Origin: Candidatus Pacearchaeota archaeon | GTDB taxonomy: Archaea; Nanobdellota; Nanobdellia; Pacearchaeales; GW2011-AR1 | Length of the DNA: 64,000 bases | Direction: 5' to 3' | NCBI GenBank assembly: GCA_038874355.1 | Contig: JAVZCO010000001.1 | Location: forward strand, 322,074 to 386,073 | Shown here: positions 1-64,000 of the stretch, one piece after another | How positions within the stretch are numbered: the first letter of the stretch is position 1 | Layout: every line of letters starts with the position of its first letter | The notes under the pieces: model-generated | Database searches by the model: none | The model's input: only the letters and a program-made list of their open reading frames with translations | What the model was told of the DNA's origin: nothing | Made by a program: the position numbers and the translations under genes

Positions 1-101
1 AACAATAAAAATACTTATTGGAATAATTGTATTTTTATTAATAATATTAGGAGCTTCTTATTTCTTTAAAGATAAAATAATTTCTTTTTTTAATAAATGA
101 A

Positions 102-665
102 ATGTTTCTTTATGTTTATATTCCAGAAGAAGATTCTTATTTTTTATCAGAGATAATAGAAAAAGAATTAAAATTAATAATTAATAATAAGAAAAAAAAT
201 CTAATTTTTTTAGACATGGGATGTGGGTCTTGTATACAAGCATTAAAAGCTTCTAAATTTATAAACAAAAAGAATATTTTTTGTGTTGATATAGAAAAAG
301 AAGCTATAAAAAAAGCAAAAGAACTTAATTTTAATTCAATAAGATCGAATCTCTTTAATAATAAAAGATTAAAAAATAGAAAATATGATATAATAGCTTT
401 TAATCCGCCCTATCTGCCATGTAATAAATATGATAATGAAAAAGATATTTGTGGTGGTGAGAGAGGAGATGAAATAATATTAAAATTTTTGGATCAAGCA
501 AAAAAATATCTACGTAGAAGTGGAATAATTTTTCTCTTATTCTCATCTTTAACTCCTAAAAAAAGGATAATAAATAAAATTAAAAAATATTATGAAATAG
601 AAAAAATATATAAAAAAAATTTATTTATGGAAACTTTATTTATTTATAAACTATTATTGAAATAA
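102..665 (+). CDS. HemK/Mtq2-family SAM-dependent methyltransferase (putative release-factor glutamine N5-methyltransferase)
   Basis: N-terminal YIPEEDSYFL matches the Mtq2/HemK vYePaEDSflL block. Gly-rich SAM motif LDMGCGSC and catalytic NPPY tetrapeptide present. Confidence 0.55.
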   Translation: MFLYVYIPEEDSYFLSEIIEKELKLIINNKKKNLIFLDMGCGSCIQALKASKFINKKNIFCVDIEKEAIKKAKELNFNSIRSNLFNNKRLKNRKYDIIAFNPPYLPCNKYDNEKDICGGERGDEIILKFLDQAKKYLRRSGIIFLLFSSLTPKKRIINKIKKYYEIEKIYKKNLFMETLFIYKLLLK

Positions 666-705
666 ATTTATTTACAATTTAATTATATTAATATTCAATT
701 TACTA

Positions 706-1251
706 TTAAACTATATTCTTTTTCTTTATGTAATGGAATGCTGTTCCAATAGCACTAATAGCCGTTAGAATTATTATTATTATATTAGTTGTTAATTTAT
801 CTTGATTTATCATTGCTGTTTTAAAAGCAAATATTGTAAAAATATAAAGAATAAAATAGAAAATTATTCTAGATAACAATTTTGCTTCTTCTATTTTTGA
901 ATCTTCAATAATATCTCTTAAGTATAATGCAAGAAAAAATCCTATAATTATTAATATTAAAGCTCCTACTAAAGAAGGAATTATCATTAGTATAGGAATA
1001 ATCCAATTATTTAATTGTTCTAAATTCAATTTCATTAAAGTTAAATTTAAAAATAAGATATAAATACCCCATCTTATAATAACTAAAAATAAACTTATAG
1101 CACTTTTATGTATTATTCTATCTATTTCATTTCTTCTAATAAATTTTTTTAAAAAACGAACTAATAATTCTGCAATAATTATTCCAACTGATATTATAAT
1201 AAATCCTTCCAAAATTTTAAAAAATATACTATTACTATTAAAAATGTTCAT
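706..1251 (-). CDS. multi-pass membrane protein, unknown function
   Basis: 181 aa with about four hydrophobic helices and no recognisable catalytic motif. Confidence 0.35.
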   Translation of the reverse strand: MNIFNSNSIFFKILEGFIIISVGIIIAELLVRFLKKFIRRNEIDRIIHKSAISLFLVIIRWGIYILFLNLTLMKLNLEQLNNWIIPILMIIPSLVGALILIIIGFFLALYLRDIIEDSKIEEAKLLSRIIFYFILYIFTIFAFKTAMINQDKLTTNIIIIILTAISAIGTAFHYIKKKNIV

Positions 1252-1387
1252 ATTATAAATATGTAATATAACTATAAATATTTTTTGTTTTTTGGAATTA
1301 AAAAATTAATACTAAAAATGTATTTTATTCTATCTCCAAATATTTAAAAATAATAATAATTTTAAACTTAAGTTTTTTTATATTAAA

Positions 1388-2542
1388 ATGAAATTTTCAC
1401 ACATAGCAGATTGTCATCTCGGTGGATGGAGATATCCAGAACTACAATCTTTAAACTTTGAAAGTTTTAAGAAAGCAATAGATATAAGTATAGAAGAAAA
1501 AGTAGATTTTGTTTTAATTACAGGAGATCTATTTGATTCTGCTTATCCTCCAATAGATATTTTAGCAGAGTGTTTTTTTCAACTAAAAAGATTAAAGGAT
1601 AATTCTATAGATTGTTATATTATTGCAGGAAGCCATGATTTTTCCGCATCTGGAAAAACTTTTTTATATGTTTTAGAAAAAGCAGGTTTTTGTAAATCTT
1701 GTTTCAAAAAAGAAGAAAAAAATAATAAAATTATATTACATCCAATAATTCATAAAAATGTAGCCATATATGGTTATCCTGGAAAAAAATCCTCTTTAGA
1801 AATAGAAGAACTTAAGAGGGTTTCTTTTAATGATGCTCCAGGTTTATTTAAAATATTTGCTCTTCATACCTCTATAAAAGGAGCAATTAAAGATTTACCA
1901 ATTGAGGCTATATCAGAAGAAGATCTTCCAAAAGCAGATTATTATGCTTTAGGTCATTTACATATTCATTATCAATATAAAAACTTTGTTTATGCCGGAC
2001 CAACTTTTCCAAATAATTTTCAAGAACTTGAGGAATTAAAGTATGGTTCTTTTTGCATAGTAAACACAGATCCCTTAAATATTAGAAGAATTTTATTAAA
2101 AATAAAAGATGTAGAAATTATAGATTTATTGATTGATAATACCTTAACAGCGGCAGATATTATCTTAAAAGAATTAGATAAAAGAGATATTGCTAACAAA
2201 ATAGTCTTATTGAAATTAAGAGGAACTATAAAAAACGGAAATATTTCTGATATAAATTTCAAGGAAATAGAAGATAAAATAAAAAGAAAAGGAGGTTATG
2301 CTTTTTTAAGAAATATTTCTAAATTACAGATAGAAGAATCAAAAATTGATGTAGAAATCCAAGATATAGACAAACTAGAAGAAGAAATAATAAAAAAATA
2401 TCAAAATGAAAATAAAAAGTTTAGTAAATTAATCCCATTAATAATTAACTCTCTATCTATAGAAAAAAATGAAGGAGAGACAAATAATTCTTTTTCTGAA
2501 AGATTATTTTTAGAAGTAAATAAAATATTAGAAATAAAATGA
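1388..2542 (+). CDS. mre11: DNA double-strand break repair nuclease Mre11
   Basis: Calcineurin-like phosphoesterase motifs in order: HIADCHLG, GDLFD, GSHD, GHLH. 4-nt overlap with the downstream rad50 gene. Confidence 0.85.
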   Translation: MKFSHIADCHLGGWRYPELQSLNFESFKKAIDISIEEKVDFVLITGDLFDSAYPPIDILAECFFQLKRLKDNSIDCYIIAGSHDFSASGKTFLYVLEKAGFCKSCFKKEEKNNKIILHPIIHKNVAIYGYPGKKSSLEIEELKRVSFNDAPGLFKIFALHTSIKGAIKDLPIEAISEEDLPKADYYALGHLHIHYQYKNFVYAGPTFPNNFQELEELKYGSFCIVNTDPLNIRRILLKIKDVEIIDLLIDNTLTAADIILKELDKRDIANKIVLLKLRGTIKNGNISDINFKEIEDKIKRKGGYAFLRNISKLQIEESKIDVEIQDIDKLEEEIIKKYQNENKKFSKLIPLIINSLSIEKNEGETNNSFSERLFLEVNKILEIK

Positions 2543-4602
2543 TAATAAAAAGAATAATATTAGAAAACATCAGAAGTTACGAAAAGGCAGAAATAGAATT
2601 TCCCTTAGGCTCTGTTTTGTTAGAAGGAGATATAGGTTCGGGAAAAACAACAATATTGTTAGCAATAGAATTTGCTTTGTTTGGATTACAACCAGGAAAA
2701 AAAGGATCTTCTCTTTTAAGAAATGGAGAAAGAGAAGGAAAAGTTGTTTTAGAAATAGAAGTTGATGGAAAAAATGTAATTATTGAAAGAAATTTGAAAG
2801 CATCTTCTAAGGGTGTAAATCAATCTAATTGTTTTATAATTGTAGATAATGAAAAAAAAGAGTTATCAACCACAGAATTAAAAAATCTAATAATTCAGAT
2901 TTTGAATTATCCAAAAGAATTTATAAAAAAAACAAATATACTTTACAGATTTACTGTTTATACACCTCAAGAAGAAATGAAACAAATTATATTAGAACCA
3001 GCAGAATTGAGATTAGATACTTTAAGACACATTTTTGGTATAGATAAATATAAAAGAGTAAAAGAAAATTTAGCCATTATTGGAATAAAATTAAGAGAAA
3101 TAATAAAAAATTACGAAGGACAAATAATGACATTAGAAGAAGAAAAAACAAAAAAAGAAGAAAAGAAAAAAGATATAGAAAAAATAAGAATTAATTTAAA
3201 AGAAGAAGAATTAATTTTAAAAGAAAAAAAAGAAAAAAGAAAAAATATAGAAAAAGAAATAGAAGAATTAACAAAAAAGATTAAAGAAAAAGAAAATTAC
3301 GAAAAAGAAGCAGAAAAAATTAGAGTTATGCTAATAGGAAAAAAAGAAATTTTTTCTTCTAAGGAAAAAGAAAAAGAAGAAATAGAAAAAGAAATAACAA
3401 ATTTAAAATTAACAAAATTTTCAGAAGAAGAACTTTTTAATAAAGAAAAAGAAAAACAATCTTTAGAAAAAGAAAAAGAAGAAAAAAGTAAAGGATATTT
3501 AGAAATTACAGGAAGAATAAATTCTATAAAATTAAAAATAGAAGAAATAAAAAAACAAAAAGATCAGATTTCTATATTAAAAGTTTGCCCAACATGTTTG
3601 CAAGAAATAAAAGAGGAATATAAAGTTTATGTTATCAATAATTTTGAATATAATATTATACAATTAAAAAAAGAATTAGAAGAAAAAGAAACAGAAAAGA
3701 AGATTTTAGGAAAAAGGATAGAAGAAATAAATAAAAAAATATTTGATATAGAAAAAGAAATAACAAATTTAAAATTAATAAAAATAAAATTAAAAGATTT
3801 AGAAGAAAAAGAAAGAAAATTAGAAAAAATAAAAAAAGAAATTTCGATAATAAAAAAAGATATAGAAATGTTAGACTCCCAATTAAAGAATTTGTTAGAA
3901 ATAGTTTCTTCTTTTAAAAAATACGAAAATCTTTTCGATAAAAAAAATTCTGAATTAAAAGATGCATTAAAAGAAGAGAAAAATTCTGAAATAGTTATTG
4001 CAGAATTAGAAAAAGAGATAGATTTACTTTTAAAAATAGTGAAAGAAATAGAAAAAAGCATAGAAGAAAAAATGAAATTAAAAGAGAAATTAAATTATGT
4101 AAAAGAAATTGAAAATTGGTTATCTACAAATTTTTTAGATTTAATTAATTTTATAGAAAGAAATATAATGTTAAAATTAATAGAAGAATTCTCTAAGTTA
4201 TTTAATGAGTGGTTTAATTTATTAGTTCCTGAAAATTTTTCTGTTAAGCTAGATGAAACTTTCACACCAATTATAGAACAAAATGGATATACTTTAGATT
4301 ATGATTATATGTCTGGCGGGGAAAGAACGGCAGTTGCTTTATCTTACAGATTAGCTTTAAATCAAATTCTTAATTCTTTGCATAGTAAAATAAAAACAAA
4401 AGAAATATTAATTTTAGACGAACCTACTGACGGTTTTTCAGAGCAACAATTAGAAAAGATGAGAGATGTTTTTGAACAACTAAAAGCAAAGCAAATTATT
4501 ATTGTTAGCCATGAAAATAAAATGGAGGATTTCGTAGAAAATATAATAAGCTTTAAAAAAGAAAATGGTATTTCTAAAATAGAAAAGAAAGATATTCAAT
4601 AA
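2539..4602 (+). CDS. rad50: DNA double-strand break repair ATPase Rad50 (compact version)
   Basis: Walker A GDIGSGKTT, long K/E-rich coiled coil, CPTC zinc hook, signature SGGER, Walker B ILILDEPT. Operon partner of mre11. Confidence 0.85.
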   Translation: MIIKRIILENIRSYEKAEIEFPLGSVLLEGDIGSGKTTILLAIEFALFGLQPGKKGSSLLRNGEREGKVVLEIEVDGKNVIIERNLKASSKGVNQSNCFIIVDNEKKELSTTELKNLIIQILNYPKEFIKKTNILYRFTVYTPQEEMKQIILEPAELRLDTLRHIFGIDKYKRVKENLAIIGIKLREIIKNYEGQIMTLEEEKTKKEEKKKDIEKIRINLKEEELILKEKKEKRKNIEKEIEELTKKIKEKENYEKEAEKIRVMLIGKKEIFSSKEKEKEEIEKEITNLKLTKFSEEELFNKEKEKQSLEKEKEEKSKGYLEITGRINSIKLKIEEIKKQKDQISILKVCPTCLQEIKEEYKVYVINNFEYNIIQLKKELEEKETEKKILGKRIEEINKKIFDIEKEITNLKLIKIKLKDLEEKERKLEKIKKEISIIKKDIEMLDSQLKNLLEIVSSFKKYENLFDKKNSELKDALKEEKNSEIVIAELEKEIDLLLKIVKEIEKSIEEKMKLKEKLNYVKEIENWLSTNFLDLINFIERNIMLKLIEEFSKLFNEWFNLLVPENFSVKLDETFTPIIEQNGYTLDYDYMSGGERTAVALSYRLALNQILNSLHSKIKTKEILILDEPTDGFSEQQLEKMRDVFEQLKAKQIIIVSHENKMEDFVENIISFKKENGISKIEKKDIQ

Positions 4603-4644
4603 TTTTTAAATAAAATATAAATATTTAAATTTAGTAAAAAAAGG

Positions 4645-5664
4645 ATGAAAGAAAAAAAAGAATATTTTTTAGGGATAGAATCTACTGCTCATACTTTTGG
4701 AATTGGAATAGTAAAAGAAGGAAAAATTATTGTAAATCTTAAAAGTTCTTATAAAACAACAGAAGGTGGATTAATCCCTATTGAAAGTGCAAAACATCAT
4801 GAAGAAATAAAAGAAAAACTTTATGAAGAAGCACTAAAAAAAGCTAATATAAATGAAAAAGAAATAAAAGCAATAGCATTTTCACAAGCTCCAGGTTTGC
4901 CCCCGTGTTTAATAGTAGGGATGAAATTTTCTAAAGATTTAGCTAAAAAATTAAATTTACCTTTAATACCTGTAAATCATTGTATTGCTCATTTAGAAAT
5001 AGGAAGTATAACTAATGCAAAAGATCCTGTTTTACTTTACTGTTCTGGAGCAAATACACAAATAATATCTTATGCAGCAGGAAAATACAGAGTTTTCGGA
5101 GAAACCTTAGATTTAGGTATAGGAAATTTTATTGATAGTTTTGCAAGATATATAGGAATAGGTTTTCCTGGTGGTCCAATAGTAGAAGATTTATCTAAAA
5201 AATACAGAGAAAAAGAAAAAAAAGAATATATTCTTTTGCCATATACTATAAAAGGTATGGATTTTGCTTTTTCTGGTATTCTAACAAATTTAAAACAAAA
5301 AATACAAACAAAAAAATATACTTCAGAACAATTATCATACAGTTTAGAAGAGACAGCATTTTCAATTTTAATAGAAGCCACCGAAAGAGCAATGGCCCAT
5401 TTAAATAAATCAGAACTTTTACTTGGCGGTGGTGTTGTTTGTAATAAAAGATTGCAAGAAATGGCTAAAATAATGTGTGAAGAAAGAAACGCAAAATTAT
5501 TTATTCCGTCTAACGAATTACTTGTAGATAATGGAGCAATGATAGCTTATTTAGGAGAGATAATGTATAATGCAGGGGTTAAATATGAAGGAAAAGAAAT
5601 AGATAAAATTGATATATTACCCAGACAAAGAGCTGATGAAGTTAATGTAGTTTGGAAAAAATAA
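4645..5664 (+). CDS. kae1: tRNA N6-threonylcarbamoyladenosine synthase Kae1
   Basis: GIESTAHTFGIGIV N-terminus and an HxxH-like CIAHLE block of the Kae1/TsaD/Qri7 family. 339 aa with no Bud32 fusion. Confidence 0.85.
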   Translation: MKEKKEYFLGIESTAHTFGIGIVKEGKIIVNLKSSYKTTEGGLIPIESAKHHEEIKEKLYEEALKKANINEKEIKAIAFSQAPGLPPCLIVGMKFSKDLAKKLNLPLIPVNHCIAHLEIGSITNAKDPVLLYCSGANTQIISYAAGKYRVFGETLDLGIGNFIDSFARYIGIGFPGGPIVEDLSKKYREKEKKEYILLPYTIKGMDFAFSGILTNLKQKIQTKKYTSEQLSYSLEETAFSILIEATERAMAHLNKSELLLGGGVVCNKRLQEMAKIMCEERNAKLFIPSNELLVDNGAMIAYLGEIMYNAGVKYEGKEIDKIDILPRQRADEVNVVWKK

Positions 5665-5698
5665 AAGATAATCTTTAAAAAGATAATATTTAAATTAA

Positions 5699-6061
5699 TT
5701 ATTTTATTTCTAATAAATTTTTTCCTCTATTATATTCTTTTTTTATCCTTGCTTTATCAAATCCGTAATTTATATTTATTAAATACTTTAATATACTTGC
5801 CATTTCTATATATTTTTCTGAAAAAACTTCAATATCTACATTATTATTTGGGTATTCTTTTAAAGAAATAGGTTTTTTATAAAAAAATTTAATTTTTTTA
5901 TTTCTTAATTCAATAAAATAATCTTTATATAAATCTATATTATTTTTTTCTTTTTTAATAACATATTCTGATTTTATTATTTTTGATAAATTCCTAAATT
6001 TATTATTTTCTTTTTGTACTATTCTATTTAATATTTCAAAAATTTCTTTTTTATTTATCAT
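5699..6061 (-). CDS. hypothetical protein
   Basis: 120-aa ORF with normal codon usage and no recognised motif. Confidence 0.3.
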   Translation of the reverse strand: MINKKEIFEILNRIVQKENNKFRNLSKIIKSEYVIKKEKNNIDLYKDYFIELRNKKIKFFYKKPISLKEYPNNNVDIEVFSEKYIEMASILKYLININYGFDKARIKKEYNRGKNLLEIK

Positions 6062-6121
6062 GTGGAAATATTAAAAGATCTATTTATAAATATTTCTATT
6101 AAAATTTTAATAAAAATAAAT

Positions 6122-6550
6122 TTAAAATTCTATTTTATTCTTATCTGGAAAAAAAATTTCCATTTTTCCAGAAGAAGGATAAAATATTATATCTCTTTTT
6201 GAATCTAGAATGAGAAACTTATAATTTATTTTATTCTTTTTAAAAATTTCTTCTAAAACTTTTTTTTCTTCTTTTATAAAATTTCCACATAAAACGACTT
6301 TTGCACTTAAATCTTTTTTATTTATTCTTTTTAAATATTTTTCAATTTCCTTTTTTAAAATTGAAGGAAAATAAGAATAATGTAAAAGAGCACCCTCATT
6401 TTCAGAGTAGAGAGCAACTCCAACACATCCACAATAATTTTTAGAGCATTTTATTGAAGAATCAAAATCAGATTCTTCGTCTATTTCAATTTCTTTAAAT
6501 TTTATTCCATTTTTTTTGAATTTTTTTATCTTTTTTTCATAATTTTCCAT
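6122..6550 (-). CDS. hypothetical protein, weak CheD-like resemblance
   Basis: YCGCVGVALYSENEGALLHYS loosely resembles the CheD GSCVAVCLYD...GMAHIMLP core. Weak evidence. Confidence 0.3.
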   Translation of the reverse strand: MENYEKKIKKFKKNGIKFKEIEIDEESDFDSSIKCSKNYCGCVGVALYSENEGALLHYSYFPSILKKEIEKYLKRINKKDLSAKVVLCGNFIKEEKKVLEEIFKKNKINYKFLILDSKRDIIFYPSSGKMEIFFPDKNKIEF

Positions 6551-6559
6551 ATTCCTATT

Positions 6560-8290
6560 TTATACCCCCCATGTAATTTTTTCTTTTCTCTTTATTGACG
6601 CAATTTCTTGTAATATCCTAATCTCTTCCTCTGATAAAAGATGTTTATTCTCTTTAAATTTTTTAAATTCCCTTTCTGTTAATTCAGAATAAAGAAAATT
6701 AATATTTTTTAATTGTCTTTCGAAATTTAATCCAGGCAAACTTATTGCAACTTCTTCTCCACTTGAAACCTCTTGTAAACTATTTTTTTCTTTTTGTATA
6801 GATTTTACTCTTCCTATTTCATTATTATTATCATCAATTAAAAAAGTTCCTATTTTTAATTTTCCATATAAAACTCTAACCCCAAATATTGCGGGATTAC
6901 TATTTCTAAAAACATATTGATGTAAAATTTGTAATTTACATAAAGAAGTGAGTTCCATTAATTTCTTCCTTTCAATTTCTTTTTGTTTTTCTTCTCTTGA
7001 TTTTATAATTTCTTCTATTATTTTATAAACAATATCTCCTAAGATTATTTTTACTTCTTTTGACATATCTAAAGCATCTTCTTCAATTGAAACATTAAAA
7101 CCTACAATAATTGAATTTAAAGGATCTTTTTCTTCATTTGTTTTTGCAAGAATAATATCATTTTTCGTTATATTTCCTACACCCGCCTTCAAAATTTTTA
7201 TATTGGATTGTTTAAGTAAAAATATAAGTGCCTCTAAACTTCCTAAAGATTCTGCTTTTATTATTATTCCTTGTTTATCTGTTTCTATTTTTTTTAGTTC
7301 TAAATTAAATTCTTTTTCTATTTCTGTTATTTTTTTATTTAAAAGACAAAAAGGCATACCCGCAAGAATACCCTCCATATTTGTTAGATGTAATCTTAAT
7401 CCTGTTGCAGCATTTGTTTCATTTACAGATTTAAATTTATTTTCCAATGGAATTATTTCTTCTATTGTTCTTATTTTTGTTATTATAGGTTTATCAAAAG
7501 AAGCAATTGCTATTTCATCTCCTGTTTTTAATTTTCCATCATATAATATTGCTTCAAGATAATTTATTGTTTTTTCTTTTTTTACTTCTAAAATAATTCC
7601 TTTAGCATCTTCTTTTAATTCTAATTGCTTTTTTAAGAATTTTTGACATAAACCACATAAAGTTAATAATAATTCTGGAACACCTTCAAAAGATTTTGCT
7701 GATATAGGACATATTGCAACTTTTTTTGTGTAGTCTTGTATGTTATAAAATAAATCAGCATCAAAATTATAAAATTGTAAAGCAGAAACAATAGAGTAAA
7801 ATTTTTCATCAAATTCATTTTTTGTTATATAATTTTGTGATTCTATATTTTTTTTTATATCATTATCTCTCTTTTTCCATCCACTTAGGTTATCTATCTT
7901 ATTTAAAGCAATGATAAAAGGAGTTTTGTTTTCTTTTAGAATTTGTAAACACTCTGAAGTTTGTGGCATAATTCCTTCATTAATATCAATTACAAGAATA
8001 GCAAGATCTGCTAAACTACCGCCTCTTTTTCTTAAATTTGTAAAAGCTGCATGACCAGGAGTGTCTATAAATAATAAACCAGGGATCTCTAATTTAATAT
8101 TCTTTTTTTCTATTATAGGACATATTTCTTTTATTCTCTCTAAAGGAAATAAACTAAAATATATTTTTTGAGTTATTCTTCCTGCTTCTTTTTCAACAAT
8201 GTTTGACCCTCTTAGACTATCAAGTAAAGTAGTCTTACCATGATCAACATGTCCTACTATAGTTACTATAGGTTGTCTTATTTTTGTCAT
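6560..8290 (-). CDS. infB: translation initiation factor aIF5B (IF2 homolog)
   Basis: G1 motif VGHVDHGKTTLLD, DTPGH, NKID. 576-aa four-domain architecture typical of aIF5B. Confidence 0.8.
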   Translation of the reverse strand: MTKIRQPIVTIVGHVDHGKTTLLDSLRGSNIVEKEAGRITQKIYFSLFPLERIKEICPIIEKKNIKLEIPGLLFIDTPGHAAFTNLRKRGGSLADLAILVIDINEGIMPQTSECLQILKENKTPFIIALNKIDNLSGWKKRDNDIKKNIESQNYITKNEFDEKFYSIVSALQFYNFDADLFYNIQDYTKKVAICPISAKSFEGVPELLLTLCGLCQKFLKKQLELKEDAKGIILEVKKEKTINYLEAILYDGKLKTGDEIAIASFDKPIITKIRTIEEIIPLENKFKSVNETNAATGLRLHLTNMEGILAGMPFCLLNKKITEIEKEFNLELKKIETDKQGIIIKAESLGSLEALIFLLKQSNIKILKAGVGNITKNDIILAKTNEEKDPLNSIIVGFNVSIEEDALDMSKEVKIILGDIVYKIIEEIIKSREEKQKEIERKKLMELTSLCKLQILHQYVFRNSNPAIFGVRVLYGKLKIGTFLIDDNNNEIGRVKSIQKEKNSLQEVSSGEEVAISLPGLNFERQLKNINFLYSELTEREFKKFKENKHLLSEEEIRILQEIASIKRKEKITWGV

Positions 8291-8347
8291 GAAAATATAT
8301 CATAGAATGATACTTTTAAACCTAACTAAGAAATAAAAAATGTTACA

Positions 8348-8572
8348 TTATTTTTTACTATCTTCTTTTATTACTTTTGTTCCACATTCTGGACAGAATT
8401 TAACATCATCATCCAAGATTTTATTACAATTAGAACATCTTAATACTTTTGGAGATTTTTCAATAATAGTTTTATAACCCCTTTTACCAGAAACTAAAAC
8501 TCCAAAAGCTTCTTCTACTTTTGGATCATCTATATATTTTCTTAAATCTCTACAAGAGCCTCCAGATGACAT
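8348..8572 (-). CDS. small zinc-ribbon protein
   Basis: C-terminal CSNCN...CPECG pair of CxxC motifs, 74 aa. Confidence 0.4.
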   Translation of the reverse strand: MSSGGSCRDLRKYIDDPKVEEAFGVLVSGKRGYKTIIEKSPKVLRCSNCNKILDDDVKFCPECGTKVIKEDSKK

Positions 8573-8633
8573 TTATACCTCTTTTATTATTTTTATTATA
8601 ATTTAATTGGATATTTATCATTTATAAATATTT

Positions 8634-9428
8634 TTATTTTGTATTTTTATAATCAAAGACTTTAACAAAATTATTCCATAATATTTTTTCTGTTTCTTCT
8701 TCAGATAAATCCAAAACTTTAGCAATAACTTTTATGGTTTCTTTAATAAAAGATGGTTCATTTTTCTTCCCAGCGTAAGGAGATAAATAAGGAGCATCAG
8801 TTTCTGTTAAAATTTTTTCTTTTGGTAATATTTTAATCATTTCTTTAAAATGTTCTAATTTTACTATGTTAGTAGGAATAGAAAAATAATAACCCAAAGA
8901 AAGTGCATTCTTAATTAAAGAAAACTTACCATTAAAGCAATGGAGTATTTTTTTACATTTAAAATCTTTAGTAAATTCTATAATTTCTTTTTCCGCCTTT
9001 CTTGAGTGTAAAATAACCGGAACGTTCAATTCTTCTGCAAGAATTAATTCTTTTTTTAAAAGTTCTTTTTGCTCTTCTAAATTTTTTCCTTTATAAAGAT
9101 CAAGACCAACTTCACCTATTGCAAAAACATATTTTTTATTTTTTAAAGCAAATTCTTCTAAATTTTCAAAAGATTCTTTTTGTCTTTTTTTTCTTTTTTC
9201 GATATCTTCATTTTCTCTTTCTAAAGCATCTTTTGGGTAAAAACCAACAGCAAGTTTTACTATATCTATATATTTTTTTGTATATTCTAAATTTTTTTTA
9301 CAACTCGTCAAATCTACGGAATTAGTTATAATACATTTAACTTTATTTTTTCTAGCATTTTCAATTACTTTTTTCACTTCTTCTTCATTTTCATATAAAT
9401 CTAAATGGCAATGTATATCATAAATCAT
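8634..9428 (-). CDS. tatD: TatD-family metal-dependent hydrolase/DNase
   Basis: N-terminal IYDIHCHLD metal-binding motif, TIM-barrel-sized (264 aa), conserved His/Asp/Glu pattern. Confidence 0.8.
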   Translation of the reverse strand: MIYDIHCHLDLYENEEEVKKVIENARKNKVKCIITNSVDLTSCKKNLEYTKKYIDIVKLAVGFYPKDALERENEDIEKRKKRQKESFENLEEFALKNKKYVFAIGEVGLDLYKGKNLEEQKELLKKELILAEELNVPVILHSRKAEKEIIEFTKDFKCKKILHCFNGKFSLIKNALSLGYYFSIPTNIVKLEHFKEMIKILPKEKILTETDAPYLSPYAGKKNEPSFIKETIKVIAKVLDLSEEETEKILWNNFVKVFDYKNTK

Positions 9429-9481
9429 AAAAATTAAAAATATATATATTTTAAATATATTTTGTTATATTTTTATAAAAA

Positions 9482-9988
9482 ATGGTAATAGTAAATAAAA
9501 ATTTAGAAAAGATGCTAGTAGAAATTAAGTGGAATGGTTTTTTTCATAGCGAGATAATAATTCCAAAAAAAATAAAAAATATAGAAAGTAACATATGGAA
9601 ATCTGTAATCTCTTATTATAATTATAGAAAATTTCTTTTAGAAGATTTAAGAAAAATAACTAAAAGCGATTTTGGTTTTATTTTAGGTTGGGCAATAGAA
9701 AATGCTTTATTAAGAGGAAATAAAAATAATCCAGAATTACCAGTTATTATAAATTACTATTTAGGAAGAGAAGGAATAGTTAGTAGAATAAAAGATTTTG
9801 GTGAAGGATTCAATTATATGGAAGTACAAGAAAAATATCTTAAAAGAGAAAAATATTTTATTAATAATGGGGCTGGTTTTGCAGGTTATAACAGAGAGGA
9901 TGTAGAAGTTAATTTCGAAGAAGCTGGAAGTATTATTAATTTAATGTATAAATGTAAAATAGAAGAAGATTTAAAAATATTTAAATAA
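9482..9988 (+). CDS. hypothetical protein
   Basis: 168-aa ORF with no recognised motif. Confidence 0.35.
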   Translation: MVIVNKNLEKMLVEIKWNGFFHSEIIIPKKIKNIESNIWKSVISYYNYRKFLLEDLRKITKSDFGFILGWAIENALLRGNKNNPELPVIINYYLGREGIVSRIKDFGEGFNYMEVQEKYLKREKYFINNGAGFAGYNREDVEVNFEEAGSIINLMYKCKIEEDLKIFK

Positions 9989-9998
9989 TCTTTATTCT

Positions 9999-10268
9999 AT
10001 GATAAAAATTTTTATTTATTTGATAATAATAATTTCTTCCTTTTTTGTAGGTTATTTATTAGCTAAAATTTGTAAAGAAGAACTTGAAAGTTTTAGAAAA
10101 ATATTTTTTTATATATATATCACTACCTTCCCGATCATCTTATTTTTTTCTTTTTTAAAGATAGAAAAAAATTTAAAATTATCAATAATATTGAGTTTAG
10201 TATTCATAATGATTGTTTCTTTTATGTCATTTTGGTTAAGTTATGATAAAAAATTTATAAAAAATTAA
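9999..10268 (+). CDS. small membrane protein
   Basis: 89 aa with two or three hydrophobic helices. Confidence 0.3.
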   Translation: MIKIFIYLIIIISSFFVGYLLAKICKEELESFRKIFFYIYITTFPIILFFSFLKIEKNLKLSIILSLVFIMIVSFMSFWLSYDKKFIKN

Positions 10269-10269
10269 A

Positions 10270-10986
10270 ATGGTATTTTATTTAATTGGTTTGGGTTTAG
10301 ACGAAAAAGCAATTAATTTGGAATCTTTAGAAATATGCAAAAAAGCACAAAAAATATTTTTAGAAAATTATACAATAAATTTTCCATACGATAAAAAAAA
10401 ATTAGAAGAAACTATAGGAAAAAGAATTTTGGAAGCAGATAGAAAATTTGTAGAAGAAGAAAAAATAATAGAAGAGGCAAAAGAAAAAGATATTGTTCTT
10501 TTAGTTTATGGATCTCCTTTAATAGCAACAACACATATTTCTTTAATAATTTCTTGTAAAAAAAGAAAAATAAAATATAAAATAATACATAATGCAAGCA
10601 TATTTGATGCAGTAAGTGAAGTAGGATTGCAAATATATAAATTTGGAAAAACAACATCTTTACCTACTTGGGAAAACAATTATAAACCAACTTCTTTTAT
10701 TAATGTAATAAAACAAAACCAGTTAATTGCTGCACATACTTTATTATTAGTTGATATAGGATTAAATAGCAAACAAGCTTTACAACAATTAGAAAAAGCA
10801 TCAAAAAATAAAATAAAATTAGAAAAAATTATAATATGCTCACAACTCGGAACAAAAAATCAAAAAATATATTATAACAGCATAGCTGAATTAAAAAAAT
10901 TAAATATAAAAGCCCCATATTCTATAATAATACCGGCTAAACTTCATTTTTTAGAAGAAGAAGCTTTAGAAAAATTAACAAAATAA
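10270..10986 (+). CDS. dph5: diphthine synthase
   Basis: N-terminal MVFYLIGLGLDEK tetrapyrrole-methylase-like fold characteristic of Dph5. 1-nt spacing from the upstream ORF. Confidence 0.8.
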   Translation: MVFYLIGLGLDEKAINLESLEICKKAQKIFLENYTINFPYDKKKLEETIGKRILEADRKFVEEEKIIEEAKEKDIVLLVYGSPLIATTHISLIISCKKRKIKYKIIHNASIFDAVSEVGLQIYKFGKTTSLPTWENNYKPTSFINVIKQNQLIAAHTLLLVDIGLNSKQALQQLEKASKNKIKLEKIIICSQLGTKNQKIYYNSIAELKKLNIKAPYSIIIPAKLHFLEEEALEKLTK

Positions 10987-11048
10987 AAAGAGAACACTAT
11001 GAAAAAATTATTTGAATTACAAAAACTAACAATATTAATGAGAATAAA

Positions 11049-11660
11049 ATGTTTACACAAAAAGAATTAAAAATAATAAAAAAATTAAATACGCCTTCGA
11101 AAATTCAGGATTTTCTTAATAAATTGAATCCTAATATTTCAAATGGGAAATATAATGATACTTGTAATTCTCCAAAACTTGTTTTAAAATATAAAAAAGC
11201 TCATTGTATAGAAGGAGCAATATTTGCAGCAGCTGTTTTAAGATATCATAATCAAGAACCATTAATTTTGGATTTAGAAGCAACCAAAAAAGATTATGAT
11301 CATGTTATTGCTCTTTTTAAAAGAAATAACAAATGGGGAGCAATTTCAAAAACAAATCATACTGTTTTAAGATATAGAGATGCTATTTATAAAAACATTA
11401 GAGAACTAGTTATGAGTTATTTTCATGAATACACTGATAATAATGGAAATAAAACATTGAGAAGATTTAGCAATCCTATAAATCTTAAAATTTTTGATAA
11501 ATATAATTGGATGGAAAGTGAAGATGAAGTTTGGTATATTCCAGAATATTTAACAAAAGTAAAACATCATGAAATTTTAACAAAAAAAGAGATCAAAAAT
11601 TTAAGAAAAGCAGATAAAATTGAAATTAAAGTAGGAAAATTAAGAGAATGGAGAAATTAA
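11049..11660 (+). CDS. transglutaminase-like cysteine-peptidase-fold protein (putative)
   Basis: Ordered Cys (KAHCIEGAIFAAAV), His (DYDHVIALF) and Asp residues resembling a transglutaminase-like catalytic core. Confidence 0.35.
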   Translation: MFTQKELKIIKKLNTPSKIQDFLNKLNPNISNGKYNDTCNSPKLVLKYKKAHCIEGAIFAAAVLRYHNQEPLILDLEATKKDYDHVIALFKRNNKWGAISKTNHTVLRYRDAIYKNIRELVMSYFHEYTDNNGNKTLRRFSNPINLKIFDKYNWMESEDEVWYIPEYLTKVKHHEILTKKEIKNLRKADKIEIKVGKLREWRN

Positions 11661-11694
11661 ATAAATTTAAAAATTTATGTAATAATAAATAAAA

Positions 11695-14526
11695 ATGAAT
11701 AAGATGGAAGAAAAAAAAATAAAAGAAAAAAATTTGCAAGAACAAGAATTAGAAATTTTGAATTTCTGGAAAGAAAATAAAATTTATGAAAAAGCTAAAA
11801 AAAAGAATAAAAAAAACAAGTATTTTTATTTAATGGACGGGCCTCCATATGCTACAGGAAATATTCATATGGGGACAGCCTTAAATAAAATATTAAAAGA
11901 TATAGCATATAGAAGTCAAAGACTACAAGGAAAAAATGTATTTGATAGAGCAGGTTATGATACTCACGGAATACCAATAGAATTTCAAATAGAAAAAGAA
12001 ATTGGAACTAAAACAAAAAAAGATATAGAAAATTATGGTATAAAAAAATTTATAGAAAAATGTAAAGAATTTGCAACACGCTTTATAAATACAATGAATT
12101 CTGAATTTGAAAATTTAGGTGTATGGATGGACTTTAAAAATCCTTACTTAACTTTAACCAATGATTATATAGAAGCAATATGGGATGTTTTTAAAGAAGC
12201 TGATAAAAAAGGTTTACTTTATTTAGGTAAGTACCCAATTCATATTTGCCCGAGATGTGAAACAGCAGTAGCTTATAATGAAATAGAATATTCTAAGCAA
12301 CAAGATACAGCTATATATGTTAAATTTCCTTTAAAGGAAAAAGAAAAAACTTTCTTAATTATATGGACTACTACGCCATGGACTTTACCAGGAAATACAG
12401 CTGTTATGATTAATCCTAATTTTATTTATTCTGAAATTGAATTAGAAAATAAAGAAAGATGGATAATAGCAAAAGATTTGGTAAAAAAGATCATGTCAGA
12501 GTTAAAATTACAATACAAAGAAATAAAAGAATATAAAGGGAAAGAGCTTGAAGGATGGAAGTATGAAAATCCCCTTTCTAAATATATAAATGTAAAAACA
12601 AAAAATGCTTATAAGGTTGTTTTGAGTGAAAGGTATGTGAATTTAGAAGAGGGAACAGGATTAGTTCATTCTGCTCCTGGTCATGGAAAAGAAGATTATG
12701 AAGTAGGAAGAGAATATAATCTTGACATATTATCTCCAATTTCTCTTGATGGTTCATTAACAGAAGAAGCTGGAAAATATAAAGGAAAAAAAGCGAGAAT
12801 AGTAGATTATGAAATAATTGAAGATTTAGAAAAAGAAGATATGCTTGTTTATAAGCATTCTTATTCACATGATTATCCTATGTGCTGGAGATGTAAATCC
12901 CCTTTACTTATGGTTTCTTTATCACAATGGTTTTTAAAGATAAGTGAAATACAAAAAGAACTATTAAAAGAAAATGAGGAAGTTAAATGGATACCCTCAT
13001 ATATGAAATTAAGAATGAAAGCATGGCTTGAAGGAATAGGAGATTGGCCTGTTTCTAGAATGAGATATTGGGGTACGCCTTTACCAATATGGATTTGTTC
13101 TAATTGTAATAGAAGACTAGTTATTGGTAGTATAAAAGAATTAGAGAAGTTATCTGGTAAAAAAATAAAAGAAATTCATAAACCAGAAATAGATGAAATA
13201 ACAATTAAATGTAAATGTAACGGGCAAATGAGAAGAGTTTCAGAAGTTTTAGATGTATGGTTTGATTCTGGAGTTAGTAGTTGGGCGGCTCTAAACTATT
13301 TAAAAGATAAAAAACAATTTAAAAAATATTGGCCAGCAGATTTAAATATAGAAGGAAAAGATCAAATAAGGGGATGGTGGAATTCTCAACTTATATTATC
13401 TTTTATCAAATTTGGTAAAAAACCATTCAAAAGTATTTCTGTTCATGGAATGGTTTTAGATTTGGGAAAAAGAAAAATGTCAAAATCTTTAGGTAATATA
13501 ATAACCCCACAAGAAATTATAGATAAATATGGAAGAGATTATTTAAGATATTATTTTGCAAAGATTTCAAAAGGAGAAGATATATCTTTTGATGAAAAAG
13601 AATTTATCAATATAAAAAATGTATTTAGAGTTTTTATTAATATAAATAATTATATTGATCAATTAGAAAAAAATAAATCAAAAATTGAAATAGAAGATAA
13701 ATGGATTCTATCAAAATATAATAGCTTGATTAAGAATGTTATAGAAAGTTATAATAATTATAAATTTTTTGAGATTATTAGATATTTAGAAGAATTTTTA
13801 ATAGAGGATTTTTCAAAAACTTACATTCAACTTACTCGAACGAGAAGTAATGAAATTTATTATACTACTAACGAAATTAGAATCGGATTATTAAAATTAT
13901 TTGCTCCTATAATACCATTCTTAACAGAAAAAATATGGCAAGAATTAAAAAATAAAAAAATAGTTAAAGAAGAATCCATTCATTTAACAAATTTTCCAAA
14001 AATAAATAATAAACTTATAAACAAAAAAATAGAAAAAGAATTTCTTTTAGCGAAAAAAATTATAGAAATTGTATTAAGAGAAAGGGATAAAGAAAAAACA
14101 GGATTAAAATGGCCTTTATCTAAAGCAATTATAAAAATAAAAAAAGAGGATTCTCTTTCAAAGGATATTATAAATATCCTTTTAAGATATCTTAATATAA
14201 AAAAAATAGAAATCTTAAGAGGAGAAGAACTATCTGTTGATTTAGATACAAAAATAACTCCAGAATTAGAATCTGAAGGTTATGCACGAGAAATAACAAG
14301 AAGAATACAAGAAGAAAGAAAAAAAGCAGGATTAATAAAAAAAGATTTTATAGAATTAAAAATACAACTCTCAAAAAATTTATTTTATAAATTAAAAAAT
14401 TTTGAGAAATTCATTAAAGAAAAAGTTAATGCAAAAAAGATTTTAATAACTAAAGAAAATTTATTAGAAGGTATAGAATTTAATATAAAAGAAGAAAAAA
14501 TAAAAATATATTTTAAAAAAATATAA
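11695..14526 (+). CDS. ileS: isoleucyl-tRNA synthetase
   Basis: HIGH-type motif PPYATGNIHMGTA, editing-domain block WTTTPWTLPGN, zinc-binding CWRCKSPL, KMSKS. 943 aa. Confidence 0.75.
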   Translation: MNKMEEKKIKEKNLQEQELEILNFWKENKIYEKAKKKNKKNKYFYLMDGPPYATGNIHMGTALNKILKDIAYRSQRLQGKNVFDRAGYDTHGIPIEFQIEKEIGTKTKKDIENYGIKKFIEKCKEFATRFINTMNSEFENLGVWMDFKNPYLTLTNDYIEAIWDVFKEADKKGLLYLGKYPIHICPRCETAVAYNEIEYSKQQDTAIYVKFPLKEKEKTFLIIWTTTPWTLPGNTAVMINPNFIYSEIELENKERWIIAKDLVKKIMSELKLQYKEIKEYKGKELEGWKYENPLSKYINVKTKNAYKVVLSERYVNLEEGTGLVHSAPGHGKEDYEVGREYNLDILSPISLDGSLTEEAGKYKGKKARIVDYEIIEDLEKEDMLVYKHSYSHDYPMCWRCKSPLLMVSLSQWFLKISEIQKELLKENEEVKWIPSYMKLRMKAWLEGIGDWPVSRMRYWGTPLPIWICSNCNRRLVIGSIKELEKLSGKKIKEIHKPEIDEITIKCKCNGQMRRVSEVLDVWFDSGVSSWAALNYLKDKKQFKKYWPADLNIEGKDQIRGWWNSQLILSFIKFGKKPFKSISVHGMVLDLGKRKMSKSLGNIITPQEIIDKYGRDYLRYYFAKISKGEDISFDEKEFINIKNVFRVFININNYIDQLEKNKSKIEIEDKWILSKYNSLIKNVIESYNNYKFFEIIRYLEEFLIEDFSKTYIQLTRTRSNEIYYTTNEIRIGLLKLFAPIIPFLTEKIWQELKNKKIVKEESIHLTNFPKINNKLINKKIEKEFLLAKKIIEIVLRERDKEKTGLKWPLSKAIIKIKKEDSLSKDIINILLRYLNIKKIEILRGEELSVDLDTKITPELESEGYAREITRRIQEERKKAGLIKKDFIELKIQLSKNLFYKLKNFEKFIKEKVNAKKILITKENLLEGIEFNIKEEKIKIYFKKI

Positions 14527-14623
14527 TTTACTATTATCAAATAATAATAAATATATAATCATATTATAGTAATACCTTATAAAAATATTTATAAAGTCAC
14601 TTTACCATATATAAAAAATTAAA

Positions 14624-15430
14624 ATGATAGTAAAAGAAGAGTTTTTAAGCAGATTAAGAAAGATTTTTGATTTAAATTTATATGAAGTTAAGGTTTGGTC
14701 AGCATTGTTATCAAGAGGTATCTCTACAGCAGGAGAATTAAGCACAATAAGCGATGTTCCTAGGAGCAGAACATATGATATATTAGAATCTTTGGAAAAA
14801 AAAGGATTTATTGTGATGAAATTAGGAAAACCAATAAAATTTGTTGCTTTGAAACCAGAAGAAGTTATAGAAAGAGTTAAAAAAAATCTTGTAAAAGAAG
14901 CACATGAAAAATCTAAAAGATTAGAAGCATTAAAAGGAGAAGATGTTTTAAAAGAATTGACAGAACTTTATAACAAAGGTATTAAATATGTTGAACCAAC
15001 AGAGTTAAGCGGAAGTTTGAGAGGAAGACAAAATATCTATAATCATATGGACATGCTTATAAGAGAAGCTGAAAAAACTATAATCATTACAACAACTGCC
15101 GATGGTTTAAATAGAAAGCTTGAATCATTATTACCAAGTTTAGAAAAAGCAAAAAAAAGAGGAGTAAAAATAAGAATTGCCGCTCCTATCAATACATCTA
15201 ATCAAAAAATAGCAAAAGAATTATCTAAAGTTGCAGAAGTAAGAGATTCTGATGGATTAAAAGCAAGATTTATGATAGTTGATTCTGAACAAGTTATGTT
15301 TATGTTATTGGATGATGAACAAACCCATCCAAGTTATGATGTTGGAGTTTGGATTAATACAGAATTTTTTGCTAGTGCATTAGAACAATTATTTGAATTG
15401 GCATGGAAAACATTTAAACCAATAAAATAA
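14624..15430 (+). CDS. TrmB-family transcriptional regulator
   Basis: N-terminal HTH (GELSTISDVPRSRTYDILESLEKKGFI) followed by a TrmB-type C-terminal domain. Confidence 0.6.
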   Translation: MIVKEEFLSRLRKIFDLNLYEVKVWSALLSRGISTAGELSTISDVPRSRTYDILESLEKKGFIVMKLGKPIKFVALKPEEVIERVKKNLVKEAHEKSKRLEALKGEDVLKELTELYNKGIKYVEPTELSGSLRGRQNIYNHMDMLIREAEKTIIITTTADGLNRKLESLLPSLEKAKKRGVKIRIAAPINTSNQKIAKELSKVAEVRDSDGLKARFMIVDSEQVMFMLLDDEQTHPSYDVGVWINTEFFASALEQLFELAWKTFKPIK

Positions 15431-15548
15431 ATTTGTATAATAAAAAGAGGTTAAGTAAATAAAGATTTTTTTATTTATAAAATTCTAAATTTTTATTAAT
15501 TTTTTATACCCTATACCTTTTAATTTTATTCTTTGTTTATAGAAAGTT

Positions 15549-16844
15549 TTATTTTATTATTTCTCCTAATAAATAATTTGTAAAACTATTTATTACTCTT
15601 ACATTAACAAATTTTCCTAAAAGTTTTTTATCATCGGTTTTTAAAACAATTGGTTTATAAAAAATATTTCTCGCTATAAGTAAATTATTTTTAAACTCAT
15701 CTATAATGATTTTTCCCTTCCAATTTATCCATTTTTTATTTTCTTCTTCTGATATTTTTTTGCAAATCTCTGACAATTTTTTTATTCTTTCTTTTGCTAT
15801 TTTGACATCAATTTGTTTTTCTTTTGCCGCTTTTGTTCCTTTCATTGGCCAATATTTTGTATAATTTATAATATCCGGTTTAATTTTTTTTATTACCTTT
15901 ATAGTTTCTTTAAAATCTTTTTCTGTTTCACTAGGGTAAGCAACTATTATATCTGTAGATATTGTTATATTTGGTATTTCTTTTCTAAATTTTTTGACTA
16001 TATAAAGAAAATCTTCAACTTTGTAGTACCTATTCATTTCTTTTAGTATTCTATTGCTACCAGATTGTAAAGGAATATGTAAAAATTTAAACATCTTATC
16101 ATTTTTATAAATTCTAATTAAATCATTTAATATAGGAAGAACATTATTTGGATTCATCATACCAACTCTAACAAAAAAATTTTCTTTTAGTGATAAAATT
16201 TTTTCTAAAAGATCTGGCAATTCTCTTTTTCCTCTTTCTAAACCATAAGAAGCATTATCTTGTGAAGTAATCCATATTTCTTTACATCCACTTTTTAAGT
16301 CTTTTTTTATATTTTCTATTATTTTATCTTGAGGGTAAGAAAAAAGTTTTCCTTTTGCTAATTTAGTTATGCAAAAATTACAATTTCCTAAACATCCTTC
16401 ACTAATTTGCGTTATTCCTATTACTTCATTTTTTTTTATTTTTTCTAAACAAAGCTTTATTTCTTTTTTATAAGAAAGATATTCTTCTATTTTATATTTT
16501 TTATTTCTTATATCATAAATTAATTTTAAAATATCCTTATAATGATGTGTTCCTAATAAAAAAACATTCTTTAATTTTCCCAATTCTTTACTTCTTACTT
16601 CTGGCATACATCCAGCAACAATAAGTGATTTATTTAATTTAGATAAATCGCTAATTCTTCTTTCCATTTTCTTTTCTGTAGGACCTTTAACAATACAGGT
16701 ATTTATAATTAAAATATCAGCTAATCTTTCATTTATAACAATATTAAAACCACTTTTTGTTAGAATGCCTTTTAAAATTTCTGCATTATTTTGATTAGCA
16801 GAACAACCATAACTTTCTATGTATATATTTTTTATTTCTGACAT
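15549..16844 (-). CDS. MiaB-like tRNA methylthiotransferase (radical SAM, MtaB/CDKAL1-type)
   Basis: N-terminal MTTase domain (YIESYGCSANQNN), radical-SAM CxxxCxxC (CLGNCNFC), C-terminal TRAM-like region. Confidence 0.8.
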   Translation of the reverse strand: MSEIKNIYIESYGCSANQNNAEILKGILTKSGFNIVINERLADILIINTCIVKGPTEKKMERRISDLSKLNKSLIVAGCMPEVRSKELGKLKNVFLLGTHHYKDILKLIYDIRNKKYKIEEYLSYKKEIKLCLEKIKKNEVIGITQISEGCLGNCNFCITKLAKGKLFSYPQDKIIENIKKDLKSGCKEIWITSQDNASYGLERGKRELPDLLEKILSLKENFFVRVGMMNPNNVLPILNDLIRIYKNDKMFKFLHIPLQSGSNRILKEMNRYYKVEDFLYIVKKFRKEIPNITISTDIIVAYPSETEKDFKETIKVIKKIKPDIINYTKYWPMKGTKAAKEKQIDVKIAKERIKKLSEICKKISEEENKKWINWKGKIIIDEFKNNLLIARNIFYKPIVLKTDDKKLLGKFVNVRVINSFTNYLLGEIIK

Positions 16845-16980
16845 TTTAATTATACTATTTTATAAAAAATTCTCTTTTAAACTTTTTATTCTTTATTTTA
16901 TTATATAAAAAGGATAAATATAAACTTAATTAATTAAAAAAATGTAAAATTTATATACCCCGTTTAAAGATTAATTTAAT

Positions 16981-17334
16981 ATGGAAAAATCGAAGAAATA
17001 TTGGGAAAAATATGAAAAACTTTCAAATGAATGGAAATTATATGAGAAACTTGTTAAAAATGTCTTGAAGAATCTCAATGGAAAGAATTATCATCTTAAT
17101 ATAGAAAAAAGAAATAAAAAAAGAATAGAAGGTATACTTTCTAATAAAGATGATGAGTTAATACTAGAAACAGAAAACAAAAAATATAATTTAGGAAATA
17201 TGAATCATGCCACTGAATTATTCTTAGAGAAGTATATTTATGGAATCTCATGTTTTCAATATGGAGAGATAAAAGAGATGGCTAGATATTTAGAAAATTC
17301 TTTAAAAGAAAAAGGGTTTATAATTAAAAAATAA
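16981..17334 (+). CDS. hypothetical protein
   Basis: 117-aa ORF with no recognised motif. Confidence 0.3.
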   Translation: MEKSKKYWEKYEKLSNEWKLYEKLVKNVLKNLNGKNYHLNIEKRNKKRIEGILSNKDDELILETENKKYNLGNMNHATELFLEKYIYGISCFQYGEIKEMARYLENSLKEKGFIIKK

Positions 17335-17394
17335 ATAATTTTACATAAAAAAATTTATAAACATATTTTTCTTTTAAATTAAAATTAAATAAAA

Positions 17395-17400
17395 GGAGGT
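17395..17400 (+). promoter_or_regulatory. strong Shine-Dalgarno GGAGGT 3 nt upstream of the ATG at 17404
   Basis: aaaGGAGGTaaaATG. Same context precedes two other small genes (29141, and 21917 on the minus strand). Confidence 0.5.
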
Positions 17401-17403
17401 AAA

Positions 17404-17832
17404 ATGTTTGGAAATTCTTTAGGTTACGGAAGCGGAATTGCAGATATTCCAATAATTGGAGCGTTATTTGCTTTTCTTTGGGTATTTTTAGTAATAATTC
17501 TTGCTTTGTATGTTTACCTTTCTTTTGCTTATATGGCAATAGCAAGAAAAGCAAATTATAAATATCCTGCAATTGCATGGATTCCTGGTATAGGGCCATT
17601 AATAATAATAAATAGAATAGCAGAGATGCATTGGTGGCCAATTCTTTTAATTCTAGCTAATTGGATTCCAATAATAGGAATTATAGCATCAGCAGTTCTT
17701 TTTGTCTTTTCTATAATTTGGTTATGGAAAACATTTGAAAAAATAAATAAACCTGGTTGGTGGGCTATACTTTTCTTAATACCAATTGTTAATATAATAA
17801 TATTAGGAATTGCCGCTTGGAGTAAGGATTAA
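17404..17832 (+). CDS. integral membrane protein with internal W-I-P-x-I-G repeats
   Basis: 142 aa with four hydrophobic helices and repeated WIPGIGPLII / WIPIIGIIAS / LIPIVNIII segments. Strong SD upstream. Confidence 0.45.
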   Translation: MFGNSLGYGSGIADIPIIGALFAFLWVFLVIILALYVYLSFAYMAIARKANYKYPAIAWIPGIGPLIIINRIAEMHWWPILLILANWIPIIGIIASAVLFVFSIIWLWKTFEKINKPGWWAILFLIPIVNIIILGIAAWSKD

Positions 17833-17990
17833 TTTATTTTTTCTTTTTTTTATTTTATTTTTTTATTTAAAACTACACAAATTTATTCTATTGTTAATTA
17901 TAAGAAAATTATTTTTAAAGATTTAAAAAATACAATTATATAAATAAAAAATAATATAATATTTAAATTAATATCAACAAATTAATAAAA

Positions 17991-18881
17991 ATGAAAGAAA
18001 AAATTGAAAATATTATTAAAGAAGCAAAGAAAAAGCCAATTCAAGAACTATTACAATTTTCTATTCTTAATATAGATAAACCTTCTGGATTAACATCATT
18101 TTCTGTAGATGAATATATAAGAAAAAAATTAAACATAAAAAAAACAAGTCATTTTGGCACACTCGATCCGAAAGTTACAGGGGTTTTGCCAATATCTTTG
18201 GGTAGAGCTTGTAGGTTAATGGAATATTTTATTCACAGGGAAAAAACTTATGTTGGAATAATGCATCTTCATAAAGATATAGAAGAAAAAATTTTAAAAG
18301 ATGAAATAATAAAATTTATCGGAAAAATAAAACAATTGCCTCCAAAAAGAAGTAGAGTTAAAAGACAAGAAAGAATAAGAACAATATATGAATTTGAAAT
18401 TCTAGAAAAAAAAGATAAAGATGTTTTATTTAAAGTTAGATGTGAAGCTGGGACTTATATAAGAAAATTAATTCATGATGTTGGTCTATCACTAAAATGT
18501 AATGCACATATGACAGAATTAAGAAGAATAAAAGCAAGTATTTTTTCTGAAGAGGATGAAGAATTTATCAATTTATATGAATTTGATAAAGTTATAGAAG
18601 ATTACAAAAAAGGAAATGAAAATCTCTTAAGAAAAATTTTAATTCCAGCAGAAATTGTTTGTAAAATTTTACCTTTCATAGAGATAAAAGAATATGAAGA
18701 AATATTAAAAAAACTTTATAATGGTTATAAAGTAAAACAAGAGATGCTAAAAGAAAAATTTAAATTAAAAGAAAATGAAATATTCTGTTTATTTTATAGT
18801 AAAAAATTTGTAGGTATTTATAAAACAATAAATCAAAAAGATATTTTAGCAATTCCGGAATTCGTATATAAACCATTATAA
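17991..18881 (+). CDS. cbf5: tRNA/rRNA pseudouridine synthase Cbf5 (TruB family) with PUA domain
   Basis: Catalytic block HFGTLDPKVTGVLPISLGRA, with a C-terminal PUA-like region. Confidence 0.85.
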   Translation: MKEKIENIIKEAKKKPIQELLQFSILNIDKPSGLTSFSVDEYIRKKLNIKKTSHFGTLDPKVTGVLPISLGRACRLMEYFIHREKTYVGIMHLHKDIEEKILKDEIIKFIGKIKQLPPKRSRVKRQERIRTIYEFEILEKKDKDVLFKVRCEAGTYIRKLIHDVGLSLKCNAHMTELRRIKASIFSEEDEEFINLYEFDKVIEDYKKGNENLLRKILIPAEIVCKILPFIEIKEYEEILKKLYNGYKVKQEMLKEKFKLKENEIFCLFYSKKFVGIYKTINQKDILAIPEFVYKPL

Positions 18882-18916
18882 TAATCTTTATAAATCAAAA
18901 ATTTTTTATAAAAAAA

Positions 18917-19432
18917 ATGAAAAGAATAAATAATAATGAAAAAGATTTTTTAGAATATCAAGGATTGAGTTTTTTTTCTGTTTATAACTTAGCAAATAAA
19001 AATACAATTTACGAATTTAAAAAATTGCCAAATCTACTTAAAAGATTGTGTTATAAAGATGGATTAATAATAGAACTTGAAGAAGATCTTTTTGAAAAAA
19101 TAAAGAAAGGTGAAGGGATTGGAATGGGCGCTATTTATGATAAAGAATTAGGAGAAATTTTAAAAAAAGCAAGGACTTATGAAGGAAAATTAAAAATGTT
19201 AGAAGAAGGAATAAAAAATTTTTTAATACCTTACATTGAAGTAATATTAAGAAGAACTGCAAAAAAATATTTTGAAATGTCAATAGATACAAATAATCCT
19301 AAAGAATTAGAAAAAAGTTTTATTGCAAGAGAAACATTAGTTTCTTATCAACAAGGAAAACCTATAATAATTAATGGAATAATTATTTCAAAACCTTTAG
19401 AAGGTTATAAAGATCTTTTTTTATCTTATTAA
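18917..19432 (+). CDS. hypothetical protein
   Basis: 171-aa ORF downstream of cbf5 with no motif. Confidence 0.3.
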   Translation: MKRINNNEKDFLEYQGLSFFSVYNLANKNTIYEFKKLPNLLKRLCYKDGLIIELEEDLFEKIKKGEGIGMGAIYDKELGEILKKARTYEGKLKMLEEGIKNFLIPYIEVILRRTAKKYFEMSIDTNNPKELEKSFIARETLVSYQQGKPIIINGIIISKPLEGYKDLFLSY

Positions 19433-19451
19433 AATTTATTTAAAGAAAAAA

Positions 19452-19697
19452 ATGTATAACAAAAAGGAAATAGAAAAAAATCTTATTTTATTAGAACATG
19501 TTATAAATAGAGATTTTCCAAAAGCTTATGAAAAAAAGCATAGAGAAAATATAATAAGAACAAATATATTTGCAGAGTTGGGATTAGAATCTTTATCTCT
19601 TCTTAAAGAAGATAATTATTTAAAAGAAGTAAAAGAAAAAATAAAAAAATATTTAAAAGATTCTAAGAAAATTTTAAATAAATATAACTTAGAATGA
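19452..19697 (+). CDS. hypothetical small protein
   Basis: 81-aa K/E-rich ORF. Confidence 0.25.
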   Translation: MYNKKEIEKNLILLEHVINRDFPKAYEKKHRENIIRTNIFAELGLESLSLLKEDNYLKEVKEKIKKYLKDSKKILNKYNLE

Positions 19698-19801
19698 AAA
19701 TATTAAATATTAGAAAAATATCAAAAATTATTAAATAATAAAATAAATTTTATTAAAAATTATATAAAAAAGATTATAAATGTATTTTATTTTTATTATT
19801 A

Positions 19802-20380
19802 ATGAGAGAATTTATTTATTTTAGCAGTAAAGCACACACTTCTGGTAATTTTAAAGATTTGATGAAAGCCGGAAGATTAGATATTGCCATTCATTTTATA
19901 ATTAACTCTTTTTTTCTAAGTAATAATATAAGAGATGACGTAAAATTACATTTAATTTTTTATGGGCCACCAACTCCACCAAGACATATAACATTAATAT
20001 CTAATAAAGATATTCCAATAAGTAAAAAAGATGTTGCAGGTTTAATAAAAAGAATGCTTTTTAAATATAAAGGAAAAGATGTAGAAGAGATATATCCTGG
20101 ATGCTTTATAGACAAAAAAAATTTTTTTGATGTTATAGAAGAAAAATTAAAAGAAAAAAAAAGAATAATAATTTTAGATAAAGATGGAATAAGCATAGAA
20201 AAGGAAAATATAAATAAGGATTGTGTTTTTGTTGTAGGTGATCATAAAGGTTTGCCTCTAAAAGAGATTAAAAGACTAAAAAAAATAGCAGAAAGAGTTT
20301 CGCTTGGAAAAAAAACTTATTTTGCTAGTCATGTTATTACGATAATTAATTATTTACTTGATAAAAAAGAAGAAAATTAA
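19802..20380 (+). CDS. SPOUT-class methyltransferase, TrmY-like (putative tRNA pseudouridine54 N1-methyltransferase)
   Basis: N-terminus FIYFSSKAHTSGNFKDL...GRLDIAIHFIINSFFLSNNIRDDVKLHLIFYGPPTPP follows the COG1901/DUF358 TrmY pattern. Confidence 0.5.
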   Translation: MREFIYFSSKAHTSGNFKDLMKAGRLDIAIHFIINSFFLSNNIRDDVKLHLIFYGPPTPPRHITLISNKDIPISKKDVAGLIKRMLFKYKGKDVEEIYPGCFIDKKNFFDVIEEKLKEKKRIIILDKDGISIEKENINKDCVFVVGDHKGLPLKEIKRLKKIAERVSLGKKTYFASHVITIINYLLDKKEEN

Positions 20381-20892
20381 AATTTTCTTAATCCAAGAGA
20401 TTCTGGTTTATACCTTTTTCTTGACTTTTCTAAATAATTATAAACTTTCGAATGTTTATATCCAGAAATAAGATTTTTTATCGCATTCTCTGCTTCTCTT
20501 ATTTTATCAAAAGTTCCTATTATAGAAACTTCATTATCATGCAATGTTATGTAACAATCAGATAATTGTTCTATTAATTTTATAGATTTTGCATTTTTTC
20601 CTATTATCCTCGCTTTAATATCTTTCATTAATCTTGTTTTTCTTGTAAATTTTTTTATTGGGATATTTTCTAAAATATAATCAGAATTTAATAGTAAAAA
20701 AGATATTTCTTCTGAAAAATTTTTATCAAGAGCATCTATAACCCTTTCCGCAGAATAAATATCTACAGAATCTCCTTCAAAAAAAATCTGTTTATTATTT
20801 TTATCTATTTTTAATTTTACATTAAGTTCTTTTTCTAATCTTTTCTTATCCTTTAATACTTTTTTTATAGTAGATTTTTTTACAGATAGCAT
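20377..20892 (-). CDS. KH-domain RNA-binding protein (Dim2/Pno1-like)
   Basis: Tandem KH-like segments. Archaeal KH proteins commonly neighbour eIF1A. 4-nt overlap with the upstream gene. Confidence 0.5.
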   Translation of the reverse strand: MLSVKKSTIKKVLKDKKRLEKELNVKLKIDKNNKQIFFEGDSVDIYSAERVIDALDKNFSEEISFLLLNSDYILENIPIKKFTRKTRLMKDIKARIIGKNAKSIKLIEQLSDCYITLHDNEVSIIGTFDKIREAENAIKNLISGYKHSKVYNYLEKSRKRYKPESLGLRKF

Positions 20893-20902
20893 TTTTTATT
20901 TT

Positions 20903-21229
20903 TTAAATCTTTTCTTCTATTATTTTTAAGAAACCCCTTCTTTTTAACCATTCTATTTGGGAATTATTATACTTATAAATAATATCCCCCTTGCTATCAT
21001 CATATTCCCATGGTTCAACAATTACTATGTCGCCCTCTCTTAACCACAAATTTCTTTGTAATCTACCAGGAACTCTACAATTTCTTGTTTTATCATCAAA
21101 ACATTTAACAATCATTCTTATACCTCCAACTCTTTGCTCTACTATACCTATGACTTCTTTTCCTTTGGGTAGAGGAGCTCTAGTTATTACTTGATTTTCT
21201 TGTTCTTCATTTTTACTATTTTTATCCAT
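20903..21229 (-). CDS. eif1a: translation initiation factor 1A (aIF1A/eIF1A)
   Basis: S1-like OB fold with the typical IGIVEQRVGGIRMIVKCFDDKTRNCRVPGRLQRNLWLREGDIVIVEPWEY. Confidence 0.85.
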   Translation of the reverse strand: MDKNSKNEEQENQVITRAPLPKGKEVIGIVEQRVGGIRMIVKCFDDKTRNCRVPGRLQRNLWLREGDIVIVEPWEYDDSKGDIIYKYNNSQIEWLKRRGFLKIIEEKI

Positions 21230-21315
21230 ATTATTATTATCAATATCCAGTTTATAAAATTATTGAAGTAAAAAAATAGATAAAAAATTAAAAAAATAAT
21301 AACTTTTTCCTCTTT

Positions 21316-21612
21316 TTACAACAAAACAAGAGCAAACGGAATTTCTTGACAATATTTTATTCCTTCTTTATCTATTAAACCGCATTTTAATGCTATATTA
21401 ACAGATTTTTCTCCAACAATATTAAAAGTAGCATCTTCTTTTTTCATTTTATTAATAATATCAATTAATTCTTCTTCATTAATTTCTTTTCCTTTAAAAA
21501 AAACTTCTTTGACATCTAAAATTATTTTACCTTCTTGAAATTTTTTTCCTAATAGATCAGAATCACATATTGAAACAACATTTCTATAAGATTTGTGAAT
21601 TTTAACTAACAT
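21316..21612 (-). CDS. hypothetical protein (DUF424-like)
   Basis: 98 aa. N-terminal MLVKIHKSYRNVVSICDSDLLGKKF resembles the archaeal DUF424 family as I recall it. Confidence 0.3.
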   Translation of the reverse strand: MLVKIHKSYRNVVSICDSDLLGKKFQEGKIILDVKEVFFKGKEINEEELIDIINKMKKEDATFNIVGEKSVNIALKCGLIDKEGIKYCQEIPFALVLL

Positions 21613-21773
21613 AACTCAAAAAGAAAAATAAAATTTTTAAATTTTTTCAAAAAACCTTTTCAATAATTATTTTTAATTTGAAAATGTATTCCTTATTAAA
21701 ATAAAACTAAAACAACAAACATACCTAAATACATCTTCTTTATAATTCTTTTTTATTTATAGATTGAAATTAC

Positions 21774-21917
21774 CTATTTACTGCCTATTCTACATACAGT
21801 TGTTCCGCAATTAGGACATTTTCCTTTAAACATAATTGTACCCTTTGCTGTTTTTGTTTCTTTTGCATCTTTTATTTCTACTTTTTTCTTACACTTAACA
21901 CAATAACCCTCTGTCAT
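21774..21917 (-). CDS. small zinc-ribbon protein (47 aa, CxxC-x24-CxxC), absent from the ORF track
   Basis: My own translation: MTEGYCVKCKKKVEIKDAKETKTAKGTIMFKGKCPNCGTTVCRIGSK. A strong SD GGAGGT lies 5 nt upstream (forward acctcc at 21922-21927). Confidence 0.45.
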   Translation of the reverse strand: MTEGYCVKCKKKVEIKDAKETKTAKGTIMFKGKCPNCGTTVCRIGSK

Positions 21918-22101
21918 TTTTACCTCCTTTCAACCTTTTAATTAATCCTTTTGTCCTTTTTAATATCTCTTTTTCTTTTACTTCTAAAACTGAATCTATT
22001 TTAGGATCATACTTTAAAATTTTTTCTTTTTTTGTATTGTAAAATAAATATAAGCCGTTGATTTTTCCTAAATAAATGTTTATTTCTTCTTCATTTATCA
22101 T
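21895..22101 (-). CDS. small conserved protein, paralog of the ORF at 57826..57999
   Basis: INIYLGKINGLYLFYNTKKEKIL aligns with NYVYLGKIEGKEIYYNKRDKIFL of the other copy at about 11/23 identity. Confidence 0.35.
   Translation of the reverse strand: MINEEEINIYLGKINGLYLFYNTKKEKILKYDPKIDSVLEVKEKEILKRTKGLIKRLKGGKNDRGLLC
21922..21927 (-). promoter_or_regulatory. strong Shine-Dalgarno GGAGGT for the zinc-ribbon gene
   Basis: Minus strand reads GGAGGTAAAAATG. Confidence 0.45.
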
Positions 22102-22112
22102 TTTTATAAATT

Positions 22113-22529
22113 TTATATTTTAGGTATAGAATGTTTTGCGCCACAAGCAAGACAATGAATGAAATAAAATGAATCTTTTCTCTCTAATTTAGTGTCAGGT
22201 TTTTTACATTCTTTACATATAACAAATTTTTCTATATAAGATTTTATTTTTTCATTTATGTCTTTTATTAATAATTTTCTTTGTAAAATTAATCTGTTTC
22301 CTATTTTTTTAGAAGGAGTAGCTAATTCTTTTTGTAGATATTTTTCTAAATGTTCTTCATTTCTGTTAAGATAGGAACATATATTAGAAAAATTCATTAT
22401 TATAGTATTTTTCCCTTCTTGTGTTACTTCTATTTCCGGAATCTTGAATCTCTCTCCTTCTATAGGAATTGATTTTATTTTTGAATATGCTTCTTCAAGC
22501 ATTTGTTCATAAGTTTCCATTTTAATCAA
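22113..22529 (-). CDS. eif2b: translation initiation factor 2 beta subunit (aIF2-beta)
   Basis: C-terminal zinc ribbon CKECKKPDT...CLACG and an N-terminal helical region typical of aIF2-beta. Confidence 0.8.
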   Translation of the reverse strand: MIKMETYEQMLEEAYSKIKSIPIEGERFKIPEIEVTQEGKNTIIMNFSNICSYLNRNEEHLEKYLQKELATPSKKIGNRLILQRKLLIKDINEKIKSYIEKFVICKECKKPDTKLERKDSFYFIHCLACGAKHSIPKI

Positions 22530-22641
22530 TAAAATAATATATTTATAAAAGTAATGATTTTCAAATTTACTTTATGATAAATTATAAAATAAAAATTTTA
22601 TTAATTTAACTTTTAAAATTTTAAAGAAAAAATTAATTATT

Positions 22642-23250
22642 TTAATCTAAAATTCTTACTTTTCCAGGTCTTGGTTCATAAATTATTCCTTCTTCTAAAA
22701 GTTTTATAATCTCTTTATTTATCGTTTCTGGATCATTTTTTATTTCAAGAATTATTTTATCCAAATCTATACCACCATTATCATCTTCATTTTTTATCAT
22801 TTCTAAAATTTTTTCTCTTAAATCTAAAATTTCTTTTTTATCTATTTTTCTTGTTTTTTCTAATTCTAATTTTCTTATTAATAAATAAGAAGGTTCTTTT
22901 TTCTTAATTATTTCTGGGATAATATAAATTTCATTATTAAAATATCTTAAAGTTCCTATAACAACAATAGTATCTCCTGTAGAAAATTCTTTAAATTTTT
23001 CTATGTCGTTACCAAATATTTTTAATCTTATTTGAGAAGAAGCATCATCTATTGTAAATGATAAATATTTCTTTTCTTCACTTTCGCTTTCAAATTTATC
23101 AATTATATTTGCAACTACATTTACTCTTATTAATTGTTTCCCATCAAAAGGAACATAAAGAAATTTTTCTCCATCTAAAATAGGTTTTTCTTTTAATATA
23201 TCCGATATTCTTACTTTATATGCTATTGCTCTTTTTATTATTTCTGTCAT
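22642..23250 (-). CDS. OB-fold plus winged-helix protein (RPA32-like ssDNA-binding, putative)
   Basis: Central OB-like beta-rich segment and a C-terminal wH-like segment. It sits directly upstream of mcm in the transcription direction. Confidence 0.35.
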   Translation of the reverse strand: MTEIIKRAIAYKVRISDILKEKPILDGEKFLYVPFDGKQLIRVNVVANIIDKFESESEEKKYLSFTIDDASSQIRLKIFGNDIEKFKEFSTGDTIVVIGTLRYFNNEIYIIPEIIKKKEPSYLLIRKLELEKTRKIDKKEILDLREKILEMIKNEDDNGGIDLDKIILEIKNDPETINKEIIKLLEEGIIYEPRPGKVRILD

Positions 23251-23284
23251 TTTTAATTTTATTAAATATACTTTTTAAATATGT

Positions 23285-25309
23285 TTATATTCTTTGAATA
23301 TGACCTTTTCTTGGATGAAAAATATCTCCTTGTAATGTTAGTTTTTCTAAGGCTTCTTCAATATCTTTTTCACTCATTTTACCTTCTAATTCCTTTTTTA
23401 TTTCTTCTATTGGAATTAACTTTCCTAATTTACTCTCCATTCTTATTATCGTATCCTTTACTTGTAAAATTTTACTTCTTTGGCTTGTACTAATTCCAGT
23501 CGCAATTCTATCAATATCAAAACTTTTTGTTTCATAATCATAACCAACTTGTTGTAAAGAATAATTCATTAATTCAATTGCTCTAATTGCATCCTCTTTT
23601 GTTACCTCTTCAGATAATCTTGCTCTTGCAGAAGCTTCTGATAACCTTATTAATGCTTCTAATTGTCTTGCAGAGATTGGAATTGGTTTTATAGTTTCTT
23701 CTACAAAAGTGGTCGGATTATTTCTTAAATTTACATAAAAGGATTTTATTTCTTCCATTGCTTCATCTGTCAAAACAGGGAAAATTTTTTGTTTAGAATA
23801 GGCTATATATTTTTTAAATAATTCAGGTTCTATTAATAATTTTTCTTTAGCTTTTCTGTGTTCTGATAAAACATGACTTGCTATTAATTCATCTTTTGTT
23901 CTATCTGGTTTGTCTTGTAAAACAAATATTAAATCGAATCTATTAATTAAAGTAGGAGGAATATCTATTTGCTCTGAAACAGGATCATATAAATTAAATC
24001 TTCCCATTTTAGGATTTCCTGCTGCTAAAACAGAAGTTTCTGCTCTCAAAGAAGCTTGAACGTTAGCTTTACTTATAGTAACTGTTTGTTGTTCCATTGC
24101 TTCGTGCATTGCACTTCTATCTTGCGGATCCATTTTTTCAATTTCGTCTATACATACAATTCCTTTATTAGCCAATACCATTGCTCCTGCCTCTAAACTC
24201 CATCCTTTTAAATATTCATCTCTAACAACAGTGGCGGTTAAACCAGCGCCAGTTGCACTTTTTCCTACGACATATCTTCCTTTCGGGGCCATAGAAGAAA
24301 TAAATTTTAATATTACAGATTTAGCTACACCAGGATCACCTACAAGTAATATATGAATATCACCTCTTGTTTTAGTTCCGTCAGATCTTATTTTTTTATA
24401 ACTTCCAAAAAGCTGTAGAACAAGGGATTCTTTAATTTTTTCATAACCATAAACACTCGGAGCAATACTACTAATAAATTTTTTAAATAAATCAGGAGAG
24501 GATGCTAATTCTTTTATTTGTCTTTCATCTTCTTCATCTATTTCTAATTCAGAATAAGATTCTTCTAAAGGGACTATGTTATTAGCTTCTATTGCAATAT
24601 CACTTCTAGTTAATAAACTTCCTGTTTTACTTACTATAGGAATTTCTTTTAATATTCCAACAATTTCAACTCTAGAACCAGGAGTAGTTTTTTCTTCCAT
24701 TTTTGGCTCAACTAAATCTTCTTTTAAAAATACATCTAATCTCCTCGGCTGTTCTCCTCCAGAAAGATTTTCAGGACATTCTTCTATTACTATTCTTTGT
24801 GCATCAACCATCTCTTTTAGCAATAATTTAAATCCAGATTTTCTCCCGCAGCTACATCTTGAAGGTTCTCTAAATTTATTATCTATTTGTAATATTGTTA
24901 TTTTTGTTCCGCAAGAAGGACATTCAAATTTTGCATTAACCACTTGAGGTCTTACTTCAGAAGTTTGTCTTATTATTCCCTGAACTTTAACAAATTTATT
25001 AAGATGTTTGCTTCTTAAATCACGAATTTTTTCAAAATATGGGAAGTTATATATTCTAATACGCGGTTTTTCTATTAATCCTAATTCATCTAATGCTATT
25101 TCTAGTATTTGTAGTGTTCCTTCAGGATTTTGTATAAGATTTTCTGATAGTTCATAAGAAAAAGATGCTAATTCATTAAAATCTACATAAACAACATTAA
25201 TTCCTTCTTTTTTCTTTTTTCCTATTTCCCTTTTGTAAAATTCAAAAAAATTTTTCGCTTCAAAAATTAAATCTTCAATATCTTTTTTTTCTATATTTTC
25301 GTTTGTCAT
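23285..25309 (-). CDS. mcm: MCM replicative helicase
   Basis: Zinc finger CPSCG...CSCG, Walker A GDPGVAKS, Walker B CIDEIEKM, arginine finger SVLAAGNP. Confidence 0.9.
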   Translation of the reverse strand: MTNENIEKKDIEDLIFEAKNFFEFYKREIGKKKKEGINVVYVDFNELASFSYELSENLIQNPEGTLQILEIALDELGLIEKPRIRIYNFPYFEKIRDLRSKHLNKFVKVQGIIRQTSEVRPQVVNAKFECPSCGTKITILQIDNKFREPSRCSCGRKSGFKLLLKEMVDAQRIVIEECPENLSGGEQPRRLDVFLKEDLVEPKMEEKTTPGSRVEIVGILKEIPIVSKTGSLLTRSDIAIEANNIVPLEESYSELEIDEEDERQIKELASSPDLFKKFISSIAPSVYGYEKIKESLVLQLFGSYKKIRSDGTKTRGDIHILLVGDPGVAKSVILKFISSMAPKGRYVVGKSATGAGLTATVVRDEYLKGWSLEAGAMVLANKGIVCIDEIEKMDPQDRSAMHEAMEQQTVTISKANVQASLRAETSVLAAGNPKMGRFNLYDPVSEQIDIPPTLINRFDLIFVLQDKPDRTKDELIASHVLSEHRKAKEKLLIEPELFKKYIAYSKQKIFPVLTDEAMEEIKSFYVNLRNNPTTFVEETIKPIPISARQLEALIRLSEASARARLSEEVTKEDAIRAIELMNYSLQQVGYDYETKSFDIDRIATGISTSQRSKILQVKDTIIRMESKLGKLIPIEEIKKELEGKMSEKDIEEALEKLTLQGDIFHPRKGHIQRI

Positions 25310-25412
25310 AGATAAAAAGAGAAAATTAGTTTTAAATTATTTTCTATTATAAAAAATATATAAATTTTATACTTATAAGTAAAAAAAATAAAAAAAAATA
25401 AAATAAAAAAAT

Positions 25413-25763
25413 TTAATCCTTTGCAAGGGCAAAAGCTGATTTTATAGCAACAACAATTGTTGCAGGAGTAAATAAATAGATCAAATAAGCAAATATAGGC
25501 CCAATTATATTTAAAGAAAGAAGGAATTGGCCTCCTAAGCTGCTTACTAATACAAGAGATGTTCCAATTAATAAAAACTTTAAGGATTCTTGACCTGATA
25601 TATTAAATAATCCTATCAAAATACCTATAATAACTAAAACTACTCGAATCCATGCTTGATTAGCAATTTGTTCTGAAAATAGGCCTAAGATTAAAGCAAG
25701 AATAACTCCTATTAAAAAAGCCCATGCACCAACTATATTTTTCTTTTTTGCTTTTGCTGGCAT
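25413..25763 (-). CDS. small membrane protein
   Basis: 116 aa with three or four hydrophobic helices. Confidence 0.35.
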   Translation of the reverse strand: MPAKAKKKNIVGAWAFLIGVILALILGLFSEQIANQAWIRVVLVIIGILIGLFNISGQESLKFLLIGTSLVLVSSLGGQFLLSLNIIGPIFAYLIYLFTPATIVVAIKSAFALAKD

Positions 25764-25942
25764 TTTACCTCCTTTTGTTTTTAAAATTAAGTTTTCTTTA
25801 TTTTATAAATCTTTTCATGTTCAAAAAATAAACAATACAAACAAGGAAAAAATAAAAAATTAATTATATATTCTCTATTATAGAAATATTTATAAATAGA
25901 TGTAACTAAAAAATTACAACAAAAATTAAAAAATAAATAAAA

Positions 25943-27625
25943 ATGAAAAGTAAATTTTTAATTTTAGCAACAATTTTGTTTAGCTTAACAATATTAAATT
26001 TTGTTAGCGCAAGTTTAATTTTTTCTCAAAATTCAGTTTATCTATCAAAATCCATTAACTCAACAGAAATAATTTTAACAAATAATGAAAATGAAACTGT
26101 AACCATAACATATCCAACAACAATAACAATTTATTCTGGAACAATCTTAAGAGACGAAATTTCTTACTCTATAAGTTTAGAAAACGCAACTTTAGAAGAA
26201 GGAAATAGTACAAAAATTATTATATCTTTACAAAAAAGTCCTTCTAATTGGAAAAACTTCAAAATAGGAAAATTGTATTCAACTATTATTACCTTTACTG
26301 GGAATTATTCTAATTGGACAGATAATAAAAATTTAACTCTTTACTTTGTTAATGATTTTTGTAAATATGGTGAAGTAGGAAAAATAGAAATATATAAAGT
26401 TACAGACGAATTAAAAGATAATGAAGATGAATGGATATGGCATCCTCTTGATAATATAAAAATAAAAGTTAATGATGTTTATAATGGATTCGATAAGTCT
26501 AAAAAAATAAAAGTGGAATATGCTTTATATGATAGTAATGGAAAAAATAAACTTGATTTAGAAAATATAGAAAGATACAAAATATTGAAAATAGACAGTG
26601 GAGATGAAAAAGACGTAACTTTTGAATTTAGAATTCCAGCAGATATTGAAGAAGGAACATATAAATTATTTGTTAAAGCATACATAGATGAAGATGAAGA
26701 TGAAGGTTGTACTTCTATAATAAACAGCGAAACAATATATTATCAAGAAGTAGAAATTGAAAAAGAATATGATAGAGCAGTTATTATTGATGAATATGAA
26801 TTAAATCCTATACAAGCAACTTGCGGAGAAAATATAATCTTAAATTTGCCAATATATAATATAGGAAATAAAGATGAAGAAAAAGTCCTTGTTAATTTAT
26901 ATAATAAAGAGTTAGGAATAAATTTATATGAGGTAATAGAAGAATTAGAAAAAGGAGAATCTACCTATGTAACATTTAACTTTGAAATACCACAGAATGC
27001 AACAGAAAAAATATACAATCTTGAAATTATTACATATTATGATTATGATGAAGATAATTCAAAATGTAATAAAGATACAGATATATATTGTTATGATGAA
27101 GATTCAAAAACAGATTTAGAAAAAAAATTTTATCAATCTATAACTGTAAAAGGAAATTGTATAACAACAACAAAAGAAAAAAATGTAAAGATAATGGCAT
27201 CTTTGATGAATGAAGAAGAAATAAAAGCCGGAGATGAGGTAGAAATAAAAATAACTTTTACAAATACAGGAAATAAGACAACTTCTTATATAATCATGGC
27301 TAGTGATTATGAAGATTGGGCAAATTTAATAAGCCTCGAACCGCAATCTTTTAATTTAGTCCCTAGCGAAAGCAGAGATGCTGTATTGAAGTTTAAGATA
27401 AACAAAGATACTTATGGGGAACAAACTTTCAAGATTAAAGTTTTATTTGATGGAATAACAGAAGAAAAAAGCATATCTTTAGAAATTGAACCACAACAAT
27501 CAAAATTTACAATAAGATTACCCAAGATATTTGAAGAAAATAAAATTTTACTTTGGATAATAATTGTTAATATTATCTTAATAATATTAATAATAATTGT
27601 TGCTATAAAAGTGTCTAGAAGTTAA
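25943..27625 (+). CDS. secreted surface protein (S-layer/adhesin-like) with C-terminal TM anchor
   Basis: N-terminal signal peptide, many N-x-S/T sequons, beta-rich repeats, C-terminal hydrophobic helix followed by basic tail KVSRS. Confidence 0.55.
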   Translation: MKSKFLILATILFSLTILNFVSASLIFSQNSVYLSKSINSTEIILTNNENETVTITYPTTITIYSGTILRDEISYSISLENATLEEGNSTKIIISLQKSPSNWKNFKIGKLYSTIITFTGNYSNWTDNKNLTLYFVNDFCKYGEVGKIEIYKVTDELKDNEDEWIWHPLDNIKIKVNDVYNGFDKSKKIKVEYALYDSNGKNKLDLENIERYKILKIDSGDEKDVTFEFRIPADIEEGTYKLFVKAYIDEDEDEGCTSIINSETIYYQEVEIEKEYDRAVIIDEYELNPIQATCGENIILNLPIYNIGNKDEEKVLVNLYNKELGINLYEVIEELEKGESTYVTFNFEIPQNATEKIYNLEIITYYDYDEDNSKCNKDTDIYCYDEDSKTDLEKKFYQSITVKGNCITTTKEKNVKIMASLMNEEEIKAGDEVEIKITFTNTGNKTTSYIIMASDYEDWANLISLEPQSFNLVPSESRDAVLKFKINKDTYGEQTFKIKVLFDGITEEKSISLEIEPQQSKFTIRLPKIFEENKILLWIIIVNIILIILIIIVAIKVSRS

Positions 27626-28190
27626 TTTTTTTCTTTTTCTTTTTTATTCTTTTTTCTAGTAAAATATTAGTATAAATACCTATAAAATATCCAACAATAG
27701 AACCAAAAATAATATCTGTTAAATAATGTTCTCCTAAATATAATCTTGAAAAAGCTACTAAAAGAGAAAAAATTAACCAAAAAAACTTGTAATTTTTATC
27801 AAAAAAAGGTAGAAAATTAAAACCTAAAGCAGAATGAAAAGAGGGAAAACTATCTCTTTCTAAAGAAAAAGGCCTAGTTCTTAAAAATATTATCTTTAAA
27901 AAATAAATTATAACTATTGTTAAAAAAACTGAAATTGGAATTTTTATTGCATTTTTTTTATTTTGAAATATTAAAAATAAAAATATACTTAATAAAAAAG
28001 GTATCAAAAAATTATAAGAACTTATAAAAGACATAAAATTAAAAAGAAATTTGTTTTTATTATTGTAAAAAAAATTAACTATTTTAAAATCATAAATAAA
28101 AGATAAAAATAAAATAGTTATTAATAATATTAAAGAAAATAATTTAAGTTGGATATTTTTTATTTTTTTCTTTTTTTTAGAATTTTTCAT
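27615..28190 (-). CDS. PAP2-family membrane phosphatase
   Basis: PAP2 motifs KxxxxxxRP (LRTRPFS), PSGH-like SFPSFHS and SRxxxxxHxxxD-like SRLYLGEHYLTDI. Confidence 0.65.
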   Translation of the reverse strand: MKNSKKKKKIKNIQLKLFSLILLITILFLSFIYDFKIVNFFYNNKNKFLFNFMSFISSYNFLIPFLLSIFLFLIFQNKKNAIKIPISVFLTIVIIYFLKIIFLRTRPFSLERDSFPSFHSALGFNFLPFFDKNYKFFWLIFSLLVAFSRLYLGEHYLTDIIFGSIVGYFIGIYTNILLEKRIKKKKKKINF

Positions 28191-28241
28191 TTTTAGAATT
28201 ATGTAAAAAGATATTTAAATATTTTCATTGTTTAACTTATT

Positions 28242-28781
28242 ATGAGAAAAGAAAGTAAAATAATTTTTTTTATTATTTTAAGATATCTTTCTTGTTTAAT
28301 TGTTTCTTTAAATGGTTTGTTTATATTCTATTATATATTTTCTCCAATAACTCTTCATTCTTTTTATTTTATAATAAAACTTTTTTATAATAATGCATCT
28401 TTATATGAAAATTCTGTTTTTTTAGATAATAGTAAGATAACTTTAGTTGAAGCATGCATAGCCGGTGCAGCATATTTTTTAATTTATATTTTAAACTTTA
28501 CAACACCAATGAAACCAAGAAAAAGAATATTCTCATTATTCTTTTCTTTTTCCCTATTTTTTATAATAAATCTTTTAAGAATTCTCATTTTTTCTTTTCT
28601 ATTCAAAAATAATTTCTTTTTATTTGAATTTTTACATTTGTTAGTTTGGTATTTTCTTTCAGCAATAATAGTTTTTTTTGTTTGGTTTTCTACTATAAAA
28701 TTATTCAAAATTAAAGAATTTCCAATCAGAGAAGATATAAAAAAATTTATTTCTATCTTAAAAAATGATAATAAAAAATAG
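28242..28781 (+). CDS. putative minimal exosortase/archaeosortase-family membrane protein
   Basis: Polytopic. Cys72 in VEACIAGAAY (compare ACSG) and Arg113 in NLLRIL are 41 residues apart, the same spacing as catalytic Cys173/Arg214 of ArtA. Confidence 0.35.
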   Translation: MRKESKIIFFIILRYLSCLIVSLNGLFIFYYIFSPITLHSFYFIIKLFYNNASLYENSVFLDNSKITLVEACIAGAAYFLIYILNFTTPMKPRKRIFSLFFSFSLFFIINLLRILIFSFLFKNNFFLFEFLHLLVWYFLSAIIVFFVWFSTIKLFKIKEFPIREDIKKFISILKNDNKK

Positions 28782-29118
28782 AAAAAATAAAATAGTTATA
28801 TTAAATGTAGAAAAATATAGCGGTATAAAGAAATTTATTGGTCTAATGTTTAAAAAAAGCCCAAAAAAAGCTTTGCTTTTTGAATTTTCTTCCCCTGTAA
28901 ATAGAAAGATACATTCTTTTTTTTGTAAACCTTTTTTGGCGGTATGGTTAAATATTAACAACGAGATTGTTGAAGTTAAATTAATAAATAAATTAGGAAT
29001 TTATTCTCCCAAAAAAAATTTTTGTAAATTATTGGAAATTCCCTTAACAAAAAAATATTATCTTTCTATAAAAAAAATTTTAAAAAGAAAAGATTTAAAT
29101 ACTTTCGTTGAGAATTAA
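28765..29118 (+). CDS. DUF192 (COG1430) family protein
   Basis: GLMFKK...LLFEF...LAVWLNINNEIVEV pattern typical of DUF192. Confidence 0.5.
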   Translation: MIIKNRKNKIVILNVEKYSGIKKFIGLMFKKSPKKALLFEFSSPVNRKIHSFFCKPFLAVWLNINNEIVEVKLINKLGIYSPKKNFCKLLEIPLTKKYYLSIKKILKRKDLNTFVEN

Positions 29119-29130
29119 TTTAATAAAAAG

Positions 29131-29136
29131 GGAGGT
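29131..29136 (+). promoter_or_regulatory. strong Shine-Dalgarno GGAGGT for the small ORF at 29141
   Basis: aaagGGAGGTaaaaATG. Confidence 0.45.
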
Positions 29137-29140
29137 AAAA

Positions 29141-29263
29141 ATGGGAAAAGTTATTTTAAAAAATGCTGTAAAAAGAAAAGAAGGTTACCTTTACTATGTT
29201 GATGGTAAAGGAAATGTTTGTGAAGCTAAGATGGTCAGAGGCGGGAAAAAGAAAAAGAAATAA
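29141..29263 (+). CDS. small basic protein (40 aa), absent from the ORF track
   Basis: My own translation: MGKVILKNAVKRKEGYLYYVDGKGNVCEAKMVRGGKKKKK, preceded by the GGAGGTAAAAATG context. Confidence 0.35.
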   Translation: MGKVILKNAVKRKEGYLYYVDGKGNVCEAKMVRGGKKKKK

Positions 29264-29303
29264 AAAATAAGTTTTAATTTTAAATTTTTATTTTTGTAAT
29301 TTT

Positions 29304-29720
29304 TCACATATCAACTACTACTTGAATTATGTATTTATTTTTAATCTTTTTTATAATCATATTATTATAAGTTATTGCCTTTATTTCTGAAAAAATTTCA
29401 TAATTTTTTGTTTCATCTCCAATTAATTCTGTTTTTAATTTTAATTTCTTTTTATCAATTTTTATTTTTTTAATCTTAGATGGAATAAAGTTTTTTGAAT
29501 AAATCAGAATTAAAATTTCTTCTAAAAAATTGTATAAAAGTTGTTCTAAGTTTTTACCATTTACACTAAAGATTATTTTTATTCTTTCCTTTATTTTATT
29601 TTTTGTTATTAAACTTAACATAGCATAAACAGAATTCTTAAAAGCTTCTTCTAGAGTTATTCCATAAGCTTGAAACATTCCATCTGCTGTATGTTCTAAA
29701 ATTCTAAATTTTTTCTTCAT
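29304..29720 (-). CDS. archease
   Basis: N-terminal ILEHTADGMFQAYGITLEEAF matches the archease FEHTADIG...LEELF block. Confidence 0.75.
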   Translation of the reverse strand: MKKKFRILEHTADGMFQAYGITLEEAFKNSVYAMLSLITKNKIKERIKIIFSVNGKNLEQLLYNFLEEILILIYSKNFIPSKIKKIKIDKKKLKLKTELIGDETKNYEIFSEIKAITYNNMIIKKIKNKYIIQVVVDM

Positions 29721-29721
29721 T

Positions 29722-30123
29722 TTATTCTTTCCACATAAAAATTTTTATAACCTTTGGTTCATATTGGTAAATTGTAGAAGAAATAACAGTTTCTGAAGAA
29801 AAGACTTCTTTTTTATAAAAATCCATTGAACATATTTCATCTAATGAACATATTCTTATTGTATAATTAAAAGATTTAGGTATTTTATTTTCTAAAAATA
29901 TAATTATTTTTTCTGTATTGTTTTCTAATACCTCTTTTCTTAATTCTTCATTATTAGATATTTCTAAAAGAAGGGCTTTTTGTAAAGAGTAAATTTCATC
30001 TGAAATGTCTGCTCTATTTACATTTTTCACATACAAAAAAAATAGAAGAGAAAATATTAGTAATACTGCTATAAAAGCTTCTATTATTCTTACCCATCCT
30101 TTTTTATTTTTACTTATTCTCAT
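29722..30123 (-). CDS. pilin-like protein (putative class-III signal peptide)
   Basis: N-terminal KNKKGWVRIIEAFIAVLLIF. Last gene of the pilus operon. Confidence 0.4.
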   Translation of the reverse strand: MRISKNKKGWVRIIEAFIAVLLIFSLLFFLYVKNVNRADISDEIYSLQKALLLEISNNEELRKEVLENNTEKIIIFLENKIPKSFNYTIRICSLDEICSMDFYKKEVFSSETVISSTIYQYEPKVIKIFMWKE

Positions 30124-30163
30124 TTTAATAATTTATTTTAAATTTACCCATTCATCATATCTT

Positions 30164-30898
30164 TTACCATACTTTTATTTGCATAAAAATATATTCAAAA
30201 GTCCCATTAGGATAAAATATTTGTTCTGGAATAGTTCTTGAATATACTACTGCCTTTTCTGGTGTATTGCCTAAACTTATTATTTTATTAGTTCTCTCTA
30301 AATTATAAAAGTCAATAGCAAAATTTTTTGTTTGTGGTAATCCAATTCTATCTTTTAGTTTTGAATAATTAGTTTCGTATTCTTTTTTGAAAGTTTCATT
30401 TAAATATTTAAATGAAATAGAATAATAACTTCTTAACATACCTAAAGTATAATTTTTTTTATCAATTTTTCTATTACAATTGTTCCCATCTAGATTATTT
30501 TCTAAAAAATCTTCCGAAAAATAAATATAATAAAAATCTATCTGAGAAGAAAAATTAGAATATATAACATAATTATTTTCTTTTATTGTATGCATGGAAT
30601 CGTAAATTGTGTTATTTAAATCTTTTTTTGTTAAATTCTTATTTCTTAAATTATCATCATCTTTAATCTCAAAATTATAACATCCTTCATAACTTTCATT
30701 TAATTTAATAGAATATATAATTATCTCTTTTTTCAATTCTTTTTCTATACTTTGCTGTAATAAATTTAAATATGTTTGTTCATTTCCCATTTTTTTAAAT
30801 GGATTAAAAAATATTAAAAGAAAAATTAAAAATCCTATGAAAATTACAAATGATAATAATATTTCAAGATGGCTTTGTGATTTTTTATTTTTTATCAT
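30164..30898 (-). CDS. pilus-associated / pilin-like protein
   Basis: N-terminal basic stretch followed by a hydrophobic helix (KKSQSHLEILLSFVIFIGFLIF), then an N- and Y-rich extracellular domain. Confidence 0.35.
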   Translation of the reverse strand: MIKNKKSQSHLEILLSFVIFIGFLIFLLIFFNPFKKMGNEQTYLNLLQQSIEKELKKEIIIYSIKLNESYEGCYNFEIKDDDNLRNKNLTKKDLNNTIYDSMHTIKENNYVIYSNFSSQIDFYYIYFSEDFLENNLDGNNCNRKIDKKNYTLGMLRSYYSISFKYLNETFKKEYETNYSKLKDRIGLPQTKNFAIDFYNLERTNKIISLGNTPEKAVVYSRTIPEQIFYPNGTFEYIFMQIKVW

Positions 30899-30909
30899 TT
30901 TAATTAAAT

Positions 30910-31791
30910 TTAGCCTATGAATGAATTTGCTCCTAAATAAATTAATAATGATGTTGTGATAAGGATAAAAGAGTGTTTTAATCCTGCTTTTATACTTCCT
31001 TCTGATAATTTTCCTATAATTATTCCAGCAAAAAAGCTTTGTACTAACAGTAATACAAACATCATTGTTGATACAGAAATCTCTTTTTCTTCGTTCGGAT
31101 TATTTTCTTGATTGGTCACATTATAAGAAGAAATATCTATATTTGTTGAAAAAATACTCGATTCTCCAAGATTAGATAATTCGCTTGTTAATGGAATTAT
31201 TTTGAATTGCATTATTAGCATAATGATTAAAAAAACAAAGAATATTATATAACCTTCTATTGTTAAACCATAAATTATTGCTTTTCTTTCTTCTTTTAAT
31301 TTTTCTATATCCCTGACAGATTTAGAAACATTTTCTAAAATATCTTCTATTGATCCACCAGCTTTTTCAGCTTCTTTTATTAACATTATAGATCTCGTTA
31401 CAATATTGCTTTTAACATCTTTAGCAAAAGTATCAAATGCTTTTGAAACAGGAATTCCTATAGATATTTGATTTGCAAGTTTTTGTATATAAAATGTTAA
31501 AGGACCATAATCCTTATTTCTTAAATTAATTATTGCTTTACTTATAGGAGTTCCTGATTTTACACTTTCTACTAAATCTCTAGAAAATTCTAAAAACATC
31601 CTTCCTTTTTCTTGTTCTTTGCTAGTTTCTAATACTAAATCAACAAAAAAAGGTAAAGTAGCAATTACGAATCCTACACTTAATAGAAAATAATACAAAT
31701 TTTTATCTTGTTTAAATAAAAAAATAAAACCAAATACTATAATCAAAAAAAAAACTATCATTCCTATAATGTGTGGTTTTTTTATTTTCAT
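30910..31791 (-). CDS. type IV pilus/archaellum platform protein, TadC/FlaJ-like (second T2SSF domain)
   Basis: GspF/T2SSF-like domain (TFYIQKLANQISIGIPVSKAF...IKEAEKAGGSIEDIL) flanked by TM helices. Confidence 0.65.
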   Translation of the reverse strand: MKIKKPHIIGMIVFFLIIVFGFIFLFKQDKNLYYFLLSVGFVIATLPFFVDLVLETSKEQEKGRMFLEFSRDLVESVKSGTPISKAIINLRNKDYGPLTFYIQKLANQISIGIPVSKAFDTFAKDVKSNIVTRSIMLIKEAEKAGGSIEDILENVSKSVRDIEKLKEERKAIIYGLTIEGYIIFFVFLIIMLIMQFKIIPLTSELSNLGESSIFSTNIDISSYNVTNQENNPNEEKEISVSTMMFVLLLVQSFFAGIIIGKLSEGSIKAGLKHSFILITTSLLIYLGANSFIG

Positions 31792-31792
31792 T

Positions 31793-33091
31793 TTAATAAC
31801 TTGTTTGTTTTAAATTTAAAAATAATATGAAAATTATGTTAATTATAGAGATACACCCTATAATAATAGATAATAACAGAACAGAGGAAAATCCTATATT
31901 TATTATTTTTGTTGACATTAAAGCTATTAACAATCCAAATATCATAGGAGCAGCAATAACAAGACTTATATAAATATCCATAAAAGTTTCTGCTTCTTTT
32001 GTATATTTCTCTTTTTCTATTTTATATTCAAAAAATAAAGTTTCTGCCCTCTTTTCCAAAAATTCTGTTATGTTTCCGCCGGTAGTTATTATTGCCCCTA
32101 TCCCTAAAAATAATTCCGATAATTCTTTAGATGGTGTTATCTTTGCAACGTTTTTTAATGCTGTAACTAAATCATAACCATATAAATTTATTTGATTCAT
32201 AACTTTAATAAACTCTTTCTTTATATTAGGGTATTCTTTACCAAAAGCAATTATCTTAAATATATAAGAAGGTTCTACTTTTGAGCTTGATATAGCGGCC
32301 ATATTTAAAACAACAAAAGGAAGTTCTTCTTTTATTTTTGTTTCTATACTTTTACTTTCTGTAGCAGGATAAAAATAAAAAATGAAAAAAGTAAAAAAGG
32401 GTAATAAAAAAATTATCCAAATATATTTGATTAAATCTAATTTTAAGAAAAAATAACCAAAAATCAAAAAAAAAATACTAAGTATAAAAGATAAAAAAGA
32501 AGAGAAAAAAGCCATAGACAGATAAGAATTTGTCAAAAATGGAATTGATGCTTTTTTTAAATTTTTTTCTAAATCAATAAAATATCCTTTTTTTAAAAGA
32601 GAATTAGAAAGATTAAGGAACATTTTATTAGAAATTCTTTTATAAAAATTAGATTTTGCTATATTCATAGAATAATCTTCTTGATTTTTAATTTTTTTTT
32701 CTTTTAATCTTTCTATTGCTTCTTCACTAATCCTTAATTCTTCCAAAAATTTTTCCTTATCTTTTTTATTAATTATTATGTTAATTTGTTTTCCTTTACT
32801 ATTATAACTTATATTTGAAAGCTCTTGCGAGCTTTCTTTTTTTAAATTTTTTTTATCTTTTACCTCATTTTTAAAAGGTGGAAATTCTCTGAAAGGAGAT
32901 ATATTCTCTATTATTTTTGGTATAGACTCGTTAAGTATTTTTAATTGATTTAATAAAGAATTTATTTTTTTTTCTATAATTATTTTTTCTTCTTTGCTAT
33001 TCGATAAAAAAAATTTTTCGTTTAAAGATATTACCTCGCTAATTATTTCTTTTTCTCTTTCAATATTTGATAATAATCCCTCTAGTGTCAT
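31793..33091 (-). CDS. type IV pilus/archaellum platform protein, TadB/FlaJ-like (first T2SSF domain)
   Basis: T2SSF-like domain (LYGYDLVTALKNVAKIT...GGNITEFLEKRAETL) with TM helices. One nt separates its stop from the downstream platform gene. Confidence 0.6.
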   Translation of the reverse strand: MTLEGLLSNIEREKEIISEVISLNEKFFLSNSKEEKIIIEKKINSLLNQLKILNESIPKIIENISPFREFPPFKNEVKDKKNLKKESSQELSNISYNSKGKQINIIINKKDKEKFLEELRISEEAIERLKEKKIKNQEDYSMNIAKSNFYKRISNKMFLNLSNSLLKKGYFIDLEKNLKKASIPFLTNSYLSMAFFSSFLSFILSIFFLIFGYFFLKLDLIKYIWIIFLLPFFTFFIFYFYPATESKSIETKIKEELPFVVLNMAAISSSKVEPSYIFKIIAFGKEYPNIKKEFIKVMNQINLYGYDLVTALKNVAKITPSKELSELFLGIGAIITTGGNITEFLEKRAETLFFEYKIEKEKYTKEAETFMDIYISLVIAAPMIFGLLIALMSTKIINIGFSSVLLLSIIIGCISIINIIFILFLNLKQTSY

Positions 33092-33258
33092 GTTAAAAGT
33101 TTAGATATTTGTGAATTTATTTTAATGATCTCTTTTTTAGTTTTTTCATAATTTTCAATATCTTTCTTTGTATAATATTCTTCTAATTTTCTACTTATTT
33201 GTTCTAATGAGTTAATTAAAATATACAACAAAGAGATTCTTTCTTTACTTAACATTTT
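33088..33258 (-). CDS. small coiled-coil ORF (56 aa) translationally coupled to the platform gene
   Basis: My own translation: MLSKERISLLYILINSLEQISRKLEEYYTKKDIENYEKTKKEIIKINSQISKLLT. Its TGA stop overlaps the ATG of the 31793..33091 gene. Confidence 0.2.
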   Translation of the reverse strand, partial: KMLSKERISLLYILINSLEQISRKLEEYYTKKDIENYEKTKKEIIKINSQISKLLT

Positions 33259-33311
33259 TCACTCTTTTTTAAAATAAAAGGATGTTAATTTTATAAATCT
33301 TTTGAATATAT

Positions 33312-34832
33312 TTAAGAAAGGAGATTATATTTTAACATTACTGCTTGTGGGTTTTTATAATATTCATTTATTTCTTTCTGTACTGTTTCAAAATCATATA
33401 TTTTTCTTTTAAATAATTCATATAACAGTCTTGTTCTTATCTCAAACTCTTTTAATATTTGTTGTTTAGTAAAACCATGCCTTTGACATATTTTATCAAA
33501 AACTTTTGATTCTTTTTTAAAATAAAATTTGTCATCTGCAGGATTCCATACAAAGGGGGTATTTGTAGTGGCTATTCCGTCAGGATCTACATTTATTATT
33601 TCAGAGATACTTCTTAATCTTCTTGTTTCTTGATTTTTTACAATAACATGACTCATTATTGTAACAACATCTAAAGTATTTACAAGTGTTGGAGATAGTT
33701 CTATTGGTGGTGTTTCTAATCTTTTTATTACCGTATCAACAGAATCTGCATGTATTGTTGATAAAGACGCGTGCCCAGAAGCCATACCTTGAAATAAAAC
33801 AAAAGCTTCTTTACCTCTTACTTCTCCCACTATTACATAATCTGGATTTTGTCTAAAAGAATTTTTTAATAAAGAAAAAAGATCAACTTCCCCAATATTC
33901 CCAGTTCCAATCGCAGTTCTAGCTACAGCAGGAACCCAGTTCTCTTTTGATAAATTTATTTCTCTAGTATCTTCTATAGAAACTATTCTTGCTTCTGGTG
34001 GTATAAAAAAAGAAATTGCATTAAGTAAAGTAGTCTTTCCAGAACCAGTTCCACCAGCAATTAATATGTTGCATTTATATTGTATTAAAATCCAAAAATA
34101 AGCAAGCATTTCTGGAGAAAGAGTATTCATAGACAAAAGGTGAATAGGAGTCCAAGGAGTTTTTGTAAATTTTCTTATTGTAAATGTAGGACCTCTACTT
34201 GTTACATCAGTAGTATATGTAGCATTAACTCTACTTCCGTCAGGTAAGGATCCATCTAATAATGGAGAAGCATAAGAAATATATCTACCACATCTTTGTG
34301 CAAGTTTTTCTACAAAACTTGCCAAATTTTCAATATCTCTAAAAATAATGTTTGTTCTTAAATTTCTATATAATCTATGGACAATATAAATAGGTGTATT
34401 AACTCCATTGCATTCTATATCTTCAATAAAATAATCATTTAATAAAGGTTCTATTTCATTAAATCCAATAAAATTTCTGTAAAGATAATAAAAAATTTTA
34501 TTGTAACTTTCTTCTGAAACTTTTAAAACAAGTTCAGAAATTAATAATTTAGCTGTTTTATCAATATATTCTATAAGTGATTCTATTGTTCTTTCTTTTA
34601 GTAAGTTTATATTTATAATCTCTTTCATTCCTTCTTCTAATTTAGAAAGAATTTGTTTTTCATAATCATTTAATATAGGTTCTTCTACTTCGTATAATAC
34701 TTCTTGTTCAGAATGATTCCAATAAATATGAACAAAAACGTATGGAGGTATTAATGCATATCTTAAATCTATTTTTGACCTATCGCTAAATCTTGGAAGC
34801 TGCGGAATAGTTGGTTTTAAGTTTATTTCCAT
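33312..34832 (-). CDS. FlaI/PilB-like type IV pilus/archaellum assembly ATPase (GspE/VirB11 superfamily)
   Basis: Walker A ILIAGGTGSGKTTLLNA, Asp box SIEDTREI, Walker B YVIVGEVRG, His box region. Confidence 0.85.
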   Translation of the reverse strand: MEINLKPTIPQLPRFSDRSKIDLRYALIPPYVFVHIYWNHSEQEVLYEVEEPILNDYEKQILSKLEEGMKEIININLLKERTIESLIEYIDKTAKLLISELVLKVSEESYNKIFYYLYRNFIGFNEIEPLLNDYFIEDIECNGVNTPIYIVHRLYRNLRTNIIFRDIENLASFVEKLAQRCGRYISYASPLLDGSLPDGSRVNATYTTDVTSRGPTFTIRKFTKTPWTPIHLLSMNTLSPEMLAYFWILIQYKCNILIAGGTGSGKTTLLNAISFFIPPEARIVSIEDTREINLSKENWVPAVARTAIGTGNIGEVDLFSLLKNSFRQNPDYVIVGEVRGKEAFVLFQGMASGHASLSTIHADSVDTVIKRLETPPIELSPTLVNTLDVVTIMSHVIVKNQETRRLRSISEIINVDPDGIATTNTPFVWNPADDKFYFKKESKVFDKICQRHGFTKQQILKEFEIRTRLLYELFKRKIYDFETVQKEINEYYKNPQAVMLKYNLLS

Positions 34833-34833
34833 T

Positions 34834-35370
34834 TTAAGATAAAATAAAATCTATTTGATATTTACTTGTTGTCTCTTCATACTTTACGTTTCTTATATAA
34901 ATTTTATATGGAATCGGTGTTTGTGTTAGTTCTTTATTTTCTTCTTTTCCGTTATATGTTATATTTACATTTTTTTCTTTATATTTCAAATACAATTTTA
35001 TTTTATAATCATTTGCCTTTTGTTCTGTTAAAATGTTTATGCTACCTCTTTTAACCTCTTTTCCAGGCTGGGAATAAGAATATTTACTATCAATTTCAAA
35101 TTCTATTGTATCATTTTCTGAGTTTATTCTCATTTTTCCTTTTTTTATCATTATCTCACTTATTTCTCTAGTATTTCCCGGGCCATACACAAGTAATTCT
35201 TGAATTTTTGATTCTATTATATTTAAACTTTCTATACTGTTTTCTATAATAAATTTATCTTGTCTTTCTTGTATAGTTGGTTTTACAACAGCAAGAACAA
35301 TTCCAATTATAGAAAGCATTATCACAGTATAAATTACAGTTTCTATCCATACCTGTCCTTTTATTTTCAT
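34834..35370 (-). CDS. pilin-like protein with class-III signal peptide
   Basis: MKIKGQVWIETVIYTVIMLSIIGIVLAV: basic residues, Gly, then a hydrophobic helix. Confidence 0.5.
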   Translation of the reverse strand: MKIKGQVWIETVIYTVIMLSIIGIVLAVVKPTIQERQDKFIIENSIESLNIIESKIQELLVYGPGNTREISEIMIKKGKMRINSENDTIEFEIDSKYSYSQPGKEVKRGSINILTEQKANDYKIKLYLKYKEKNVNITYNGKEENKELTQTPIPYKIYIRNVKYEETTSKYQIDFILS

Positions 35371-35377
35371 TTTACAT

Positions 35378-35866
35378 TTAAGTGCACTTTTTAATGTTAT
35401 ATGATTGTGATGTTATATCACAAGTTTTTCCATTAATCATAACAGTTATAGTAGAATAACTAACATTTCCTAAAGAAAATATATAAGTTAATGCTTCCCC
35501 TCTTTCTGGTAAAACTATTGTTGAAGATCCATCATACATTTTAACACCATTTAAATTAGTTCCATTTTTTAATTCATATCCTTTAGAACTTGCACCTGAA
35601 GATAAAGATATGTATATTCCATCTATTTCTTTTTGGTCAGATCCTCTTTCAATTTGTATTAATGTAGATGTACTATTAGAACAAGTATATTCTGAATCTA
35701 AAATATTTATATAATCCATATACTCATAACAAGAAGATTTTCCTATATCTTTATTAATAATTTCTTTTACAAACTTTCCTAAGGTTAATGTTGCTATTAT
35801 AGTTATTACTACTAATAACAAAGTAGCAATTACAGGAGATATTGCTCTTTTATTTTTTTTTATCAT
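35378..35866 (-). CDS. archaeal type IV pilin (class-III signal peptide)
   Basis: MIKKNKRAISPVIATLLLVVITIIA: the KR-A-ISPVIATLLLV pilin/archaellin N-terminal motif. Confidence 0.7.
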   Translation of the reverse strand: MIKKNKRAISPVIATLLLVVITIIATLTLGKFVKEIINKDIGKSSCYEYMDYINILDSEYTCSNSTSTLIQIERGSDQKEIDGIYISLSSGASSKGYELKNGTNLNGVKMYDGSSTIVLPERGEALTYIFSLGNVSYSTITVMINGKTCDITSQSYNIKKCT

Positions 35867-35903
35867 TTTCCCTCTTTTTTATATTAAATTATTATTTTTA
35901 ATT
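35804..35903. repeat. about 100-nt direct repeat, copy A (pilin 5' coding plus upstream region)
   Basis: About 97% identical to 36296..36395 at a constant offset of 492 nt. Confidence 0.7.
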
Positions 35904-35908
35904 AATTT

Positions 35909-36358
35909 TTATATGGTTTCTGCTAAAAAAGTATTCTCTTTACATGTATATTGTGTCTTTTTTCCTTTTTCATTTTCACCTAAAATAACAGGAATTACTT
36001 CTATTGAATCTTTATTTTTTAATGAATCATCTTTTATACTTTCTCCAGCACCTATTAGAATGCTTTTATTTATTTCATAATTCTTTATTTTTCCTTTTTC
36101 TTTTAATCTTAATTGTAAAGAATAAATTGGATAATTTCCTATATTAGAAAAACTAATTTCTCCACTATCTTTATTATAATAAACTTCTAATCTTATTTCT
36201 CCACATACTTGTTGTGCTGGTTTTTCTTTTTTTTGTATAGATTCTTTTATAAAACTTTTTGCCCATATAAAAACTATTAATACAAGAATTATTACTATTA
36301 CTACTAATAACAAAGTAGCAATTACAGGAGATATTGCTCTTTTATCTTTTTTTATCAT
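35909..36358 (-). CDS. archaeal type IV pilin (class-III signal peptide), paralog of 35378..35866
   Basis: MIKKDKRAISPVIATLLLVVIVIIL. The N-terminus is identical to its neighbour and the C-terminal domain is divergent. Confidence 0.7.
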   Translation of the reverse strand: MIKKDKRAISPVIATLLLVVIVIILVLIVFIWAKSFIKESIQKKEKPAQQVCGEIRLEVYYNKDSGEISFSNIGNYPIYSLQLRLKEKGKIKNYEINKSILIGAGESIKDDSLKNKDSIEVIPVILGENEKGKKTQYTCKENTFLAETI

Positions 36359-36395
36359 TTTCCCTCTTTTTTATATTAAATTATTATTTTTAATT
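36296..36395. repeat. about 100-nt direct repeat, copy B
   Basis: See copy A. Covers the first 21 codons and 37 nt upstream of the pilin gene. Confidence 0.7.
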
Positions 36396-36413
36396 TAAAT
36401 ACTTTTCTAAATC

Positions 36414-36920
36414 TCATATACAATTTTTTATTTCTTGTTCTATTTTTTGATTCGAACATAGTAATTTATCATTCTTTATAGTATGAGTTGGAATTACATT
36501 GATTTTTGTTATTAAATTCAAATTAGAATAATCAAAAATAGCCAAAACTTCTTCATTATCAGACGCATTTAAATTATTTTGAAAATAATATTCAAAACTA
36601 CTAATATTTCTTATTTTTCCTTGAGGAAAACTATTTTTTAAATTTATAGACATAATTGGTAATTGTGTAGAATTTGATGCTTTTATTATTGCCCCACTTA
36701 TGTCATATAGCCCCATATTTTTTAAGGTTAAATTTAATATTTTATTAGAAGAATCACAAGAATAATCCTTTATTATTAATGATAATGTTTCTGGACATTC
36801 TTCTGTTTTTGTAGGAATTTGTCTTTTCATCCATGTATAAACCAAGACACTCAAAGATAAAACTATTGTTATAATTAAAACATAAGCTACTATTTCACTT
36901 ATTGCTTTTTTATTTTTCAT
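36414..36920 (-). CDS. pilin-like protein (class-III signal peptide)
   Basis: MKNKKAISEIVAYVLIITIVLSL. Confidence 0.55.
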   Translation of the reverse strand: MKNKKAISEIVAYVLIITIVLSLSVLVYTWMKRQIPTKTEECPETLSLIIKDYSCDSSNKILNLTLKNMGLYDISGAIIKASNSTQLPIMSINLKNSFPQGKIRNISSFEYYFQNNLNASDNEEVLAIFDYSNLNLITKINVIPTHTIKNDKLLCSNQKIEQEIKNCI

Positions 36921-36932
36921 TTTACTATTTTT

Positions 36933-37490
36933 TTATTTTGAAGATACTGTTTGATTTCCTGTTGTGATTACAAAATAAAAGTTTTGTCCTTCTTTTATGT
37001 TAAAAGATTTATAAAAATTTATTTCTGGAACATTTATTAAAATTTTACCTTCTTCATCTAAGGTTTGGGTTATATCATAAATTATTATACTTCTTATTTG
37101 TGTGTTTTGGGTAATACGATCCCCTTCTCTTCCTATTTCCATACTTATTTCTCCACCAGTAGTAGAATTTATTATAATCGCCTTTAAATTATTTTTATCT
37201 CCATATATAAAAAGCCATGTTGGGTAAATTCCTTCTGTTGTTGTTACGTATTTTTGCGAATATTCTGTATAATTCGTGATCCAAATTTCTATTAAAGAAT
37301 TCAAATCTTTTTTATTAACTATCCCATAGTCAATAACCTTTGCGGTTTCTAATTCTATTACATCTTTTATACTATAAATTGGATATTTTTCCTCTTTTGT
37401 CCTTATATAATTAAAACTTAAAGTTATTATTAAAATTACTCCTATTATTATTATTGCAGCCATCAAGTAAAATTGATTTTTTTTATTCAT
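36933..37490 (-). CDS. pilin-like / pilus-associated protein
   Basis: MNKKNQFYLMAAIIIIGVILIITL N-terminal anchor. First gene of the operon. Confidence 0.4.
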   Translation of the reverse strand: MNKKNQFYLMAAIIIIGVILIITLSFNYIRTKEEKYPIYSIKDVIELETAKVIDYGIVNKKDLNSLIEIWITNYTEYSQKYVTTTEGIYPTWLFIYGDKNNLKAIIINSTTGGEISMEIGREGDRITQNTQIRSIIIYDITQTLDEEGKILINVPEINFYKSFNIKEGQNFYFVITTGNQTVSSK

Positions 37491-37649
37491 TTTTACCTTT
37501 TATTAAATATAAAAATAAATTCTATTTATAAATATTTTCAATAATATTTAATAAACCTCAATTGATAATAAAAAAATTTGAAAGATAAATGAAATACAAA
37601 TTAAATTTTATATCCTAAATATAATAAAAATATTAAAAAGTAAATATCA

Positions 37650-37918
37650 AAGAGTGCAGATCAGGAAGCTAGCTACATAAGAATTAATAAACTTATCTTG
37701 AGTATCCTTGTTCTTGTAACCCTACAAGCATCTTAACTTTTACTTAGTGCTGCTTCATTCCTGACCTCGCACGTTTCGTAAAAGCAAGATCGAGTAGGAC
37801 AAGAACTCATTGTTAACTCAAGGGTTTATTAATTCCTATCTCACCAGCTTCTTTACGGCTCGCCATAAGTCCATTTGCGATTGGCAGAGGACTAACCTGC
37901 CCACCTGATCTGCATTAT
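37650..37918 (-). ncRNA. ffs: signal recognition particle RNA (7S/SRP RNA)
   Basis: GC-rich island in AT-rich DNA. Terminal inverted repeat tgcagatcagg/cctgatctgca, as expected for helix 1. Minus strand contains GGUCAGGAAUGAAGCAGC, which matches the conserved helix-8 GGUCAGG...GAAGCAGC motif. Confidence 0.55.
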
Positions 37919-37998
37919 TTTAAAGAAAAAGAAGTTTATAAAGTTTATTTTTAAAAAATATAACAATAGATTTAAATATTAATTTAGTTTTTATAAAA

Positions 37999-39681
37999 AT
38001 GAAGAAAATGAAAATAATCAAAGATATAGAAAATGAAATTATTTCAAATTTATCTAAATTATTAAAAATAGATAAAAAAGAAATACAAAAAAAATTAGAA
38101 AAACCTTATTTTAAAGAATATGGAGATTATGCTTTTCCATGTTTTATCCTCGCAGCTAAATTAAAAAAACAACCTGTTATTATAGCAGAGGAATTATCTA
38201 AAAAATTAATAAAAAAAATAAAGAATGTAGATATAAAAGCACTTAATGGTTATATAAACTTCTATTTAGATAAAAAAATTATTGCAACCGAAATTTTAAA
38301 TAAAATTTTAAAGGAAAAAGAAAAATATGGTTCAAAAAATATTGGTAAAAAGATTTCTATAGAACATACTTCTTTAAATCCAAATTCTTCTCCACATGTT
38401 GGGAGAGCAAGAAATAGTATAATAGGAGATTCTCTTGCTAGAATATTCAAATTTTTAGGTTATAAAGTAGAAACATATTATTATGTAAATGATGTAAGTA
38501 AGCAGATAGCAATGATAGCATTAAAATTTAAAGGTAAAGAAAATTTTTCTCAATTATTAGATTTATATATAAAAGTAAATAAAGAAATAAAAAATGATCC
38601 TGAATTAGAAAATAAAGTTTTTGATTTATTAGAAAAATTTGAAAAAGGAAACAAAAAAGTAAAAGAAAAATTTAGAAAAATAGTAAAAATAGCATTAGAA
38701 GGACAAAAAAAAATCCTTAAAGAATTTGGAATAATCTTTGATAGATTTGATTACGAATCTTCTTATATTAAAAAAGCAAAAAAAATTTTAGAAGAATTCA
38801 AAAAAACAAAAAGATTATTTATAGATGAAAATGGAAGATTTGTTTTAAATGAAGAAGGTTATAATTTAGAAGGAAAGATTAAATCTCCTGTCTTAGTTTT
38901 AGCAAGAAGTAATGGAACTGCTTTATATGCATTAAGAGATATAGCATATACAATAGATAAAATGAAAAGATGCGATGAAAGTTATATAGTGTTAGGAGAA
39001 GATCAAAAAATTTATTTTCATCAATTAAAAATTGCTTTAGAAATTTTAGGAAAAAAAGCACCTAAAGTTATTCATTATTCTTATGTTTTAATAGAAGAAG
39101 ATGGAAAGATAAAAAAACAGTCAACTAGAAGTGGAGATGTAATTTTACTAGAAGATTTTATGAAAGAAGCTGTTAAAAAAGCACAAGAAGAAATAAATAA
39201 AAGAAAAACAAAAGGAGATGCAAAAAAAATAGGATATGGAGCTGTAAAATATGCCATAATAAAACAAGATCCTAATAAAAATATAATTTTTAAATGGAAA
39301 GATGCTTTAAATTTTGATGGAAATTCTGGCCCTTATTTACAATACAGTTATGCAAGAGCATCTTCAATAATAAAAAAATCAAGAATAAAAATAAAAAAAA
39401 TATCTATAGAAAATTTAAATGATTATGAAATAAATTTAATAAAAAAATTATCCGATTTTCCTTTGATAGTTGAAGAAGCTTATAAACATTTAAATCCATC
39501 AATTCTAGCAAATTATTCTTTCGAATTATGTAAAATATTTAATGAATTTTATCATAATTGTAATGTTCTAAAAGCAGAAAAAAAAGACAAAGGAAAAAGA
39601 ATAGCAATTATTGAAGCATTTAGAATTGTTCTAAAAAATTCTTTATCTTTATTAGGAATAGAAGTTATAGAAAATATGTAA
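37999..39681 (+). CDS. argS: arginyl-tRNA synthetase
   Basis: HIGH-type PHVGRARNSIIGD, class I fold, C-terminal DALR-like anticodon-binding domain, 560 aa. Confidence 0.85.
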   Translation: MKKMKIIKDIENEIISNLSKLLKIDKKEIQKKLEKPYFKEYGDYAFPCFILAAKLKKQPVIIAEELSKKLIKKIKNVDIKALNGYINFYLDKKIIATEILNKILKEKEKYGSKNIGKKISIEHTSLNPNSSPHVGRARNSIIGDSLARIFKFLGYKVETYYYVNDVSKQIAMIALKFKGKENFSQLLDLYIKVNKEIKNDPELENKVFDLLEKFEKGNKKVKEKFRKIVKIALEGQKKILKEFGIIFDRFDYESSYIKKAKKILEEFKKTKRLFIDENGRFVLNEEGYNLEGKIKSPVLVLARSNGTALYALRDIAYTIDKMKRCDESYIVLGEDQKIYFHQLKIALEILGKKAPKVIHYSYVLIEEDGKIKKQSTRSGDVILLEDFMKEAVKKAQEEINKRKTKGDAKKIGYGAVKYAIIKQDPNKNIIFKWKDALNFDGNSGPYLQYSYARASSIIKKSRIKIKKISIENLNDYEINLIKKLSDFPLIVEEAYKHLNPSILANYSFELCKIFNEFYHNCNVLKAEKKDKGKRIAIIEAFRIVLKNSLSLLGIEVIENM

Positions 39682-39701
39682 AAAATTATTTTAATTTATA
39701 A

Positions 39702-40973
39702 TTATTTCAATTCGTCACTAGCCCATCTTCTTAAAGCTTCTCTTAATTCATAATGATTTTTAGAATAATTTGCTAAACTTATTTTCTTCATACACGCGTC
39801 TACAGCTTGTCTCATTGCTTTTGCTCCTGCAATACTACCATAAGGATGGCCATGAATTCCTCCACCAGCTTGTATTAAAATATTATCCCCCAAATGTTTG
39901 ATTAAAAACGGAACGTGTCCAGGATGCAAACCGCCAGAACAAACTGCTAACATTGGCTTTATTTTATACCAATTTTGTTGTAATCTTGTTTTTGTCTCTT
40001 TAACATAATTTTCTTCTATTTCTTCTTCTATCTCATGAACTTCTTTAATACTGGTTTCCATTTTTCCTATACCAGTTCCTATATGTAAAGAATCTAATCC
40101 TATTAATCTAGCAATATCAGCTAAAACCATCATACTTACACCATGTTTTTCATTTCTTGTTAAAGCAGCGTGCATTGCTCTATGTCCGTGAATAACTAAT
40201 TTTAAATTTCTATTTTCTTTTGATAAAGTTTGCAAGGCAGAAAAACCAACAGTTAACATATCAACCATGATGAATTTAGCATTTTGTTTCTTTACTAATT
40301 CTGCTCTTCTTATCATCTCTTCTGTTTCTGCTGTTACATTAATCAAATAAGCTTTTTTTTCTCCTGTTTCTTTTTCTGCTTTATCTTTCATTTCTAATGT
40401 TTTTAATAATCTTTTTTCAAATTTGTTAAAATCCTGACTTGAAAGATTTTCATCATCTTTAACAAAATCACATCCTCCTAACCATGATTCATAAGCAGAT
40501 TTTGCATGTTCTTCTGTTTTTAATCCTAATTTTGGCTTAACAATTGTTCCAACTAATGGTCTTTTTTTTATTCTTAATATTTTTCTTATACCCTTTAATC
40601 CATATAAAGGACCATAAAAACTTTTAATTATAGATTTAGGAAATTGAATATCTTCTAATCTCAAAGCTTTTACATCTTTCATACCAAAAATATTTCCTGC
40701 AACACTGCTTAATATATTAGCCATATTTCCTTTTTCAAATAATTCAGAAGGATATGCTATCTTAACATATTCTCCTTTTATAGAAAACACTTTTGCTCTC
40801 AAATCTTTAACATAGTTAAATTTTGGTATTTCTGTCCAAGTTCCAACAGAAGATTCTGCTGCAACTCTTTCTGCAGCTTCTTTAATTGTTAAATTATTGG
40901 CCGGTTCTATTCTAAATAAACAAACAATATCGTCCTTTGGTGTGTATTTTAGATTTAAATATTCATCATACAT
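39702..40973 (-). CDS. rbcL: ribulose-1,5-bisphosphate carboxylase large subunit, form III (archaeal type)
   Basis: Carbamylated-lysine region KPKLGL, GGCDFVKDDENL (compare GGLDFTKDDEN), HGHRAMH, C-terminal GGGIHGHP. 423 aa with no small subunit. Confidence 0.85.
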   Translation of the reverse strand: MYDEYLNLKYTPKDDIVCLFRIEPANNLTIKEAAERVAAESSVGTWTEIPKFNYVKDLRAKVFSIKGEYVKIAYPSELFEKGNMANILSSVAGNIFGMKDVKALRLEDIQFPKSIIKSFYGPLYGLKGIRKILRIKKRPLVGTIVKPKLGLKTEEHAKSAYESWLGGCDFVKDDENLSSQDFNKFEKRLLKTLEMKDKAEKETGEKKAYLINVTAETEEMIRRAELVKKQNAKFIMVDMLTVGFSALQTLSKENRNLKLVIHGHRAMHAALTRNEKHGVSMMVLADIARLIGLDSLHIGTGIGKMETSIKEVHEIEEEIEENYVKETKTRLQQNWYKIKPMLAVCSGGLHPGHVPFLIKHLGDNILIQAGGGIHGHPYGSIAGAKAMRQAVDACMKKISLANYSKNHYELREALRRWASDELK

Positions 40974-41003
40974 CTTTTACCTCTTTTTTATTTATCTTAA
41001 AAA

Positions 41004-41327
41004 TTAAGATATTATTCCTACTTTTCTTTCTTTTAAAATTTCTTTAAAATAATTATTAATAAAAATCTCTTTTCCACAATTTTCTTCTTTAAAGTATTTA
41101 TTGTCTATTAATCCTGTAATATCATATACATCTTTTCCATTTATTACAAAACAGTCTCCGGCATTATCATGTTTTTTTATTTCGTCTTTATTATATACTT
41201 TTTCTTGTTTAATTACAATATTTCCAGTTAAATTAATTCTTAAAGAGATAAAAAAAATTAAAGTTAGCAAGATAATAAATGATAATAATAAATATAACTT
41301 CTTAGTTCTTTCTTTTTTTATTATCAT
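41004..41327 (-). CDS. membrane-anchored cytochrome b5-like domain protein (putative)
   Basis: N-terminal TM, then KKHDNAGDCFVINGKDVYDITGLI resembling the cyt-b5 HNxxxDCWxxIxGKVYDVT block. The HPGG motif is not evident. Confidence 0.35.
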   Translation of the reverse strand: MIIKKERTKKLYLLLSFIILLTLIFFISLRINLTGNIVIKQEKVYNKDEIKKHDNAGDCFVINGKDVYDITGLIDNKYFKEENCGKEIFINNYFKEILKERKVGIIS

Positions 41328-41358
41328 TGTTTGTATAAAACAATTTTAATTTATAAAT

Positions 41359-41571
41359 TTATTTATTAGAAAAATTTTTCATAATTTCATAAAACATAGA
41401 ATAAAAACAGGAAGAAAAATAAATAGAATTGAGAAAAATATAAGCTTGAAATTTTTTTTCCCTTATTATCTCTTCTGGTGCTTTTTCTACTTTTTTCATT
41501 AAATTATACCAACCACAAATTGGGATCCAATCTTTCCAATCATATAATTTATTTTCTAATTCTTTTTTCAT
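41359..41571 (-). CDS. hypothetical small protein
   Basis: 70-aa ORF. Confidence 0.2.
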   Translation of the reverse strand: MKKELENKLYDWKDWIPICGWYNLMKKVEKAPEEIIREKKFQAYIFLNSIYFSSCFYSMFYEIMKNFSNK

Positions 41572-41607
41572 TTTCTTTTTTTAAGAATTTTTAACTTATA
41601 AATTTTT

Positions 41608-42990
41608 TTAACTTATTTTCCTTATCTTTGTCCCTTCTTTTGTATCATCTATAATATATCCTTTTTCTCTTATTTTTTCTCTAATTTTGTCTGCTAATTC
41701 AAAATTTTTTTCTTTTCTTGCTTTTTCTCTCTCTTCTATCATTTTTTTTATATCTTCTGAAACATCTATTCTTTCTTTTTCTAATAAATTCAATCCTAAT
41801 ACTTTATCTATCTCTTGAATTGTTCTATACTTTCCATTTGCTTTTTTATCTCTAACTAAATTCCATAAAACCTGTAATGCTTTTGGAGTGTTTAAATCAT
41901 CATTTATTGCTTTTATAAATTGATTTAGATACTTCTTATTTATTTTTCCGTCGTCTTTTACTTCTGAAATAATGTTTTTTAATCTTTTATAAGAGTTTTT
42001 TTCATTTTTTAATATCTCTATAGAAAAGTCTAAAGGTTTTCTATAATGTCCTCTTAATATAAAATACCTATAAATCATAGGCTCAAAACCCATTTCTTCT
42101 AATTCTTTTAATGTGTATAAGCCGCCAGTACTTTTGCTTATCTTTTTTCCTTTGAATGTTAAAAAATTTTCATGAAGCCAATAATTCACAAATTTTTTTC
42201 CTGTTGCTGCTTCACTTTGTGCTATTTCGTTTGTATGATGAACCGGTATATGATCTATACCACCAGTATGAATATCTATTGTTTCTCCTAAATATTTCAT
42301 ACTCATAGCTGAACATTCTATGTGCCAACCTGGAAAGCCTTTACCAAAAGGGCTTTCCCATTCTTGTTGTCTTTTTTTATCTTTAGGAGAAAATTTCCAT
42401 AATGCAAAGTCGGTTTTATTTCTTTTTTCCCCCATATTTATTCTTTTTCCTGCTTGCAAACCTTTTATTTTTAATCTTGCTAATTTTTCATAATCTTTAA
42501 ATTTAGAAGTATCAAAATATATTCCATCAGATGTCTTGTAAGTGTATCCCCTTTCCTCTAATTTTTTTATTAATTCAATCATATCAGAAATATGTTCTGT
42601 TGCTTTACACCATACTTTTGGTTCTTTTATGTTAAGTTTTTTTAAATCTTCTTTAAAAATAGAAAAATAATATTCTGCTATTTCTTTTGCTGTTTTTTTT
42701 TCTTTTTCTGCTGCTTTTTCTATTTTATCTTCTCCTTCATCAGCATCACTTGTTAAATGTCCAACATCAGTAACATTTATTACCTGTTTTACATTATATC
42801 CATTATATTCTAATGTTCTTCTCAATATATCAGCAAAAATATATGCTTTTAAATTTCCTATATGCTGATAAGAATAAACTGTTGGCCCGCAGTTATACAT
42901 AGTTACTTCTTTCTCATTTATTGGCTTAAAGATTTCTTTTTTTCTTGATAAAGTATTGTAAAATTTTATTTTTTCTCTTGTTTTTTTCAT
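41608..42990 (-). CDS. cysS: cysteinyl-tRNA synthetase
   Basis: [16 protein letters not shown] (HIGH region), zinc ligand Cys, KISKS (KMSKS-type). Confidence 0.85.
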
Positions 42991-43161
42991 ATTTCAATAA
43001 AAAAATAAGAATATAAAAATCTTTTTGAAATATTTAAATTAAAAAATTGATTTATTTATTTTTTATAAAATCAAAAAAAATTTATTAATCAATTGTTTTA
43101 TATGGATTTTAATCTATTTATTTTAAGTTTTTTTATATACAAAATAAATTTTTTATTTTCC

Positions 43162-43716
43162 CTATTTTATCTCTAAGTCAAAAAAAGTAGAAGCATACGG
43201 TTGACCGTTTTTATACAATTCTATTCTATATCTTATCATACAAATAGGACTTTCTTTTTCTGTAACTATTCTTATTAAACCATAGCTATAATCTCCAGGC
43301 CTAATTGTAAACTCATCTGTTTTTCCTTTTAATATCAACTCCATAGCTTCTTTTTCTGTTATCCCACATTGCTTTTTTAATTCACTAGAATCTTCTCCTA
43401 ATTTTACTTCATATTTAAACTTGCTTGCTTGATTACCACTATCTAAATTTTTTATTCCTATAGCAACACCAAATTCATTTCCTCTTTTTACTGTTGCTTT
43501 ATTATTTGCTAAATAAGTAATAATAGGATTTGAATCATCTTCAGAAAACATTTTGTTTATTTGTTCTTTTACTTTATCATTTATAGTATCTACATTATAT
43601 CTTGCTCCAGAAAAGATCGTTTTTATTAAAACTAATCCCATAATTAACATAGTCATAGCCAAAACTATTATAACAATAGTTCCTATACTTAATTCAATAG
43701 CAGCTCTTTTTTTCAT
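43162..43716 (-). CDS. secreted/pilin-like protein with N-terminal anchor
   Basis: MKKRAAIELSIGTIVIIVLAMTMLIMG, then a soluble domain. Confidence 0.35.
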   Translation of the reverse strand: MKKRAAIELSIGTIVIIVLAMTMLIMGLVLIKTIFSGARYNVDTINDKVKEQINKMFSEDDSNPIITYLANNKATVKRGNEFGVAIGIKNLDSGNQASKFKYEVKLGEDSSELKKQCGITEKEAMELILKGKTDEFTIRPGDYSYGLIRIVTEKESPICMIRYRIELYKNGQPYASTFFDLEIK

Positions 43717-43934
43717 TTTTTTAAATTTTTTATAGGTTTAATTACAAAAATCAAAGATAAAATAAACCATATCCATCTTAATTTTATTATATTATTTATA
43801 GCATTTATATTTAATAAGCTTACAATAAATAAGGTAAAGAAAAAAACACTAACTTTAATTAAAAAAAGATTAAAACAACTAATATCTTTTATTTCTAAAC
43901 AGCACTCTTTTTTATTCCCTCTTTTTTTTACCAT
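43713..43934 (-). CDS. small membrane protein
   Basis: 73 aa with two hydrophobic segments. 4-nt overlap with the downstream gene. Confidence 0.25.
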   Translation of the reverse strand: MVKKRGNKKECCLEIKDISCFNLFLIKVSVFFFTLFIVSLLNINAINNIIKLRWIWFILSLIFVIKPIKNLKK

Positions 43935-44117
43935 TTTTTCTTAAAAAAGAAATTTTTAAAGTTTATAAATATTTCTTTAATAAAAAAATTTTAAGTTTTT
44001 GTTTATTTTTTTGTAAGCTTTTTTTATTTTTTATATTTTATTATTTTTCGTAACTTTTTATTATTAAAATTCTATAAAAATTATTATTTATTCTCTCCAT
44101 TCTTCAATTTTTTAATT

Positions 44118-44528
44118 TCAATCTCCTATAATTTTTATTAAAACTTTTTTATTTCTTTGCCCGTCAAACTCTCCATAAAATATTTGTTCCCAAGGACCTA
44201 AATCTAATCTACCGTTAGTTATTGCAATAACAACCTCTCTTCCCATAATTGTTCTTTTTAAATGCGCGTCTGCATTTGTTTCTCCAGTTTTATGGTGTTC
44301 GTAATTTCCTTCTGGAGCCAGTTTTTCTAACCAATTCATAAAATCCTTTTTTAATCCACATTCTTCATCATTAATAAAAACACTTGAGGTTATATGCATA
44401 CTATTAACCAAACATAAACCATCCTCAATATCAGATTCTCTAACAGCTTTTTCGACTTCTTCAGTTATATTAACAAAATCTTTCTTTTTTTCTGTTCTTA
44501 TTGTTAAATATTTTACATAACTCTTCAT
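44118..44528 (-). CDS. YjbQ/UPF0047 family protein (secondary thiamine-phosphate synthase family)
   Basis: [47 protein letters not shown] matches the YjbQ core. Confidence 0.7.
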
Positions 44529-44717
44529 TTTATATCATTAATCTTTATAATATCAATTTTTCTTTTTCATTTAATATAAACTTCATTCATCTTATTCTCT
44601 ATATAAATATTTCTTTTTTATTTTTAAAATAGTAATAGACTCTTAATGTATCTAGCTAATATTTTATCTTGTTTTAAAAAATGTATTTAGAAGTTTTTTA
44701 ATTAGAAAATTTTCAAG

Positions 44718-44798
44718 CGCCCGCAGCAGGAATCGAACCTGCGAGCCCCGAAGGGCGCGGATTAGCAATCCGCTGCAATACCACTATGCGATGCGGGC
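44718..44798 (-). tRNA. tRNA-Ser (anticodon GCU)
   Basis: Minus strand: acceptor GCCCGCA/TGCGGGC, anticodon arm GCGGA-TTGCTAA-TCCGC, long variable arm GCCCTTCGGGGCTC, T-arm GCAGG-TTCGATT-CCTGC. 81 nt. Confidence 0.8.
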
Positions 44799-44849
44799 AT
44801 AATTTTATATTAATTTTTTTTACTTTTAAATTTTATTATTAATTTAACT

Positions 44850-45086
44850 TTATTTTTGAAATTTTTTTATTACCTTTTTTACTCTTTCTAACATTTCTTT
44901 TCTTAATCCAATAAAACAGCCACCTTCTTTTCCAGCAGCATAAGTTGATTCTTTTGGTTTTATTATTTCATTTATTAGAGGATGTTCTATATCAATATGA
45001 GTTATTTTAGCATTGCTTTTTCCTTCTTCATGAATATAAACTTTAGCATTTTTTAATTCATATTTTCCTTCACTTTTACCTGTCAT
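44850..45086 (-). CDS. hypothetical protein
   Basis: 78-aa ORF between the two tRNA genes. Confidence 0.3.
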   Translation of the reverse strand: MTGKSEGKYELKNAKVYIHEEGKSNAKITHIDIEHPLINEIIKPKESTYAAGKEGGCFIGLRKEMLERVKKVIKKFQK

Positions 45087-45184
45087 TTTGAAATATAATT
45101 TTTTTATGATTATAAATTTATTTGTTAAATAAAGAAAAGATTTAAAAGTATAGAATAATATATTTTCATATAAATTCTTTTTAT

Positions 45185-45260
45185 AGCGGGGTGGAGCAGC
45201 CTGGTTAGCTCGTGGGGCTCATAACCCCAAGGTCGCGTGGTTCAAATCCCGCCCCCGCTA
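45185..45260 (+). tRNA. initiator tRNA-Met (anticodon CAU)
   Basis: A1:U72 pair (AGCGGGG...CCCCGCU), anticodon arm TGGGG-CTCATAA-CCCCA with three G-C pairs, T-loop TTCAAAT. The T-stem seems to need a 1-nt bulge. Confidence 0.75.
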
Positions 45261-45366
45261 TTATTTTTAATTTTTATGAAAAGTTAAAAAATATGTTAAT
45301 ATTTGTTTATTCCTTTGTAGTAGTAAAAAAAGAAAGTTTTATAAACCCTAATTTCTTATTAAATAT

Positions 45367-46227
45367 ATGGTAAATAAAATGATTCAAAAATTTGACGCCA
45401 AAGAATTGTATTCCTTTCAAATAGAATCATGGGAAATGGCTTTACATAAATATAGTAAAGAGAATAATTTAGATTTTAAAAAAAATGCTTTCTATTTATT
45501 AAAATCTGAAAATTCTATTTCAAAACCAGAAGATATAGGTTTAATTCTTGTAAGAATCGCGCTATCAGATTTAGAAGGTAAATTATCAAAAGAAAAAAAA
45601 TATGTTATTTTACAAACATATTATGATGAAGGGGACTTAAGTACAATTGATATTGTTAGATTGCCTTTTGATATGCATAGAAAAATTGTAGAAGAATATT
45701 TAGAAGAGATTTTAACTAAGGAAATTAGTAGACAATTTATACCTTTACATGAAGGTCTTTCAAGATTCTTAACAGCAGGAGGGTTTATAGAAAAAAATGT
45801 AGATAAAATAAAATTTTATGGTTCAAGTGTAGATTTTTCAAATAGATTTTCTACATATGATACTAATGATATCGCATCTTATCTTACAAGAGAGTCTGGA
45901 TTATTTGATATTGTTGAACCACCTAATCAACAATATTCTAACAAAGGAAAAGAATATATAGAAAGATGCCTCGATATTATGCGACAACATAAGTTAAAAC
46001 CAGAATTTTATTCTCAAATTATTGATTTATATATCTTAGAAAATATTAGAAATGATGAAATTGTTCGTCCTCACTTGTTTTATTCTTTAAATCTAATGAA
46101 ATCTATTGATAAAGCTATTAAAGAAGGAAAAGATATTAATCAAGTTCTAGCAGAAGAAACTGCCGAAGGGATTGGTAGAGAAATGATGATTAAGGGAATA
46201 GAAGAAAAATTAAAGAAAAAAAATTAA
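45367..46227 (+). CDS. hypothetical protein
   Basis: 286-aa soluble ORF with no recognised motif. Confidence 0.35.
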   Translation: MVNKMIQKFDAKELYSFQIESWEMALHKYSKENNLDFKKNAFYLLKSENSISKPEDIGLILVRIALSDLEGKLSKEKKYVILQTYYDEGDLSTIDIVRLPFDMHRKIVEEYLEEILTKEISRQFIPLHEGLSRFLTAGGFIEKNVDKIKFYGSSVDFSNRFSTYDTNDIASYLTRESGLFDIVEPPNQQYSNKGKEYIERCLDIMRQHKLKPEFYSQIIDLYILENIRNDEIVRPHLFYSLNLMKSIDKAIKEGKDINQVLAEETAEGIGREMMIKGIEEKLKKKN

Positions 46228-46492
46228 AAGTGTCAATTTAATTCATAAATAAATTAAAATTAGTAAATACATAAATATATTAATAACTTCAAATTTTTTT
46301 GAAAAAATAGAAAAGAAGGAAAAGTATTCTTATTAATAAATATTTTTCAATTATAAAATAAATTAGAAACGATAAAGATATAAGAATACTTGAATTGAAA
46401 AGTGATTAATTAATAAATATAAAAATTATTTTTATATATTTTTTCTTTCTACCTCTCTATAATAATCACAAAATGTTTATAAGATAATAATT

Positions 46493-46837
46493 GTGAATAA
46501 TAAAAAAATGAAAGAGAAAAACTTAAATAAAAAAATAAAAGAAACAAGAATAGAAGCAAGCAAAAGTTTAAGAAAATGGCAAAAGCTTCTATCTAAAGAG
46601 AGAAAACTTCTGGAAATAAAATTCAAAAAAATATTAAAATCGGATTTGAAAAAAGAAGAAAAAGATATTCTTAATTTAATAAAAAAATTAGAAGATAAGT
46701 ATGGATATCTTGTTCCTGTTAAAGAGATTTACAAAACATCAAAACTTAGCAAAAAAGAAGTTGACGATATGATTGATAAATTAAAATACATGAGAATAAT
46801 ATATTTCCCAATAAAAGAATTCGTGGCGAGAAATTAA
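46493..46837 (+). CDS. hypothetical protein, possible winged-helix domain
   Basis: K/E-rich N-terminus, then the wH-like segment ILNLIKKLEDKYGYLVPVKEIYKTSKLSKKEVDDMIDKL. Confidence 0.3.
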   Translation: MNNKKMKEKNLNKKIKETRIEASKSLRKWQKLLSKERKLLEIKFKKILKSDLKKEEKDILNLIKKLEDKYGYLVPVKEIYKTSKLSKKEVDDMIDKLKYMRIIYFPIKEFVARN

Positions 46838-46940
46838 GAACTCAACAAACAATTATTTCTTAATTCCAATATAATATTTACACTATTTAGGCTTTTATCT
46901 TCACCAAAACATTTAAATATAGTAATTACTTAGTAGTTAC

Positions 46941-47432
46941 ATGAGTGAAGAAATTAAGTATTCTGAACCGGAAGTGAGAGAAAAAAGTTCTGGATATTTT
47001 ATAGGATTTGTTATATCTGTTTTTGTAGCTTGTTTATTCATATTTCTAGCAATAATTACTCTTTATCTTTTTGATTTTACTGATGCTCAAAAAATGTTAT
47101 TTGTTGGAATATTGATTTTAATTTATCTTATTATTTCTCCTTTATTAGTCAGGACAAAAAAGATAAGAGAAGTGAAAGTTTATGAAACAAGAATAATTGA
47201 AAAACCTGTTGAAAAGAAAGTTGTTGTTAGGAAAAATGTTTATATCAAAAAAACAAAAAAATTGAATATTCCTAAATTTGATTATGTTGGTTCAACTCAG
47301 ACAAAAATATTCCATAAAAGAAATTGTAAATTAGGAAAATTAATTAAGAATAAATATAAAGAGCATAGCAACACAGAATCATTTTTTAAGAAAAGAGGAT
47401 ATAGGAAATGCAAGATGTGTATGAAAAAATAA
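46941..47432 (+). CDS. membrane protein with C-terminal His/Cys cluster
   Basis: Two N-terminal TM helices. C-terminal IFHKRNC...YRKCKMC is a putative Zn-binding cluster. Confidence 0.35.
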   Translation: MSEEIKYSEPEVREKSSGYFIGFVISVFVACLFIFLAIITLYLFDFTDAQKMLFVGILILIYLIISPLLVRTKKIREVKVYETRIIEKPVEKKVVVRKNVYIKKTKKLNIPKFDYVGSTQTKIFHKRNCKLGKLIKNKYKEHSNTESFFKKRGYRKCKMCMKK

Positions 47433-47459
47433 TTAGCAATAATTTTTTCTTAAAAATTT

Positions 47460-48149
47460 TTAAAAATCATCCAATTTTTTCTGTTTTTTAATATTACATA
47501 AGTCCTTCCAGGTTTGCCAAGTTTCTCGAAATATTCCGTCTTTTTTGTACTTTTGAAAATGTTCTTGTAAAAATTTACAAGTTATAGGATCGCTTGGGTA
47601 ACCACTCCCAAAATCGATTCCTACATGTTTTTTTATTTTTTCAATTTCTTTATCTCTCGTAACCTTTGCAAGAATAGAAGCAGCCCCAACAACAACATGA
47701 TTCACATCTGCTTTCCACTCTGCCTTTATCTCTAAAATTTCTTTTTTTTCTATATATTTTTCTAAATATGCTTTCCATTGCTTTATATTATTAGAAGGAC
47801 AATCTATAATTACTCTTATTTTTTCTTTTCCATCATATCTTTTAACTCTGTCTACAATTTTATTTATTATTTCTGACATTTTTATTGCTTCTAATTTGTT
47901 GAGATTTATTCCCACACTATTTCTTCCGTCTATTTCAAATGGTTCTATTTTTATAATTTCATAATCAATAACATTTTTTTTTATTTTTTCATAAAGAAAC
48001 TCTCTTCTTTTAGAAGTTAGCATTTTACTATCTCTTATTCCAATTTCTTTCATTTTAGTTTCTTGCCCCCATTCTATTAAGACACCAGCTATTACCATAG
48101 GTCCAATAACAGGACCTCTTCCAGCATCGTCAATTCCTAAAATTAACAT
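47460..48149 (-). CDS. rnhB: ribonuclease HII
   Basis: N-terminal LGIDDAGRGPVIGPMV catalytic block. Confidence 0.85.
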   Translation of the reverse strand: MLILGIDDAGRGPVIGPMVIAGVLIEWGQETKMKEIGIRDSKMLTSKRREFLYEKIKKNVIDYEIIKIEPFEIDGRNSVGINLNKLEAIKMSEIINKIVDRVKRYDGKEKIRVIIDCPSNNIKQWKAYLEKYIEKKEILEIKAEWKADVNHVVVGAASILAKVTRDKEIEKIKKHVGIDFGSGYPSDPITCKFLQEHFQKYKKDGIFRETWQTWKDLCNIKKQKKLDDF

Positions 48150-48150
48150 T

Positions 48151-50799
48151 TTAGTTATCTAATTTAAAATATAATTTTTTATTATTTTGCTCTTTCAAAA
48201 TATTAAATATAATAATTAGTAAAAATCCAAACAAAATAGAAATAATCCAATCTATTCTTTTTATACTTATAGTTTCAAATACTTTATTTAAAGGAGTGTA
48301 AATTATAACTAAAGTCGCTAACAAAGATATTATAGATGCATAAAATAAGTAAATATTTGCTTTAAATGATTTAAAAGAAACTTTTTTTCTAAAAGACATA
48401 AAATTATAAGCATTAAAAATTTCTAATAAGATTAAAGTAGTAAGAGCAGTTGTTCTTGCAAAAACAACATCTTGTTTTAAAATATTAAATGAAATATAAA
48501 AAGAGATTAATGTAAAAAACGCTATTAAAATACCAGCACTACAAAACCATTTTATCAAATCCTTATTTAATATATCTCTATTCTTTCTAGGTTTCTCTTC
48601 CATTATATCACTAGAGTAAGGAGTTAATGCTAAGGTTATTGCAGGTAAATCGTCTGTAACTAGGTTCATAAATAATATCTGTATTGCTAACAATAAAGGA
48701 ATTTGCCATCCTAAAATAGGTGCTAATAGAACACCAATAAAAAGAATCATAAGTTCTGCAAGATTGCAAGATAGTTGATAACTAACAAATTTTCTTATAT
48801 TTTTGAAAATTGTTCTTCCTTCTTTTATTGCTTCTACAATTGTTGCAAAATTGTCATCTTTTAATACTAAATCAGAAACCTCCCTAGAAACATCTGTTCC
48901 TTTTTTTCCCATTGCAACACCAATATGAGCCTCTTTTAAAGCAGGAGCATCATTAACACCATCTCCAGTCATTGTTACAATTTCCTTATTTGCTTTTAGT
49001 GCTTTAACTATCCTTAATTTATGTTCTGGATTAACTCTAGCAAAGATTACTATTTCTTTTATTATTCTTTCTAATTCTTCGTCTGTAATTTCTTCGAGTT
49101 CCTGACCCGTTATGACTCTTCCTTCTCTTAAATTAATTTTTTTTGCTGTTGCTATTGCGGTTTCTTTATCATCTCCTGTTATCATCTTTACTTCAATTCC
49201 AGCCCTATAACAAGATTTTATAGCCTCTTTTACTTCTTCTCTAGGGGGATCTTCTATTCCAACAAATCCCAAGAATACTAAATCCCCTTCAAATTTGTCT
49301 TTATCAAAAGAGTTTATTTCTTTGTAAGCAATTGCTAAAGTCCTCAATGAAGAAGAAGTAAATTTTTTATTCATTTTTAAAATATTTTTTTTCTCTATAT
49401 TTGTTAAACTAAAAATTCCATTATCTCTTAGTATTCTATTACACTTGCTCAATATTATTTCTAAGGCACCTTTTGAAAAAACATAACTTTTATTTTCTAA
49501 ATTACACAAAACAGACATCATTTTCTTTTTAGAATCAAAAGGAATCTCTTCTATTCTTTTTGCATTTAAATCTTCTTTATGAATAGATGCTTTTGCAGCC
49601 ATAATCAATAAAGCGCCTTCTGTAGCACTTCCATTTATATTATATACATAATCTTCACCCGTTCTTGTAATAAAAGAATCATTACATAAAACAGAAGATT
49701 TTATCAAAAGAGATAAAACATTATTATTTAGAGGATCTATTTTTTTTCCATTAATAAAAAAATCTCCTTTACCTTCATAACCAATTCCACTAACTTCAAT
49801 AATTTCATTATTACAAAATATTTTGCTTACAGTCATTTCTCCTGTTGTTATTGTTCCAGTTTTATCAGAGCATATTACTGTTGTTTCTCCTAATGTTTCA
49901 ATTATAGACATTCTATTAACAATAGCATTTTTTTTAGACATTCTATAAACTCCAGTCGCTAATGCTGTAGTTAAAACAACAGGAAATCCTTCTGGAAAAG
50001 CAGAAACCGCAAGTGCAATAATTAATATTAAAGCATCAATAAAAAGAGTTTGTGTTTTTTGTTGTGTCGCTATCATTAAAATTCCTGTAAGGACAGAAAA
50101 AATTATGGCAACATAAACCATATATTTTGCTATTTTATTTATTTTTTTTTGTAAAGGCAATTCTTTTTCTGCTTTGGAGATCATATTTGCTATTTTTCCA
50201 AATCTTGTGTTCATTCCAGTGTGAATTACTTTTGCTATACATTTTCCGCTCAGAATTAAAGAACCGGCAAATAGACATTCTTTTTCAGAATATTTCTTTT
50301 CACTTTTTATTGGAAATTTTTTAATTTCTTTTGATTCTCCAGTTAAAATAGATTCATCAACATAAAGATTTTTTTCTTCTAATATTATACAATCAGCAGG
50401 AACTTTTTCCCCACTTCTTAATATAAGAATATCTTGAGGTACTATTTCTCTAGAAGGAATTTCTTTTTCCTTTCCATCTCTTACTACTATAGAAACAGGC
50501 ATTAATATGCTCTTCAAAGATTTTATTGCTTTTTCTGCTTTGAATTCTTGAAAAAAACCAGTTAATGTTATAAGAAAAATTATAAAAATTATTGTGTATG
50601 CTGTTATATTTTTATTTACAATAAAAGATAAAATTGCCGCTACTAATAATAAATAGATTATATAATTATTTATTAATTGTCTTAAAAATATTCTTATTGG
50701 CGATACGATAAAAGTTTCTTTTATTTCATTAAATCCATAAATTTCTAAATTCTTTTTTGCTTGTTCTTCACTAAGTCCTCTTTTATTAATCATATACAT
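48151..50799 (-). CDS. P-type cation-transporting ATPase (type II, Ca2+/cation pump-like)
   Basis: Phosphorylation site ICSDKTGTIT, MITGD, hinge TGDGVNDAPAL, ten predicted TM helices. 882 aa. Confidence 0.85.
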   Translation of the reverse strand: MYMINKRGLSEEQAKKNLEIYGFNEIKETFIVSPIRIFLRQLINNYIIYLLLVAAILSFIVNKNITAYTIIFIIFLITLTGFFQEFKAEKAIKSLKSILMPVSIVVRDGKEKEIPSREIVPQDILILRSGEKVPADCIILEEKNLYVDESILTGESKEIKKFPIKSEKKYSEKECLFAGSLILSGKCIAKVIHTGMNTRFGKIANMISKAEKELPLQKKINKIAKYMVYVAIIFSVLTGILMIATQQKTQTLFIDALILIIALAVSAFPEGFPVVLTTALATGVYRMSKKNAIVNRMSIIETLGETTVICSDKTGTITTGEMTVSKIFCNNEIIEVSGIGYEGKGDFFINGKKIDPLNNNVLSLLIKSSVLCNDSFITRTGEDYVYNINGSATEGALLIMAAKASIHKEDLNAKRIEEIPFDSKKKMMSVLCNLENKSYVFSKGALEIILSKCNRILRDNGIFSLTNIEKKNILKMNKKFTSSSLRTLAIAYKEINSFDKDKFEGDLVFLGFVGIEDPPREEVKEAIKSCYRAGIEVKMITGDDKETAIATAKKINLREGRVITGQELEEITDEELERIIKEIVIFARVNPEHKLRIVKALKANKEIVTMTGDGVNDAPALKEAHIGVAMGKKGTDVSREVSDLVLKDDNFATIVEAIKEGRTIFKNIRKFVSYQLSCNLAELMILFIGVLLAPILGWQIPLLLAIQILFMNLVTDDLPAITLALTPYSSDIMEEKPRKNRDILNKDLIKWFCSAGILIAFFTLISFYISFNILKQDVVFARTTALTTLILLEIFNAYNFMSFRKKVSFKSFKANIYLFYASIISLLATLVIIYTPLNKVFETISIKRIDWIISILFGFLLIIIFNILKEQNNKKLYFKLDN

Positions 50800-50839
50800 A
50801 AAATAAATTTTTCATTTAAATATTTAACCTAATTAATGA

Positions 50840-51319
50840 TTATTTAATAGAAAGAAAGTTTAAATAAGAAGCAAAAATTATCCATAAAAAGTAAGGGATA
50901 AGAAGGTAAGAAGAAACTTTATTAATTTTATAAGAAACTTTTATTAATATTATTATAGAAAAGAAGAGGAATATTATTTCAAAAAAAGATAATAATGGAT
51001 TTTTTAAAACAAAATAAATAAAAGTCCATAAGATATTAAGAAAAAAATTAATTCCATATACTATTAATATTATTTTCTTTTCATTTTTATTTGAAGAAAT
51101 CCAAGAAAAATATATAGATAAAGATATTAAAAAAAATAGAATATTCCAAACTATAACAAAGATAAAATTAGGAGGAGTTATTCCTGGTTTTATACTTTCA
51201 TACCATTCTGTTTTAACAGAAGAGGAAGTGAATACACTTCCAATGAAAGCAACAGAAAAAACAATAAATAAAATAAAGAAAAATATAAAAATTTTATTAA
51301 TTTTCTTTTTATTATCCAT
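50840..51319 (-). CDS. TspO/MBR-like tryptophan-rich membrane protein (putative)
   Basis: Five TM helices, W-rich, C-terminal LLIPYFLWIIFASYLNF resembling the TspO LVPYLAWVSFASVLN block. Confidence 0.45.
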   Translation of the reverse strand: MDNKKKINKIFIFFFILFIVFSVAFIGSVFTSSSVKTEWYESIKPGITPPNFIFVIVWNILFFLISLSIYFSWISSNKNEKKIILIVYGINFFLNILWTFIYFVLKNPLLSFFEIIFLFFSIIILIKVSYKINKVSSYLLIPYFLWIIFASYLNFLSIK

Positions 51320-51358
51320 ATTATTGAATGATTTTATTATTTAAAAATTCTTCTTTAA

Positions 51359-52159
51359 TTAATATAAATCTTCTCTTGAAGGATATGCCTTTATTTTTAT
51401 TAAATCTTTTTCATTTATTATTCTTTTTACTTTTATTTTAATATTTGTTGGAAATTTTAATCTCTTTGGATAAGATCTATAAACTATTTTTAAATTTACT
51501 TCTTTGTTGTCTACAGTTTTTCCCAAATCTTTTGTTATAAAACTTACATAAACATTTCCAATTTTTGTTATTCCAGTTACTTGTACATCATATTCTTTTC
51601 CTATTCTATATTCAATATTTTTTCCTTCCGAATTAACAACTAAACAAGAAGTATTAGAACAATTTTCTAAATTAGACCCTTTTTTTATATAATTTATATT
51701 TTTTGCATTTTCTAACCTATTTAAAACTTTTACTTTTACTATTTTTATATCTTTTTCCTCTTCTATAGAAGAAATTTCTGATTTATAGAAATTATAATCT
51801 TTCAAAATAGAATCATTATCTATAATTCCTAAAAAATTTTTATTTAATAATTCATAAAAAAAATAAGGAGAATTATTCTTTTCTAAAATTTCTTTTATTC
51901 TTTCACCAAAATTTATAATGTAATCCATTTCTTCTTCTGTTATAGTTTTTTCTATTATTTCTTCTAATTGCTTTTTTATTGGTTGGGCTATAACATTCAA
52001 AAAATCTCCTCTTTCAATAATAAAATTTGGTTTATTATTTCTTAATACAGGAATGTTGAGAGTATTTATTAAATAATCAAAAAATTCTATTATTTCATTT
52101 TTATTTTTCTTCATAAAATAATAAATAAAGTAGATTTTAAAAAAATTATTAATTTTCAA
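51359..52159 (-). CDS. hypothetical protein
   Basis: 266-aa soluble ORF with no recognised motif. Confidence 0.35.
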   Translation of the reverse strand: MKINNFFKIYFIYYFMKKNKNEIIEFFDYLINTLNIPVLRNNKPNFIIERGDFLNVIAQPIKKQLEEIIEKTITEEEMDYIINFGERIKEILEKNNSPYFFYELLNKNFLGIIDNDSILKDYNFYKSEISSIEEEKDIKIVKVKVLNRLENAKNINYIKKGSNLENCSNTSCLVVNSEGKNIEYRIGKEYDVQVTGITKIGNVYVSFITKDLGKTVDNKEVNLKIVYRSYPKRLKFPTNIKIKVKRIINEKDLIKIKAYPSREDLY

Positions 52160-52249
52160 TATTATCTTTTGTAGATATATTTTAACTTAAAGATACTTTT
52201 ATACATCTTTTGTATATTACAAAAATAAATGATTATAAAAAATTTAAAT

Positions 52250-52599
52250 ATGTGAGTTGGATATAAGCCGCATTCTGTCAATCCCTGCCTGAACAGACGG
52301 ATTGTGCCAACATTCGACTATGCCTCTTAAAAGAGTTGCACCGACTGAGTTGGCCGTTTCATCATATCTCTTGTTTCATAGTTCTTTGCATAATTCATTA
52401 CTCTACAAGAGCTGTGTCGTTTCTGTTCCAGAGCTTACTCTCACGAGTATCTTCCTTTCGGAAGACAGCCCTCTTTAACAAGAGTTGTCTCTTTTAGAAG
52501 AGACAAGGTGTGCGGACTTTCCTCAGAACCAGCCTTGATTACTTTTTCAAGGCTTGTTGATTTAACAACAGGTTCCGAAGTTGGCTATCCAACTCGCAT
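52250..52599 (-). ncRNA. rnpB: RNase P RNA
   Basis: GC-rich island with terminal inverted repeat gagttggata/tatccaactc (P1). Minus strand carries GAGGAAAGUCCGCACACC (P4 5' strand, consensus AGGAAAGUCCGGGC) and ACAGAAUGCGGCUUAU (P4 3' strand, consensus ACAGAAcCCGGCUUA). Confidence 0.75.
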
Positions 52600-52729
52600 A
52601 AAAAAATGTACTTTTACATTTAAAAGTTTTTCTTTTTTTTGACTTTGTATTTTTAATGTATAATAAATAATATAAATAAAAAAACAAAAATTTATAAATT
52701 AATTTTTCTATTATTAAAATAATAATAAA

Positions 52730-55700
52730 ATGAAAAAAGAGATATTATTGTTATTATTTTGTTTTATTTGTTCATATGCACTGTTACCAGAAAATATTAC
52801 AGCTACTTGTTTAATACCTCCTTCTAATCCTTCTTATGATTACAACAATGATAATATAATTGATATTTATGATGTTAATTCTTTACTTCAAGTATCTATT
52901 GAATTAAGTAATTGTCAATCAAATAAAATTTGTGACCTAAATAATGATGGAATAATAGATATATCTGATGTTAATCTTCTTCAAAATTGGATTTATTCTA
53001 ATAACTGTCCTTTACTTAATTGTTCAGATAATCAGACCATAATGAAAGTTTCTAATATAACAAATGCTTATGCAGAAATTTGGAATGAAACAGAAAATTA
53101 TCTTTATCCAATCTGTTACCAAAATATATTCGGAGTCAATTATCCTGAACAAAATTCTCATGAATGTATAAAAAATAATAAAGTTATTGGGCTATCTTTG
53201 ACAAAAAACGCTCTTGCAGAGATTCCCTCTCTAAATAATTACCCGGTTAACGTTTGTTATGGAGATTTAGAATGTAACTCTACAAATCAATCTTGTGATT
53301 CTCTTGGCACAAATTATAAAGAGATTATAAGATTATCTAAAGAGACAAATGCTCTTTTAGAGATACCAATTAATTTTAGTTCATTTATTTTAGAGATTAA
53401 AGGAACATCAAAAGAAAATATATCGCATGTTAAAAATTATGAAAAAACAATAATATTAACAGATAAAATAGAAAATAAAACCATGATTGTACAAACCGAT
53501 ACATATGTAAATATTATGGAACCTCCTTCTAATTATCTTTCTTATTTTCCTTACCGGCAAACTACAAAAACATTTCAAGCAAATAAAGGGGATAATGTTA
53601 GTATAAAAGTTTTATACAAACAACAATTATCAAGTAATATTATCATTACTTACGGTATATACAAAAATGATATAAATATATATAATGTTACACAAATTAG
53701 AACACCAAACAAAGTTGGATTAGCAGCAGTATATAGAGAAGATAAAAGAGAATATTCTGAGAAAATAAAAGAATCAAAAGAAATAAGAAAAGAATATGCA
53801 GAAAAAGAAATAAAAAAATTTGGAAAAATTCCAGATAGTGTAATTAGCGAATCTTTAATGGATAATTTTGTTGGTTATTCTTATAGTGGCAGTAAAGATG
53901 TTAATAATTTTGTTACAATCAGTTCTGCTAATATTTATATAGATAATAATACAAAAGCAATAAAATTATTTCAAAAAGCAAGTACAATTGCTATTTGTGG
54001 TATGGTTAGAATGTGTATATCTACACCGAATGGATTATGTAATTCAAGTTATCAAAGCAATTATATGTTTCTTCATCATCTTTATTATGTAAATTATAAT
54101 GAAACCGGCGATTATATAATTCCTAATAATTTTGGTTGTAAAGGATATTATTATAATAAAAGCAGAGGAGATTTATACCTGCCTTCTTTAGATAAGAGTA
54201 TGGTTAGAATAGGAGAGATGAGAATAGATAATCCTCCTATTGGTAATCAAACTATTATCGTTCAAGTTGCTGGAACAAGCGACGTTTATTTAAGAGGAGG
54301 AGAAATATATTTAGAAAAAAATTCTAATTTATCACAAGAATTTATCGTAAGTAGTAATAATCCTTTTGTAAATGTTTATTTTTCAGATACGAAAGAAAAT
54401 AAAACAACTAATATAGCATCAGATATTCTAGGAAAATTATTGTTATATAACACTTTTCCAATAAAAATTTGTTGTAAGTCATTAATAGCCGAAAATATAC
54501 CATATCATCAAACAGAAGAACCAAATCAAACAGAATTTGGTTGTAATGTTAGTGAAAATCATCCTTATGATTATAATGATGATAAAGTTATTGATGCTTC
54601 AGATACAGGATTTTTACTAAAGGTTGCTTTAGAGTTAAATAACTGTCCATCAAATAAAATTTGTGACTTAAATAATGATGGAACAATAGATATATCTGAT
54701 GTTACTCTTCTAGTGAGATATATAACTGTAGATAATTGTAATATAACTATACCACAAATCCCAAAAGGAATAGCATACTGGGCTGATATGAATCAAAATT
54801 ATATAAATAAAACTAATGTAAATGATAGTGTATTAATGATATACAATATAGGAGAAGAATATAACGGACAGGAAATTAATTTTGAAGTTCATGAAGTAGA
54901 TAAAGGTTTATTTGATGTAGATTGTTCTGGTGACTGGCCTAATGAAGCAAGATATGCAAAAGCAAATGTTATTAATGGAAAAGCAATTGCTTTATGGAAA
55001 GCAAGATATTGTTCTAATGGAGAAAGTGATGGAGTTTATTTTATAGCAAAATTAAATGATACTATAAAAAATGAATCAGATATACTAGAAATTCTTTCTT
55101 ATAATAATGAAAAACCATATATAAAAATATTATCTCCTGAAAATGAAGATAAATTCTTAGTTAATAATGATATATCTTTTAATCTTTTCTATAAAGATGT
55201 AGATGACGAATTAGAAATAACATGGAATTTCAATAATGAAAATACAACAACTTTAACTAATTGCTTAAATAATAATTGTAATATAATAAAACATAGTTTT
55301 AATACACCTGGAGTTAAGATAATAAAAGTAAGAGCAAAAGAAAAGAATAGAGAACAATATTCAGAAGATGCAATATCCTTATATATTTATAAAGAAGGAA
55401 TAAATGTATTTGCAGTTATATCTAAACCAGATCCTAAAAAAGAAATAATAATTCAAAATATAACAAAAGTAGAATTTGACGGTTCTTCTTCATATGTATC
55501 AAATTGTACTAAATGTGAAAATAATATCTGTATAAATTGTCCTTCTAATAAAGAATGCTATAATGTAACAAGCAATACAGAAATATTACAATGTTTTGAT
55601 TTGCCAAAACCACAGCCAATAAATAGTCCTTTGCAAGGATATAACTTATGGTTTAATTGGACTATTTTAAGAGAAGATAATAACTTATACGGTAATATAT

Positions 55701-55807
55701 ATGGAGATTGGAATGAAAATTATTATAGCAGTGTTAATTTTAATCATACTTTTCGTCAATCAGGAAAATATAAAGCAAAATTAAAAGTAGGTTATGAACC
55801 ATTATAA
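52730..55807 (+). CDS. large secreted protein with two dockerin modules (N-terminal and internal)
   Basis: Signal peptide. Two Ca-binding dockerin repeat pairs (DYNNDNIIDIYD + DLNNDGIIDISD, and DYNDDKVIDASD + DLNNDGTIDISD), each bracketed by Cys. Many N-glycosylation sequons. Confidence 0.65.
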   Translation: MKKEILLLLFCFICSYALLPENITATCLIPPSNPSYDYNNDNIIDIYDVNSLLQVSIELSNCQSNKICDLNNDGIIDISDVNLLQNWIYSNNCPLLNCSDNQTIMKVSNITNAYAEIWNETENYLYPICYQNIFGVNYPEQNSHECIKNNKVIGLSLTKNALAEIPSLNNYPVNVCYGDLECNSTNQSCDSLGTNYKEIIRLSKETNALLEIPINFSSFILEIKGTSKENISHVKNYEKTIILTDKIENKTMIVQTDTYVNIMEPPSNYLSYFPYRQTTKTFQANKGDNVSIKVLYKQQLSSNIIITYGIYKNDINIYNVTQIRTPNKVGLAAVYREDKREYSEKIKESKEIRKEYAEKEIKKFGKIPDSVISESLMDNFVGYSYSGSKDVNNFVTISSANIYIDNNTKAIKLFQKASTIAICGMVRMCISTPNGLCNSSYQSNYMFLHHLYYVNYNETGDYIIPNNFGCKGYYYNKSRGDLYLPSLDKSMVRIGEMRIDNPPIGNQTIIVQVAGTSDVYLRGGEIYLEKNSNLSQEFIVSSNNPFVNVYFSDTKENKTTNIASDILGKLLLYNTFPIKICCKSLIAENIPYHQTEEPNQTEFGCNVSENHPYDYNDDKVIDASDTGFLLKVALELNNCPSNKICDLNNDGTIDISDVTLLVRYITVDNCNITIPQIPKGIAYWADMNQNYINKTNVNDSVLMIYNIGEEYNGQEINFEVHEVDKGLFDVDCSGDWPNEARYAKANVINGKAIALWKARYCSNGESDGVYFIAKLNDTIKNESDILEILSYNNEKPYIKILSPENEDKFLVNNDISFNLFYKDVDDELEITWNFNNENTTTLTNCLNNNCNIIKHSFNTPGVKIIKVRAKEKNREQYSEDAISLYIYKEGINVFAVISKPDPKKEIIIQNITKVEFDGSSSYVSNCTKCENNICINCPSNKECYNVTSNTEILQCFDLPKPQPINSPLQGYNLWFNWTILREDNNLYGNIYGDWNENYYSSVNFNHTFRQSGKYKAKLKVGYEPL

Positions 55808-55829
55808 AGAAAAATAGAATTAGGATTTA

Positions 55830-56315
55830 ATGATTGGAATTTTTATTTTAGCTGCTATCTTTATATTTTTTATAGTTATTTTTATATTTATTGAATCTAG
55901 GAAAAAGATGATAACAATAAATTTAGAAAAGTTTCAATTCAAACCCGGAGAAGAAATAAAGGGTCAAATATTTTTAAATTTAAAAAAACCTGTAAAAGCA
56001 GAGGAACTAGTAGTTGGACTTGCTGGAAAGCAAAGAAGTAGGAAAGGAGATGATATTGATGGTTATAAAGTCTTTGAATTCTTCCAAAGATTAGACGGAG
56101 AAAAAATATATACTTCAACCCCAGAACCTTATAATTTCTCTATTATGATTCCTTCTAATATTATATCTCAAGTTAAAGATAATTTAGGGAGAACTATCCT
56201 AAATGTTATAGGAACTCTAACAGGATCTTTTCATTTAGTAAGATGGTATGTTGTTGTTAGATTAAAGACTTATGGAATTGATATAACAAAAGAAGTTCAA
56301 ATTAATATATATTAA
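55830..56315 (+). CDS. membrane-anchored arrestin/Spo0M-like domain protein
   Basis: N-terminal TM. FQFKPGEEIKGQIFLNLKKPVKAEELVVGLAG resembles the Spo0M/arrestin-N HYAPGEEVRGVVHVKGGKVEQDIDHITLAL block. Confidence 0.4.
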   Translation: MIGIFILAAIFIFFIVIFIFIESRKKMITINLEKFQFKPGEEIKGQIFLNLKKPVKAEELVVGLAGKQRSRKGDDIDGYKVFEFFQRLDGEKIYTSTPEPYNFSIMIPSNIISQVKDNLGRTILNVIGTLTGSFHLVRWYVVVRLKTYGIDITKEVQINIY

Positions 56316-56529
56316 TAAGCATAATAAAAGTACATAAAATTTCTACTATCCTAAATTTTAATAATTTATTGGCCATCACATTTTTTCAAATGAAATTAAT
56401 ATAGTAGTCATCAAAAAATAATTAATATGGTGAAAAAGGTTTATAAAAATTTTTGTAAAAGATATGAGAGTTTTAAAAAATAAACTTATTAAGATATATT
56501 TAAAAACTTTTTTTTCTTTTAAATTTTAT

Positions 56530-56601
56530 GGGGAGGTAGCTCAGTGGGAGAGCACACGGCTGAAGACCGTGGCGTCGGGAGTTCGATTCTCCCCCTTCCC
56601 A
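56530..56601 (+). tRNA. tRNA-Phe (anticodon GAA)
   Basis: Acceptor GGGGAGG/CCTTCCC, D-arm GCTC-AGTGGGA-GAGC, anticodon arm CACGG-CTGAAGA-CCGTG, T-arm GGGAG-TTCGATT-CTCCC, discriminator A. Confidence 0.85.
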
Positions 56602-56608
56602 TAATAAA

Positions 56609-57103
56609 ATGAAAAAAATATTAAATTTGTTGTTTTTAGGTTATTTTTCTTTAGCAAGCCTTCTTCCTTTAGATTTAAAGGGAAAAAATTTAAAAAGAAT
56701 AGTAATAGATAAATCCGATAGAAAATTATATGTTTATGAAAATGATAAAATAATAAAAACTTTTCTCGTTGGTATAGGAAAAGAAGAATATGAAACTCCT
56801 ACTGGAAAATTTAAAATAAAAGAAATAAGAAAAGATCCTTATTGGATTCCTCCGGAAAAAGATTGGGCAAAAAAAGCAAAAAAGTATGTAAATGATAAAG
56901 GAGTAATTCCTTATGATCATCCTTATAATCCTTTGAGGTATTATTTTATTAATTTAGGAAATGGAATAGGAATTCATGGTTATAGAAATGATATGGGAAT
57001 AGGAAAAAAAAGTTCTCATGGTTGTATCAGAGCAAAAAAAGATTGTTTAGAGTACATTGTAAATAATTTTTTTATTGGAGACGAAGTAATAATTCAAGAA
57101 TAG
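56609..57103 (+). CDS. secreted L,D-transpeptidase (YkuD-domain) protein
   Basis: Signal peptide. YkuD catalytic region GIHGYRNDMGIGKKSSHGCIRAKKD (His...Cys). Confidence 0.7.
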   Translation: MKKILNLLFLGYFSLASLLPLDLKGKNLKRIVIDKSDRKLYVYENDKIIKTFLVGIGKEEYETPTGKFKIKEIRKDPYWIPPEKDWAKKAKKYVNDKGVIPYDHPYNPLRYYFINLGNGIGIHGYRNDMGIGKKSSHGCIRAKKDCLEYIVNNFFIGDEVIIQE

Positions 57104-57249
57104 ATTTTAAAATAAATTTAAAATAGTGCGATTAGATTAAATTCTAAAAAATTATTGATATAAATTAACCGAAAAATAAAAGATTTTGCTATAATTTTTC
57201 CACTTTCTTCCTTTTGTGACTTTTCTATTATTTTTATTTTAAATCCAAT

Positions 57250-57816
57250 CTATTTTTGTAATGCTTTTCTTGTTACAGGTTGCTTTTTAATTTTGCTCAC
57301 TTTTGCTTCATGTTTTATCTCTTTATGTTTTTCTTTTGCTTCTTCTATCTTAGCTATTTCTTCTGCCTTTTCTTTTTCAATTTCTTCTTTTGCTTCTTCT
57401 TCTGCTTTTCTTAATTCTTCTTTTGCCTTTTCTTCTAATTCTTTTTTCTTCTCTTCTTTCTCTTTTCTTATTTTTTCTCCTTCTTCTAAAATTTTCTTTT
57501 CTTTTTCTATTCTATATTTCCAATATTCTGGTATTTCTGCTAGTTCAACTTTAACTATTCCAGAATCTAATTTTTTTGCTTTAATTTTTATTTTAGCAGG
57601 AGGTTTTTTCCTGCTTCTTTTCCAAATTTCTACGTTTAACCATTTATCTAATTTTACTTTTTTTATATCTCTATCTTCTACTCTCATATGTCTTGCAACA
57701 AATTTTTTTAATCCTTTTATAGCAGCATTGATTCTTTTGTAATATGCTTTTTTTATCCAATATTTCCTTAAATTAACAATATACTCTCTTTCAAGTATGA
57801 TATTTTCTTCTGTCAT
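57250..57816 (-). CDS. rpl31e: ribosomal protein L31e with K/E-rich C-terminal extension
   Basis: ILEREYIVNLRKYWIKK...LKKFVARHMRVEDRDIKKVKLDKWLNVEIWKRSRKKPPAKIKIKA matches L31e, followed by about 80 aa of charged low-complexity tail. Confidence 0.75.
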   Translation of the reverse strand: MTEENIILEREYIVNLRKYWIKKAYYKRINAAIKGLKKFVARHMRVEDRDIKKVKLDKWLNVEIWKRSRKKPPAKIKIKAKKLDSGIVKVELAEIPEYWKYRIEKEKKILEEGEKIRKEKEEKKKELEEKAKEELRKAEEEAKEEIEKEKAEEIAKIEEAKEKHKEIKHEAKVSKIKKQPVTRKALQK

Positions 57817-57825
57817 TTTATTTTT

Positions 57826-57999
57826 TTATATACTATTTTCCATTATTTTATTTAATAACCCCATACATTTTTCTATTCTTATAAGATATCTATAATCTGT
57901 TTCTTCTAAAAATATCTTGTCTCTTTTGTTATAATATATTTCTTTGCCTTCTATTTTTCCTAAATAAACATAATTATTTCTAATTTTTGATATTACCAT
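57826..57999 (-). CDS. small conserved protein (57 aa), paralog of 21895..22101, absent from the ORF track
   Basis: My own translation: MVISKIRNNYVYLGKIEGKEIYYNKRDKIFLEETDYRYLIRIEKCMGLLNKIMENSI. Lies between rpl31e and rpl39e. Confidence 0.35.
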   Translation of the reverse strand: MVISKIRNNYVYLGKIEGKEIYYNKRDKIFLEETDYRYLIRIEKCMGLLNKIMENSI

Positions 58000-58031
58000 T
58001 TTTTGATTTTTTCTTTCATTTTAATATAATT

Positions 58032-58235
58032 TTATCCTAAATGTTTTTTATGAATTCTTCTTGGTTTAATTTTTAATTTTGTTCTTGTCCAATGTCTTTT
58101 TAATCTTGTCATTTGACTTGGGTGTATTTTTTTTCCTACACCATATTTTCTTAAAACTGCCCAAATAGGAGCCCACTTAGTTCTCCTATTGTATACTGCT
58201 AATTTTATTTTTTTTGTTCTTGATTTTTTTACCAT
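58032..58235 (-). CDS. rpl39e: ribosomal protein L39e
   Basis: KKIKLAVYNRRTKWAPIWAVLRK...HPSQMTRLKRHWTRTKLKI matches the L39e pattern. Confidence 0.8.
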   Translation of the reverse strand: MVKKSRTKKIKLAVYNRRTKWAPIWAVLRKYGVGKKIHPSQMTRLKRHWTRTKLKIKPRRIHKKHLG

Positions 58236-58370
58236 CTTAAGCTTATTTGTTTTTTATTTATCTTCATATTTAATTTTCTACTTTCCGGCTGATTTTTTCG
58301 AAAGTTATTCGCTTTTTTATTTTCATTTGTTTTATCTTTTAGCTTTATTTTTTATTTTTTTTATTCTTAC

Positions 58371-58811
58371 CTATTTAATATTTTGATTATTATTTTTTAT
58401 TTTTTCTGCAACATCTTCTAAAAATTTTTTTCCTTCTTTTGTTAATTCTCTTCCCTTTCTTTTTCCTCGTGATTTTTGTAAAAAACCTGCTTTTTCTCCT
58501 TGTTGTAATATAGTTCTTATTATCTTACCAGAACCTTTTCTAAATTCAGCTGGCTTCATACCTCTATCTTTTCTTCCGCCGTATCTTGTCTTTAATCTAT
58601 TCACTCCTACAACTCCTTTAATATAAATTTGTCTTAATATAGATGCTGCTCTTTTATACCACCAATCTTTTTCTGCCGGAGGCCTTGCTCTCGCTACAGA
58701 TGTTTTAACAAATAAACTCCATTTAGGAACTTTAAATTCTTGAATTTTTTTTAATTCTTCTGCTAAAAACTTATTATAAACTGCAGGATCTATTTCATAT
58801 ATACTTGCCAT
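58371..58811 (-). CDS. rps19e: ribosomal protein S19e
   Basis: IYEIDPAVYNKFLAEELKK...WSLFVKTSVARARPPAEKDWWYKRAASILRQIY...YGGRKDRG matches S19e. Confidence 0.8.
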   Translation of the reverse strand: MASIYEIDPAVYNKFLAEELKKIQEFKVPKWSLFVKTSVARARPPAEKDWWYKRAASILRQIYIKGVVGVNRLKTRYGGRKDRGMKPAEFRKGSGKIIRTILQQGEKAGFLQKSRGKRKGRELTKEGKKFLEDVAEKIKNNNQNIK

Positions 58812-59169
58812 ATCAATTTTTATTATTTAATTATTTATTTATAAAAACTTTATCCTTTCATATCCTTATTTTCTATTTTGAGCTTGCCTTTCGGCAATAG
58901 AAAAGCCATAAACTGGCTTTTAACTCATAATTAAATCAAACAGAGAGTTTATAAATATTTTGTTTGATATTTTTAAAATATCGTTTTTGAAATAATAAGA
59001 ATTTAATTATAAAAATTGACAGGATGAATGATATTTTTAAAACCCTTGAATAATTATAAGAAGGAATCTAATTATACTCAATGCATAAAAATCTTTTTTA
59101 AGTTATTTTAAAAAATAATCCTAACACTTATTAAAATATTTTTATATTATCTTTTAAGATTTTTATTTT

Positions 59170-59418
59170 TTATCTTATTTTCTTTCTCCATCTTTTTATA
59201 AAAATAGTATAACCAATTACTTTATAACTATAATTTTTTCCTAATTCATTAATTATTTTTTCTGCAATAAAATTTATATTTTCTTTTGTATGGCCCGCTG
59301 ATTTTAATAAAACCACTTTAACATTTTCTCTTGTCTTAAAAGCATTTTTTAAAGTAAAAATTAAGTTATCTTTATATCCTGCTTTTCCTATATTAAAAGA
59401 AACTTGTCCCTTTGTCAT
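59170..59418 (-). CDS. CRM-domain (YhbY-family) RNA-binding protein
   Basis: IGKAGYKDNLIFTLKNAFKTRENVKVVLLKS...IAEKIINELGKNYSYKVIGYTIFIKRW parallels YhbY IGKNGLTENVIEEIDRALEDHELIKVKVL...IAEEL...VIGRTAVLYRP. Confidence 0.5.
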   Translation of the reverse strand: MTKGQVSFNIGKAGYKDNLIFTLKNAFKTRENVKVVLLKSAGHTKENINFIAEKIINELGKNYSYKVIGYTIFIKRWRKKIR

Positions 59419-59593
59419 TATTATAAGATAAAATATAAGATTATAAAGTTTTTGCTGAATATTTTTATAAAAAATAATATAAATAAAAAAAAGAAAATAT
59501 TTATAAATAGTACTTTCTTTTTTTAAAATTATAAATAATAATCTTTATTAAAAATAAGGGGTGATAATATAAATAAAACTAAAAACCCCGAAG

Positions 59594-61561
59594 ATGAAAA
59601 GAAACAGAGTAAAGAATTTAAAAATAATTTTCTTAGTTTTATTCTTAGTATTCTTTCTATTTCACTATTTTATTCTCATTGAAGCAAAGACAACAAGAAA
59701 TAAAATTAATTATCTTACATCAATAAACAATTTAATAAAAAATAAAAATTATTTTATTGATTATGAAAAATTACAATATAATTATGAACTAGCAGAAATA
59801 CAAAAAAAGATTAAAGAAAAAAATTTATCTTGGCAGGCTGGAGAAACAGAAGTTTCTAAATTACCTAAAGAACAAAGGAAAAAATTGTTAAGTGGAATCA
59901 TAGAAGTAAAAGACATAGAAAAATCAGAAGAAGAACAAATAAATAATTTTGATTTAAAATATTATGAAAATTCTTTACCTTCTTCTTTTGATTGGAGAAA
60001 TAAAGATGGTGTAAATTGGATGACTCCTGTTAAAAATCAGTTTTTATGTGGAAGCTGTTGGGCATTTGCTGATGTTGGAGTTATTGAAGCTGCCTTCAAT
60101 ATTTATCAAAACAATCCAGATCTTGATTTAGATTTATCTGAACAAGACGTAATTTCTTGTTCTGGATATGGAAGCTGTGGCGGAGGAACAGCAGGAGGTG
60201 GGCTTCTTTATGCAATAAATACAGGAATAGTTAATGAGACATGTTTTCCTTACACTGCAACAAATAATAATTGTTCAAATAAATGTTATAATGGAGAAAA
60301 ATATAAAATAAAGGGAAGATTTAATTACGGTTTCTATAATCACACAAATGAATATTGGAAATCTATATTAATGAAATATGGACCCGGAACTGTTCTTATG
60401 TATGCTCCTGATGATTTTTTATTCTATATTGGTGGAATTTATGAGCCTCTTAATGATGAAAAATCCGGATATGCGAATCATGCTGTAGTGTTAGTTGGAT
60501 GGAATGACACTGGCTTTAATGAAACAACAAATATGACAGAAGGATACTGGATAGTAAAAAATTCATGGGGGACTTATTGGGGAGAGAATGGATATGGAAA
60601 GATTAAATATGGAATTATAGAATCCTATAGGACTTTTTTAGTTGTTACTGGAATAATAAATGGAAGTATTACTTGTTCTAAAAATTCTGATTGTGGAATA
60701 GATAATTGTTATAATGGAACTTATAAAAAATTCTCTTGTATTAATCCAGACACAGAATATTCTTATTGTTCTTCTCAAGATATTATAACGGATAATGACC
60801 TAGACGGATATGATATTCAATGTGAATATGATTGTGATGATAACGATTCAAGTAAATGGCAAATCTTAAATGGATATCTAGATTACGATAAAGACAATTA
60901 TGGGGCAGGAGATATTATCAATGTTTGTTCTGGAAATAATTTACCATTAGGATATTCTTATATTTCTGGCGATTGTAATGACAATGATAGTTCAATATAT
61001 CCAAATGCTCAAGAATTATGCGATGAAAAAGACAATGATTGTAATTTCTTAATTGATGAAATTTTCTTAAATAAAGGAAAGAGTTGTGATGTTGGAGTTG
61101 GTTTTTGTAAAAGAACAGGAATTTTTATTTGCTCTTCAAATGGTTTAGAAACAATTTGTAACGTTATTCCAGGAGACCCAAAAAGAGAATTATGTTTTAA
61201 TGAAATAGACGATGATTGTGATGGAGAAGTAGATGAAGAAGATTGTGGAATTAAAGGAGATATAAATGATGATAGTATTGTAGATATTTCTGATGTTATC
61301 TTAACATTAAGAATGGCAATTGAATTAAATTTAACAATTAGAGGGAATAACTACGAGTATCCATATCCCGATTGGCTGATTAATAAAGCCGATATAAACG
61401 ATGATAAAGTTATTGATATTTATGATACAATATTAATTTTAAGAATATCTCTCGGTCTAAACTCTGAAGAAAAATTGACAGAATCTCAAATTCCTTCTTT
61501 TATAAAAACAGAAATAGAGAAAAAAGGTATGTGTATTGATGATATAAAAAAGATAAAATAA
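59594..61561 (+). CDS. secreted papain-family (C1A) cysteine protease with Cys-rich MopE-like repeats and C-terminal dockerin
   Basis: Signal peptide. Catalytic Gln/Cys NQFLCGSCWAF, His NHAVVLVGW, Asn NSWG. Three CxxxDCDDND-type repeats. C-terminal dockerin DINDDSIVDISD + DINDDKVIDIYD. Confidence 0.75.
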   Translation: MKRNRVKNLKIIFLVLFLVFFLFHYFILIEAKTTRNKINYLTSINNLIKNKNYFIDYEKLQYNYELAEIQKKIKEKNLSWQAGETEVSKLPKEQRKKLLSGIIEVKDIEKSEEEQINNFDLKYYENSLPSSFDWRNKDGVNWMTPVKNQFLCGSCWAFADVGVIEAAFNIYQNNPDLDLDLSEQDVISCSGYGSCGGGTAGGGLLYAINTGIVNETCFPYTATNNNCSNKCYNGEKYKIKGRFNYGFYNHTNEYWKSILMKYGPGTVLMYAPDDFLFYIGGIYEPLNDEKSGYANHAVVLVGWNDTGFNETTNMTEGYWIVKNSWGTYWGENGYGKIKYGIIESYRTFLVVTGIINGSITCSKNSDCGIDNCYNGTYKKFSCINPDTEYSYCSSQDIITDNDLDGYDIQCEYDCDDNDSSKWQILNGYLDYDKDNYGAGDIINVCSGNNLPLGYSYISGDCNDNDSSIYPNAQELCDEKDNDCNFLIDEIFLNKGKSCDVGVGFCKRTGIFICSSNGLETICNVIPGDPKRELCFNEIDDDCDGEVDEEDCGIKGDINDDSIVDISDVILTLRMAIELNLTIRGNNYEYPYPDWLINKADINDDKVIDIYDTILILRISLGLNSEEKLTESQIPSFIKTEIEKKGMCIDDIKKIK

Positions 61562-61638
61562 GAGGAAAAATTCTTAAACAAATATAAATAAAAAAAAGAA
61601 AATATTTATAAAGTATTTTTCTTATATCTAAATATTAA

Positions 61639-64000
61639 TGAGAATAAAAAGAGGATTTTTTATTTGTGCAAGTTTAATTTTTATATTTTCTATTTTTTGT
61701 AATCTTAATTTTGTTTTAGGTGCTGCATTTAATATTACTGGCTATACTTACGGAATTGAAGGTAATTGGAAAGCAGCATTAAACGCAACTAATATTACAA
61801 TTGAAATTTATCAAAAAAATATGAATGGCCCCCATTATTTAAACACAACTTTATCAACTTTATCAAATGAAAGCGGATATTTTAATATAGAAATTCCTGA
61901 AGATTATTCAAACGATAATTTCTTTTATAAAATAATTCTTATTAAGTACAATGAAAATAATAGTGATTTAGCAAGATTTATCGGCCCAAACTTGCCTTAT
62001 TTTCCTTCTGACCAATTAAGCAATTTAGGAACAGTTTATTTTTATTTAAGGCCAGCCATAACAATTGACATTTCTGCAATAGGAATAGAACATGTTACAG
62101 ATGATGAAAATAGAATTAAATATAATGATATTAATACTTTCCCAGAAGATTATAAAACAGGTTTAGAAATAATTAATAATTCTGGAGAAAAACAATATGC
62201 TTATATAAACAATAGCGATTGTCTAATTGTATTAAATGAAAGTTTTGATTTAAATTCTTCTTTTTGTGATTTAAATATAACAAATATAGATGATTTTACT
62301 CTCGGTCTTGAAGAAGAAATCTATTTTATTAATCTAACAGAAATACAAAAATGCTTTTTTGATCTTTCAACTGGTAGTGCAGATTGTAATAAAGAACAAG
62401 GAAATTCTACAGATATATCTGAATTAAATCTTTCTAAAACTGGAGGAATTTCATTTAATAAATTCATCAACGGAGATGAAAAATTATTTATTTCTGCTCT
62501 AAACGAAAGTGGAAATAGTTATGTTTATGTTTATAATTATAGTGATTTAAGTTTTATAAAATCAATTTCTACTCCTGATTGTCCTATTGGCAAATTAATT
62601 TTTCAACCAGGGGGTGGTTTTGGTATAGGAAATAACTCAGGAAGATATGTTTTTTATAAATTTATATTAAATGAGCAAGAAGGATTTAGTTGTAGTTCTA
62701 ATTTGTTAAATTTAACAGAAGGAATGATTGTTAAAGGATTTGATACAGAAGCAGATTTTGGCAATGAATATTATATTGTTTCTAATCAAAGTGGGACAAC
62801 AAACTTAACACAAATTAATTTTTTTACATCTGATTACAACTTTAGATACCAATTTAAAGATAAAAAACTTGGTTATAGTATAAAAGAAAGTTTTGATTCT
62901 TTAAAATATTCTGACAGAATATATATTCCTGCTGATAGAAATTATTCTTTTATGATTTACCCAGAAGGCGGCCCGGCTTTTCCTGTAAGCATAGAATTAA
63001 ATAATTTAGTTCATAATAGCAAAATTTCATTAGGAACAGCAGAAAATAGAACTATTACTTCAATAAATCAATCTTTATACTTAAATCTTACAAACTTAAA
63101 TTTAACCACACAATTAGTAAAATTAAGTGGTTATTCAAAGTTAAATGGATCTGATGAAAAAAATTTTACAGATTATACTATTGTTGCTTATTTAATTGAA
63201 TCAAATAACATTGTCTTTTCACAAGCAATGTTGCCTCAAAATATAGGACAATTTAGCGAAAATGGGTTTGAAGATGTTTTTAATAAAACAAACGGTTTTT
63301 ATAACATGACATTACCATCAGCAGTTTATGGAGCAAACATTTTATTATTTGCTAATGCGAAAAAAGATAATGTTTGGTATGGAGGATTCAAAATAATAAC
63401 ATTAAATTATGGAGAAACGCCAGATGAATTAAATATAACTTTATATCCTTTAGTAGGAAAAGAATCAATATTAGAAAGAACAATGGGGGCAGGAGATGAT
63501 GTTAATGTTTCTCTTTTTACATTTAATATAACAAGCTTATTAGAAAATGGAAATAAAACAGATGTTACAAACGTTCATTCAGAAATTTCTATTGATTATT
63601 CCCATTTTAGTGGCTCAAATGTTTCTTTTTCATGGATGGTAGATTCAGGAAATGAAAATCTTCTTAAAGTCCCTTTATTAAACAATAGTGTTAATATAAA
63701 AATATTTTCTCCACAATTTCCTCCTATAAAAAGAACAATAAAAATAGAGAATCTACAAAATGATACTTATGAGATAACTTTAGAGCAATTAAAGGCAAAA
63801 AAACCAAATGGTGAAGAAATACAAAATGTCCAATTTAGGAATTTTAAATACAAAGAGGATAGCTCTTGTTCTGTTCCTTGGCCAAATGAACAACCAGGAG
63901 AACAAGGATGTTTGCCTGATGGGATTGGTTCTGGCGGAGGTCCTGTAAATCCTTTTACATGGGTTATAAGTGGTGGAAAATATGATTTAGAAATAAGACA
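61639..64000 (+). CDS. large secreted surface protein (5' part; continues past the window end)
   Basis: ATG at 61639, with signal peptide MRIKRGFFICASLIFIFSIFCNLNFVLGA. My own translation shows an open frame to position 64000 with no stop. Dense N-x-S/T sequons. Confidence 0.55.

Follow-up and report, generated by a model that had tools for sequence, protein, structure and literature searches.

The locus examined here raises the question of whether an archaeosortase of minimal size and its own surface-protein substrate are encoded side by side in a Pacearchaeota genome, and which of the genes around them belong to the same system. The window, the whole stretch of 64,000 nucleotides that we analysed, had been interpreted from its sequence alone as carrying such an enzyme, a surface protein with a sortase-like C-terminal signal, a PAP2 phosphatase and a DUF192 protein, which together could form a module for lipid anchoring and surface-protein processing. 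The four ORFs on which this sequence-only reading was built were all recovered, and the features of the locus are as follows.

25413..25763, minus strand: four-helix membrane protein of 116 aa, divergent from the S-layer gene; syntenic, no family assigned.
25943..27625, plus strand: PACE-CTERM putative S-layer protein of 560 aa, the presumed sortase substrate; NF033506 match.
27512..27622, plus strand: C-terminal sorting domain of the 560-aa protein, residues 524-560 (IRLPKIFEENKILLWIIIVNIILIILIIIVAIKVSRS); located with the tail HMM.
27615..28190, minus strand: PAP2-family integral-membrane lipid phosphate phosphatase of 191 aa; PF01569 match and motifs.
28191..28241, no strand: divergent intergenic region of 51 bp between the PAP2 and sortase genes; putative bidirectional TATA-box promoter.
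28211-28222: perfect palindrome ATATTTAAATAT, about 25 nt from either start codon.
28242..28781, plus strand: pacearchaeosortase of 179 aa, a five-helix polytopic membrane protein; NF033505 match.
28765..29118, plus strand: DUF192-like ORF of 117 aa, overlapping the 3' end of the sortase gene by 17 nt; PRK03760 match below cutoff.

Profile searches place the 179-aa protein in an archaeosortase family that has already been modelled. The NCBIfam model NF033505 'pacearchaeosortase' matches it with 165.2 bits (E 1.4e-48, cutoff 80) over its full length, residues 11-170 aligning with positions 4-163 of the 167 in the model, and the GenBank protein MEM3405752.1 'pacearchaeosortase', from a 'Candidatus Pacearchaeota archaeon' MAG, is 100% identical to it. 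The general exosortase/archaeosortase signature TIGR04178 scores 21.2 bits (E 2.6e-4), just below its cutoff of 23, and a Pfam scan of the protein returned neither PF09721 nor any other family. We compared it with 28 aligned relatives that are 36-62% identical to it: all 28 match NF033505 and 27 match TIGR04178 (E<0.01; best 4.9e-9), while the ArtE model is matched by 18 and the heimdallarchaeosortase model by 21, and precomputed PF09721 matches are present on several. A profile search of the databases gave 2,759 matching clusters, and the best 120 of these 2,759 are all pacearchaeosortase-like. The related loci come from Pacearchaeota, Nanoarchaeota or 'Woesearchaeota' records, except for three labelled as bacteria.

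Within the 179-aa protein, Cys72 (TLVEACIAGAA) and Arg113 (IINLLRILIFS) lie 41 residues apart, a spacing that came out the same on recalculation as in the sequence-only reading. The residues A71-C72-I73-A74-G75, N110, R113-I114 and H132 show no variation in the 28 relatives. The arginine of ArtA is reportedly Arg214, a residue number said to come from Abdul Halim et al. 2018, and with that number the Cys-to-Arg spacing of 41 is common to both proteins; on the basis of the shared family models and this equal spacing, Cys72 and Arg113 are probably the equivalents of Cys173 and Arg214. The AF2 model of the protein (pLDDT 89) has helices at residues 3-22, 27-48, 75-87, 92-122 and 128-154. Foldseek comparison of this model with the PDB returned nothing below E 3, a profile search of PDB sequences with the sortase family returned zero matches, and fold comparison gives no independent support for the sortase identity. 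Cys, Arg and His, being invariant within a predicted exosortase/archaeosortase fold, argue for catalysis.

The surface protein encoded upstream belongs to the corresponding substrate family. NF033506 'PACE-CTERM-PROT, putative S-layer protein' matches the 560-aa protein with 353.1 bits (E 3.3e-105, cutoff 110), and GenBank MEM3405750.1 'putative S-layer protein' is 100% identical to it. Both window proteins exceed the curated cutoffs in full-length alignments and do not differ from the NF033505 and NF033506 pair, of which they are a member. The 560-aa protein begins with a hydrophobic Sec-type signal segment (MKSKFLILATILFSLTILNFVSA), contains CARDB and NPCBM_assoc Ig-like domains above the Pfam cutoffs, and ends in a linker, around 22 hydrophobic residues and a K..R basic tail (IRLPKIFEENKILLWIIIVNIILIILIIIVAIKVSRS). 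Its N-glycosylation sequons, nine in number against 6.8 +/- 2.3 in shuffles, are not enriched. From its stop codon to the start codon of the 179-aa protein there are 616 nt, with the PAP2 gene in between, which agrees with the distance of about 600 nt described from sequence; the three-part layout of the tail, with no PGF motif, likewise agrees with that description.

Comparison of 102 non-redundant tails shows where the sorting signal lies. The stretch LPKIF, previously taken as the signature motif, falls in the poorly conserved linker, and the conserved positions are instead at and inside the helix, in the order N-W-x-x-W ... N-x-x-L-x-x-x-I-I-x-V-A-x-[RK]-x-x-[RK]. The tail of the 560-aa protein has the conserved Asn and Trp at the outer edge of the helix (81% and 83% across the tails) and the further conserved Asn in mid-helix (95%); these are followed by Leu (99%), Ile (97%), Ile (84%), Val (82%) and Ala (83%), and then by [RK]..[RK]. 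There is no PGF in this tail, where the corresponding stretch is IRLPKIF (NLPGIF in close relatives), and the tails compared share no short PGF- or PEP-like motif ahead of the helix. When the tail HMM was run unfiltered on the 64-kb window, the 560-aa protein was its sole match (E 1.1e-19; next best 0.018), although the window codes for further secreted proteins. A 1025-aa dockerin/PKD protein and a papain-like protease in the window were considered as second substrates and rejected, both being without the tail signal. The expectation that the C-terminal signal would recur is thus borne out across orthologues of other genomes, but not among several proteins here, as a single ORF in the window carries it.

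The genes of enzyme and substrate are also kept together. Among loci of other species with enough sequence to be informative, drawn from 250 species-level genomes encoding a relative, 60 of 61 have the substrate gene directly upstream of the sortase gene and in the same orientation. Adjacency of the pacearchaeosortase and its substrate is therefore near-universal, and together with the NF033506 score of 353 bits it upholds the proposal that the adjacent surface protein carries the sorting signal.

Consideration of the better-known sortase systems gives insight into what is particular to this pair. Like the window protein, ArtA belongs to the archaeosortase superfamily and is polytopic, and it has features that are predicted for the window pair too: an S-layer glycoprotein as its main substrate, a three-part C-terminal signal and a Cys nucleophile, its active-site residue being Cys-173 (PMC7157517). 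The window sortase is smaller, at around 180 aa compared with around 300 aa for ArtA (the artA gene is 912 bp; PMC7157517), and its substrate is without the PGF motif of the ArtA substrates (PGF-CTERM). A single adjacent substrate is seen here, whereas ArtA genomes encode from one to 52 (PMC6098224), and the lipid-gene neighbour is PAP2 rather than pssA and pssD, with which artA is syntenic in Methanosarcina (PMC7157517). The model TIGR04125 (ArtA), put forward as a check on the 179-aa protein together with TIGR04178, gave no match to it at E<=10 and weakly matched one of the 28 relatives. By these models the pacearchaeosortase is a subfamily other than ArtA. The best-scoring other subfamily is ArtE (TIGR04124), which aligns residues 4-156 with positions 3-152 of its 153 (36.9 bits, E 3.4e-9); its cutoff of 95 lies far above this score, and the window sortase is no ArtE member. 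These matches to NF033505, ArtE and TIGR04178 bear out the description of the protein as a minimal archaeosortase; however, because ArtE is equally small (around 150-180 aa), that description is not unique to this locus. The bacterial exosortases (XrtA and others; PF09721 EpsH; PEP-CTERM) share with it the TIGR04178 signature, through 27 of its 28 relatives, and a Cys motif that ACIAG resembles. The window system differs from them in being archaeal and much shorter, and in having another signal and a single adjacent substrate in place of many dispersed ones.

The system is already known, in that NCBI holds curated models for both proteins and these exact genes are so annotated. In our literature search we found no paper with 'pacearchaeosortase' or 'PACE-CTERM' and no experiment on any pacearchaeosortase, the family being known as database models; papers with both DPANN and archaeosortase appear, from term counts, to contain passing mentions. 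To this our analysis adds a better definition of the sorting signal within the membrane helix, a recurrent PAP2 partner with an apparently shared promoter, and a conserved small membrane protein beside the substrate gene. A review places archaeosortases in a subset of the Euryarchaeota (PMC6098224). Anchoring of an S-layer protein by an archaeosortase has been demonstrated in Haloferax only, and the pacearchaeosortase pair would represent the same logic in DPANN archaea, where an enzyme of around 180 aa with a single substrate would make a convenient system for the study of substrate recognition.

Taken together, our data make it highly probable that the locus encodes a dedicated archaeosortase-substrate pair of a Pacearchaeota-specific type, in which the 179-aa archaeosortase most likely trims and anchors the neighbouring putative S-layer protein. 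Removal of the C-terminal helix and lipid transfer have been shown for H. volcanii ArtA only, for which a thioester intermediate resolved by archaetidylethanolamine is proposed (PMC7157517; PMC6098224), and it is by homology to this Haloferax enzyme that we infer cleavage, thioacyl chemistry and lipid attachment here. We propose that the 560-aa precursor would pass through Sec by means of its N-terminal signal peptide, and that its C-terminal helix would keep it in the membrane for a time. The pacearchaeosortase would then read the conserved face of the helix, made up of the outer-edge Asn and Trp, the Asn in mid-helix, the L...II.VA pattern and the basic tail. Cys72, aided by Arg113 and His132 close to the outside of the membrane, would cut off the helix to give a thioacyl intermediate. 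This could be transferred to an amine-bearing membrane lipid, so that the protein is anchored in the way suggested for ArtA of Haloferax, or to water, leading to release. Many DPANN archaea are not known to have lipid biosynthesis, a point that we counted against this explanation, together with the TIGR04178 score just below cutoff, the missing PF09721 match and the lack of a PGF- or PEP-like motif before the helix.

In place of a dedicated pair, the Cys/Arg spacing and hydrophobic tail could have arisen by chance in membrane ORFs rich in AT and in Ile, Leu and Phe, and have nothing to do with sortases. The genome has around 22% G+C, at which hydrophobic low-complexity ORFs are frequent, and Pfam is silent on the 179-aa protein; yet the curated models match with E-values of 1.4e-48 and 3.3e-105, the sortase family profile finds over 2,700 database clusters, the catalytic-type residues are invariant in 28 relatives, and the gene order is conserved in 60 of 61 loci. 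Model scores, residue invariance, family size and synteny together refute this explanation, the probability of which we regard as negligible. It is also conceivable, though in our estimation distinctly unlikely, that the C-terminal helix stays in place as a lasting transmembrane anchor, comparable to Sulfolobus SlaB, with no lipid transfer by the 179-aa protein, whose role would be confined to that of a sheddase, chaperone or assembly factor. The most conserved tail positions, among them the mid-helix Asn and the Leu, are inside the helix and could reflect a retained helix-helix interaction; there is no conserved cleavage motif ahead of the helix; and a helix-anchored fraction of the H. volcanii S-layer glycoprotein has been discussed (PMC6098224). 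The invariant Cys, Arg and His point instead to catalysis, and in ArtA, the only studied homologue, cleavage and lipid attachment are coupled (PMC7157517; PMC6098224).

The remaining alternative concerns the extent of the system, and holds that lipid anchoring depends on PAP2, sortase and surface protein together as a single obligatory three-part module, in which PAP2 would make or recycle the acceptor lipid. The gene between surface protein and sortase does encode a PAP2 protein, as the sequence-only reading had it: PF01569 matches the 191-aa product with 44.1 bits (cutoff 27.2), and all three motifs are present, K99IIFLRTRP (Kx6RP), P116SFH (PSGH) and S148RLYLGEHYLTD (SRx5Hx3D). Its nearest solved structures are LpxE (6ebu, E 4.8e-6) and B. 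subtilis PgpB (5jki), both membrane lipid phosphatases, which is consistent with such a role, and the synteny of artA with pssA and pssD in Methanosarcina is a precedent (PMC7157517). A PAP2 gene arranged head-to-head with that of the sortase occurs in 28 of 78 loci (36%), and the gap between the two is near-fixed, mostly at 48 bp, with TATTTAAATA, the centre of the palindrome, centrally placed in 25 of 30 such gaps; its background frequency is 0.038 per kb. This palindrome may be a bidirectional TATA-box promoter yielding leaderless transcripts, so that PAP2 apparently shares its promoter with the sortase gene. In three loci (L011, L020 and L047) other genes part the sortase from the S-layer gene, and PAP2 remains beside the sortase. 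The pairwise identities of PAP2 and sortase are also correlated (Spearman 0.79), but vertical co-inheritance of neighbouring genes would equally give this result. PAP2 is missing from 64% of loci, and therefore cannot be obligatory at the sortase locus; in an NJ tree of the 170-aa sequences, the resolution of which is too low for counting PAP2 gains and losses, it is nearly missing from one large clade, and its occurrence in the second is patchy. In 12 of the 28 PAP2 orthologues the His of the C2 motif is replaced by Gln, Asp or Arg, and our literature search found no paper linking PAP2 with archaeosortases. We consider an obligatory three-part module fairly unlikely.

The preferred reading is thus the dedicated archaeosortase-substrate pair, and of the module suggested from sequence it is this pair that stands. 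PAP2 is an optional, accessory and co-inherited neighbour that accompanies the pair in roughly one lineage out of three, where its task may be to supply or recycle lipid or polyprenyl phosphate. A closer partnership can be envisaged for around one in three Pacearchaeales lineages, the present one among them. PAP2 and the archaeosortase would then be expressed together through the shared palindromic TATA box, and PAP2 would act as a working partner that might prepare or recycle membrane lipid or polyprenyl phosphate for S-layer protein processing at the outer membrane face. We hold this to be unlikely; if true, it would be a counterpart, in organisms supposed to rely on acquired lipids, of the link between PssA/PssD and ArtA of haloarchaea and methanogens.

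The DUF192-like ORF is incidental. Its only match is to PRK03760 'hypothetical protein' (NCBIfam; E 6.2e-11, 42.3 bits, cutoff 146), which we take to be a member of the DUF192/COG1430 group, and a Pfam scan at E<=10 found no family, PF02643 DUF192 included; the ORF proposed from sequence is thus there, and its DUF192 label has this sub-cutoff match behind it. The gene may be co-transcribed with the sortase gene here. It adjoins the sortase in one of 85 loci, and was rejected as a part of the module as a homologue is found in none of the 84 others.

The small membrane protein (116 aa) encoded on the upstream side of the S-layer gene has no family in Pfam or NCBIfam scans. It is kept in 47 of the 55 loci with sufficient upstream sequence, with strongly conserved blocks EN..GAWAFLIGV and LFVPATI.VALKTVFS, and it might be a further component of the system.

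The locus is an instance of the curated pacearchaeosortase/PACE-CTERM pair. The 179-aa protein matches the NCBIfam model NF033505 ('pacearchaeosortase') over almost its whole length at 165.2 bits (E = 1.4e-48; cutoff 80 bits), and the 560-aa protein, whose gene ends 616 nt before the sortase start codon, scores 353.1 bits (cutoff 110) against NF033506 ('PACE-CTERM-PROT, putative S-layer protein'). The sequence-only reading had taken the two for a minimal archaeosortase and an adjacent surface protein with a C-terminal sorting signal; this inference from raw sequence was correct, and every open reading frame lies where it had been placed.

Features around the sortase gene (window coordinates)
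23285-25309, minus strand: MCM (our own translation, and Pfam MCM domains on the orthologous gene of the related locus L001)
25413-25763, minus strand: four-helix membrane protein, 116 aa
25943-27625, plus strand: PACE-CTERM putative S-layer protein, 560 aa (NF033506)
27615-28190, minus strand: PAP2 phosphatase (passes Pfam PF01569; three phosphatase motifs)
28242-28781, plus strand: pacearchaeosortase, 179 aa (NF033505)
28765-29118, plus strand: DUF192-like ORF, 117 aa (NCBIfam PRK03760, sub-threshold)

The system was known before, and this very DNA is annotated accordingly: the identical GenBank proteins, from a 575,629-bp contig of a 'Candidatus Pacearchaeota archaeon' MAG, are named 'pacearchaeosortase' (MEM3405752.1) and 'putative S-layer protein' (MEM3405750.1). 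Our literature search found no paper that names the pacearchaeosortase family, so that knowledge of it resides in NCBIfam models and genome annotation; nor did it find one linking archaeosortases to PAP2. In the literature examined for this, archaeosortases in DPANN appear to receive passing mentions only. The leads that are left are modest, namely a PAP2 partner with a putative shared promoter, a conserved small membrane protein, and a sorting signal that lies inside the helix.

The previously noted Cys72 (TLVEACIAGAA) and Arg113 (IINLLRILIFS) of the sortase are both present, 41 residues apart, and the protein also carries His132. In an alignment of 28 members with 36-62% identity to the window protein, A71-C72-I73-A74-G75, R95, N110, R113-I114, H132, W136 and W148 are invariant. 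All 28 match NF033505, 21 match the heimdallarchaeosortase model and 18 that of ArtE. The generic exosortase/archaeosortase signature TIGR04178, proposed earlier as a check, recognizes 27 of the 28 relatives but gives the window protein a weaker, though significant, match of 21.2 bits against a cutoff of 23. The family profile matches at least 2,759 clusters at 90% identity, and relatives are encoded in 250 species-representative genomes. AF2 models the protein with confidence (pLDDT 89), placing helices at residues 3-22, 27-48, 75-87, 92-122 and 128-154, a loop with a small beta-hairpin at 53-67 and an amphipathic helix at the C-terminus; neither sequence search nor Foldseek found a relative in the PDB. 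The KPRKR loop (91-95) and the Lys-rich C-terminus should be cytoplasmic according to the positive-inside rule, so that Cys72, the outer part of the Arg113 helix and His132 would lie towards the outer face of the membrane. One subclade (P0056, P0061, P0065, P0066 and P0068 in our alignment) carries some 25 additional residues, two conserved Cys among them, in the loop that precedes the catalytic-type Cys (alignment columns 76-102); this insertion could be a disulfide-bonded extracellular loop.

The 560-aa protein has a signal-like segment at its N-terminus, the Ig-like domains CARDB and NPCBM_assoc, and the C-terminus IRLPKIFEENKILLWIIIVNIILIILIIIVAIKVSRS. Across 102 non-redundant tails the C-terminal signal recurs: the outer edge of the helix bears Asn (81%) and Trp (83%), and a mid-helix Asn (95%) is followed by x-x-L (99%) x-x-x-I (97%) I (84%) x-V (82%) A (83%) x-[RK]-x-x-[RK]-[KRS]. 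Ahead of the helix comes a variable linker rich in Gly and Ser. LPKIF, once proposed as the signature, falls within this linker and does not hold as such; the closest relatives have NLPGIF at this place and many others [IL]TG... Within the window the signal does not recur: a profile HMM of the tails matches the 560-aa protein (E = 1e-19; next best 0.018), and it finds no PACE-CTERM tail in the 1025-aa dockerin/PKD protein or the papain-like protease. As far as 64 kb shows, the sortase and the 560-aa protein look like a dedicated pair with one substrate.

The locus would work like ArtA/PGF-CTERM, yet it is not ArtA: TIGR04125, the other model suggested as a check, does not match the window protein, the substrate has no PGF motif, and the sortase has about 180 residues to the roughly 300 of ArtA. 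It comes closest to ArtE, a family of similarly small proteins (E = 3.4e-9, aligned end to end; weaker than NF033505 but significant), without being a member. In Haloferax volcanii ArtA, Cys-173 is the active-site residue, and the reaction is proposed to pass through a thioacyl intermediate resolved by archaetidylethanolamine (PMC7157517; review PMC6098224). Family membership, residue conservation and gene linkage come directly from the data; the sortase chemistry, cleavage site and acceptor we infer by analogy with this enzyme. The 560-aa precursor would be exported via Sec, with its C-terminal helix keeping it in the membrane; the sortase would recognize the conserved helix face, and Cys72, helped by Arg113 and His132, would cleave the precursor, which might then be transferred to lipid or released.

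We surveyed the neighbourhood in 84 non-redundant related loci (L001-L084), 85 with the window. The PACE-CTERM gene lies directly upstream of the sortase gene, on the same strand, in 60 of the 61 loci with at least 2.8 kb of upstream sequence, the sole exception containing a run of N. The DUF192-like gene, noted earlier as a neighbour, lies downstream of the sortase gene in the window only (1/85). The two genes share 17 nt (28765-28781) at the 3' end of the sortase gene, which suggests co-transcription in this genome alone. The DUF192 label finds slight support: Pfam gives no match to the ORF, and PRK03760 ('hypothetical protein') reaches 42 bits (E = 6e-11) against a cutoff of 146. The four-helix membrane protein (116-130 aa) is encoded divergently from the S-layer gene in 47 of 55 loci and has strongly conserved blocks, EN..GAWAFLIGV and LFVPATI.VALKTVFS, with no family in Pfam or NCBIfam. 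Since the wider region is largely syntenic in the four loci with called genes that we examined (L001-L004; L11, L37ae, prefoldin and SepF upstream in three), synteny alone is weak evidence of function for this protein. Three pacearchaeosortase loci deposited as Vicingus sp. (L037), Patescibacteria group (L046) and Collierbacteria (L073) probably lie on archaeal contigs that were mis-binned. In all four loci whose called genes we examined, a gene for a second large surface protein (813-901 aa) follows a few genes after that of the sortase, on its downstream side; the window has no such counterpart near the sortase.

Pfam S_layer_C (PF05124) proteins in related loci
L001: 7677-10118, minus strand
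L002: 7755-10460, minus strand
L003: 7096-9594, minus strand
L004: 7544-10180, minus strand

The PAP2 gene expected between the surface-protein and sortase genes is indeed there. It stands head-to-head with the sortase gene in 28 of 78 loci (36%), and as it is missing from the other 64% it is not obligatory at this position. The two start codons are separated by 48 bp in nearly every case (by 51 bp here, 28191-28241), and in 25 of 30 such gaps a perfect palindrome, TATTTAAATA, sits at the exact centre, against a background of 0.038 per kb. The window version, ATATTTAAATAT (28211-28222), is about 25 nt from each ATG. We suggest that the palindrome acts as a single symmetric archaeal TATA box for two leaderless transcripts. 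Many PAP2-less loci have a comparable TATA-like box, not palindromic, some 22-26 nt ahead of the sortase ATG, retained even with the S-layer stop codon 40-60 bp upstream; a promoter of its own thus seems to serve the sortase gene. Where other genes separate the sortase gene from the S-layer gene (L011, L020, L047), PAP2 remains next to the sortase gene, and the pairwise identities of the two proteins are correlated (Spearman 0.79). This correlation fits long co-inheritance with repeated loss, but is equally expected of linked neighbours with no functional tie, and we regard a functional link between PAP2 and the sortase as rather unlikely. Motifs C1 and C3 are invariant among the 28 sortase-linked orthologues; 12 of them have Gln, Asp or Arg in place of the C2 (PSGH) His, which the window protein keeps, and this change may point to altered chemistry or to a role other than hydrolysis. 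The closest solved relatives, LpxE and Bacillus subtilis PgpB, are both membrane lipid phosphatases. The PAP2 and S-layer genes are convergent and share 11 nt where their 3' ends meet (27615-27625).

The window has a G+C content of about 22% throughout. Archaeal housekeeping genes surround the locus, including those for an RPA-like OB-fold protein, archease and aminoacyl-tRNA synthetases, and the window also holds a type IV pilus/archaellum-type ATPase with genes that by appearance encode pilins and a putative membrane platform. Two further proteins are likely surface or secreted: one of 1025 aa with dockerin/PKD domains (52730-55807, plus strand) and a 655-aa papain-family protease with a MopE-like metal-binding motif (59594-61561, plus strand).

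Follow-up and report, generated by a model that had tools for sequence, protein, structure and literature searches.

What kind of surface filament would be built by a run of eleven minus-strand genes in a Candidatus Pacearchaeota (DPANN) MAG, a pilus or an archaellum, and what would it be for? The genes lie in a 64-kb window (the whole stretch of DNA analysed here), and the source archaeon is probably tiny and host-dependent. Known from its genes alone, the operon is best read as coding for the assembly of a type IV pilus of archaeal kind, with adhesion to a host cell or surface as the most likely role, a reading to which we give a probability of roughly 0.8. The type of machine is already known; the pacearchaeal operon is strongly conserved.

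Architecture and conservation of the operon

The eleven genes run in one direction from 37490 to 29722, and every open reading frame is present at the coordinates given below. Their products are seven proteins with class-III-type (prepilin) N-termini, one ATPase, a platform split into two genes and a 55-residue protein. The successive intergenic gaps, from first gene to last, are 12, 55, 42, 7, 1, 56, − 4 (an ATGA overlap), 1, 11 and 40 nt, and the spacing of 1–60 nt described in the initial annotation thus holds for all of them except the one 4-nt overlap. An SRP RNA gene is found on the same strand at 37654–37915, 163 nt upstream of the first gene, a.

Downstream, a twelfth co-directional gene (29304–29720, minus strand) begins 1 nt after the last gene, y, and encodes an archease (Pfam Archease, 116.7 bits). 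It is probably co-transcribed with the pilus operon and is not a pilus component. In 17 of 49 species-level loci y is followed by a co-oriented archease gene, and archease stands behind the cluster in the related loci L001–L004, L085 and L086; in L001, L002, L085 and L086, RtcB is encoded one or two genes beyond it.

The gene order is kept in dozens of species-level genomes of Pacearchaeota, Woesearchaeota and Nanoarchaeota, including the split platform and the small reading frame. The nearest relatives (84–87% ATPase identity) have the identical 11-gene set plus archease, and the order a b c d e–ATPase–s–FN–FC–x–y persists in species-level genomes where ATPase identity is only 65–75%. Genes c, d and e together lie upstream of the ATPase in 46 of 59 loci, and the two platform genes (FN and FC) with x and y lie downstream in 43 of 55.

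The locus had been called a complete operon, without a prepilin peptidase. The second statement is correct for the operon and the 64-kb window, where no class III signal peptidase was found; none was found either in ~ 1.3 Mb of flanking sequence of related loci. "Complete" is too strong, because this obligatory enzyme is missing from both operon and window.

Seven families with prepilin-type N-termini

A strict FlaFind-like rule requires [KR][GA][ALIFQMVED][ILMVTAS] and then a run of hydrophobic residues; of the 91 open reading frames of at least 60 residues in the window, 5 satisfy it. Four of these are adjacent genes of the operon. Three further N-terminally anchored operon proteins fall one residue short of the rule, namely P185 (KKN/QFYL, where the slash separates positions − 1 and + 1), P244 (KKS/QSHLE) and P133 (KKG/WVRIIE); at the corresponding position the orthologues (from 35 to 62 other genomes) have K-[KR]-[G/A]. 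The signature of basic residues, G or A at − 1 and then a hydrophobic helix is kept in all seven families (35 to 72 orthologues per family). The initial annotation counted five or more proteins with class III signal peptides and set two further anchored proteins apart; in fact all seven belong to families with the prepilin-type motif. The two proteins credited with the classic motif can be identified as P149 and P162, both of which start M-I-K-K-[D/N]-KRAISPVIATLLLVVI.

The fifth match to the strict rule, and the sole one outside the operon, is a stand-alone gene at 43162–43716 (minus strand) with the canonical class-III-type N-terminus KKRA/AIELSIGT. The family scan gave no match for its product and there is no clear homologue in related loci; judged by its N-terminus, it may be a trans-encoded pilin or another protein processed by the same peptidase.

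Three of the seven operon proteins are Pilin_N-type paralogues, all encoded on the minus strand, whose N-termini score 20–32 bits against the archaellin/pilin N-terminal domain model TIGR02537. Gene b (P168, 36414–36920; 168 residues; KKA/ISEIVAYVLII) is at the lower end with 20.3 bits (cut-off 20); it aligns over its full length with its paralogues c and d (hhalign probability 98–99%), and S + 2 and Y + 7 are invariant in 36 orthologues. Genes c (P149, 35909–36358; 149 residues) and d (P162, 35378–35866; 162 residues), the candidate major pilins, share the N-terminus KRA/ISPVIATLLLVVI. The product of c scores 30.6 bits against Pfam Pilin_N (gathering score 25.2) and 32.5 bits against TIGR02537; that of d scores 30.9 bits against TIGR02537 and 22.6 bits, under the cut-off, against Pilin_N, and hhalign identifies it as a c paralogue (E = 1e-17). 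The two genes have in common a 108-nt stretch, 96% identical, that covers the 5′ UTR and the first 71 coding nucleotides (35796–35903 and 36288–36395), and a GAGGG Shine–Dalgarno-like motif lies 4 nt upstream of the c start codon.

A profile of the c family (46 sequences) matches the type IV pilin of Pyrobaculum calidifontis (PDB 8FK7; 2023, PMC10334743) with E = 1e-10 over positions 4–111 of 148, a span that takes in the N-terminal helix and the greater part of the globular domain. The two share a conserved intramolecular cysteine pair (C52 and C139 are invariant in the c family), and in both the hydrophobic helix is prolonged by a polar segment (in the window copy, KSFIKESIQKKEK). The Pyrobaculum system differs in organism and ATPase lineage and has a KaiC-like gene at its locus, which is lacking here.

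The other four, a, e, x and y, form lineage-specific families that match no family described in Pfam or NCBIfam. Gene a (P185, 36933–37490, minus strand; 185 residues; MNKKN/QFYLMAAIIII), which opens the conserved series a b c d e, is a candidate minor pilin with no relative in Pfam, NCBIfam or the PDB. Its family (n = 35) has K-[RK]-[G30/A5] at − 3 to − 1 and Q + 1 in 34 of 35 members. The window copy has N at − 1 where its nearest relatives have KRG/QFYL, so its own cleavage is doubtful. Gene y (P133, 29722–30123, minus strand; 133 residues; NKKG/WVRIIEAFIAV), a further candidate minor pilin, has no relative in the PDB; its family (n = 56) has K-[KR]-[G40/A16] at − 3 to − 1. Of the 56 members, 46 are aromatic at + 1 and all have E + 6, and two cysteines are nearly invariant.

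Gene e (P178, 34834–35370, minus strand; 178 residues; KIKG/QVWIETVIY) is the most conserved of the pilin-like proteins, with Q1, W3, E5 and Y9 invariant, and is a candidate minor or priming pilin. Its model (pLDDT 95) has a long helix of ~ 60 residues and a β-sheet head, the "lollipop" of pilins. Like the minor pilins and pseudopilins of bacterial T4P, T2SS and Com systems it has E + 5 and mostly G + 13 and P + 26, and it gives sub-threshold profile matches on bacterial pilin N-termini, a likeness limited to the N-terminal helix; some orthologues are labelled "PulG" at JGI. The operon as a whole differs from the bacterial systems in its archaeal FlaI/FlaJ-type machinery and in having no secretin, PilM, PilN or PilO. 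Gene x (P244, 30164–30898, minus strand; 244 residues; KKS/QSHLEILLSF), a candidate minor or tip pilin, belongs to a family (n = 62) with K-[KR]-[G39/A17/S5] at − 3 to − 1, H + 3 in 59 of 61 and E + 5 in 60 of 61. The AlphaFold2 model of its product (pLDDT 89.3) has a transmembrane helix at 6–30, a helix at 39–55 and a large β-rich head, and neither fold nor profile found a significant match in the PDB. No solved pilin gave a significant structural match to the head of e or of x, and both are candidate minor pilins by N-terminus and gene context.

The ATPase and the split platform

The assembly ATPase (33312–34832, minus strand; 506 residues) is a hexameric-type secretion ATPase of the FlaI/VirB11 superfamily with a Pfam T2SSE domain (125.7 bits). 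Its catalytic motifs are intact, with GGTGSGKT (260) as Walker A, EDTREI (287) as Asp box, YVIVGEVR (332) as Walker B and TIHA (359) as His box. A Pacearchaeota MAG protein at NCBI matches it with 100% identity. Against PDB entries it scores 396 bits with AfGspE (2OAP), 275 with FlaI, 176 with CpaF and 76 with VirB11, and in NCBIfam it reaches 393 bits with the FlaI equivalog (cut-off 550) and 152 with the TadA family (cut-off 373). The T2SSE domain confirms the ATPase of the initial annotation. The pairwise PDB scores, by which the clade is placed here, support a position in the archaeal FlaI/GspE2 group and not in the VirB11, GspE or PilT groups.

Two T2SSF platform proteins had been reported. 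There are indeed two T2SSF genes; they are, however, the halves of one FlaJ-like platform rather than two full platforms. FN (31793–33091, minus strand; 432 residues) has a cytoplasmic extension of ~ 185 residues, one T2SSF domain (residues 263–388, 45.1 bits) and transmembrane helices, and FC (30910–31791, minus strand; 293 residues) has the second T2SSF domain (63.6 bits) and further transmembrane helices. On the FlaJ/ArlJ profile of 555 positions they occupy 11–244 and 265–536, respectively. FN stands as a gene of its own in 53 of 55 loci. The split is a conserved feature, the commonest distance between the halves being 1 nt (65 loci); the two are a polytopic FlaJ/PilC-type platform encoded by two translationally coupled genes.

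Between ATPase and platform lies gene s (P55, 33088–33255, minus strand), preceded by a GAGTG motif 5 nt before its ATG and overlapping the FN start by 4 nt (ATGA) at its stop. The 55-residue product is small and polar with no predicted membrane segment, and has no family match in Pfam or NCBIfam. A reading frame of 53–64 residues occupies this position in 50 of 55 species-level loci.

Type of filament and likely role

Among known systems, the operon most resembles the Clade 2/System 2 pili (Haloferax volcanii PilB3–PilC3 with PilA; AfGspE, 2OAP): AfGspE is the best solved relative of the ATPase, the pilins are of PilA/Pilin_N type, and at its C-terminus the enzyme shows a weak PilB3-like domain, which is more distinct in its relatives. 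Archaeoglobus fulgidus AfGspE has been placed in Clade 2/arCOG01817, a clade that takes in some Nanoarchaea and in which many loci have two tadC-like genes (Makarova 2016, including Fig. S4). Families a, e, x and y and the 55-residue protein, which belong to no described family, set the operon apart from the described Clade 2, as does a locus with no large adhesin and no MinD/FleN gene.

The Epd pilus of Methanococcus maripaludis (System 1/Clade 1, the archaeal relative of bacterial Tad) likewise has ~ 11 genes and two platform genes. EppA-type substrates carry a QXSXEXXXL signature, which is echoed here by Q + 1 in families a and e and by E + 5 in families e and x. The ATPase, however, lies much nearer to AfGspE, which stands for Clade 2, than to CpaF of the Tad systems (396 versus 176 bits), the operon holds no headless pilin of ~ 70 residues, and the locus and window hold no 9-TM EppA peptidase. 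With CpaF as the Tad representative, an Epd/System 1 affiliation thus appears disfavoured, although the exclusion is not absolute. System 1 has been reported in DPANN (2026 preprint).

In the proposed mechanism, prepilins would be inserted into the membrane and lose their short basic leader to a class III signal peptidase whose gene would lie in another part of the genome. The ATPase would dock with the two-part platform at its cytoplasmic T2SSF domains, with P55 perhaps serving as a small cytoplasmic partner, and ATP hydrolysis would power the transfer of pilins out of the membrane to the base of the growing filament. The shaft would be formed by the paralogues b, c and d, of which c and d are the best candidates because of their own strong ribosome-binding sites and near-identical 5′ ends. 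As bacterial minor pilins and pseudopilins do, a, e, x and y may prime assembly or lie at the tip.

A pilus or short pseudopilus mainly for DNA uptake or cell-to-cell DNA exchange, as in Com pili or Sulfolobus Ups, seems unlikely, yet is the strongest of the alternatives. The layout is Com/T2SS-like, with a single ATPase, a single platform and a set of minor pilins of which two have the bacterial-type E5. Type IV pilins of ultrasmall cells have been tied to eDNA uptake and adherence (PMC9938205), and b and c weakly match UpsA (E = 2e-5 and 3e-6). The UpsA matches are nevertheless far below the cut-off (24–27 versus 130 bits), and no ComEC, DprA or Ups-type DNA-processing gene was found among the open reading frames scanned with Pfam and NCBIfam, which cover part of the window. 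Roles in adhesion and DNA uptake are compatible with each other.

A reduced archaellum or "flagellar-like" motility filament is very improbable. The archaellum (FlaB/ArlB, FlaF, FlaG, FlaH, FlaI, FlaJ) has a homologous ATPase and platform and the same class III signal peptide logic; FlaI is the top NCBIfam match of the ATPase, the platform halves match the ArlJ/FlaJ models, the nearest solved relative of the c family is a "flagellar-like" pilin, and such genes are labelled flaB, flaI and flaJ in MAG papers. All of these FlaI and FlaJ matches are, however, below the equivalog cut-offs, the ATPase scores higher with the Clade 2 pilus-type enzyme (396 bits) than with solved FlaI (275), and the platform is split. 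There is no Pfam archaellin match in the window pilins or in 46 c-family members, and even the P. calidifontis filament is without supercoiling (PMC10334743). FlaH/KaiC, FlaF, FlaG, FlaX and FlaCDE were not found in operon or window, as had been noted for FlaH, FlaG and FlaF. The Pilin_N domain, the FlaI score below the cut-off and the lack of archaellin, FlaH, FlaF and FlaG therefore support the original view of a pilus-type filament and not an archaellum.

Equally improbable is a surface assembly, akin to the bindosome or to a secretion system, for the display or export of proteins with no long filament: despite BasE as second NCBIfam match of the ATPase, the stand-alone class-III-signal protein at 43162–43716 and the wide repurposing of type IV filament machines for substrate binding argued in a 2026 preprint, BasE scores 220 bits against a cut-off of 1000 and BasF 34 against 1300, neither the operon nor its adjoining genes encode a substrate-binding protein or ABC transporter, and the three Pilin_N paralogues are kin to a solved filament subunit.

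As regards the role of the pilus, the genes would fit adhesion, DNA uptake, twitching or another pilus function equally, and it is the lifestyle of the organism and the literature that point to adhesion. Woesearchaeota metatranscriptomes have fla/pil-type genes among the most highly expressed (PMC11606122). Pacearchaeota were enriched in the fraction > 2.5 μm, that is, attached to hosts, and cryo-TEM has revealed pili linking ultrasmall cells to their hosts (PMC7906910). It is plausible, and reasonable to infer, that the conserved pacearchaeal pilus serves in attachment to a host cell or surface.

Operon organisation and conservation

The eleven co-directional minus-strand genes taken in the initial annotation to form one operon (37490 to 29722) are indeed arranged in this way, with successive gaps of 12, 55, 42, 7, 1, 56, − 4, 1, 11 and 40 nt, in a window of ~ 23% G + C. 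In the direction of transcription, they encode five pilin-like proteins (a, b, c, d and e), the assembly ATPase, a small protein (s), the N- and C-terminal halves of a membrane platform, and two further pilin-like proteins (x and y). A gene for archease (29304–29720, minus strand; Pfam, 116.7 bits) follows 1 nt after the operon as a twelfth co-directional gene.

A scan of one genome per species gave 80 loci under labels such as Pacearchaeota, Woesearchaeota or Nanoarchaeota, whose ATPases share 65–75% identity with the query, and HMMs built from the window proteins were mapped onto all the ORFs of related loci. The order a-b-c-d-e, ATPase, s, the two platform halves, x-y and archease recurs repeatedly among them. 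Genes c, d and e lie directly upstream of the ATPase gene in 46 of the 59 loci with enough flanking sequence, and the two platform halves with x and y lie downstream in 43 of 55. Among the multi-gene blocks around the ATPase in these lineages, the operon ranks with the most conserved. The same set of eleven genes, followed by archease, is found without change in the two closest relatives; their pilin-like proteins are 44–66% identical to those of the window compared with 84–87% for the ATPase, and the pilins therefore evolve much faster than the ATPase. Given this strong conservation, and the ~ 7.8 kb that the operon takes up in a contig of ~ 0.58 Mb, it is probably important to these archaea.

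The archease position is kept in 17 of 49 species-level loci, and RtcB is found one or two genes past archease in four of the related loci (L001, L002, L085 and L086). Archease, the gene of a housekeeping RNA-ligase cofactor, seems to be co-transcribed with the pilus operon. At the other end, an SRP RNA gene (37654–37915, minus strand; Rfam RF01857, 104 bits) lies 163 nt ahead of gene a on that strand, so that the 508-bp “intergenic” region there is mostly RNA gene. A divergent 560-aa ORF beyond it presumably encodes an arginyl-tRNA synthetase, which its sequence resembles when judged by eye. An SRP RNA just upstream of the pilin genes was seen in one of the seven related loci tested (L009, 7081–7337) and was lacking in the other six; we dropped the idea of a conserved adjacency and treat it as incidental.

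About 0.5 kb past archease is a gene for a pacearchaeosortase (28242–28781, plus strand; NF033505, 165 bits against a cut-off of 80), which fits the Pacearchaeota taxonomy. It adjoins a gene for a 560-aa CARDB-domain surface protein with a C-terminal transmembrane helix (25943–27625, plus strand), likely a sorting substrate, and together with this and a PAP2 phosphatase gene (27615–28190, minus strand) makes up a second cell-surface module beside the pilus operon.

Assembly machinery and pilin-like proteins

The ATPase (506 aa; Pfam T2SSE, 125.7 bits) has intact nucleotide-binding motifs (Walker A, GGTGSGKT; Asp box; Walker B; His box) and a weakly matching PilB3_C-like C-terminus that is clearer in relatives. 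Among solved structures, AfGspE of A. fulgidus (2OAP) gives 396 bits, FlaI of S. acidocaldarius 275, the Tad ATPase CpaF 176 and VirB11 at most 76. On these pairwise scores, the window ATPase groups with archaeal filament ATPases, as the initial annotation had supposed, and not with non-pilus secretion ATPases. Its best NCBIfam model is FlaI (NF058587) at 393.2 bits, under the cut-off of 550, and TIGR03819 gives 152 bits against a cut-off of 373. In a search of all representatives, the nearest ATPase clusters of normal length, all with generic names, come from DPANN archaea (Aenigmarchaeota, Nanopusillus, Nanoarchaeota) and one Thermoprotei MAG. Many DPANN homologues reach 1,000–2,100 aa (for example, P0224 and P0233), the extra length coming from one to three inteins that contain LAGLIDADG homing endonucleases (Pfam Intein_splicing and LAGLIDADG_3). 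The window ATPase has no intein. An intein is also found in the RtcB of L086.

The platform is encoded by two adjoining genes 1 nt apart, each with one T2SSF domain (45.1 and 63.6 bits). The first protein (432 aa) aligns with positions 11–244 of the 555-position ArlJ/FlaJ profile and the second (293 aa) with positions 265–536; on this alignment, the two are halves of one platform. The split is kept in 52–53 of 55 related loci with a modal gap of 1 nt, and wherever the two halves were seen the platform was always split. Between the ATPase and the platform, the ORF of the 55-aa protein s has a GAGTG motif upstream and a stop codon overlapping the platform start (ATGA); this small ORF is present in 50 of the 55 related loci with enough flank.

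The seven pilin-like proteins each have a single N-terminal hydrophobic helix with basic residues in front of it. The pilin candidates proposed initially do carry predicted cleavage motifs: column counts over 35–72 orthologues per family show a prepilin motif, K-[KR]-[G/A, rarely S], at positions − 3 to − 1 from the predicted cleavage site in all seven families, and four of the operon genes have the strict class III motif. Beyond the site, the invariant residues are Q + 1 in a; S + 2 and Y + 7 in b; S-P-x-I-A-T in c; H + 3 and E + 5 in x; E + 6 in y; and, in 70 of 70 sequences of e, Q + 1, W + 3, E + 5, Y + 9 and P + 26. These patterns are strong evidence that all seven families would be substrates of a prepilin-type peptidase. 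In the window, however, protein a (36933–37490, minus strand) has asparagine as residue 5, at − 1 (KKN|QFYL), where 30 of 35 orthologues have glycine and five alanine, and where the two closest relatives read KRG|QFYL; processing of a in this organism is therefore doubtful. The − 1 codon sits within an A-rich run, and the asparagine reflects either a cleavage site that is truly lost or an error in the sequence.

Archaeal pilin N-terminal models match b, c and d (TIGR02537, 20–32 bits, at or above its cut-off; Pilin_N on c, 30.6 bits, over the gathering score), and the three are mutually full-length paralogues (hhalign probability 98–99%). A profile of the c family (46 sequences) matches the subunit of the solved type IV pilus of Pyrobaculum calidifontis (PDB 8FK7) with E = 1e-10, along the helix and the greater part of the head. 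Four separate families are represented by a, e, x and y, and they have the N-terminal region alone in common with one another and with b, c and d.

Genes c and d share a direct repeat of 108 nt with 96% identity (35796–35903 and 36288–36395). It spans the 5′ UTR, the ribosome-binding site (GAGGG before each gene) and the first 71 coding nucleotides, whereas outside it the two proteins are ~ 21% identical. Such near-identical 5′ ends on otherwise divergent genes point to gene conversion as what may keep the leaders and helix starts alike, and this fits both proteins entering one filament. Across 42 genomes, the N-terminal identity of c and d is slightly but significantly higher within genomes (0.405) than between them (0.365; permutation p ~ 2e-4).

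Profile searches of a, e, x and y against the PDB gave no significant match. The predicted structure of e (89-sequence alignment; pLDDT 95.3) has a helix from residue 3 to 62 followed by a ten-strand beta domain, the “lollipop” of pilins, and that of x (11 sequences; pLDDT 89.3) has two helices, the first of them transmembrane, and two beta-rich parts. Foldseek comparison of these two models with the PDB returned nothing at E ≤ 0.001, and we therefore claim no fold-level homology for the head domains. The models are read as pilin architecture with heads that have no solved relative, which does not in itself prove a specific homology. Families a, e, x and y and the 55-aa protein s matched no curated family; accessory proteins of pili evolve fast, and such a lack of matches is typical of them.

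A stand-alone gene in the window (43162–43716, minus strand) encodes a 184-aa protein with a canonical class III motif (KKRA|AIELSIGT). It matches no family, lacks a clear homologue among the related loci, and may be a pilin encoded in trans or some other substrate of the peptidase.

The archaeal class III signal peptidase gene is commonly unlinked to pilus loci. Among the multi-transmembrane ORFs of the 64-kb window, Pfam identified no such peptidase (PibD, FlaK or EppA); there was none in ~ 1.3 Mb of sequence flanking 84 related loci when this was searched by the GxGD-type motif and by clustering of multi-transmembrane ORFs, nor in the two contigs (Logan; 9.9 and 2.1 kb) found through proteins at the window edges. 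With flaK reported in most Woesearchaeota MAGs (PMC11606122) and the gene so often unlinked, its absence from the window is expected. The initial description of a complete operon with no prepilin peptidase thus holds as regards the peptidase, but “complete” overstates an operon from which it is missing.

Relationship to known archaeal filaments

Of the parts of an archaeal type IV filament system, the ATPase, the platform with two T2SSF domains and the subunits with class III signals are present in the operon. Type IV pilus genes are routinely reported in DPANN genomes, and the operon is a known type of machine; archaeal type IV filament loci have already been catalogued, and split platforms are on record there for System 1, for some DPANN 4A loci and for many Clade 2 loci (Makarova 2016; Sivabalasarma and Albers 2026 preprint).

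Within this range, Clade 2-type systems are the best fit for the locus in pilin type and in ATPase, the latter as placed by pairwise scores. AfGspE, the best-scoring structure, carries the label “Clade2, arCOG01817” (Makarova et al. 2016, Fig. S4), and the operon has PilA/Pilin_N-type pilins in common with Clade 2 / System 2 (Makarova 2016). Clade 2 takes in some Nanoarchaea, and many of its loci have two tadC-like genes (Makarova et al. 2016).

The Epd system (System 1; Clade 1, Tad-like) resembles the operon in its two platform genes and in the Q + 1/E + 5 signature of its pilins. Its loci, however, include a dedicated nine-transmembrane EppA peptidase, of which there is none in the window, and its major pilins are short (~ 70 aa) and head-less, whereas the pilin-like proteins of the operon are all at least 133 aa long and have a globular part. 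The ATPase also prefers AfGspE to CpaF (396 versus 176 bits; Clade 1 was judged through CpaF and TIGR03819). An archaellum is unlikely, in spite of FlaI being the best NCBIfam model. No operon protein has an archaellin domain (Arch_flagellin), and the 46 members of the c family match Pilin_N only and never the archaellin family. KaiC/FlaH, FlaF, FlaG, FlaX and FlaCDE are absent from the operon and from the other window ORFs scanned, and neither FlaF nor FlaG is among the listed matches of the PDB searches with a, e, x and y. With the ATPase under the FlaI cut-off, the original reading of a pilus rather than an archaellum stands.

Role in the cell

In type IV filament systems, the steps of assembly are well established. 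Here, the prepilins would go into the membrane, their leaders would then be removed, and the ATPase hexamer would work through the platform so that subunits join the filament at its base. We infer from family membership and the pattern of conservation that b, c and d would form the shaft and, by analogy with bacterial minor pilins, that a, e, x and y would act in priming or at the tip.

The genomes of Pacearchaeota are very small and the cells are thought to be host-attached, and to our knowledge none of their cell-surface structures has been characterised so far. Their enrichment in the host-attached size fraction has been reported, as have pili, seen by cryo-TEM, that bridge ultrasmall cells and their hosts (PMC7906910); in Woesearchaeota, fla/pil-type genes are highly expressed (PMC11606122). 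These observations make adhesion or contact with a host the most plausible role, with DNA uptake or another pilus function a possibility that is compatible with the sequence.

Elsewhere in the window, a protein with a YkuD-type L,D-transpeptidase domain and a hydrophobic N-terminus is encoded at 56609–57103 (plus strand; Pfam, 87 bits). An archaeon should have no peptidoglycan, and the protein could act on the cell wall of a bacterial host. Dockerin and PKD domains occur in a surface protein of 1,025 aa (52730–55807, plus strand), and a secreted cysteine protease of the papain family has a MopE-type motif for metal binding (59594–61561, plus strand); in two relatives (L085 and L086), comparable protease genes are found close to the pilus cluster. 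The window further contains a form III RuBisCO (39702–40973, minus strand; TIGR03326, 573 bits) and the archaeal RNase P RNA (52252–52597, minus strand; RF00373, 120 bits), which are ordinary in DPANN genomes.

A bolder reading, to which we would give about one chance in four, is that the cluster of a-b-c-d-e, ATPase, s, split platform and x-y is a distinct, DPANN-specific subtype of type IV filament outside the existing archaeal subsystem models. Such a subtype may combine a Clade-2-like ATPase with shaft pilins closest to the “flagellar-like” pilin of Pyrobaculum, and may have four families of dedicated minor pilins whose head folds are new and of which two have an E5 helix of bacterial style. 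If so, the filament seen by cryo-TEM to extend from ultrasmall cells into their hosts could be of this subtype. The general view of how type IV filaments work is left unchanged. The operon provides a parts list, with two or three pilins proposed for the shaft, four proposed as minor pilins, the split platform and the small putative partner protein, and this list can guide proteomics, the assignment of filaments in cryo-ET, and antibody or labelling work in enrichment cultures.

Follow-up and report, generated by a model that had tools for sequence, protein, structure and literature searches.

Why should two neighbouring pilin genes possess almost the same 5' end, including non-coding DNA ahead of the start codon, when the remainder of one gene has diverged so far from that of the other? 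The question is raised by pilin genes A and B in a stretch of 64,000 nucleotides from a Candidatus Pacearchaeota archaeon, the whole of which is referred to here as the window. The sequence-only reading of this DNA saw in the arrangement the architecture of pilin variation by recombination at a conserved 5' module, through either cassette switching or gene conversion. Of several possible explanations we favour, with a probability of roughly 80%, a recent non-reciprocal transfer of the 5' end of B to A, by interlocus gene conversion or an equivalent copy-and-replace process between ancient tandem paralogs, of a kind that has recurred within the order.

Direct comparison of the two copies of the shared segment, which are direct rather than inverted repeats and both lie on the minus strand, gave 99 equal bases out of 100 at a constant offset of 492 nt (a repeat search of the window reported the same pair as 108 nt at 96%). 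Each copy consists of 37 nt of upstream DNA and 63 nt (21 codons, MIKK[N/D]KRAISPVIATLLLVVI) of a pilin gene, and the earlier description of the repeat as the leader and first 21 codons of two tandem pilin genes is therefore correct. The identity had been put at about 97%, a figure that is too low; the constant offset stands, as does the single T/C change, which is found at 35854 (T) and 36346 (C) and distinguishes AAT (Asn) from GAT (Asp) at codon 5 of the gene strand. When the two loci were aligned, a check proposed in the same reading, the similarity proved to be real: at the 492-nt offset the 418 nt flanking the tract on one side are 36% identical and the 57 nt on the other side 42%, which is chance level for so AT-rich a sequence, and the identity falls from 99% to 36% at 35803/35804. 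The GC content of the window is 23.5%. With up to 3 mismatches permitted, two occurrences of a 41-nt core of the module, and no more, were found in the 64 kb, and none in 100 shuffles.

Table 1. Features of the pilin locus, with coordinates in the window.
Feature	Coordinates	Strand	Details
P1, pilin-like	36933..37490	-	syntenic in related loci
P2, pilin-like	36414..36920	-	syntenic in related loci; TIGR02537 20.3 bits
TATA-like box upstream of B, TATTTAAA	36394..36401	-	at -43..-36 from the ATG, its TTTWWAW motif starting at -41; essentially beyond the repeat
Module copy, donor: 37 nt of pilin B leader and B codons 1-21	36296..36395	-	99/100 to 35804..35903; upstream continuous with B of L001
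GAGGG, Shine-Dalgarno-like, inside the repeat	36362..36366	-	3 nt upstream of the B start codon; read from sequence
Pilin B	35909..36358	-	149 aa; TIGR02537 32.5 bits (cut-off 20); Pfam Pilin_N 30.6 bits (cut-off 25.2)
GAGGG, copied, upstream of the A start codon	35870..35874	-	sequence same as B copy
Module copy, recipient (conversion tract): 37 nt upstream of pilin A and A codons 1-21	35804..35903	-	B-type Pro at +3 and leader peptide
Pilin A, second pilin	35378..35866	-	162 aa; distinct C-terminal domain; TIGR02537 30.9 bits (cut-off 20)
P5, pilin-like	34834..35370	-	N-terminus KGQVWIETVIYT; same position conserved in 62 loci
ATPase, T2SSE/FlaI-like	33312..34832	-	Pfam T2SSE 2.3e-36; NCBIfam FlaI-like 1.9e-117, under the equivalog cut-off
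55-aa ORF	33088..33255	-	among assembly genes
T2SSF/PilC-like genes, two	31793..33091 and 30910..31791	-	Pfam T2SSF 1.2e-11 and 2.3e-17
Two ORFs, N-termini pilin-like by eye	30164..30898 and 29722..30123	-	translations only; no Pfam match

By their scores above the curated cut-off of TIGR02537 (Table 1), A and B are both classified as members of the archaellin/type IV pilin N-terminal family; against Pfam Pilin_N (PF07790), A reaches 22.6 bits, just under the cut-off. The B gene is located upstream of A, and B is probably the major pilin and the product of the first gene of its transcription unit. The sequence KRA/ISPV, where the stroke marks the predicted cleavage, fits the [KR][GA]/hydrophobic rule for prepilin peptidases of the PibD/FlaK type. 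Residues 1-13 of the predicted mature proteins are identical (ISPVIATLLLVVI), after which the helices differ (TIIATLTLGKF vs VIILVLIVFIW). Divergence of the gene remainders had also been noted previously, and it is borne out by C-terminal parts that are devoid of detectable DNA similarity and show marginal profile similarity (hhalign probability 37%). An AlphaFold model of B built with 17 homologs (pLDDT 88.4) has an N-terminal helix at residues 11-36 and seven strands in a beta-sandwich; a Foldseek search with it returned weak matches, including pilus subunits of Pyrobaculum and Sulfolobus (probability 0.90-0.92, E about 0.03-0.04), and no match in the PDB at E <= 0.001. The model of A has a layout like that of B at low confidence (pLDDT 64) and was too uncertain for a fold search. 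As predicted, the fold is the lollipop typified by a long N-terminal helix and a beta-rich globular domain.

The two genes form part of a co-directional run in the window, consisting of P1-P2-B-A-P5-ATPase, a 55-aa ORF, two T2SSF/PilC-like genes and two further ORFs. As judged from domain matches, A and B are encoded on the same strand as, and near to, an ATPase of the PilB/FlaI type and membrane proteins of the PilC/FlaJ type. Using the ATPase, 80 syntenic loci were found among GTDB species representatives, nearly all of them labelled as Pacearchaeota or other DPANN, with a few generic or apparently mislabelled records. The order P1-P2-B-A-P5-ATPase is syntenic in most of these as well as in the closest relative described below; blastp with the C-terminal domains separates the A type from the B type consistently across loci, and B orthologs are present in 51 loci. 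On the evidence of these comparisons A and B are ancient, stable paralog types, and dozens of Pacearchaeota genomes have an ortholog of each in the corresponding place of the operon. A recent whole-gene duplication followed by divergence of the C-terminal parts can be ruled out, as orthologs of both genes are spread across the order and the two C-terminal profiles show hardly any match.

The polarity of the shared 5' end can be read from the nearest relative found, a JGI metagenome contig (L001) with an ATPase that is 86% identical. L001 carries the same operon; its B counterpart (B') has 150 aa, its A counterpart (A') has 159 aa, and the two genes are 1 nt apart. Pilin A of the window is 55% identical to P0002, its ortholog at the same operon position in L001. 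No DNA repeat of at least 18 nt is shared by the gene starts of B' and A', and the tract in the window is thus the derived state. Downstream of codon 21, a four-way alignment gave 44/59 identities for B and B', 34/58 for A and A', and 30/60 for A and B. Within the 42-nt coding core of the module A and B agree at 42 of 42 positions, the module and B' at 34, the module and A' at 29. The sequence upstream of B in the window is 40/47 identical to that upstream of B', in an alignment that extends past the edge of the repeat. At the protein level A resembles B in its leader peptide of 8 residues and in the proline at position +3 of the mature protein; proline at +3 is invariant among the B homologs examined, and in L001, L085 and L088, the three closest relatives, A has alanine at +3 and a leader peptide of 5-6 residues. 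The B-type proline, the codons matching B of L001 and the upstream continuity with B together imply that the 5' end of B has overwritten that of A. Inside the tract the paralogs are closer to each other, outside it each is closer to its own ortholog, the boundaries are sharp and a relative without the tract exists: as far as sequence comparison can tell, this is the pattern of gene conversion, and the earlier suggestion of such an origin for the repeat is supported by the orthologs. The event was not a simple two-sided homologous conversion, as the 5' junction of the tract falls in the 3' end of B, where donor and recipient have no homology.

In the process that we propose, a piece of about 100 nt from the start of pilin B would have been copied over the corresponding end of pilin A, its downstream neighbour. 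Besides the post-TATA spacer and the GAGGG leader, this piece would carry the start codon and the sequence for the class III signal peptide and for the first 13 residues of the mature hydrophobic helix; a single substitution, the Asn/Asp difference in the leader peptide that is predicted to be cleaved off, would have arisen since. Similar events have been repeated across related lineages, with B-type sequence as the shared form and with C-terminal domains that stay distinct; like the sharp limits, the polarity and the recent date of the tract, this recurrence is shown by the sequences. As to why the tract persists, we infer from type IV pili in general that the N-terminal segment may be functionally interchangeable between subunits that are processed by the same prepilin peptidase and packed into the same filament core, so that its homogenisation would be tolerated or weakly favoured. 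In passing, A would have acquired the translation-initiation context of B, whereas in relatives its start is tightly coupled to the preceding stop.

This last point depends on what the 37 upstream nucleotides are. They had been taken for a promoter, a view that we do not share. The repeat starts at -37 from the ATG, only the last 2 nt of the TATA-like box of B are inside it, and no TATA-like box was found within 60 nt upstream of A in the window. As the conserved TATA box of B is outside the repeat, no promoter has been copied; the 37 nt consist of the post-TATA spacer, a probable transcription start site and a short leader with GAGGG. A heptamer TTTWWAW starting at -29..-27 from the ATG is frequent upstream of B (33/51), P1 (13/24) and the ATPase gene (29/81), and seldom occurs at this distance upstream of A (4/33), P2 (3/24) and P5 (5/62). 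From what is generally known of archaeal promoters, this spacing would fit leaderless transcripts from three transcription units. The start codon of B in the window lies about 13 nt further downstream than in L001, which places the box at -43..-36.

Shine-Dalgarno-like motifs are scarce in the window (7 of 56 ORFs, vs a background of 6.6%). In relatives, the A start is usually situated between -17 and +20 nt from the B stop and has no leader of its own. In the window, A now holds a separate initiation context identical to that of B, which is a fact of the sequence, and any effect on expression would follow from it only by inference. The statement that both genes share their start context and signal peptide is a direct outcome of this identity. 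Scans with sigma-70 promoter and terminator models, which are uninformative for an archaeon, yielded 20 promoter-like sites vs 24.6 expected, and 0 terminator-like sites.

The pattern is not confined to the window. Self-BLAST and anchored comparisons revealed 5' repeats between B and A in about one fifth of the related loci that contain B. The shortest are 36 nt at 94% (L012) and about 36 nt at 86% (L044 and L051); others are 42 nt at 100% (L032), 48 nt at 94% (L081), 50 nt at 100% (L007), 52 nt at 96% (L005), 60 nt at 77% (L088), 63 nt at 90% (L085) and 127 nt at 78% (L042). The tract in the window is the most recent and the longest, the 127 nt of L042 being matched at 78%. While the sequence shared by B and A varies between genomes, all fully homogenised pairs have the B-type Ser-Pro; L051, at about 86%, retains Ser-Gln in A. 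Each tract takes in the signal peptide and the first stretch of the helix, ending ahead of the type-specific part of the helix. Over a 48-nt core, A of the window has an identity of 0.94 to its own B, compared to at most 0.71 to a foreign A and 0.77 to a foreign B, and the mean identity of A to B between genomes is 0.54. The own-genome B is the nearest neighbour of just 4 of 27 A cores, and homogenisation is therefore episodic and not continuous. These sequence comparisons indicate recurrent concerted evolution that is episodic and confined to the N-terminal segment. The repeats that self-BLAST detected in L017 and L064 are of a different nature: they lie within larger proteins as internal domain repeats and are not B/A 5' modules.

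Accepting that conversion has occurred, it may have been selectively neutral: an accident of repair between similar neighbouring sequences, still too young to have decayed and without consequence for the pilus. The event is very recent, with one difference in 100 nt, tract lengths and boundaries vary among lineages, and about four fifths of the genomes are without a recent tract, all of which speaks for neutrality. Against it, the shared sequence is of the B type in every fully homogenised pair, and the tracts always span the signal peptide and helix start and end before the type-specific helix. This directional bias suggests either selection or a mechanistic preference for B as donor, and we regard full neutrality as possible but rather unlikely. 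At the other extreme, the recurrent B-to-A transfer might be a selected mechanism that allows two very different surface domains to share a filament, combined in this genome with a switch in which B is deleted through the repeats by RadA. If this were true, the deletion would set A behind the B promoter and thereby amount to a one-way switch of the major pilin; we consider it doubtful that selection has shaped such a mechanism, although deletion of B through the direct repeats at low frequency is possible.

Even less probable, in our view, is pilin variation as initially envisaged, where the 5' module is a recombination site for alternative 3' cassettes or, in a variant of this idea, a deletion of B between the repeats puts A behind the B promoter. 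One 5' module is indeed attached to two different C-terminal domains, and by general knowledge direct repeats of 100 nt, spaced by 492 nt, are long enough for homologous recombination. Because the 5' ends are identical, however, an exchange inside the module makes no new chimera; its only possible outcomes are loss or duplication of B. Neither gene is truncated, and orthologs of both types have been retained across the order; moreover, the repeat is absent from the closest relative and is hence not a conserved device. In Neisseria pilE/pilS, variable 3' parts are transferred from many silent, promoterless and 5'-truncated cassettes into one expressed gene. The present case is similar in that the transfer between pilin copies is non-reciprocal; it differs in that the conserved 5' part was moved between two complete genes with stable 3' parts, and in that no population-type variants were seen among the assemblies scanned and the module is present only twice in the 64 kb; each defining feature of the Neisseria type that was examined is lacking here. 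Nor does the locus resemble the Q/I pilin switch of Moraxella (Piv type), which has inverted repeats on either side of an invertible segment and a site-specific recombinase, and no recombinase or invertase domain was detected among the operon proteins tested. The cassette-switching proposal is therefore not supported: the 3' parts belong to stable, ancient paralogs, it was the conserved 5' end that was transferred, and silent copies lacking a 5' end are absent from the sequences searched.

Wider searches for the module agree with this. In a database of 5.8 billion proteins no protein besides A and B has the module: the sole match restricted to the N-terminus of B was A, and the homologs of A were itself and its L001 ortholog only. 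DNA scans of genome, metagenome and viral contigs yielded no further copies. An exact 38-nt module gave 0 matches in a collection of genome contigs in which the source genome is not a species representative, and a degenerate scan for the coding sequence of ISPVIATLLLVVI gave 0 matches in viral contigs and hits in only two metagenome contigs (L083 and L084). The latter, each with a single chance match to the peptide, belong to an archaeal pilin cluster that is unrelated and richer in GC, and were discarded. Look-ups of the exact products A, B and P0001 in a contig index returned nothing. The general lesson is that a 5' module shared by tandem surface-protein genes is by itself no proof of a variation system, and that comparison with orthologs decides the matter fast.

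Two remaining alternatives can be dismissed briefly. Purifying selection at the nucleotide level might keep the copies identical for the sake of a cis-regulatory or structured RNA element common to both, which would account for identity at synonymous sites and in 37 non-coding nt, but this is highly improbable, given that orthologs vary freely (as in the comparisons of the module with B and A of L001), that the predicted fold is no better than that of shuffled sequences (z = -1.37; 19/200 shuffles as good) and that Rfam matches are far under their gathering scores (DapZ, 23 vs 56 bits; mir-365, 21.5 vs 62 bits). It is just as improbable that an assembler has placed one 5' end on both genes, for although the source is a metagenome-assembled genome, the 100-nt repeat is under typical read lengths, one base and the flanking sequences distinguish its copies, it lies on a contig of 575 kb, and a like pattern is seen in independent assemblies of other studies.

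A recent B-to-A transfer, the reading we prefer, relates to several known systems. In Haloferax volcanii, according to a 2013 study as reviewed in PMC4371748, the type IV pilin paralogs PilA1-6 have a near-identical N-terminal hydrophobic segment and differing C-terminal domains, and the shared segment is required for pilus assembly. The six loci are not co-regulated with the biosynthesis genes, and it is the whole H-domain that is (almost) identical in this set. The archaeal paralogs described here likewise combine a near-identical N-terminal segment with differing C-terminal domains. In contrast to H. volcanii, they are encoded by two tandem genes within the pilus operon, their identity covers only the signal peptide and 13 mature residues and reaches into non-coding DNA, and it has been traced to a recent, lineage-specific DNA transfer; their function is predicted from sequence. 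Concerted evolution of tandem paralogs by interlocus gene conversion is a general phenomenon (PMC2720389, PMC3924837). Its hallmarks are found here as well, namely paralogs that exceed orthologs in similarity within a sharp tract, orthology that is restored outside it, and independent recurrence. What sets the present case apart from typical examples is that the tract is very short (100 nt), that it is one-sided and extends into non-homologous 5' sequence, and that the donor is consistently B.

Adjacent genes for paralogous subunits with alike N-terminal helices, which pack in one filament core, are also known from PilE1/PilE2 of Streptococcus sanguinis and from multiple archaellins. A and B share with these the adjacency of the genes and the similarity of the helices; their C-terminal domains are far more divergent, and A and B are not known to assemble together.

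The census of Makarova et al. reports that major pilins are prone to tandem duplication and does not mention gene conversion (PMC4858521). Our literature search produced no account of archaeal pilins or archaellins whose paralogs undergo gene conversion, nor any detailed treatment of pilin operons of Pacearchaeota. As a process, this is ordinary textbook interlocus gene conversion, and it represents a new example for archaeal pilins and for Pacearchaeota. With its clear polarity and date, it shows that DNA transfer, and not selection at the protein level alone, can maintain one N-terminal assembly module across archaeal pilin paralogs, and it suggests that in Pacearchaeota the B and A pilins of the conserved operon are processed and assembled by a common pathway. 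Attachment of DPANN archaea to their hosts is believed to depend on surface appendages, and it is therefore useful to know which of their pilins are assembled together.

The spacer between the adjacent pilin genes B and A, two ancient tandem paralogs, is very labile in the clade to which the window belongs, its length being 1, 42, 103 or 211 nt. It is enlarged to about 200 nt in two close relatives (L085, 4439..4649; L086, 1973..2171), where it includes GC-rich repeats of the CTCGCTCGC type together with repeated AAAAAAATAACTCGTGATAAAAAA units, in an otherwise AT-rich genome. The 103 nt spacer of a further relative (L088, 3894..3996) carries several palindromes.

In L085, genes B and A have mosaic 5' ends (4001..4060 vs 4650..4709), in which identical flanks (ATGAAAAATAAAAAAGGGGTATC and ACATTATTACTTGTAGTTATA) enclose a middle part that is specific for A and codes for SAVIA in place of SPVIA. 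This pattern points either to two short tracts or to selection that maintains Ala vs Pro at position +3 of the mature pilin.

The start codon of B in the window is located about 13 nt further downstream than that of the ortholog in the closest relative (window 36359..36375 vs L001 6255..6275), the ATG of the latter being aligned with the AAG of AAGAGGG in the window. This shift results in a short leader bearing GAGGG. Motifs resembling a Shine-Dalgarno sequence are uncommon in this genome (7 out of 56 ORFs).

Among the loci L003–L082, a TATA-like box of the type TTTWWAW is found at a fixed distance (-29 to -27) from the start codon of B in 33 of 51 cases, of the pilin-like gene P1 in 13 of 24, and of the ATPase gene in 29 of 81, while it is seldom found 5' of A or of the pilin-like genes P2 and P5. 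The distribution of the box over the B, P1 and ATPase genes suggests that the conserved pilus operon comprises three leaderless-type transcription units.

P5 has the best conserved N-terminus of the operon in all loci compared and, as in bacterial type IV pilins, has Glu at position +5. No match to P5 was obtained in profile searches against Pfam or NCBIfam.

Features of the pilus operon and its surroundings in the window
Feature	Position	Strand	Remarks
TATA-like box upstream of B	36394..36401	-	TTTWWAW-type motif
P5, pilin-like protein	34834..35370	-	N-terminus KGQVWIETVIYT
RuBisCO large-subunit homolog	39702..40973	-	Pfam 2.5e-92; flanks the operon
Archease	29304..29720	-	flanks the operon
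CARDB-domain surface protein	25943..27625	+	560 aa; flanks the operon

An archaeal locus unrelated to that of the window, which was picked up solely via a coincidental peptide match, contains a tandem array of four pilin genes whose N-termini are similar (L083, 6423..8175; L084, 3555..5373), followed by a gene for a multi-pass membrane protein that, judged from its translation, could be a prepilin peptidase.

What the first reader, a model, noticed from the sequence alone, without database searches (positions are those of the whole stretch)
52730..61561. Dockerin-tagged secreted proteins: possible cohesin-dockerin (cellulosome-like) surface assembly in a reduced archaeon
Two secreted proteins carry canonical dockerin calcium-binding repeat pairs (D-x-N-x-D-x-x-I-D-x-x-D, twice, about 20 aa apart). 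They are the 1025-aa protein at 52730..55807 and the C1 cysteine protease at 59594..61561. In established systems dockerins bind cohesins on scaffoldins. A dockerin-tagged protease and a giant dockerin protein in a putative episymbiont-type genome suggest a modular, calcium-dependent surface or host-attachment assembly, not polysaccharide degradation. No cohesin could be recognised by eye. The partial giant ORF at 61639..>64000 and the surface protein at 25943..27625 are candidate partners.
Basis: partly seen in the sequence, partly recalled or inferred. Interest (0 to 1): 0.7.

Follow-up and report, generated by a model that had tools for sequence, protein, structure and literature searches.

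The report
Dockerin-tagged secreted proteins in a Pacearchaeote
Two secreted proteins of a tiny-genome archaeon (Candidatus Pacearchaeota), a cysteine protease and a large modular surface protein, do carry calcium-binding "dockerin" docking tags, but no matching "cohesin" socket lies within 64 kb, and such non-cellulosomal dockerins are already known in archaea.

Summary
The window comes from a Candidatus Pacearchaeota MAG (575,629-bp NCBI contig). The 1025-aa secreted protein (52730..55807) has two dockerin modules, not one. The active C1A protease (59594..61561) has one at its C-terminus. All six Ca-loops carry D,N,D,D,D at positions 1,3,5,9,12, and the motif occurs 7 times against 0.05 expected. 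Only the internal module passes Pfam Dockerin_1 alone (39.1 bits, cut-off 22.9). The other two score 15.8 and 15.5 bits but are supported by hhalign (98.4% and 93.3%). For the protease module, an AlphaFold model (pLDDT 85) has solved dockerins as its top 33 PDB matches.

The cellulosome-like interpretation is not shown. No cohesin was found in the window by Pfam, NCBIfam, PDB sequence search, a custom cohesin HMM or hhalign, although Bathyarchaeota positive controls scored. The proposed partners are a PACE-CTERM putative S-layer protein and a conserved 1138-aa β-propeller surface glycoprotein. Neither looks cohesin-like, and the gene adjacency is not conserved.

A third dockerin protein (NosD/β-helix, P0139) appears to lie elsewhere on the same contig. 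NCBI already labels Pacearchaeota and Nanoarchaeota relatives as dockerin proteins.

Verdict: real, divergent non-cellulosomal dockerins; receptor unknown; new member of a known kind.

The parts
52730..55807 (+). 1025-aa secreted modular protein (NCBI locus tag QW117_02300). Layout: signal peptide, dockerin, conserved Cys-rich domain, orphan insert, dockerin, conserved PKD-containing C-terminal module. It has 32 N-x-S/T sequons and 32 Cys.
   Evidence: ORF. A 100% identical NCBI Pacearchaeota protein was found. Pfam Dockerin_1 scores 28.0 bits, above the 22.9 cut-off. Architecture; sequon and Cys counts.
52808..53008 (+). N-terminal dockerin module (aa 27-93), directly after the signal peptide. 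Ca-loops at aa 37-48 (DYNNDNIIDIYD) and aa 69-80 (DLNNDGIIDISD). Four Cys at positions 27, 62, 68 and 93.
   Evidence: Pfam scores 15.8 bits over profile positions 2-54 of 57, below the cut-off. hhalign gives 98.4%, E 1e-14. PDB hits are dockerins 2y3n_B and 5lxv_B. It is 58% identical to the internal module. Loop residues.
53015..53359 (+). Conserved Cys-rich domain (aa 96-210) with repeated '...TNA[HLY]-x-E/x...YP-x-x-CY' units. It is shared with hundreds of secreted proteins and has no Pfam model.
   Evidence: BLASTP to P0002-P0004 gives 38-45% identity. Many representative hits cover query residues 86-219. Pfam finds nothing.
53360..54538 (+). Orphan stretch (aa 211-603) with no detectable homologue or domain, apart from the 'KICCK' end of the Cys-rich domain near aa 574-599. 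Not cohesin-like.
   Evidence: One search shows no homology. Pfam on sub-segments at E<=10 finds nothing. hhalign against a cohesin profile gives 0.1%.
54542..54739 (+). Internal dockerin module (aa 605-670). Ca-loops at aa 614-625 (DYNDDKVIDASD) and aa 646-657 (DLNNDGTIDISD). Four Cys at positions 605, 639, 645 and 670, with the same spacing as in the N-terminal module.
   Evidence: Pfam Dockerin_1 scores 39.1 bits, E 8.9e-10, over profile positions 2-56 of 57. PDB phmmer hits 4fl4_A at E 6.8e-7, plus CelD, CelS and Xyn10B dockerins. Loop and Cys positions.
54767..55795 (+). Conserved C-terminal module of about 345 aa (aa 680-1022) that includes a PKD-like domain. It is the main homology handle to more than 500 proteins.
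   Evidence: BLASTP to P0002 gives E 1e-26. The exhaustive search found 566 representatives at E<=1e-10, mostly over residues 675-1025. Sub-threshold PKD hits. PKD_4 occurs in 36 of 44 relatives.
59594..61561 (+). 655-aa secreted C1A (papain-family) cysteine protease. Layout: signal/anchor, pro-region, catalytic domain, MopE-like Cys-rich repeats, C-terminal dockerin.
   Evidence: ORF. NCBI names it 'C1 family peptidase [Ca. Pacearchaeota]'. Pfam results.
59975..60616 (+). Peptidase_C1 catalytic domain (aa 128-341) with CGSCW (Cys), NHAV (His) and NSWG (Asn) intact.
   Evidence: Pfam scores 167.2 bits. The best PDB match is cathepsin C 1jqp_A at E 8e-46, and the alignment shows the conserved catalytic motifs.
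60791..61243 (+). Cys-rich MopE-like 'putative metal-binding' repeats (aa about 400-550) that act as a spacer between the protease and the dockerin.
   Evidence: Pfam Cu-binding_MopE scores 38.4 bits over 2 stretches. Sequence shown.
61244..61468 (+). C-terminal dockerin module of the protease (aa 551-625). Ca-loops at aa 556-567 (DINDDSIVDISD) and aa 600-611 (DINDDKVIDIYD). It has an unusually long 32-aa inter-loop linker and lacks the four-Cys pattern.
   Evidence: Pfam scores 15.5 bits, E 0.02, as the only family hit. The PDB best hit is dockerin 2y3n_B spanning both repeats. hhalign gives 93.3%, E 2.7e-7. The AF2 model has pLDDT 85.4 and helices at 15-32, 43-49 and 59-69. The Foldseek PDB top 33 are all dockerins, TM 0.6-0.8 normalised to the target.

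Best explanation
These are genuine but divergent type-I-like dockerin modules (paired Ca2+-binding F-hand loops) attached to secreted cargo proteins of a Candidatus Pacearchaeota archaeon.

One cargo is a catalytically intact C1A cysteine protease with a C-terminal module. The other is a 1025-aa glycoprotein-like modular protein with two modules. Its conserved domains belong to a large family of extracellular PKD/lectin-type binding proteins.

Shown: the identity and fold of the modules, the secreted nature and domain make-up of the cargo, and the absence of any cohesin in the 64-kb window.

Inferred: the modules most likely act as Ca2+-dependent protein-protein docking tags. They would hold the protease and the binding protein on the archaeon's own envelope, through a receptor encoded outside this window. 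That receptor could be a single-cohesin anchor protein, as in other archaea, or a non-cohesin surface component. By analogy with non-cellulosomal dockerins of Archaeoglobus and ANME archaea, this would be simple surface display of a few hydrolytic or adhesive proteins, not a multi-enzyme cellulosome.
For: Module identity:
- Pfam Dockerin_1 scores 39.1 bits on the internal module and 28.0 on the whole protein.
- hhalign gives 98.4% and 93.3% for the other two modules.
- Solved dockerins are the best PDB sequence hits.
- The AF2 model of the protease module has pLDDT 85.4 and its top 33 Foldseek hits are dockerins, ahead of EF-hands.
- All six loops have D,N,D,D,D at positions 1,3,5,9,12, each followed by an amphipathic helix.
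- The motif occurs 7 times against 0.05 expected.

Cargo:
- Peptidase_C1 scores 167 bits with an intact catalytic triad.
- Relatives of the 1025-aa protein carry PKD, Laminin_G_3, CBM, F5/8-C and VWA modules.

Recurrence:
- The closest full-length protease relative, P0009, also ends in a dockerin. Euryarchaeal/ANME-like C1 peptidases P0017, P0018, P0020 and P0029 have PF00404, and P0023 has dockerin plus cohesin.
- A NosD/β-helix protein on a contig of identical length carries the same Cys-flanked dockerin.
- Pacearchaeota P0212 and Nanoarchaeota P0216 are already named dockerin proteins by NCBI.

Precedent:
- Archaeal cohesin-dockerin pairs bind specifically, and archaea generally lack multi-cohesin scaffoldins (PMC9012536 section 32, citing Bayer 1999, Haimovitz 2008 and Peer 2009).
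Against: - No cohesin was found in the window by five methods.
- None was found in about 70 kb of related DPANN loci, L001-L007.
- No Cohesin appears among the 25 listed Pfam families in 44 relatives of the 1025-aa protein.
- Binding was not tested.
- Two of the three modules fall below Pfam's gathering score.
- The AF2 model of the protease module was guided by an alignment that contained dockerins, and its Foldseek E-values are modest (0.018 or higher) because the domain is small.
- Some archaeal genomes have many dockerins and no annotated cohesin. In Table 2 of PMC5244752 the seventh column reads 17 dockerin and 0 cohesin; by the order in the legend that column is Methanosaeta concilii, which is my reading. 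A cohesin partner therefore cannot be assumed.
Confidence: 0.55

Rival explanations
1. Orphan dockerins. The genome encodes no cohesin. The modules would then act as Ca2+-dependent stabilising or clasp elements, or bind something other than a cohesin, such as a glycan, the S-layer, pili, or a surface molecule of a host or neighbouring cell.
For: - No cohesin in the window, in DPANN loci L001-L007, or among the listed domains of 44 relatives.
- Table 2 of PMC5244752 shows an archaeal genome column with 17 dockerin and 0 cohesin domains.
- DPANN-type modules carry four conserved Cys, suggesting intramolecular clasps.
- Two modules in one protein, one of them directly after the signal peptide, is unusual for cargo tagging.
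- A dockerin-domain envelope protein is essential in an epibiotic Saccharibacterium and was proposed to target host glycans (PMC10633639).
Against: - Only about 11% of the contig was examined.
- Where archaeal dockerins have been tested they bind cohesins (PMC9012536, citing Haimovitz 2008).
- The cohesin-contacting helices and the two-fold internal symmetry are retained.
- Divergent DPANN cohesins might escape Pfam, just as DPANN dockerins do.
Confidence: 0.28
2. One reading: a cellulosome-like, scaffoldin-based multi-protein surface or host-attachment assembly, with the neighbouring giant ORF (61638..) or the surface protein at 25943..27625 as the cohesin-bearing partner.
For: - The contig appears to hold at least three dockerin-bearing secreted proteins carrying four modules.
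- The protease gene sits 76 bp upstream of a conserved TM-anchored surface glycoprotein gene.
- The window is rich in envelope genes: S-layer, type IV pilus locus.
Against: - Neither candidate has any cohesin signal. Pfam and NCBIfam find none; hhalign gives 0.1% and 0.9%.
- The P0125 family profile hits no solved cohesin.
- The adjacency is not conserved in a related organism, where the protease and the giant-ORF orthologue lie on different contigs with different neighbours.
- No multi-cohesin ORF is present.
- A true archaeal cohesin cluster (L010) looks quite different and is readily detected.
Confidence: 0.08
3. Not dockerins at all: generic EF-hand-like or thrombospondin-type Ca2+ loops, or a compositional artefact of an Asp/Asn/Ile-rich proteome at 23% GC.
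For: - Two of the three modules are below the Pfam gathering score.
- Weak EF-hand hits co-occur.
- The proteome is N/D/I-rich.
Against: - Composition-preserving shuffles give 0.05 loops against 7 observed.
- EF-hand models score lower than Dockerin_1 for two of the three modules and all stay below their cut-offs; for the N-terminal module EF-hand_6 (18.5 bits) edges Dockerin_1 (15.8).
- Dockerins outrank every EF-hand protein in both the PDB sequence and fold searches.
- Position 12 is Asp, as in dockerins, and not the Glu typical of EF-hands (the EF-hand rule is from my own knowledge).
- The loops are paired with dockerin spacing, and the full profile is covered.
Confidence: 0.03

Closest known systems
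Non-cellulosomal dockerin (and cohesin) modules of archaea: Archaeoglobus fulgidus and ANME-1/-2 (Bayer 1999; Peer et al. 2009; Chadwick et al. 2022, PMC9012536; Timmers et al. 2017, PMC5244752)
   Same: - Type-I-like dockerins on secreted non-cellulolytic proteins of archaea.
- One or two modules per protein.
- Cargo includes peptidases and PKD-type adhesion modules.
- No large scaffoldin.
- C1 peptidases with PF00404 occur in Euryarchaeota/ANME-like relatives (P0017, P0018, P0020, P0029).
   Different: - The host is a DPANN archaeon with a roughly 0.6-Mb contig.
- No cohesin was seen, whereas ANME and A. fulgidus have them.
- The modules are more divergent: Pfam reports no Dockerin_1 at E<=0.01 for the modules of P0139 and L007.
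- They carry a conserved four-Cys pattern and are often placed directly after the signal peptide.
Clostridial type I dockerins (for example the Acetivibrio thermocellus Cel/Xyn dockerins in 1ohz, 2ccl, 4fl4, 4dh2)
   Same: - Two 12-residue Ca loops with D/N at positions 1,3,5,9,12, each followed by a helix.
- About 32 aa between loop starts in the 1025-aa protein's modules.
- Three-helix fold; these are the top sequence and fold matches.
   Different: - The cargo is not a glycoside hydrolase.
- Positions 10-11 are I-Y, I-S or A-S, not the Ser-Thr pair typical of A. thermocellus (the S-T rule is from my own knowledge).
- The protease module has a 12-aa longer linker.
- No scaffoldin.
Dockerin-domain envelope proteins of ultrasmall symbiotic bacteria: Saccharibacteria SEML1_0315, which is essential (PMC10633639), and an Omnitrophota giant ORF with nine non-cellulosomal dockerins proposed as an adhesin (PMC10066038)
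   Same: Dockerin modules on envelope proteins of reduced-genome, host-associated or putatively host-associated cells, where adhesion rather than cellulose degradation is suspected.
   Different: - Those organisms are bacteria, not archaea.
- No function has been shown in either case.
- Here the cargo includes an active protease.
Bathyarchaeota cohesin-dockerin gene cluster
   Same: An archaeal secreted dockerin-like ORF with a similar loop sequence.
   Different: L010 has four cohesin ORFs within 10 kb upstream of the dockerin ORF. Three pass Pfam Cohesin at 27-43 bits and a fourth scores 97% by hhalign. The Pacearchaeota window has none.

Membership tests
Dockerin type I (Pfam PF00404) | Profile HMM score at or above the gathering score (22.9 bits) | tested here: met
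   The 1025-aa protein scores 28.0 bits. Its internal module alone (aa about 613-665) scores 39.1 bits, E 8.9e-10.
Dockerin type I (Pfam PF00404) | Profile HMM score at or above the gathering score, for the N-terminal module of the 1025-aa protein and for the protease C-terminal module | tested here: not met
   They score 15.8 bits (E 0.016) and 15.5 bits (E 0.02) when scanned alone. The protease module is not reported in the whole-protein scan. Other evidence compensates: hhalign 98.4% and 93.3%, dockerin best hits in the PDB, and 58% identity of the N-terminal module to the passing module.
Dockerin type I (Pfam PF00404) | Two tandem 12-residue Ca2+ loops with D/N at positions 1,3,5,9 and D at position 12, each followed by an α-helix (the F-hand pair) | tested here: met
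   All six loops read D,N,D,D,D at these positions. Loop starts are 32 aa apart in both modules of the 1025-aa protein and 44 aa apart in the protease. Helices follow both loops in the AF2 model of the protease module.
Dockerin type I (Pfam PF00404) | Three-helix dockerin fold | tested here: met
   Tested on the protease module only. AF2 gives pLDDT 85.4 and pTM 0.76. The Foldseek PDB top 33 hits are all dockerins, with TM to target 0.6-0.8 and probability up to 1.00. Caveat: the guiding alignment contained dockerins. The other two modules were not modelled.
Dockerin type I (Pfam PF00404) | Ca2+-dependent binding to a cognate cohesin | not testable with these tools
   Neither an experiment nor a multimer prediction was available.
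Cohesin-dockerin system / cellulosome | A cohesin (PF00963) domain encoded by the same organism | tested here: inconclusive
   None was found in the 64-kb window: Pfam on 24 secreted/TM/large ORFs and sub-segments, NCBIfam, a custom HMM on all six-frame ORFs with best E 7.8, and hhalign at 0.1-0.9%. Positive controls worked. About 510 kb of the contig could not be scanned.
Cohesin-dockerin system / cellulosome | A scaffoldin with multiple cohesins, and dockerin-bearing glycoside hydrolases | tested here: not met
   The window has no multi-cohesin ORF. The dockerin cargo is a C1 protease and a PKD/Cys-rich modular protein. The third dockerin protein, apparently on the same contig, is a NosD/β-helix protein. 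No GH domain was seen.
Papain-like cysteine peptidase (MEROPS C1A; Pfam PF00112) | HMM above threshold and a conserved catalytic Cys-His-Asn | tested here: met
   Peptidase_C1 scores 167.2 bits against a 20.7 cut-off. The alignment to cathepsin C 1jqp_A (E 8e-46) shows CGSCW, NHAV and NSWG conserved.
EF-hand (PF00036, PF13405, PF13499) | HMM above threshold and EF-hand proteins as the nearest structures | tested here: not met
   All EF-hand models score at most 18.5 bits, against cut-offs of 25-30. EF-hand proteins rank below 33 dockerins in the fold search.
PACE-CTERM putative S-layer protein (NCBIfam NF033506), for the candidate partner at 25943..27625 | HMM above the curated cut-off (110 bits) | tested here: met
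   It scores 353.1 bits, E 3.3e-105, over aa 24-559. Pfam also finds CARDB and NPCBM_assoc. There is no cohesin.

The most novel reading that the evidence does not exclude
DPANN archaea use a distinct, Cys-clasped dockerin subtype as a general envelope-display or host-attachment tag, and its receptor is not a canonical self-encoded cohesin. The receptor could be a cohesin-like or unrelated surface protein of the host cell, or the symbiont's own S-layer or β-propeller glycoprotein. Under this reading, a protease, a β-helix protein and lectin-like binders would be positioned at the symbiont-host interface by Ca2+-dependent docking.
Probability: 0.12. Interest if true: 0.75.

Novelty: new member of a known kind. 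Interest (0 to 1): 0.3.

Why it matters
How DPANN archaea hold on to and feed from their hosts is poorly understood. A small set of dockerin-tagged secreted proteins gives concrete, testable candidates for envelope-displayed effectors. This set is a protease, a β-helix protein and a lectin/PKD-type binder, in a genome with a contig of about 0.6 Mb.

In the literature I could search, no paper connects dockerins with DPANN archaea. The domain is nevertheless already annotated by NCBI in Pacearchaeota and Nanoarchaeota MAGs, and non-cellulosomal archaeal dockerins have been described since 1999-2009. The finding therefore extends a known theme and does not open a new one.

A practical by-product: Pfam PF00404 under-calls DPANN dockerins, so domain censuses probably underestimate them. 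A DPANN-specific profile that includes the four-Cys pattern would help.

Tried and rejected
- Recovering the source contig to extend the window failed. The look-up of encoding contigs returned only 2-4 kb Logan fragments. A whole-genome cohesin scan was therefore impossible.
- The arrestin-N-like TM protein just downstream of the 1025-aa gene (55830..56315) was considered as a membrane-anchored β-sandwich receptor. I set it aside because Pfam finds no cohesin, and the positive-inside rule (ESRKK right after the TM helix) suggests its domain faces the cytoplasm (inference).
- P0125 as a cohesin carrier was rejected. So was the S-layer protein.
- A conserved operon of protease plus giant ORF was rejected from relatives' contexts.
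- Chance or compositional origin of the motif was rejected by shuffles.
- An EF-hand reading was rejected.
- Peer et al. 2009 (PMC3035643) could not be read. Statements about it come from citing papers.
- A search for 'PACE-CTERM' in the literature found nothing.

Full report
SOURCE AND SETTING

The window has about 23% GC. The two proteins in the finding are 100% identical to NCBI proteins of a 'MAG: Candidatus Pacearchaeota archaeon' on a 575,629-bp contig. The 1025-aa protein carries locus tag QW117_02300, the protease is named 'C1 family peptidase', and the partial ORF is QW117_02350.

The window is rich in envelope genes:
- a PACE-CTERM putative S-layer protein at 25943..27625 (NCBIfam NF033506, 353 bits)
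- an archaeal type IV pilus locus, with a T2SSE ATPase, two T2SSF proteins and Pilin_N proteins
- a secreted YkuD L,D-transpeptidase
- RuBisCO and ordinary housekeeping genes

Yes. Both ORFs are at the stated coordinates. A strict 12-residue Ca-loop pattern, searched in all six frames, occurs only in these two proteins. It occurs 7 times in 18,270 aa of ORFs. Residue shuffles of the same ORF set gave a mean of 0.052 and never more than 1. All six true loops have D,N,D,D,D at positions 1,3,5,9,12, followed by an amphipathic helix.

- one directly after the signal peptide (aa 27-93)
- one internal (aa 605-670)

They are 58% identical at the protein level and 71% at the DNA level, and they share the same four-Cys spacing. 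The protease has one module (aa 551-625) with a longer linker: loop starts are 44 aa apart, against 32 in the other two. The seventh regex hit lies in a MopE-like Cys-rich repeat and is not a dockerin loop. The partial ORF begins at 61638, one base earlier than stated.

Pfam Dockerin_1 has a gathering score of 22.9 bits.
- It passes for the 1025-aa protein (28.0 bits).
- It passes for that protein's internal module alone (39.1 bits, profile positions 2-56 of 57).
- The N-terminal module scores 15.8 bits.
- The protease module scores 15.5 bits and is not reported at all in the whole-protein scan.

I therefore tested it by independent routes:
(i) hhalign against a six-sequence dockerin profile that excluded it gave 93.3% probability, E 2.7e-7, across both repeats. 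The N-terminal module gave 98.4%, E 1e-14.
(ii) Its best PDB sequence hit is the dockerin 2y3n_B, again spanning both repeats.
(iii) An AlphaFold2 model of aa 551-640 is confident (pLDDT 85.4, pTM 0.76), with a loop-helix-short helix-loop-helix layout. Its top 33 Foldseek matches among 350,542 PDB chains are all dockerins, with TM normalised to the target of 0.6-0.8. EF-hand proteins appear only below them.
(iv) The closest full-length relative, P0009 (59% identity in the catalytic part), also ends in a two-loop dockerin. Several euryarchaeal C1 peptidases carry precomputed PF00404.

Caveat: the AF2 alignment contained dockerins, and the Foldseek E-values (0.018 or higher) are modest for so small a domain. 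Taken together, I accept all three modules as dockerins.

WHAT THE CARGO PROTEINS ARE

The protease has these parts:
- a signal/anchor segment
- a pro-region
- a Peptidase_C1 domain (167 bits), closest to cathepsin C/L, with CGSCW, NHAV and NSWG intact
- MopE-like Cys-rich repeats
- the dockerin

The 1025-aa protein at first looked like an orphan, with only 3 distant hits in the word-indexed search. An exhaustive HMMER search found 1,060 relatives at E<=1e-3 and 86 at E<=1e-30. They match through two conserved pieces: a Cys-rich domain (aa 96-210) and a roughly 345-aa PKD-containing C-terminal module (aa 680-1022). The dockerins and a roughly 390-aa orphan stretch (aa 211-603) are add-ons.

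In 44 relatives, PKD_4 occurs in 36, Dockerin_1 in 8 and Laminin_G_3 in 8. There are scattered CBM60, CBM96, CBM_4_9, F5/8-C, VWA, Glug and sialidase-N modules. That is the signature of modular extracellular binding or adhesion proteins, quite possibly glycan-directed. Only 16 of 148 top representatives have a strict Ca loop, so the dockerin is a sporadically shuffled accessory in this family.

A THIRD DOCKERIN PROTEIN IN THE SAME GENOME

P0139 is 1484 aa, and NCBI (MEM3405937.1) names it 'NosD domain-containing protein [Candidatus Pacearchaeota archaeon]'. Its recorded contig length is exactly 575,629 bp. I infer from this that it lies on the same contig, outside the window. It is 57% identical to the 1025-aa protein across aa 598-946. 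It carries the same module, 'EFGCNV.ENHPYDYNDDK...NCP..KICDL', after a NosD/right-handed β-helix region. Pfam does not report this dockerin at E<=0.01.

NCBI already names P0212 (Pacearchaeota) and P0216 (Nanoarchaeota) as dockerin type I proteins. Both place dockerins immediately after the signal peptide. A Nanoarchaeia locus, L007, encodes a 209-aa TM-anchored ORF with a double dockerin-like region. DPANN-type dockerins are therefore recurrent, divergent and under-called by Pfam. They often have a Cys about 10 residues before loop 1 and a C-x(4-6)-C pair ending immediately before loop 2.

IS THERE A COHESIN PARTNER?

Not in this window.
- Pfam found no Cohesin in the two dockerin proteins, the partial ORF, the S-layer protein, ten further secreted/TM ORFs, ten pilus-locus and other ORFs, or sub-segments scanned at E<=10.
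- NCBIfam found nothing relevant.
- PDB sequence searches of the 1025-aa protein returned dockerins as the only matches with E below 0.5. A 13-sequence profile of the giant ORF family returned nothing.
- A cohesin HMM built from a confirmed archaeal cohesin (P0023) and clostridial cohesin fragments was run with filters off on all 2,852 six-frame ORFs of at least 50 aa in the window and in loci L001-L024. Its best window hit was E 7.8, which is noise. It recovered P0023 at 117 bits and several ORFs of a Bathyarchaeota locus, L010.
- Pfam confirmed three L010 ORFs as Cohesin at 27.4-43.2 bits.
- hhalign with a cohesin profile gave 97.0% (E 9.7e-11) for a fourth L010 ORF that was held out of the profile. 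It gave 0.1%, 0.1% and 0.9% for the 1025-aa protein, P0125 and the S-layer protein.

So the tests have power on archaeal cohesins and are negative here.

The giant ORF is 1138 aa in full (P0125). It has a signal peptide, dense N-x-S/T sequons, and a C-terminal TM helix with a basic tail. The database hits run from 36% to 67% identity at about 1116-1162 aa, and three of the proteins (counting P0125) are labelled Pacearchaeota. None has any Pfam domain.

In a related organism, the orthologue P0128 has entirely different neighbours. The dockerin-protease relative P0009, from the same sample, lies on another contig among housekeeping genes. The adjacency seen here is therefore not a conserved operon. 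The 25943 protein belongs to the PACE-CTERM putative S-layer family.

HOW IT MOST LIKELY WORKS

Shown:
- three bona fide dockerin modules with complete Ca-ligand sets
- secreted cargo: an intact C1A protease and a PKD/Cys-rich modular binding protein
- probably a third cargo protein on the same contig (β-helix)
- no local cohesin

Inferred: the modules fold on binding Ca2+ and act as docking tags that retain these proteins on the cell envelope, through a receptor encoded elsewhere. The precedent is archaeal non-cellulosomal cohesin-dockerin pairs, which bind specifically but are not organised on multi-cohesin scaffoldins (PMC9012536 section 32; PMC5244752 section 3.5).

The main rival is that these are orphan dockerins with a non-cohesin ligand or a purely structural role. 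Three things keep it alive:
- the complete lack of cohesin signal in everything I could scan
- a published domain table in which one archaeal genome column has 17 dockerin and 0 cohesin domains (PMC5244752 Table 2; by the legend's order this is Methanosaeta concilii, which is my reading)
- the conserved Cys pattern, which suggests intramolecular clasps

A scaffoldin-based, cellulosome-like assembly is the least supported reading.

COMPARISON WITH WHAT IS KNOWN, AND NOVELTY

Dockerins on non-cellulolytic secreted proteins of archaea, including peptidases and PKD proteins, are an established if functionally unexplained theme (Bayer 1999 and Peer 2009, as cited in PMC9012536 and PMC5244752).

Dockerin-bearing envelope proteins have also been noted in ultrasmall symbiotic bacteria. 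One is an essential Saccharibacteria protein (PMC10633639). Another is an Omnitrophota giant ORF with nine dockerins, proposed as an adhesin (PMC10066038).

I found no paper in the held library that links dockerins to DPANN archaea. NCBI's annotation pipeline, however, already labels such proteins in Pacearchaeota and Nanoarchaeota.

I therefore class this as a new member of a known kind, with a mildly distinctive module subtype: four Cys, frequent N-terminal placement, and poor Pfam sensitivity.

VERDICT

Interest is modest at 0.3. It would rise substantially if the receptor turned out to be non-canonical or host-encoded (probability about 0.12).

Noticed in passing
window 56609..57103 (+): A secreted YkuD-type L,D-transpeptidase (Pfam 87.3 bits, signal peptide) in an archaeon that should have no peptidoglycan. 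It could act on a bacterial partner's or prey's wall, or on another substrate.
   Followed up: partly
window 55830..56315 (+): A 161-aa protein with an N-terminal TM helix and an Arrestin_N-like β-sandwich (27.9 bits), 23 nt downstream of the 1025-aa dockerin gene. The positive-inside rule suggests the domain is cytoplasmic, so it is unlikely to be a dockerin receptor.
   Followed up: partly
window 25943..27625 (+): Matches NCBIfam NF033506 'PACE-CTERM-PROT, putative S-layer protein' at 353 bits, with CARDB and NPCBM_assoc modules and a C-terminal TM segment. No literature on 'PACE-CTERM' was found in the held library.
   Followed up: yes
[not shown]
   Followed up: yes
window 29722..37490 (-): An archaeal type IV pilus locus: T2SSE ATPase (33312..34832), two T2SSF membrane proteins (30910..33091), and several class-III-signal-peptide pilin-like ORFs (Pilin_N at 35378..36358).
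   Followed up: partly
P0139 (same 575,629-bp contig length, outside the window): A 1484-aa NosD/right-handed β-helix protein with the same Cys-flanked dockerin and the same PKD-containing C-terminal module as the 1025-aa protein. It is a third dockerin-tagged secreted protein, apparently in this genome. Pfam does not report its dockerin at E<=0.01.
   Followed up: partly
window 52808..53008 and 54542..54739; also P0139, P0144, P0283, and the L007 8420..9049 ORF; P0009 shares only the linker and C-terminal Cys: DPANN-type dockerins share conserved cysteines: about 10 aa before loop 1, a C-x(4-6)-C pair ending just before loop 2, and a C-terminal 'NC' or 'GC'. This suggests disulfide clasps. 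Pfam PF00404 under-calls these modules.
   Followed up: partly
L010 158..10180 (Bathyarchaeota MAG CAVYJU010000016.1): Four cohesin-bearing ORFs lie within 10 kb upstream of a dockerin-like ORF. Three pass Pfam at 27-43 bits, and one was detected by hhalign at 97%. This is a compact archaeal cohesin-dockerin gene cluster, used here as a positive control.
   Followed up: partly
L005 552..8347: An integrase/AEP-primase/resolvase island (probably an integrated mobile element) lies immediately upstream of the P0125 orthologue in a related Pacearchaeote.
   Followed up: no
window 57250..57816 (-) and 57293..57742 (+): Ribosomal protein L31e with a long Lys/Glu-rich C-terminal tail. The 149-aa antisense ORF overlapping it is almost certainly a spurious, low-complexity mirror ORF.
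   Followed up: partly
window 39702..40973 (-): A RuBisCO large subunit (310 bits). It also lies near the protease relative in L002. This fits the nucleotide-salvage RuBisCO common in DPANN archaea; that role is stated from my own knowledge.
   Followed up: no
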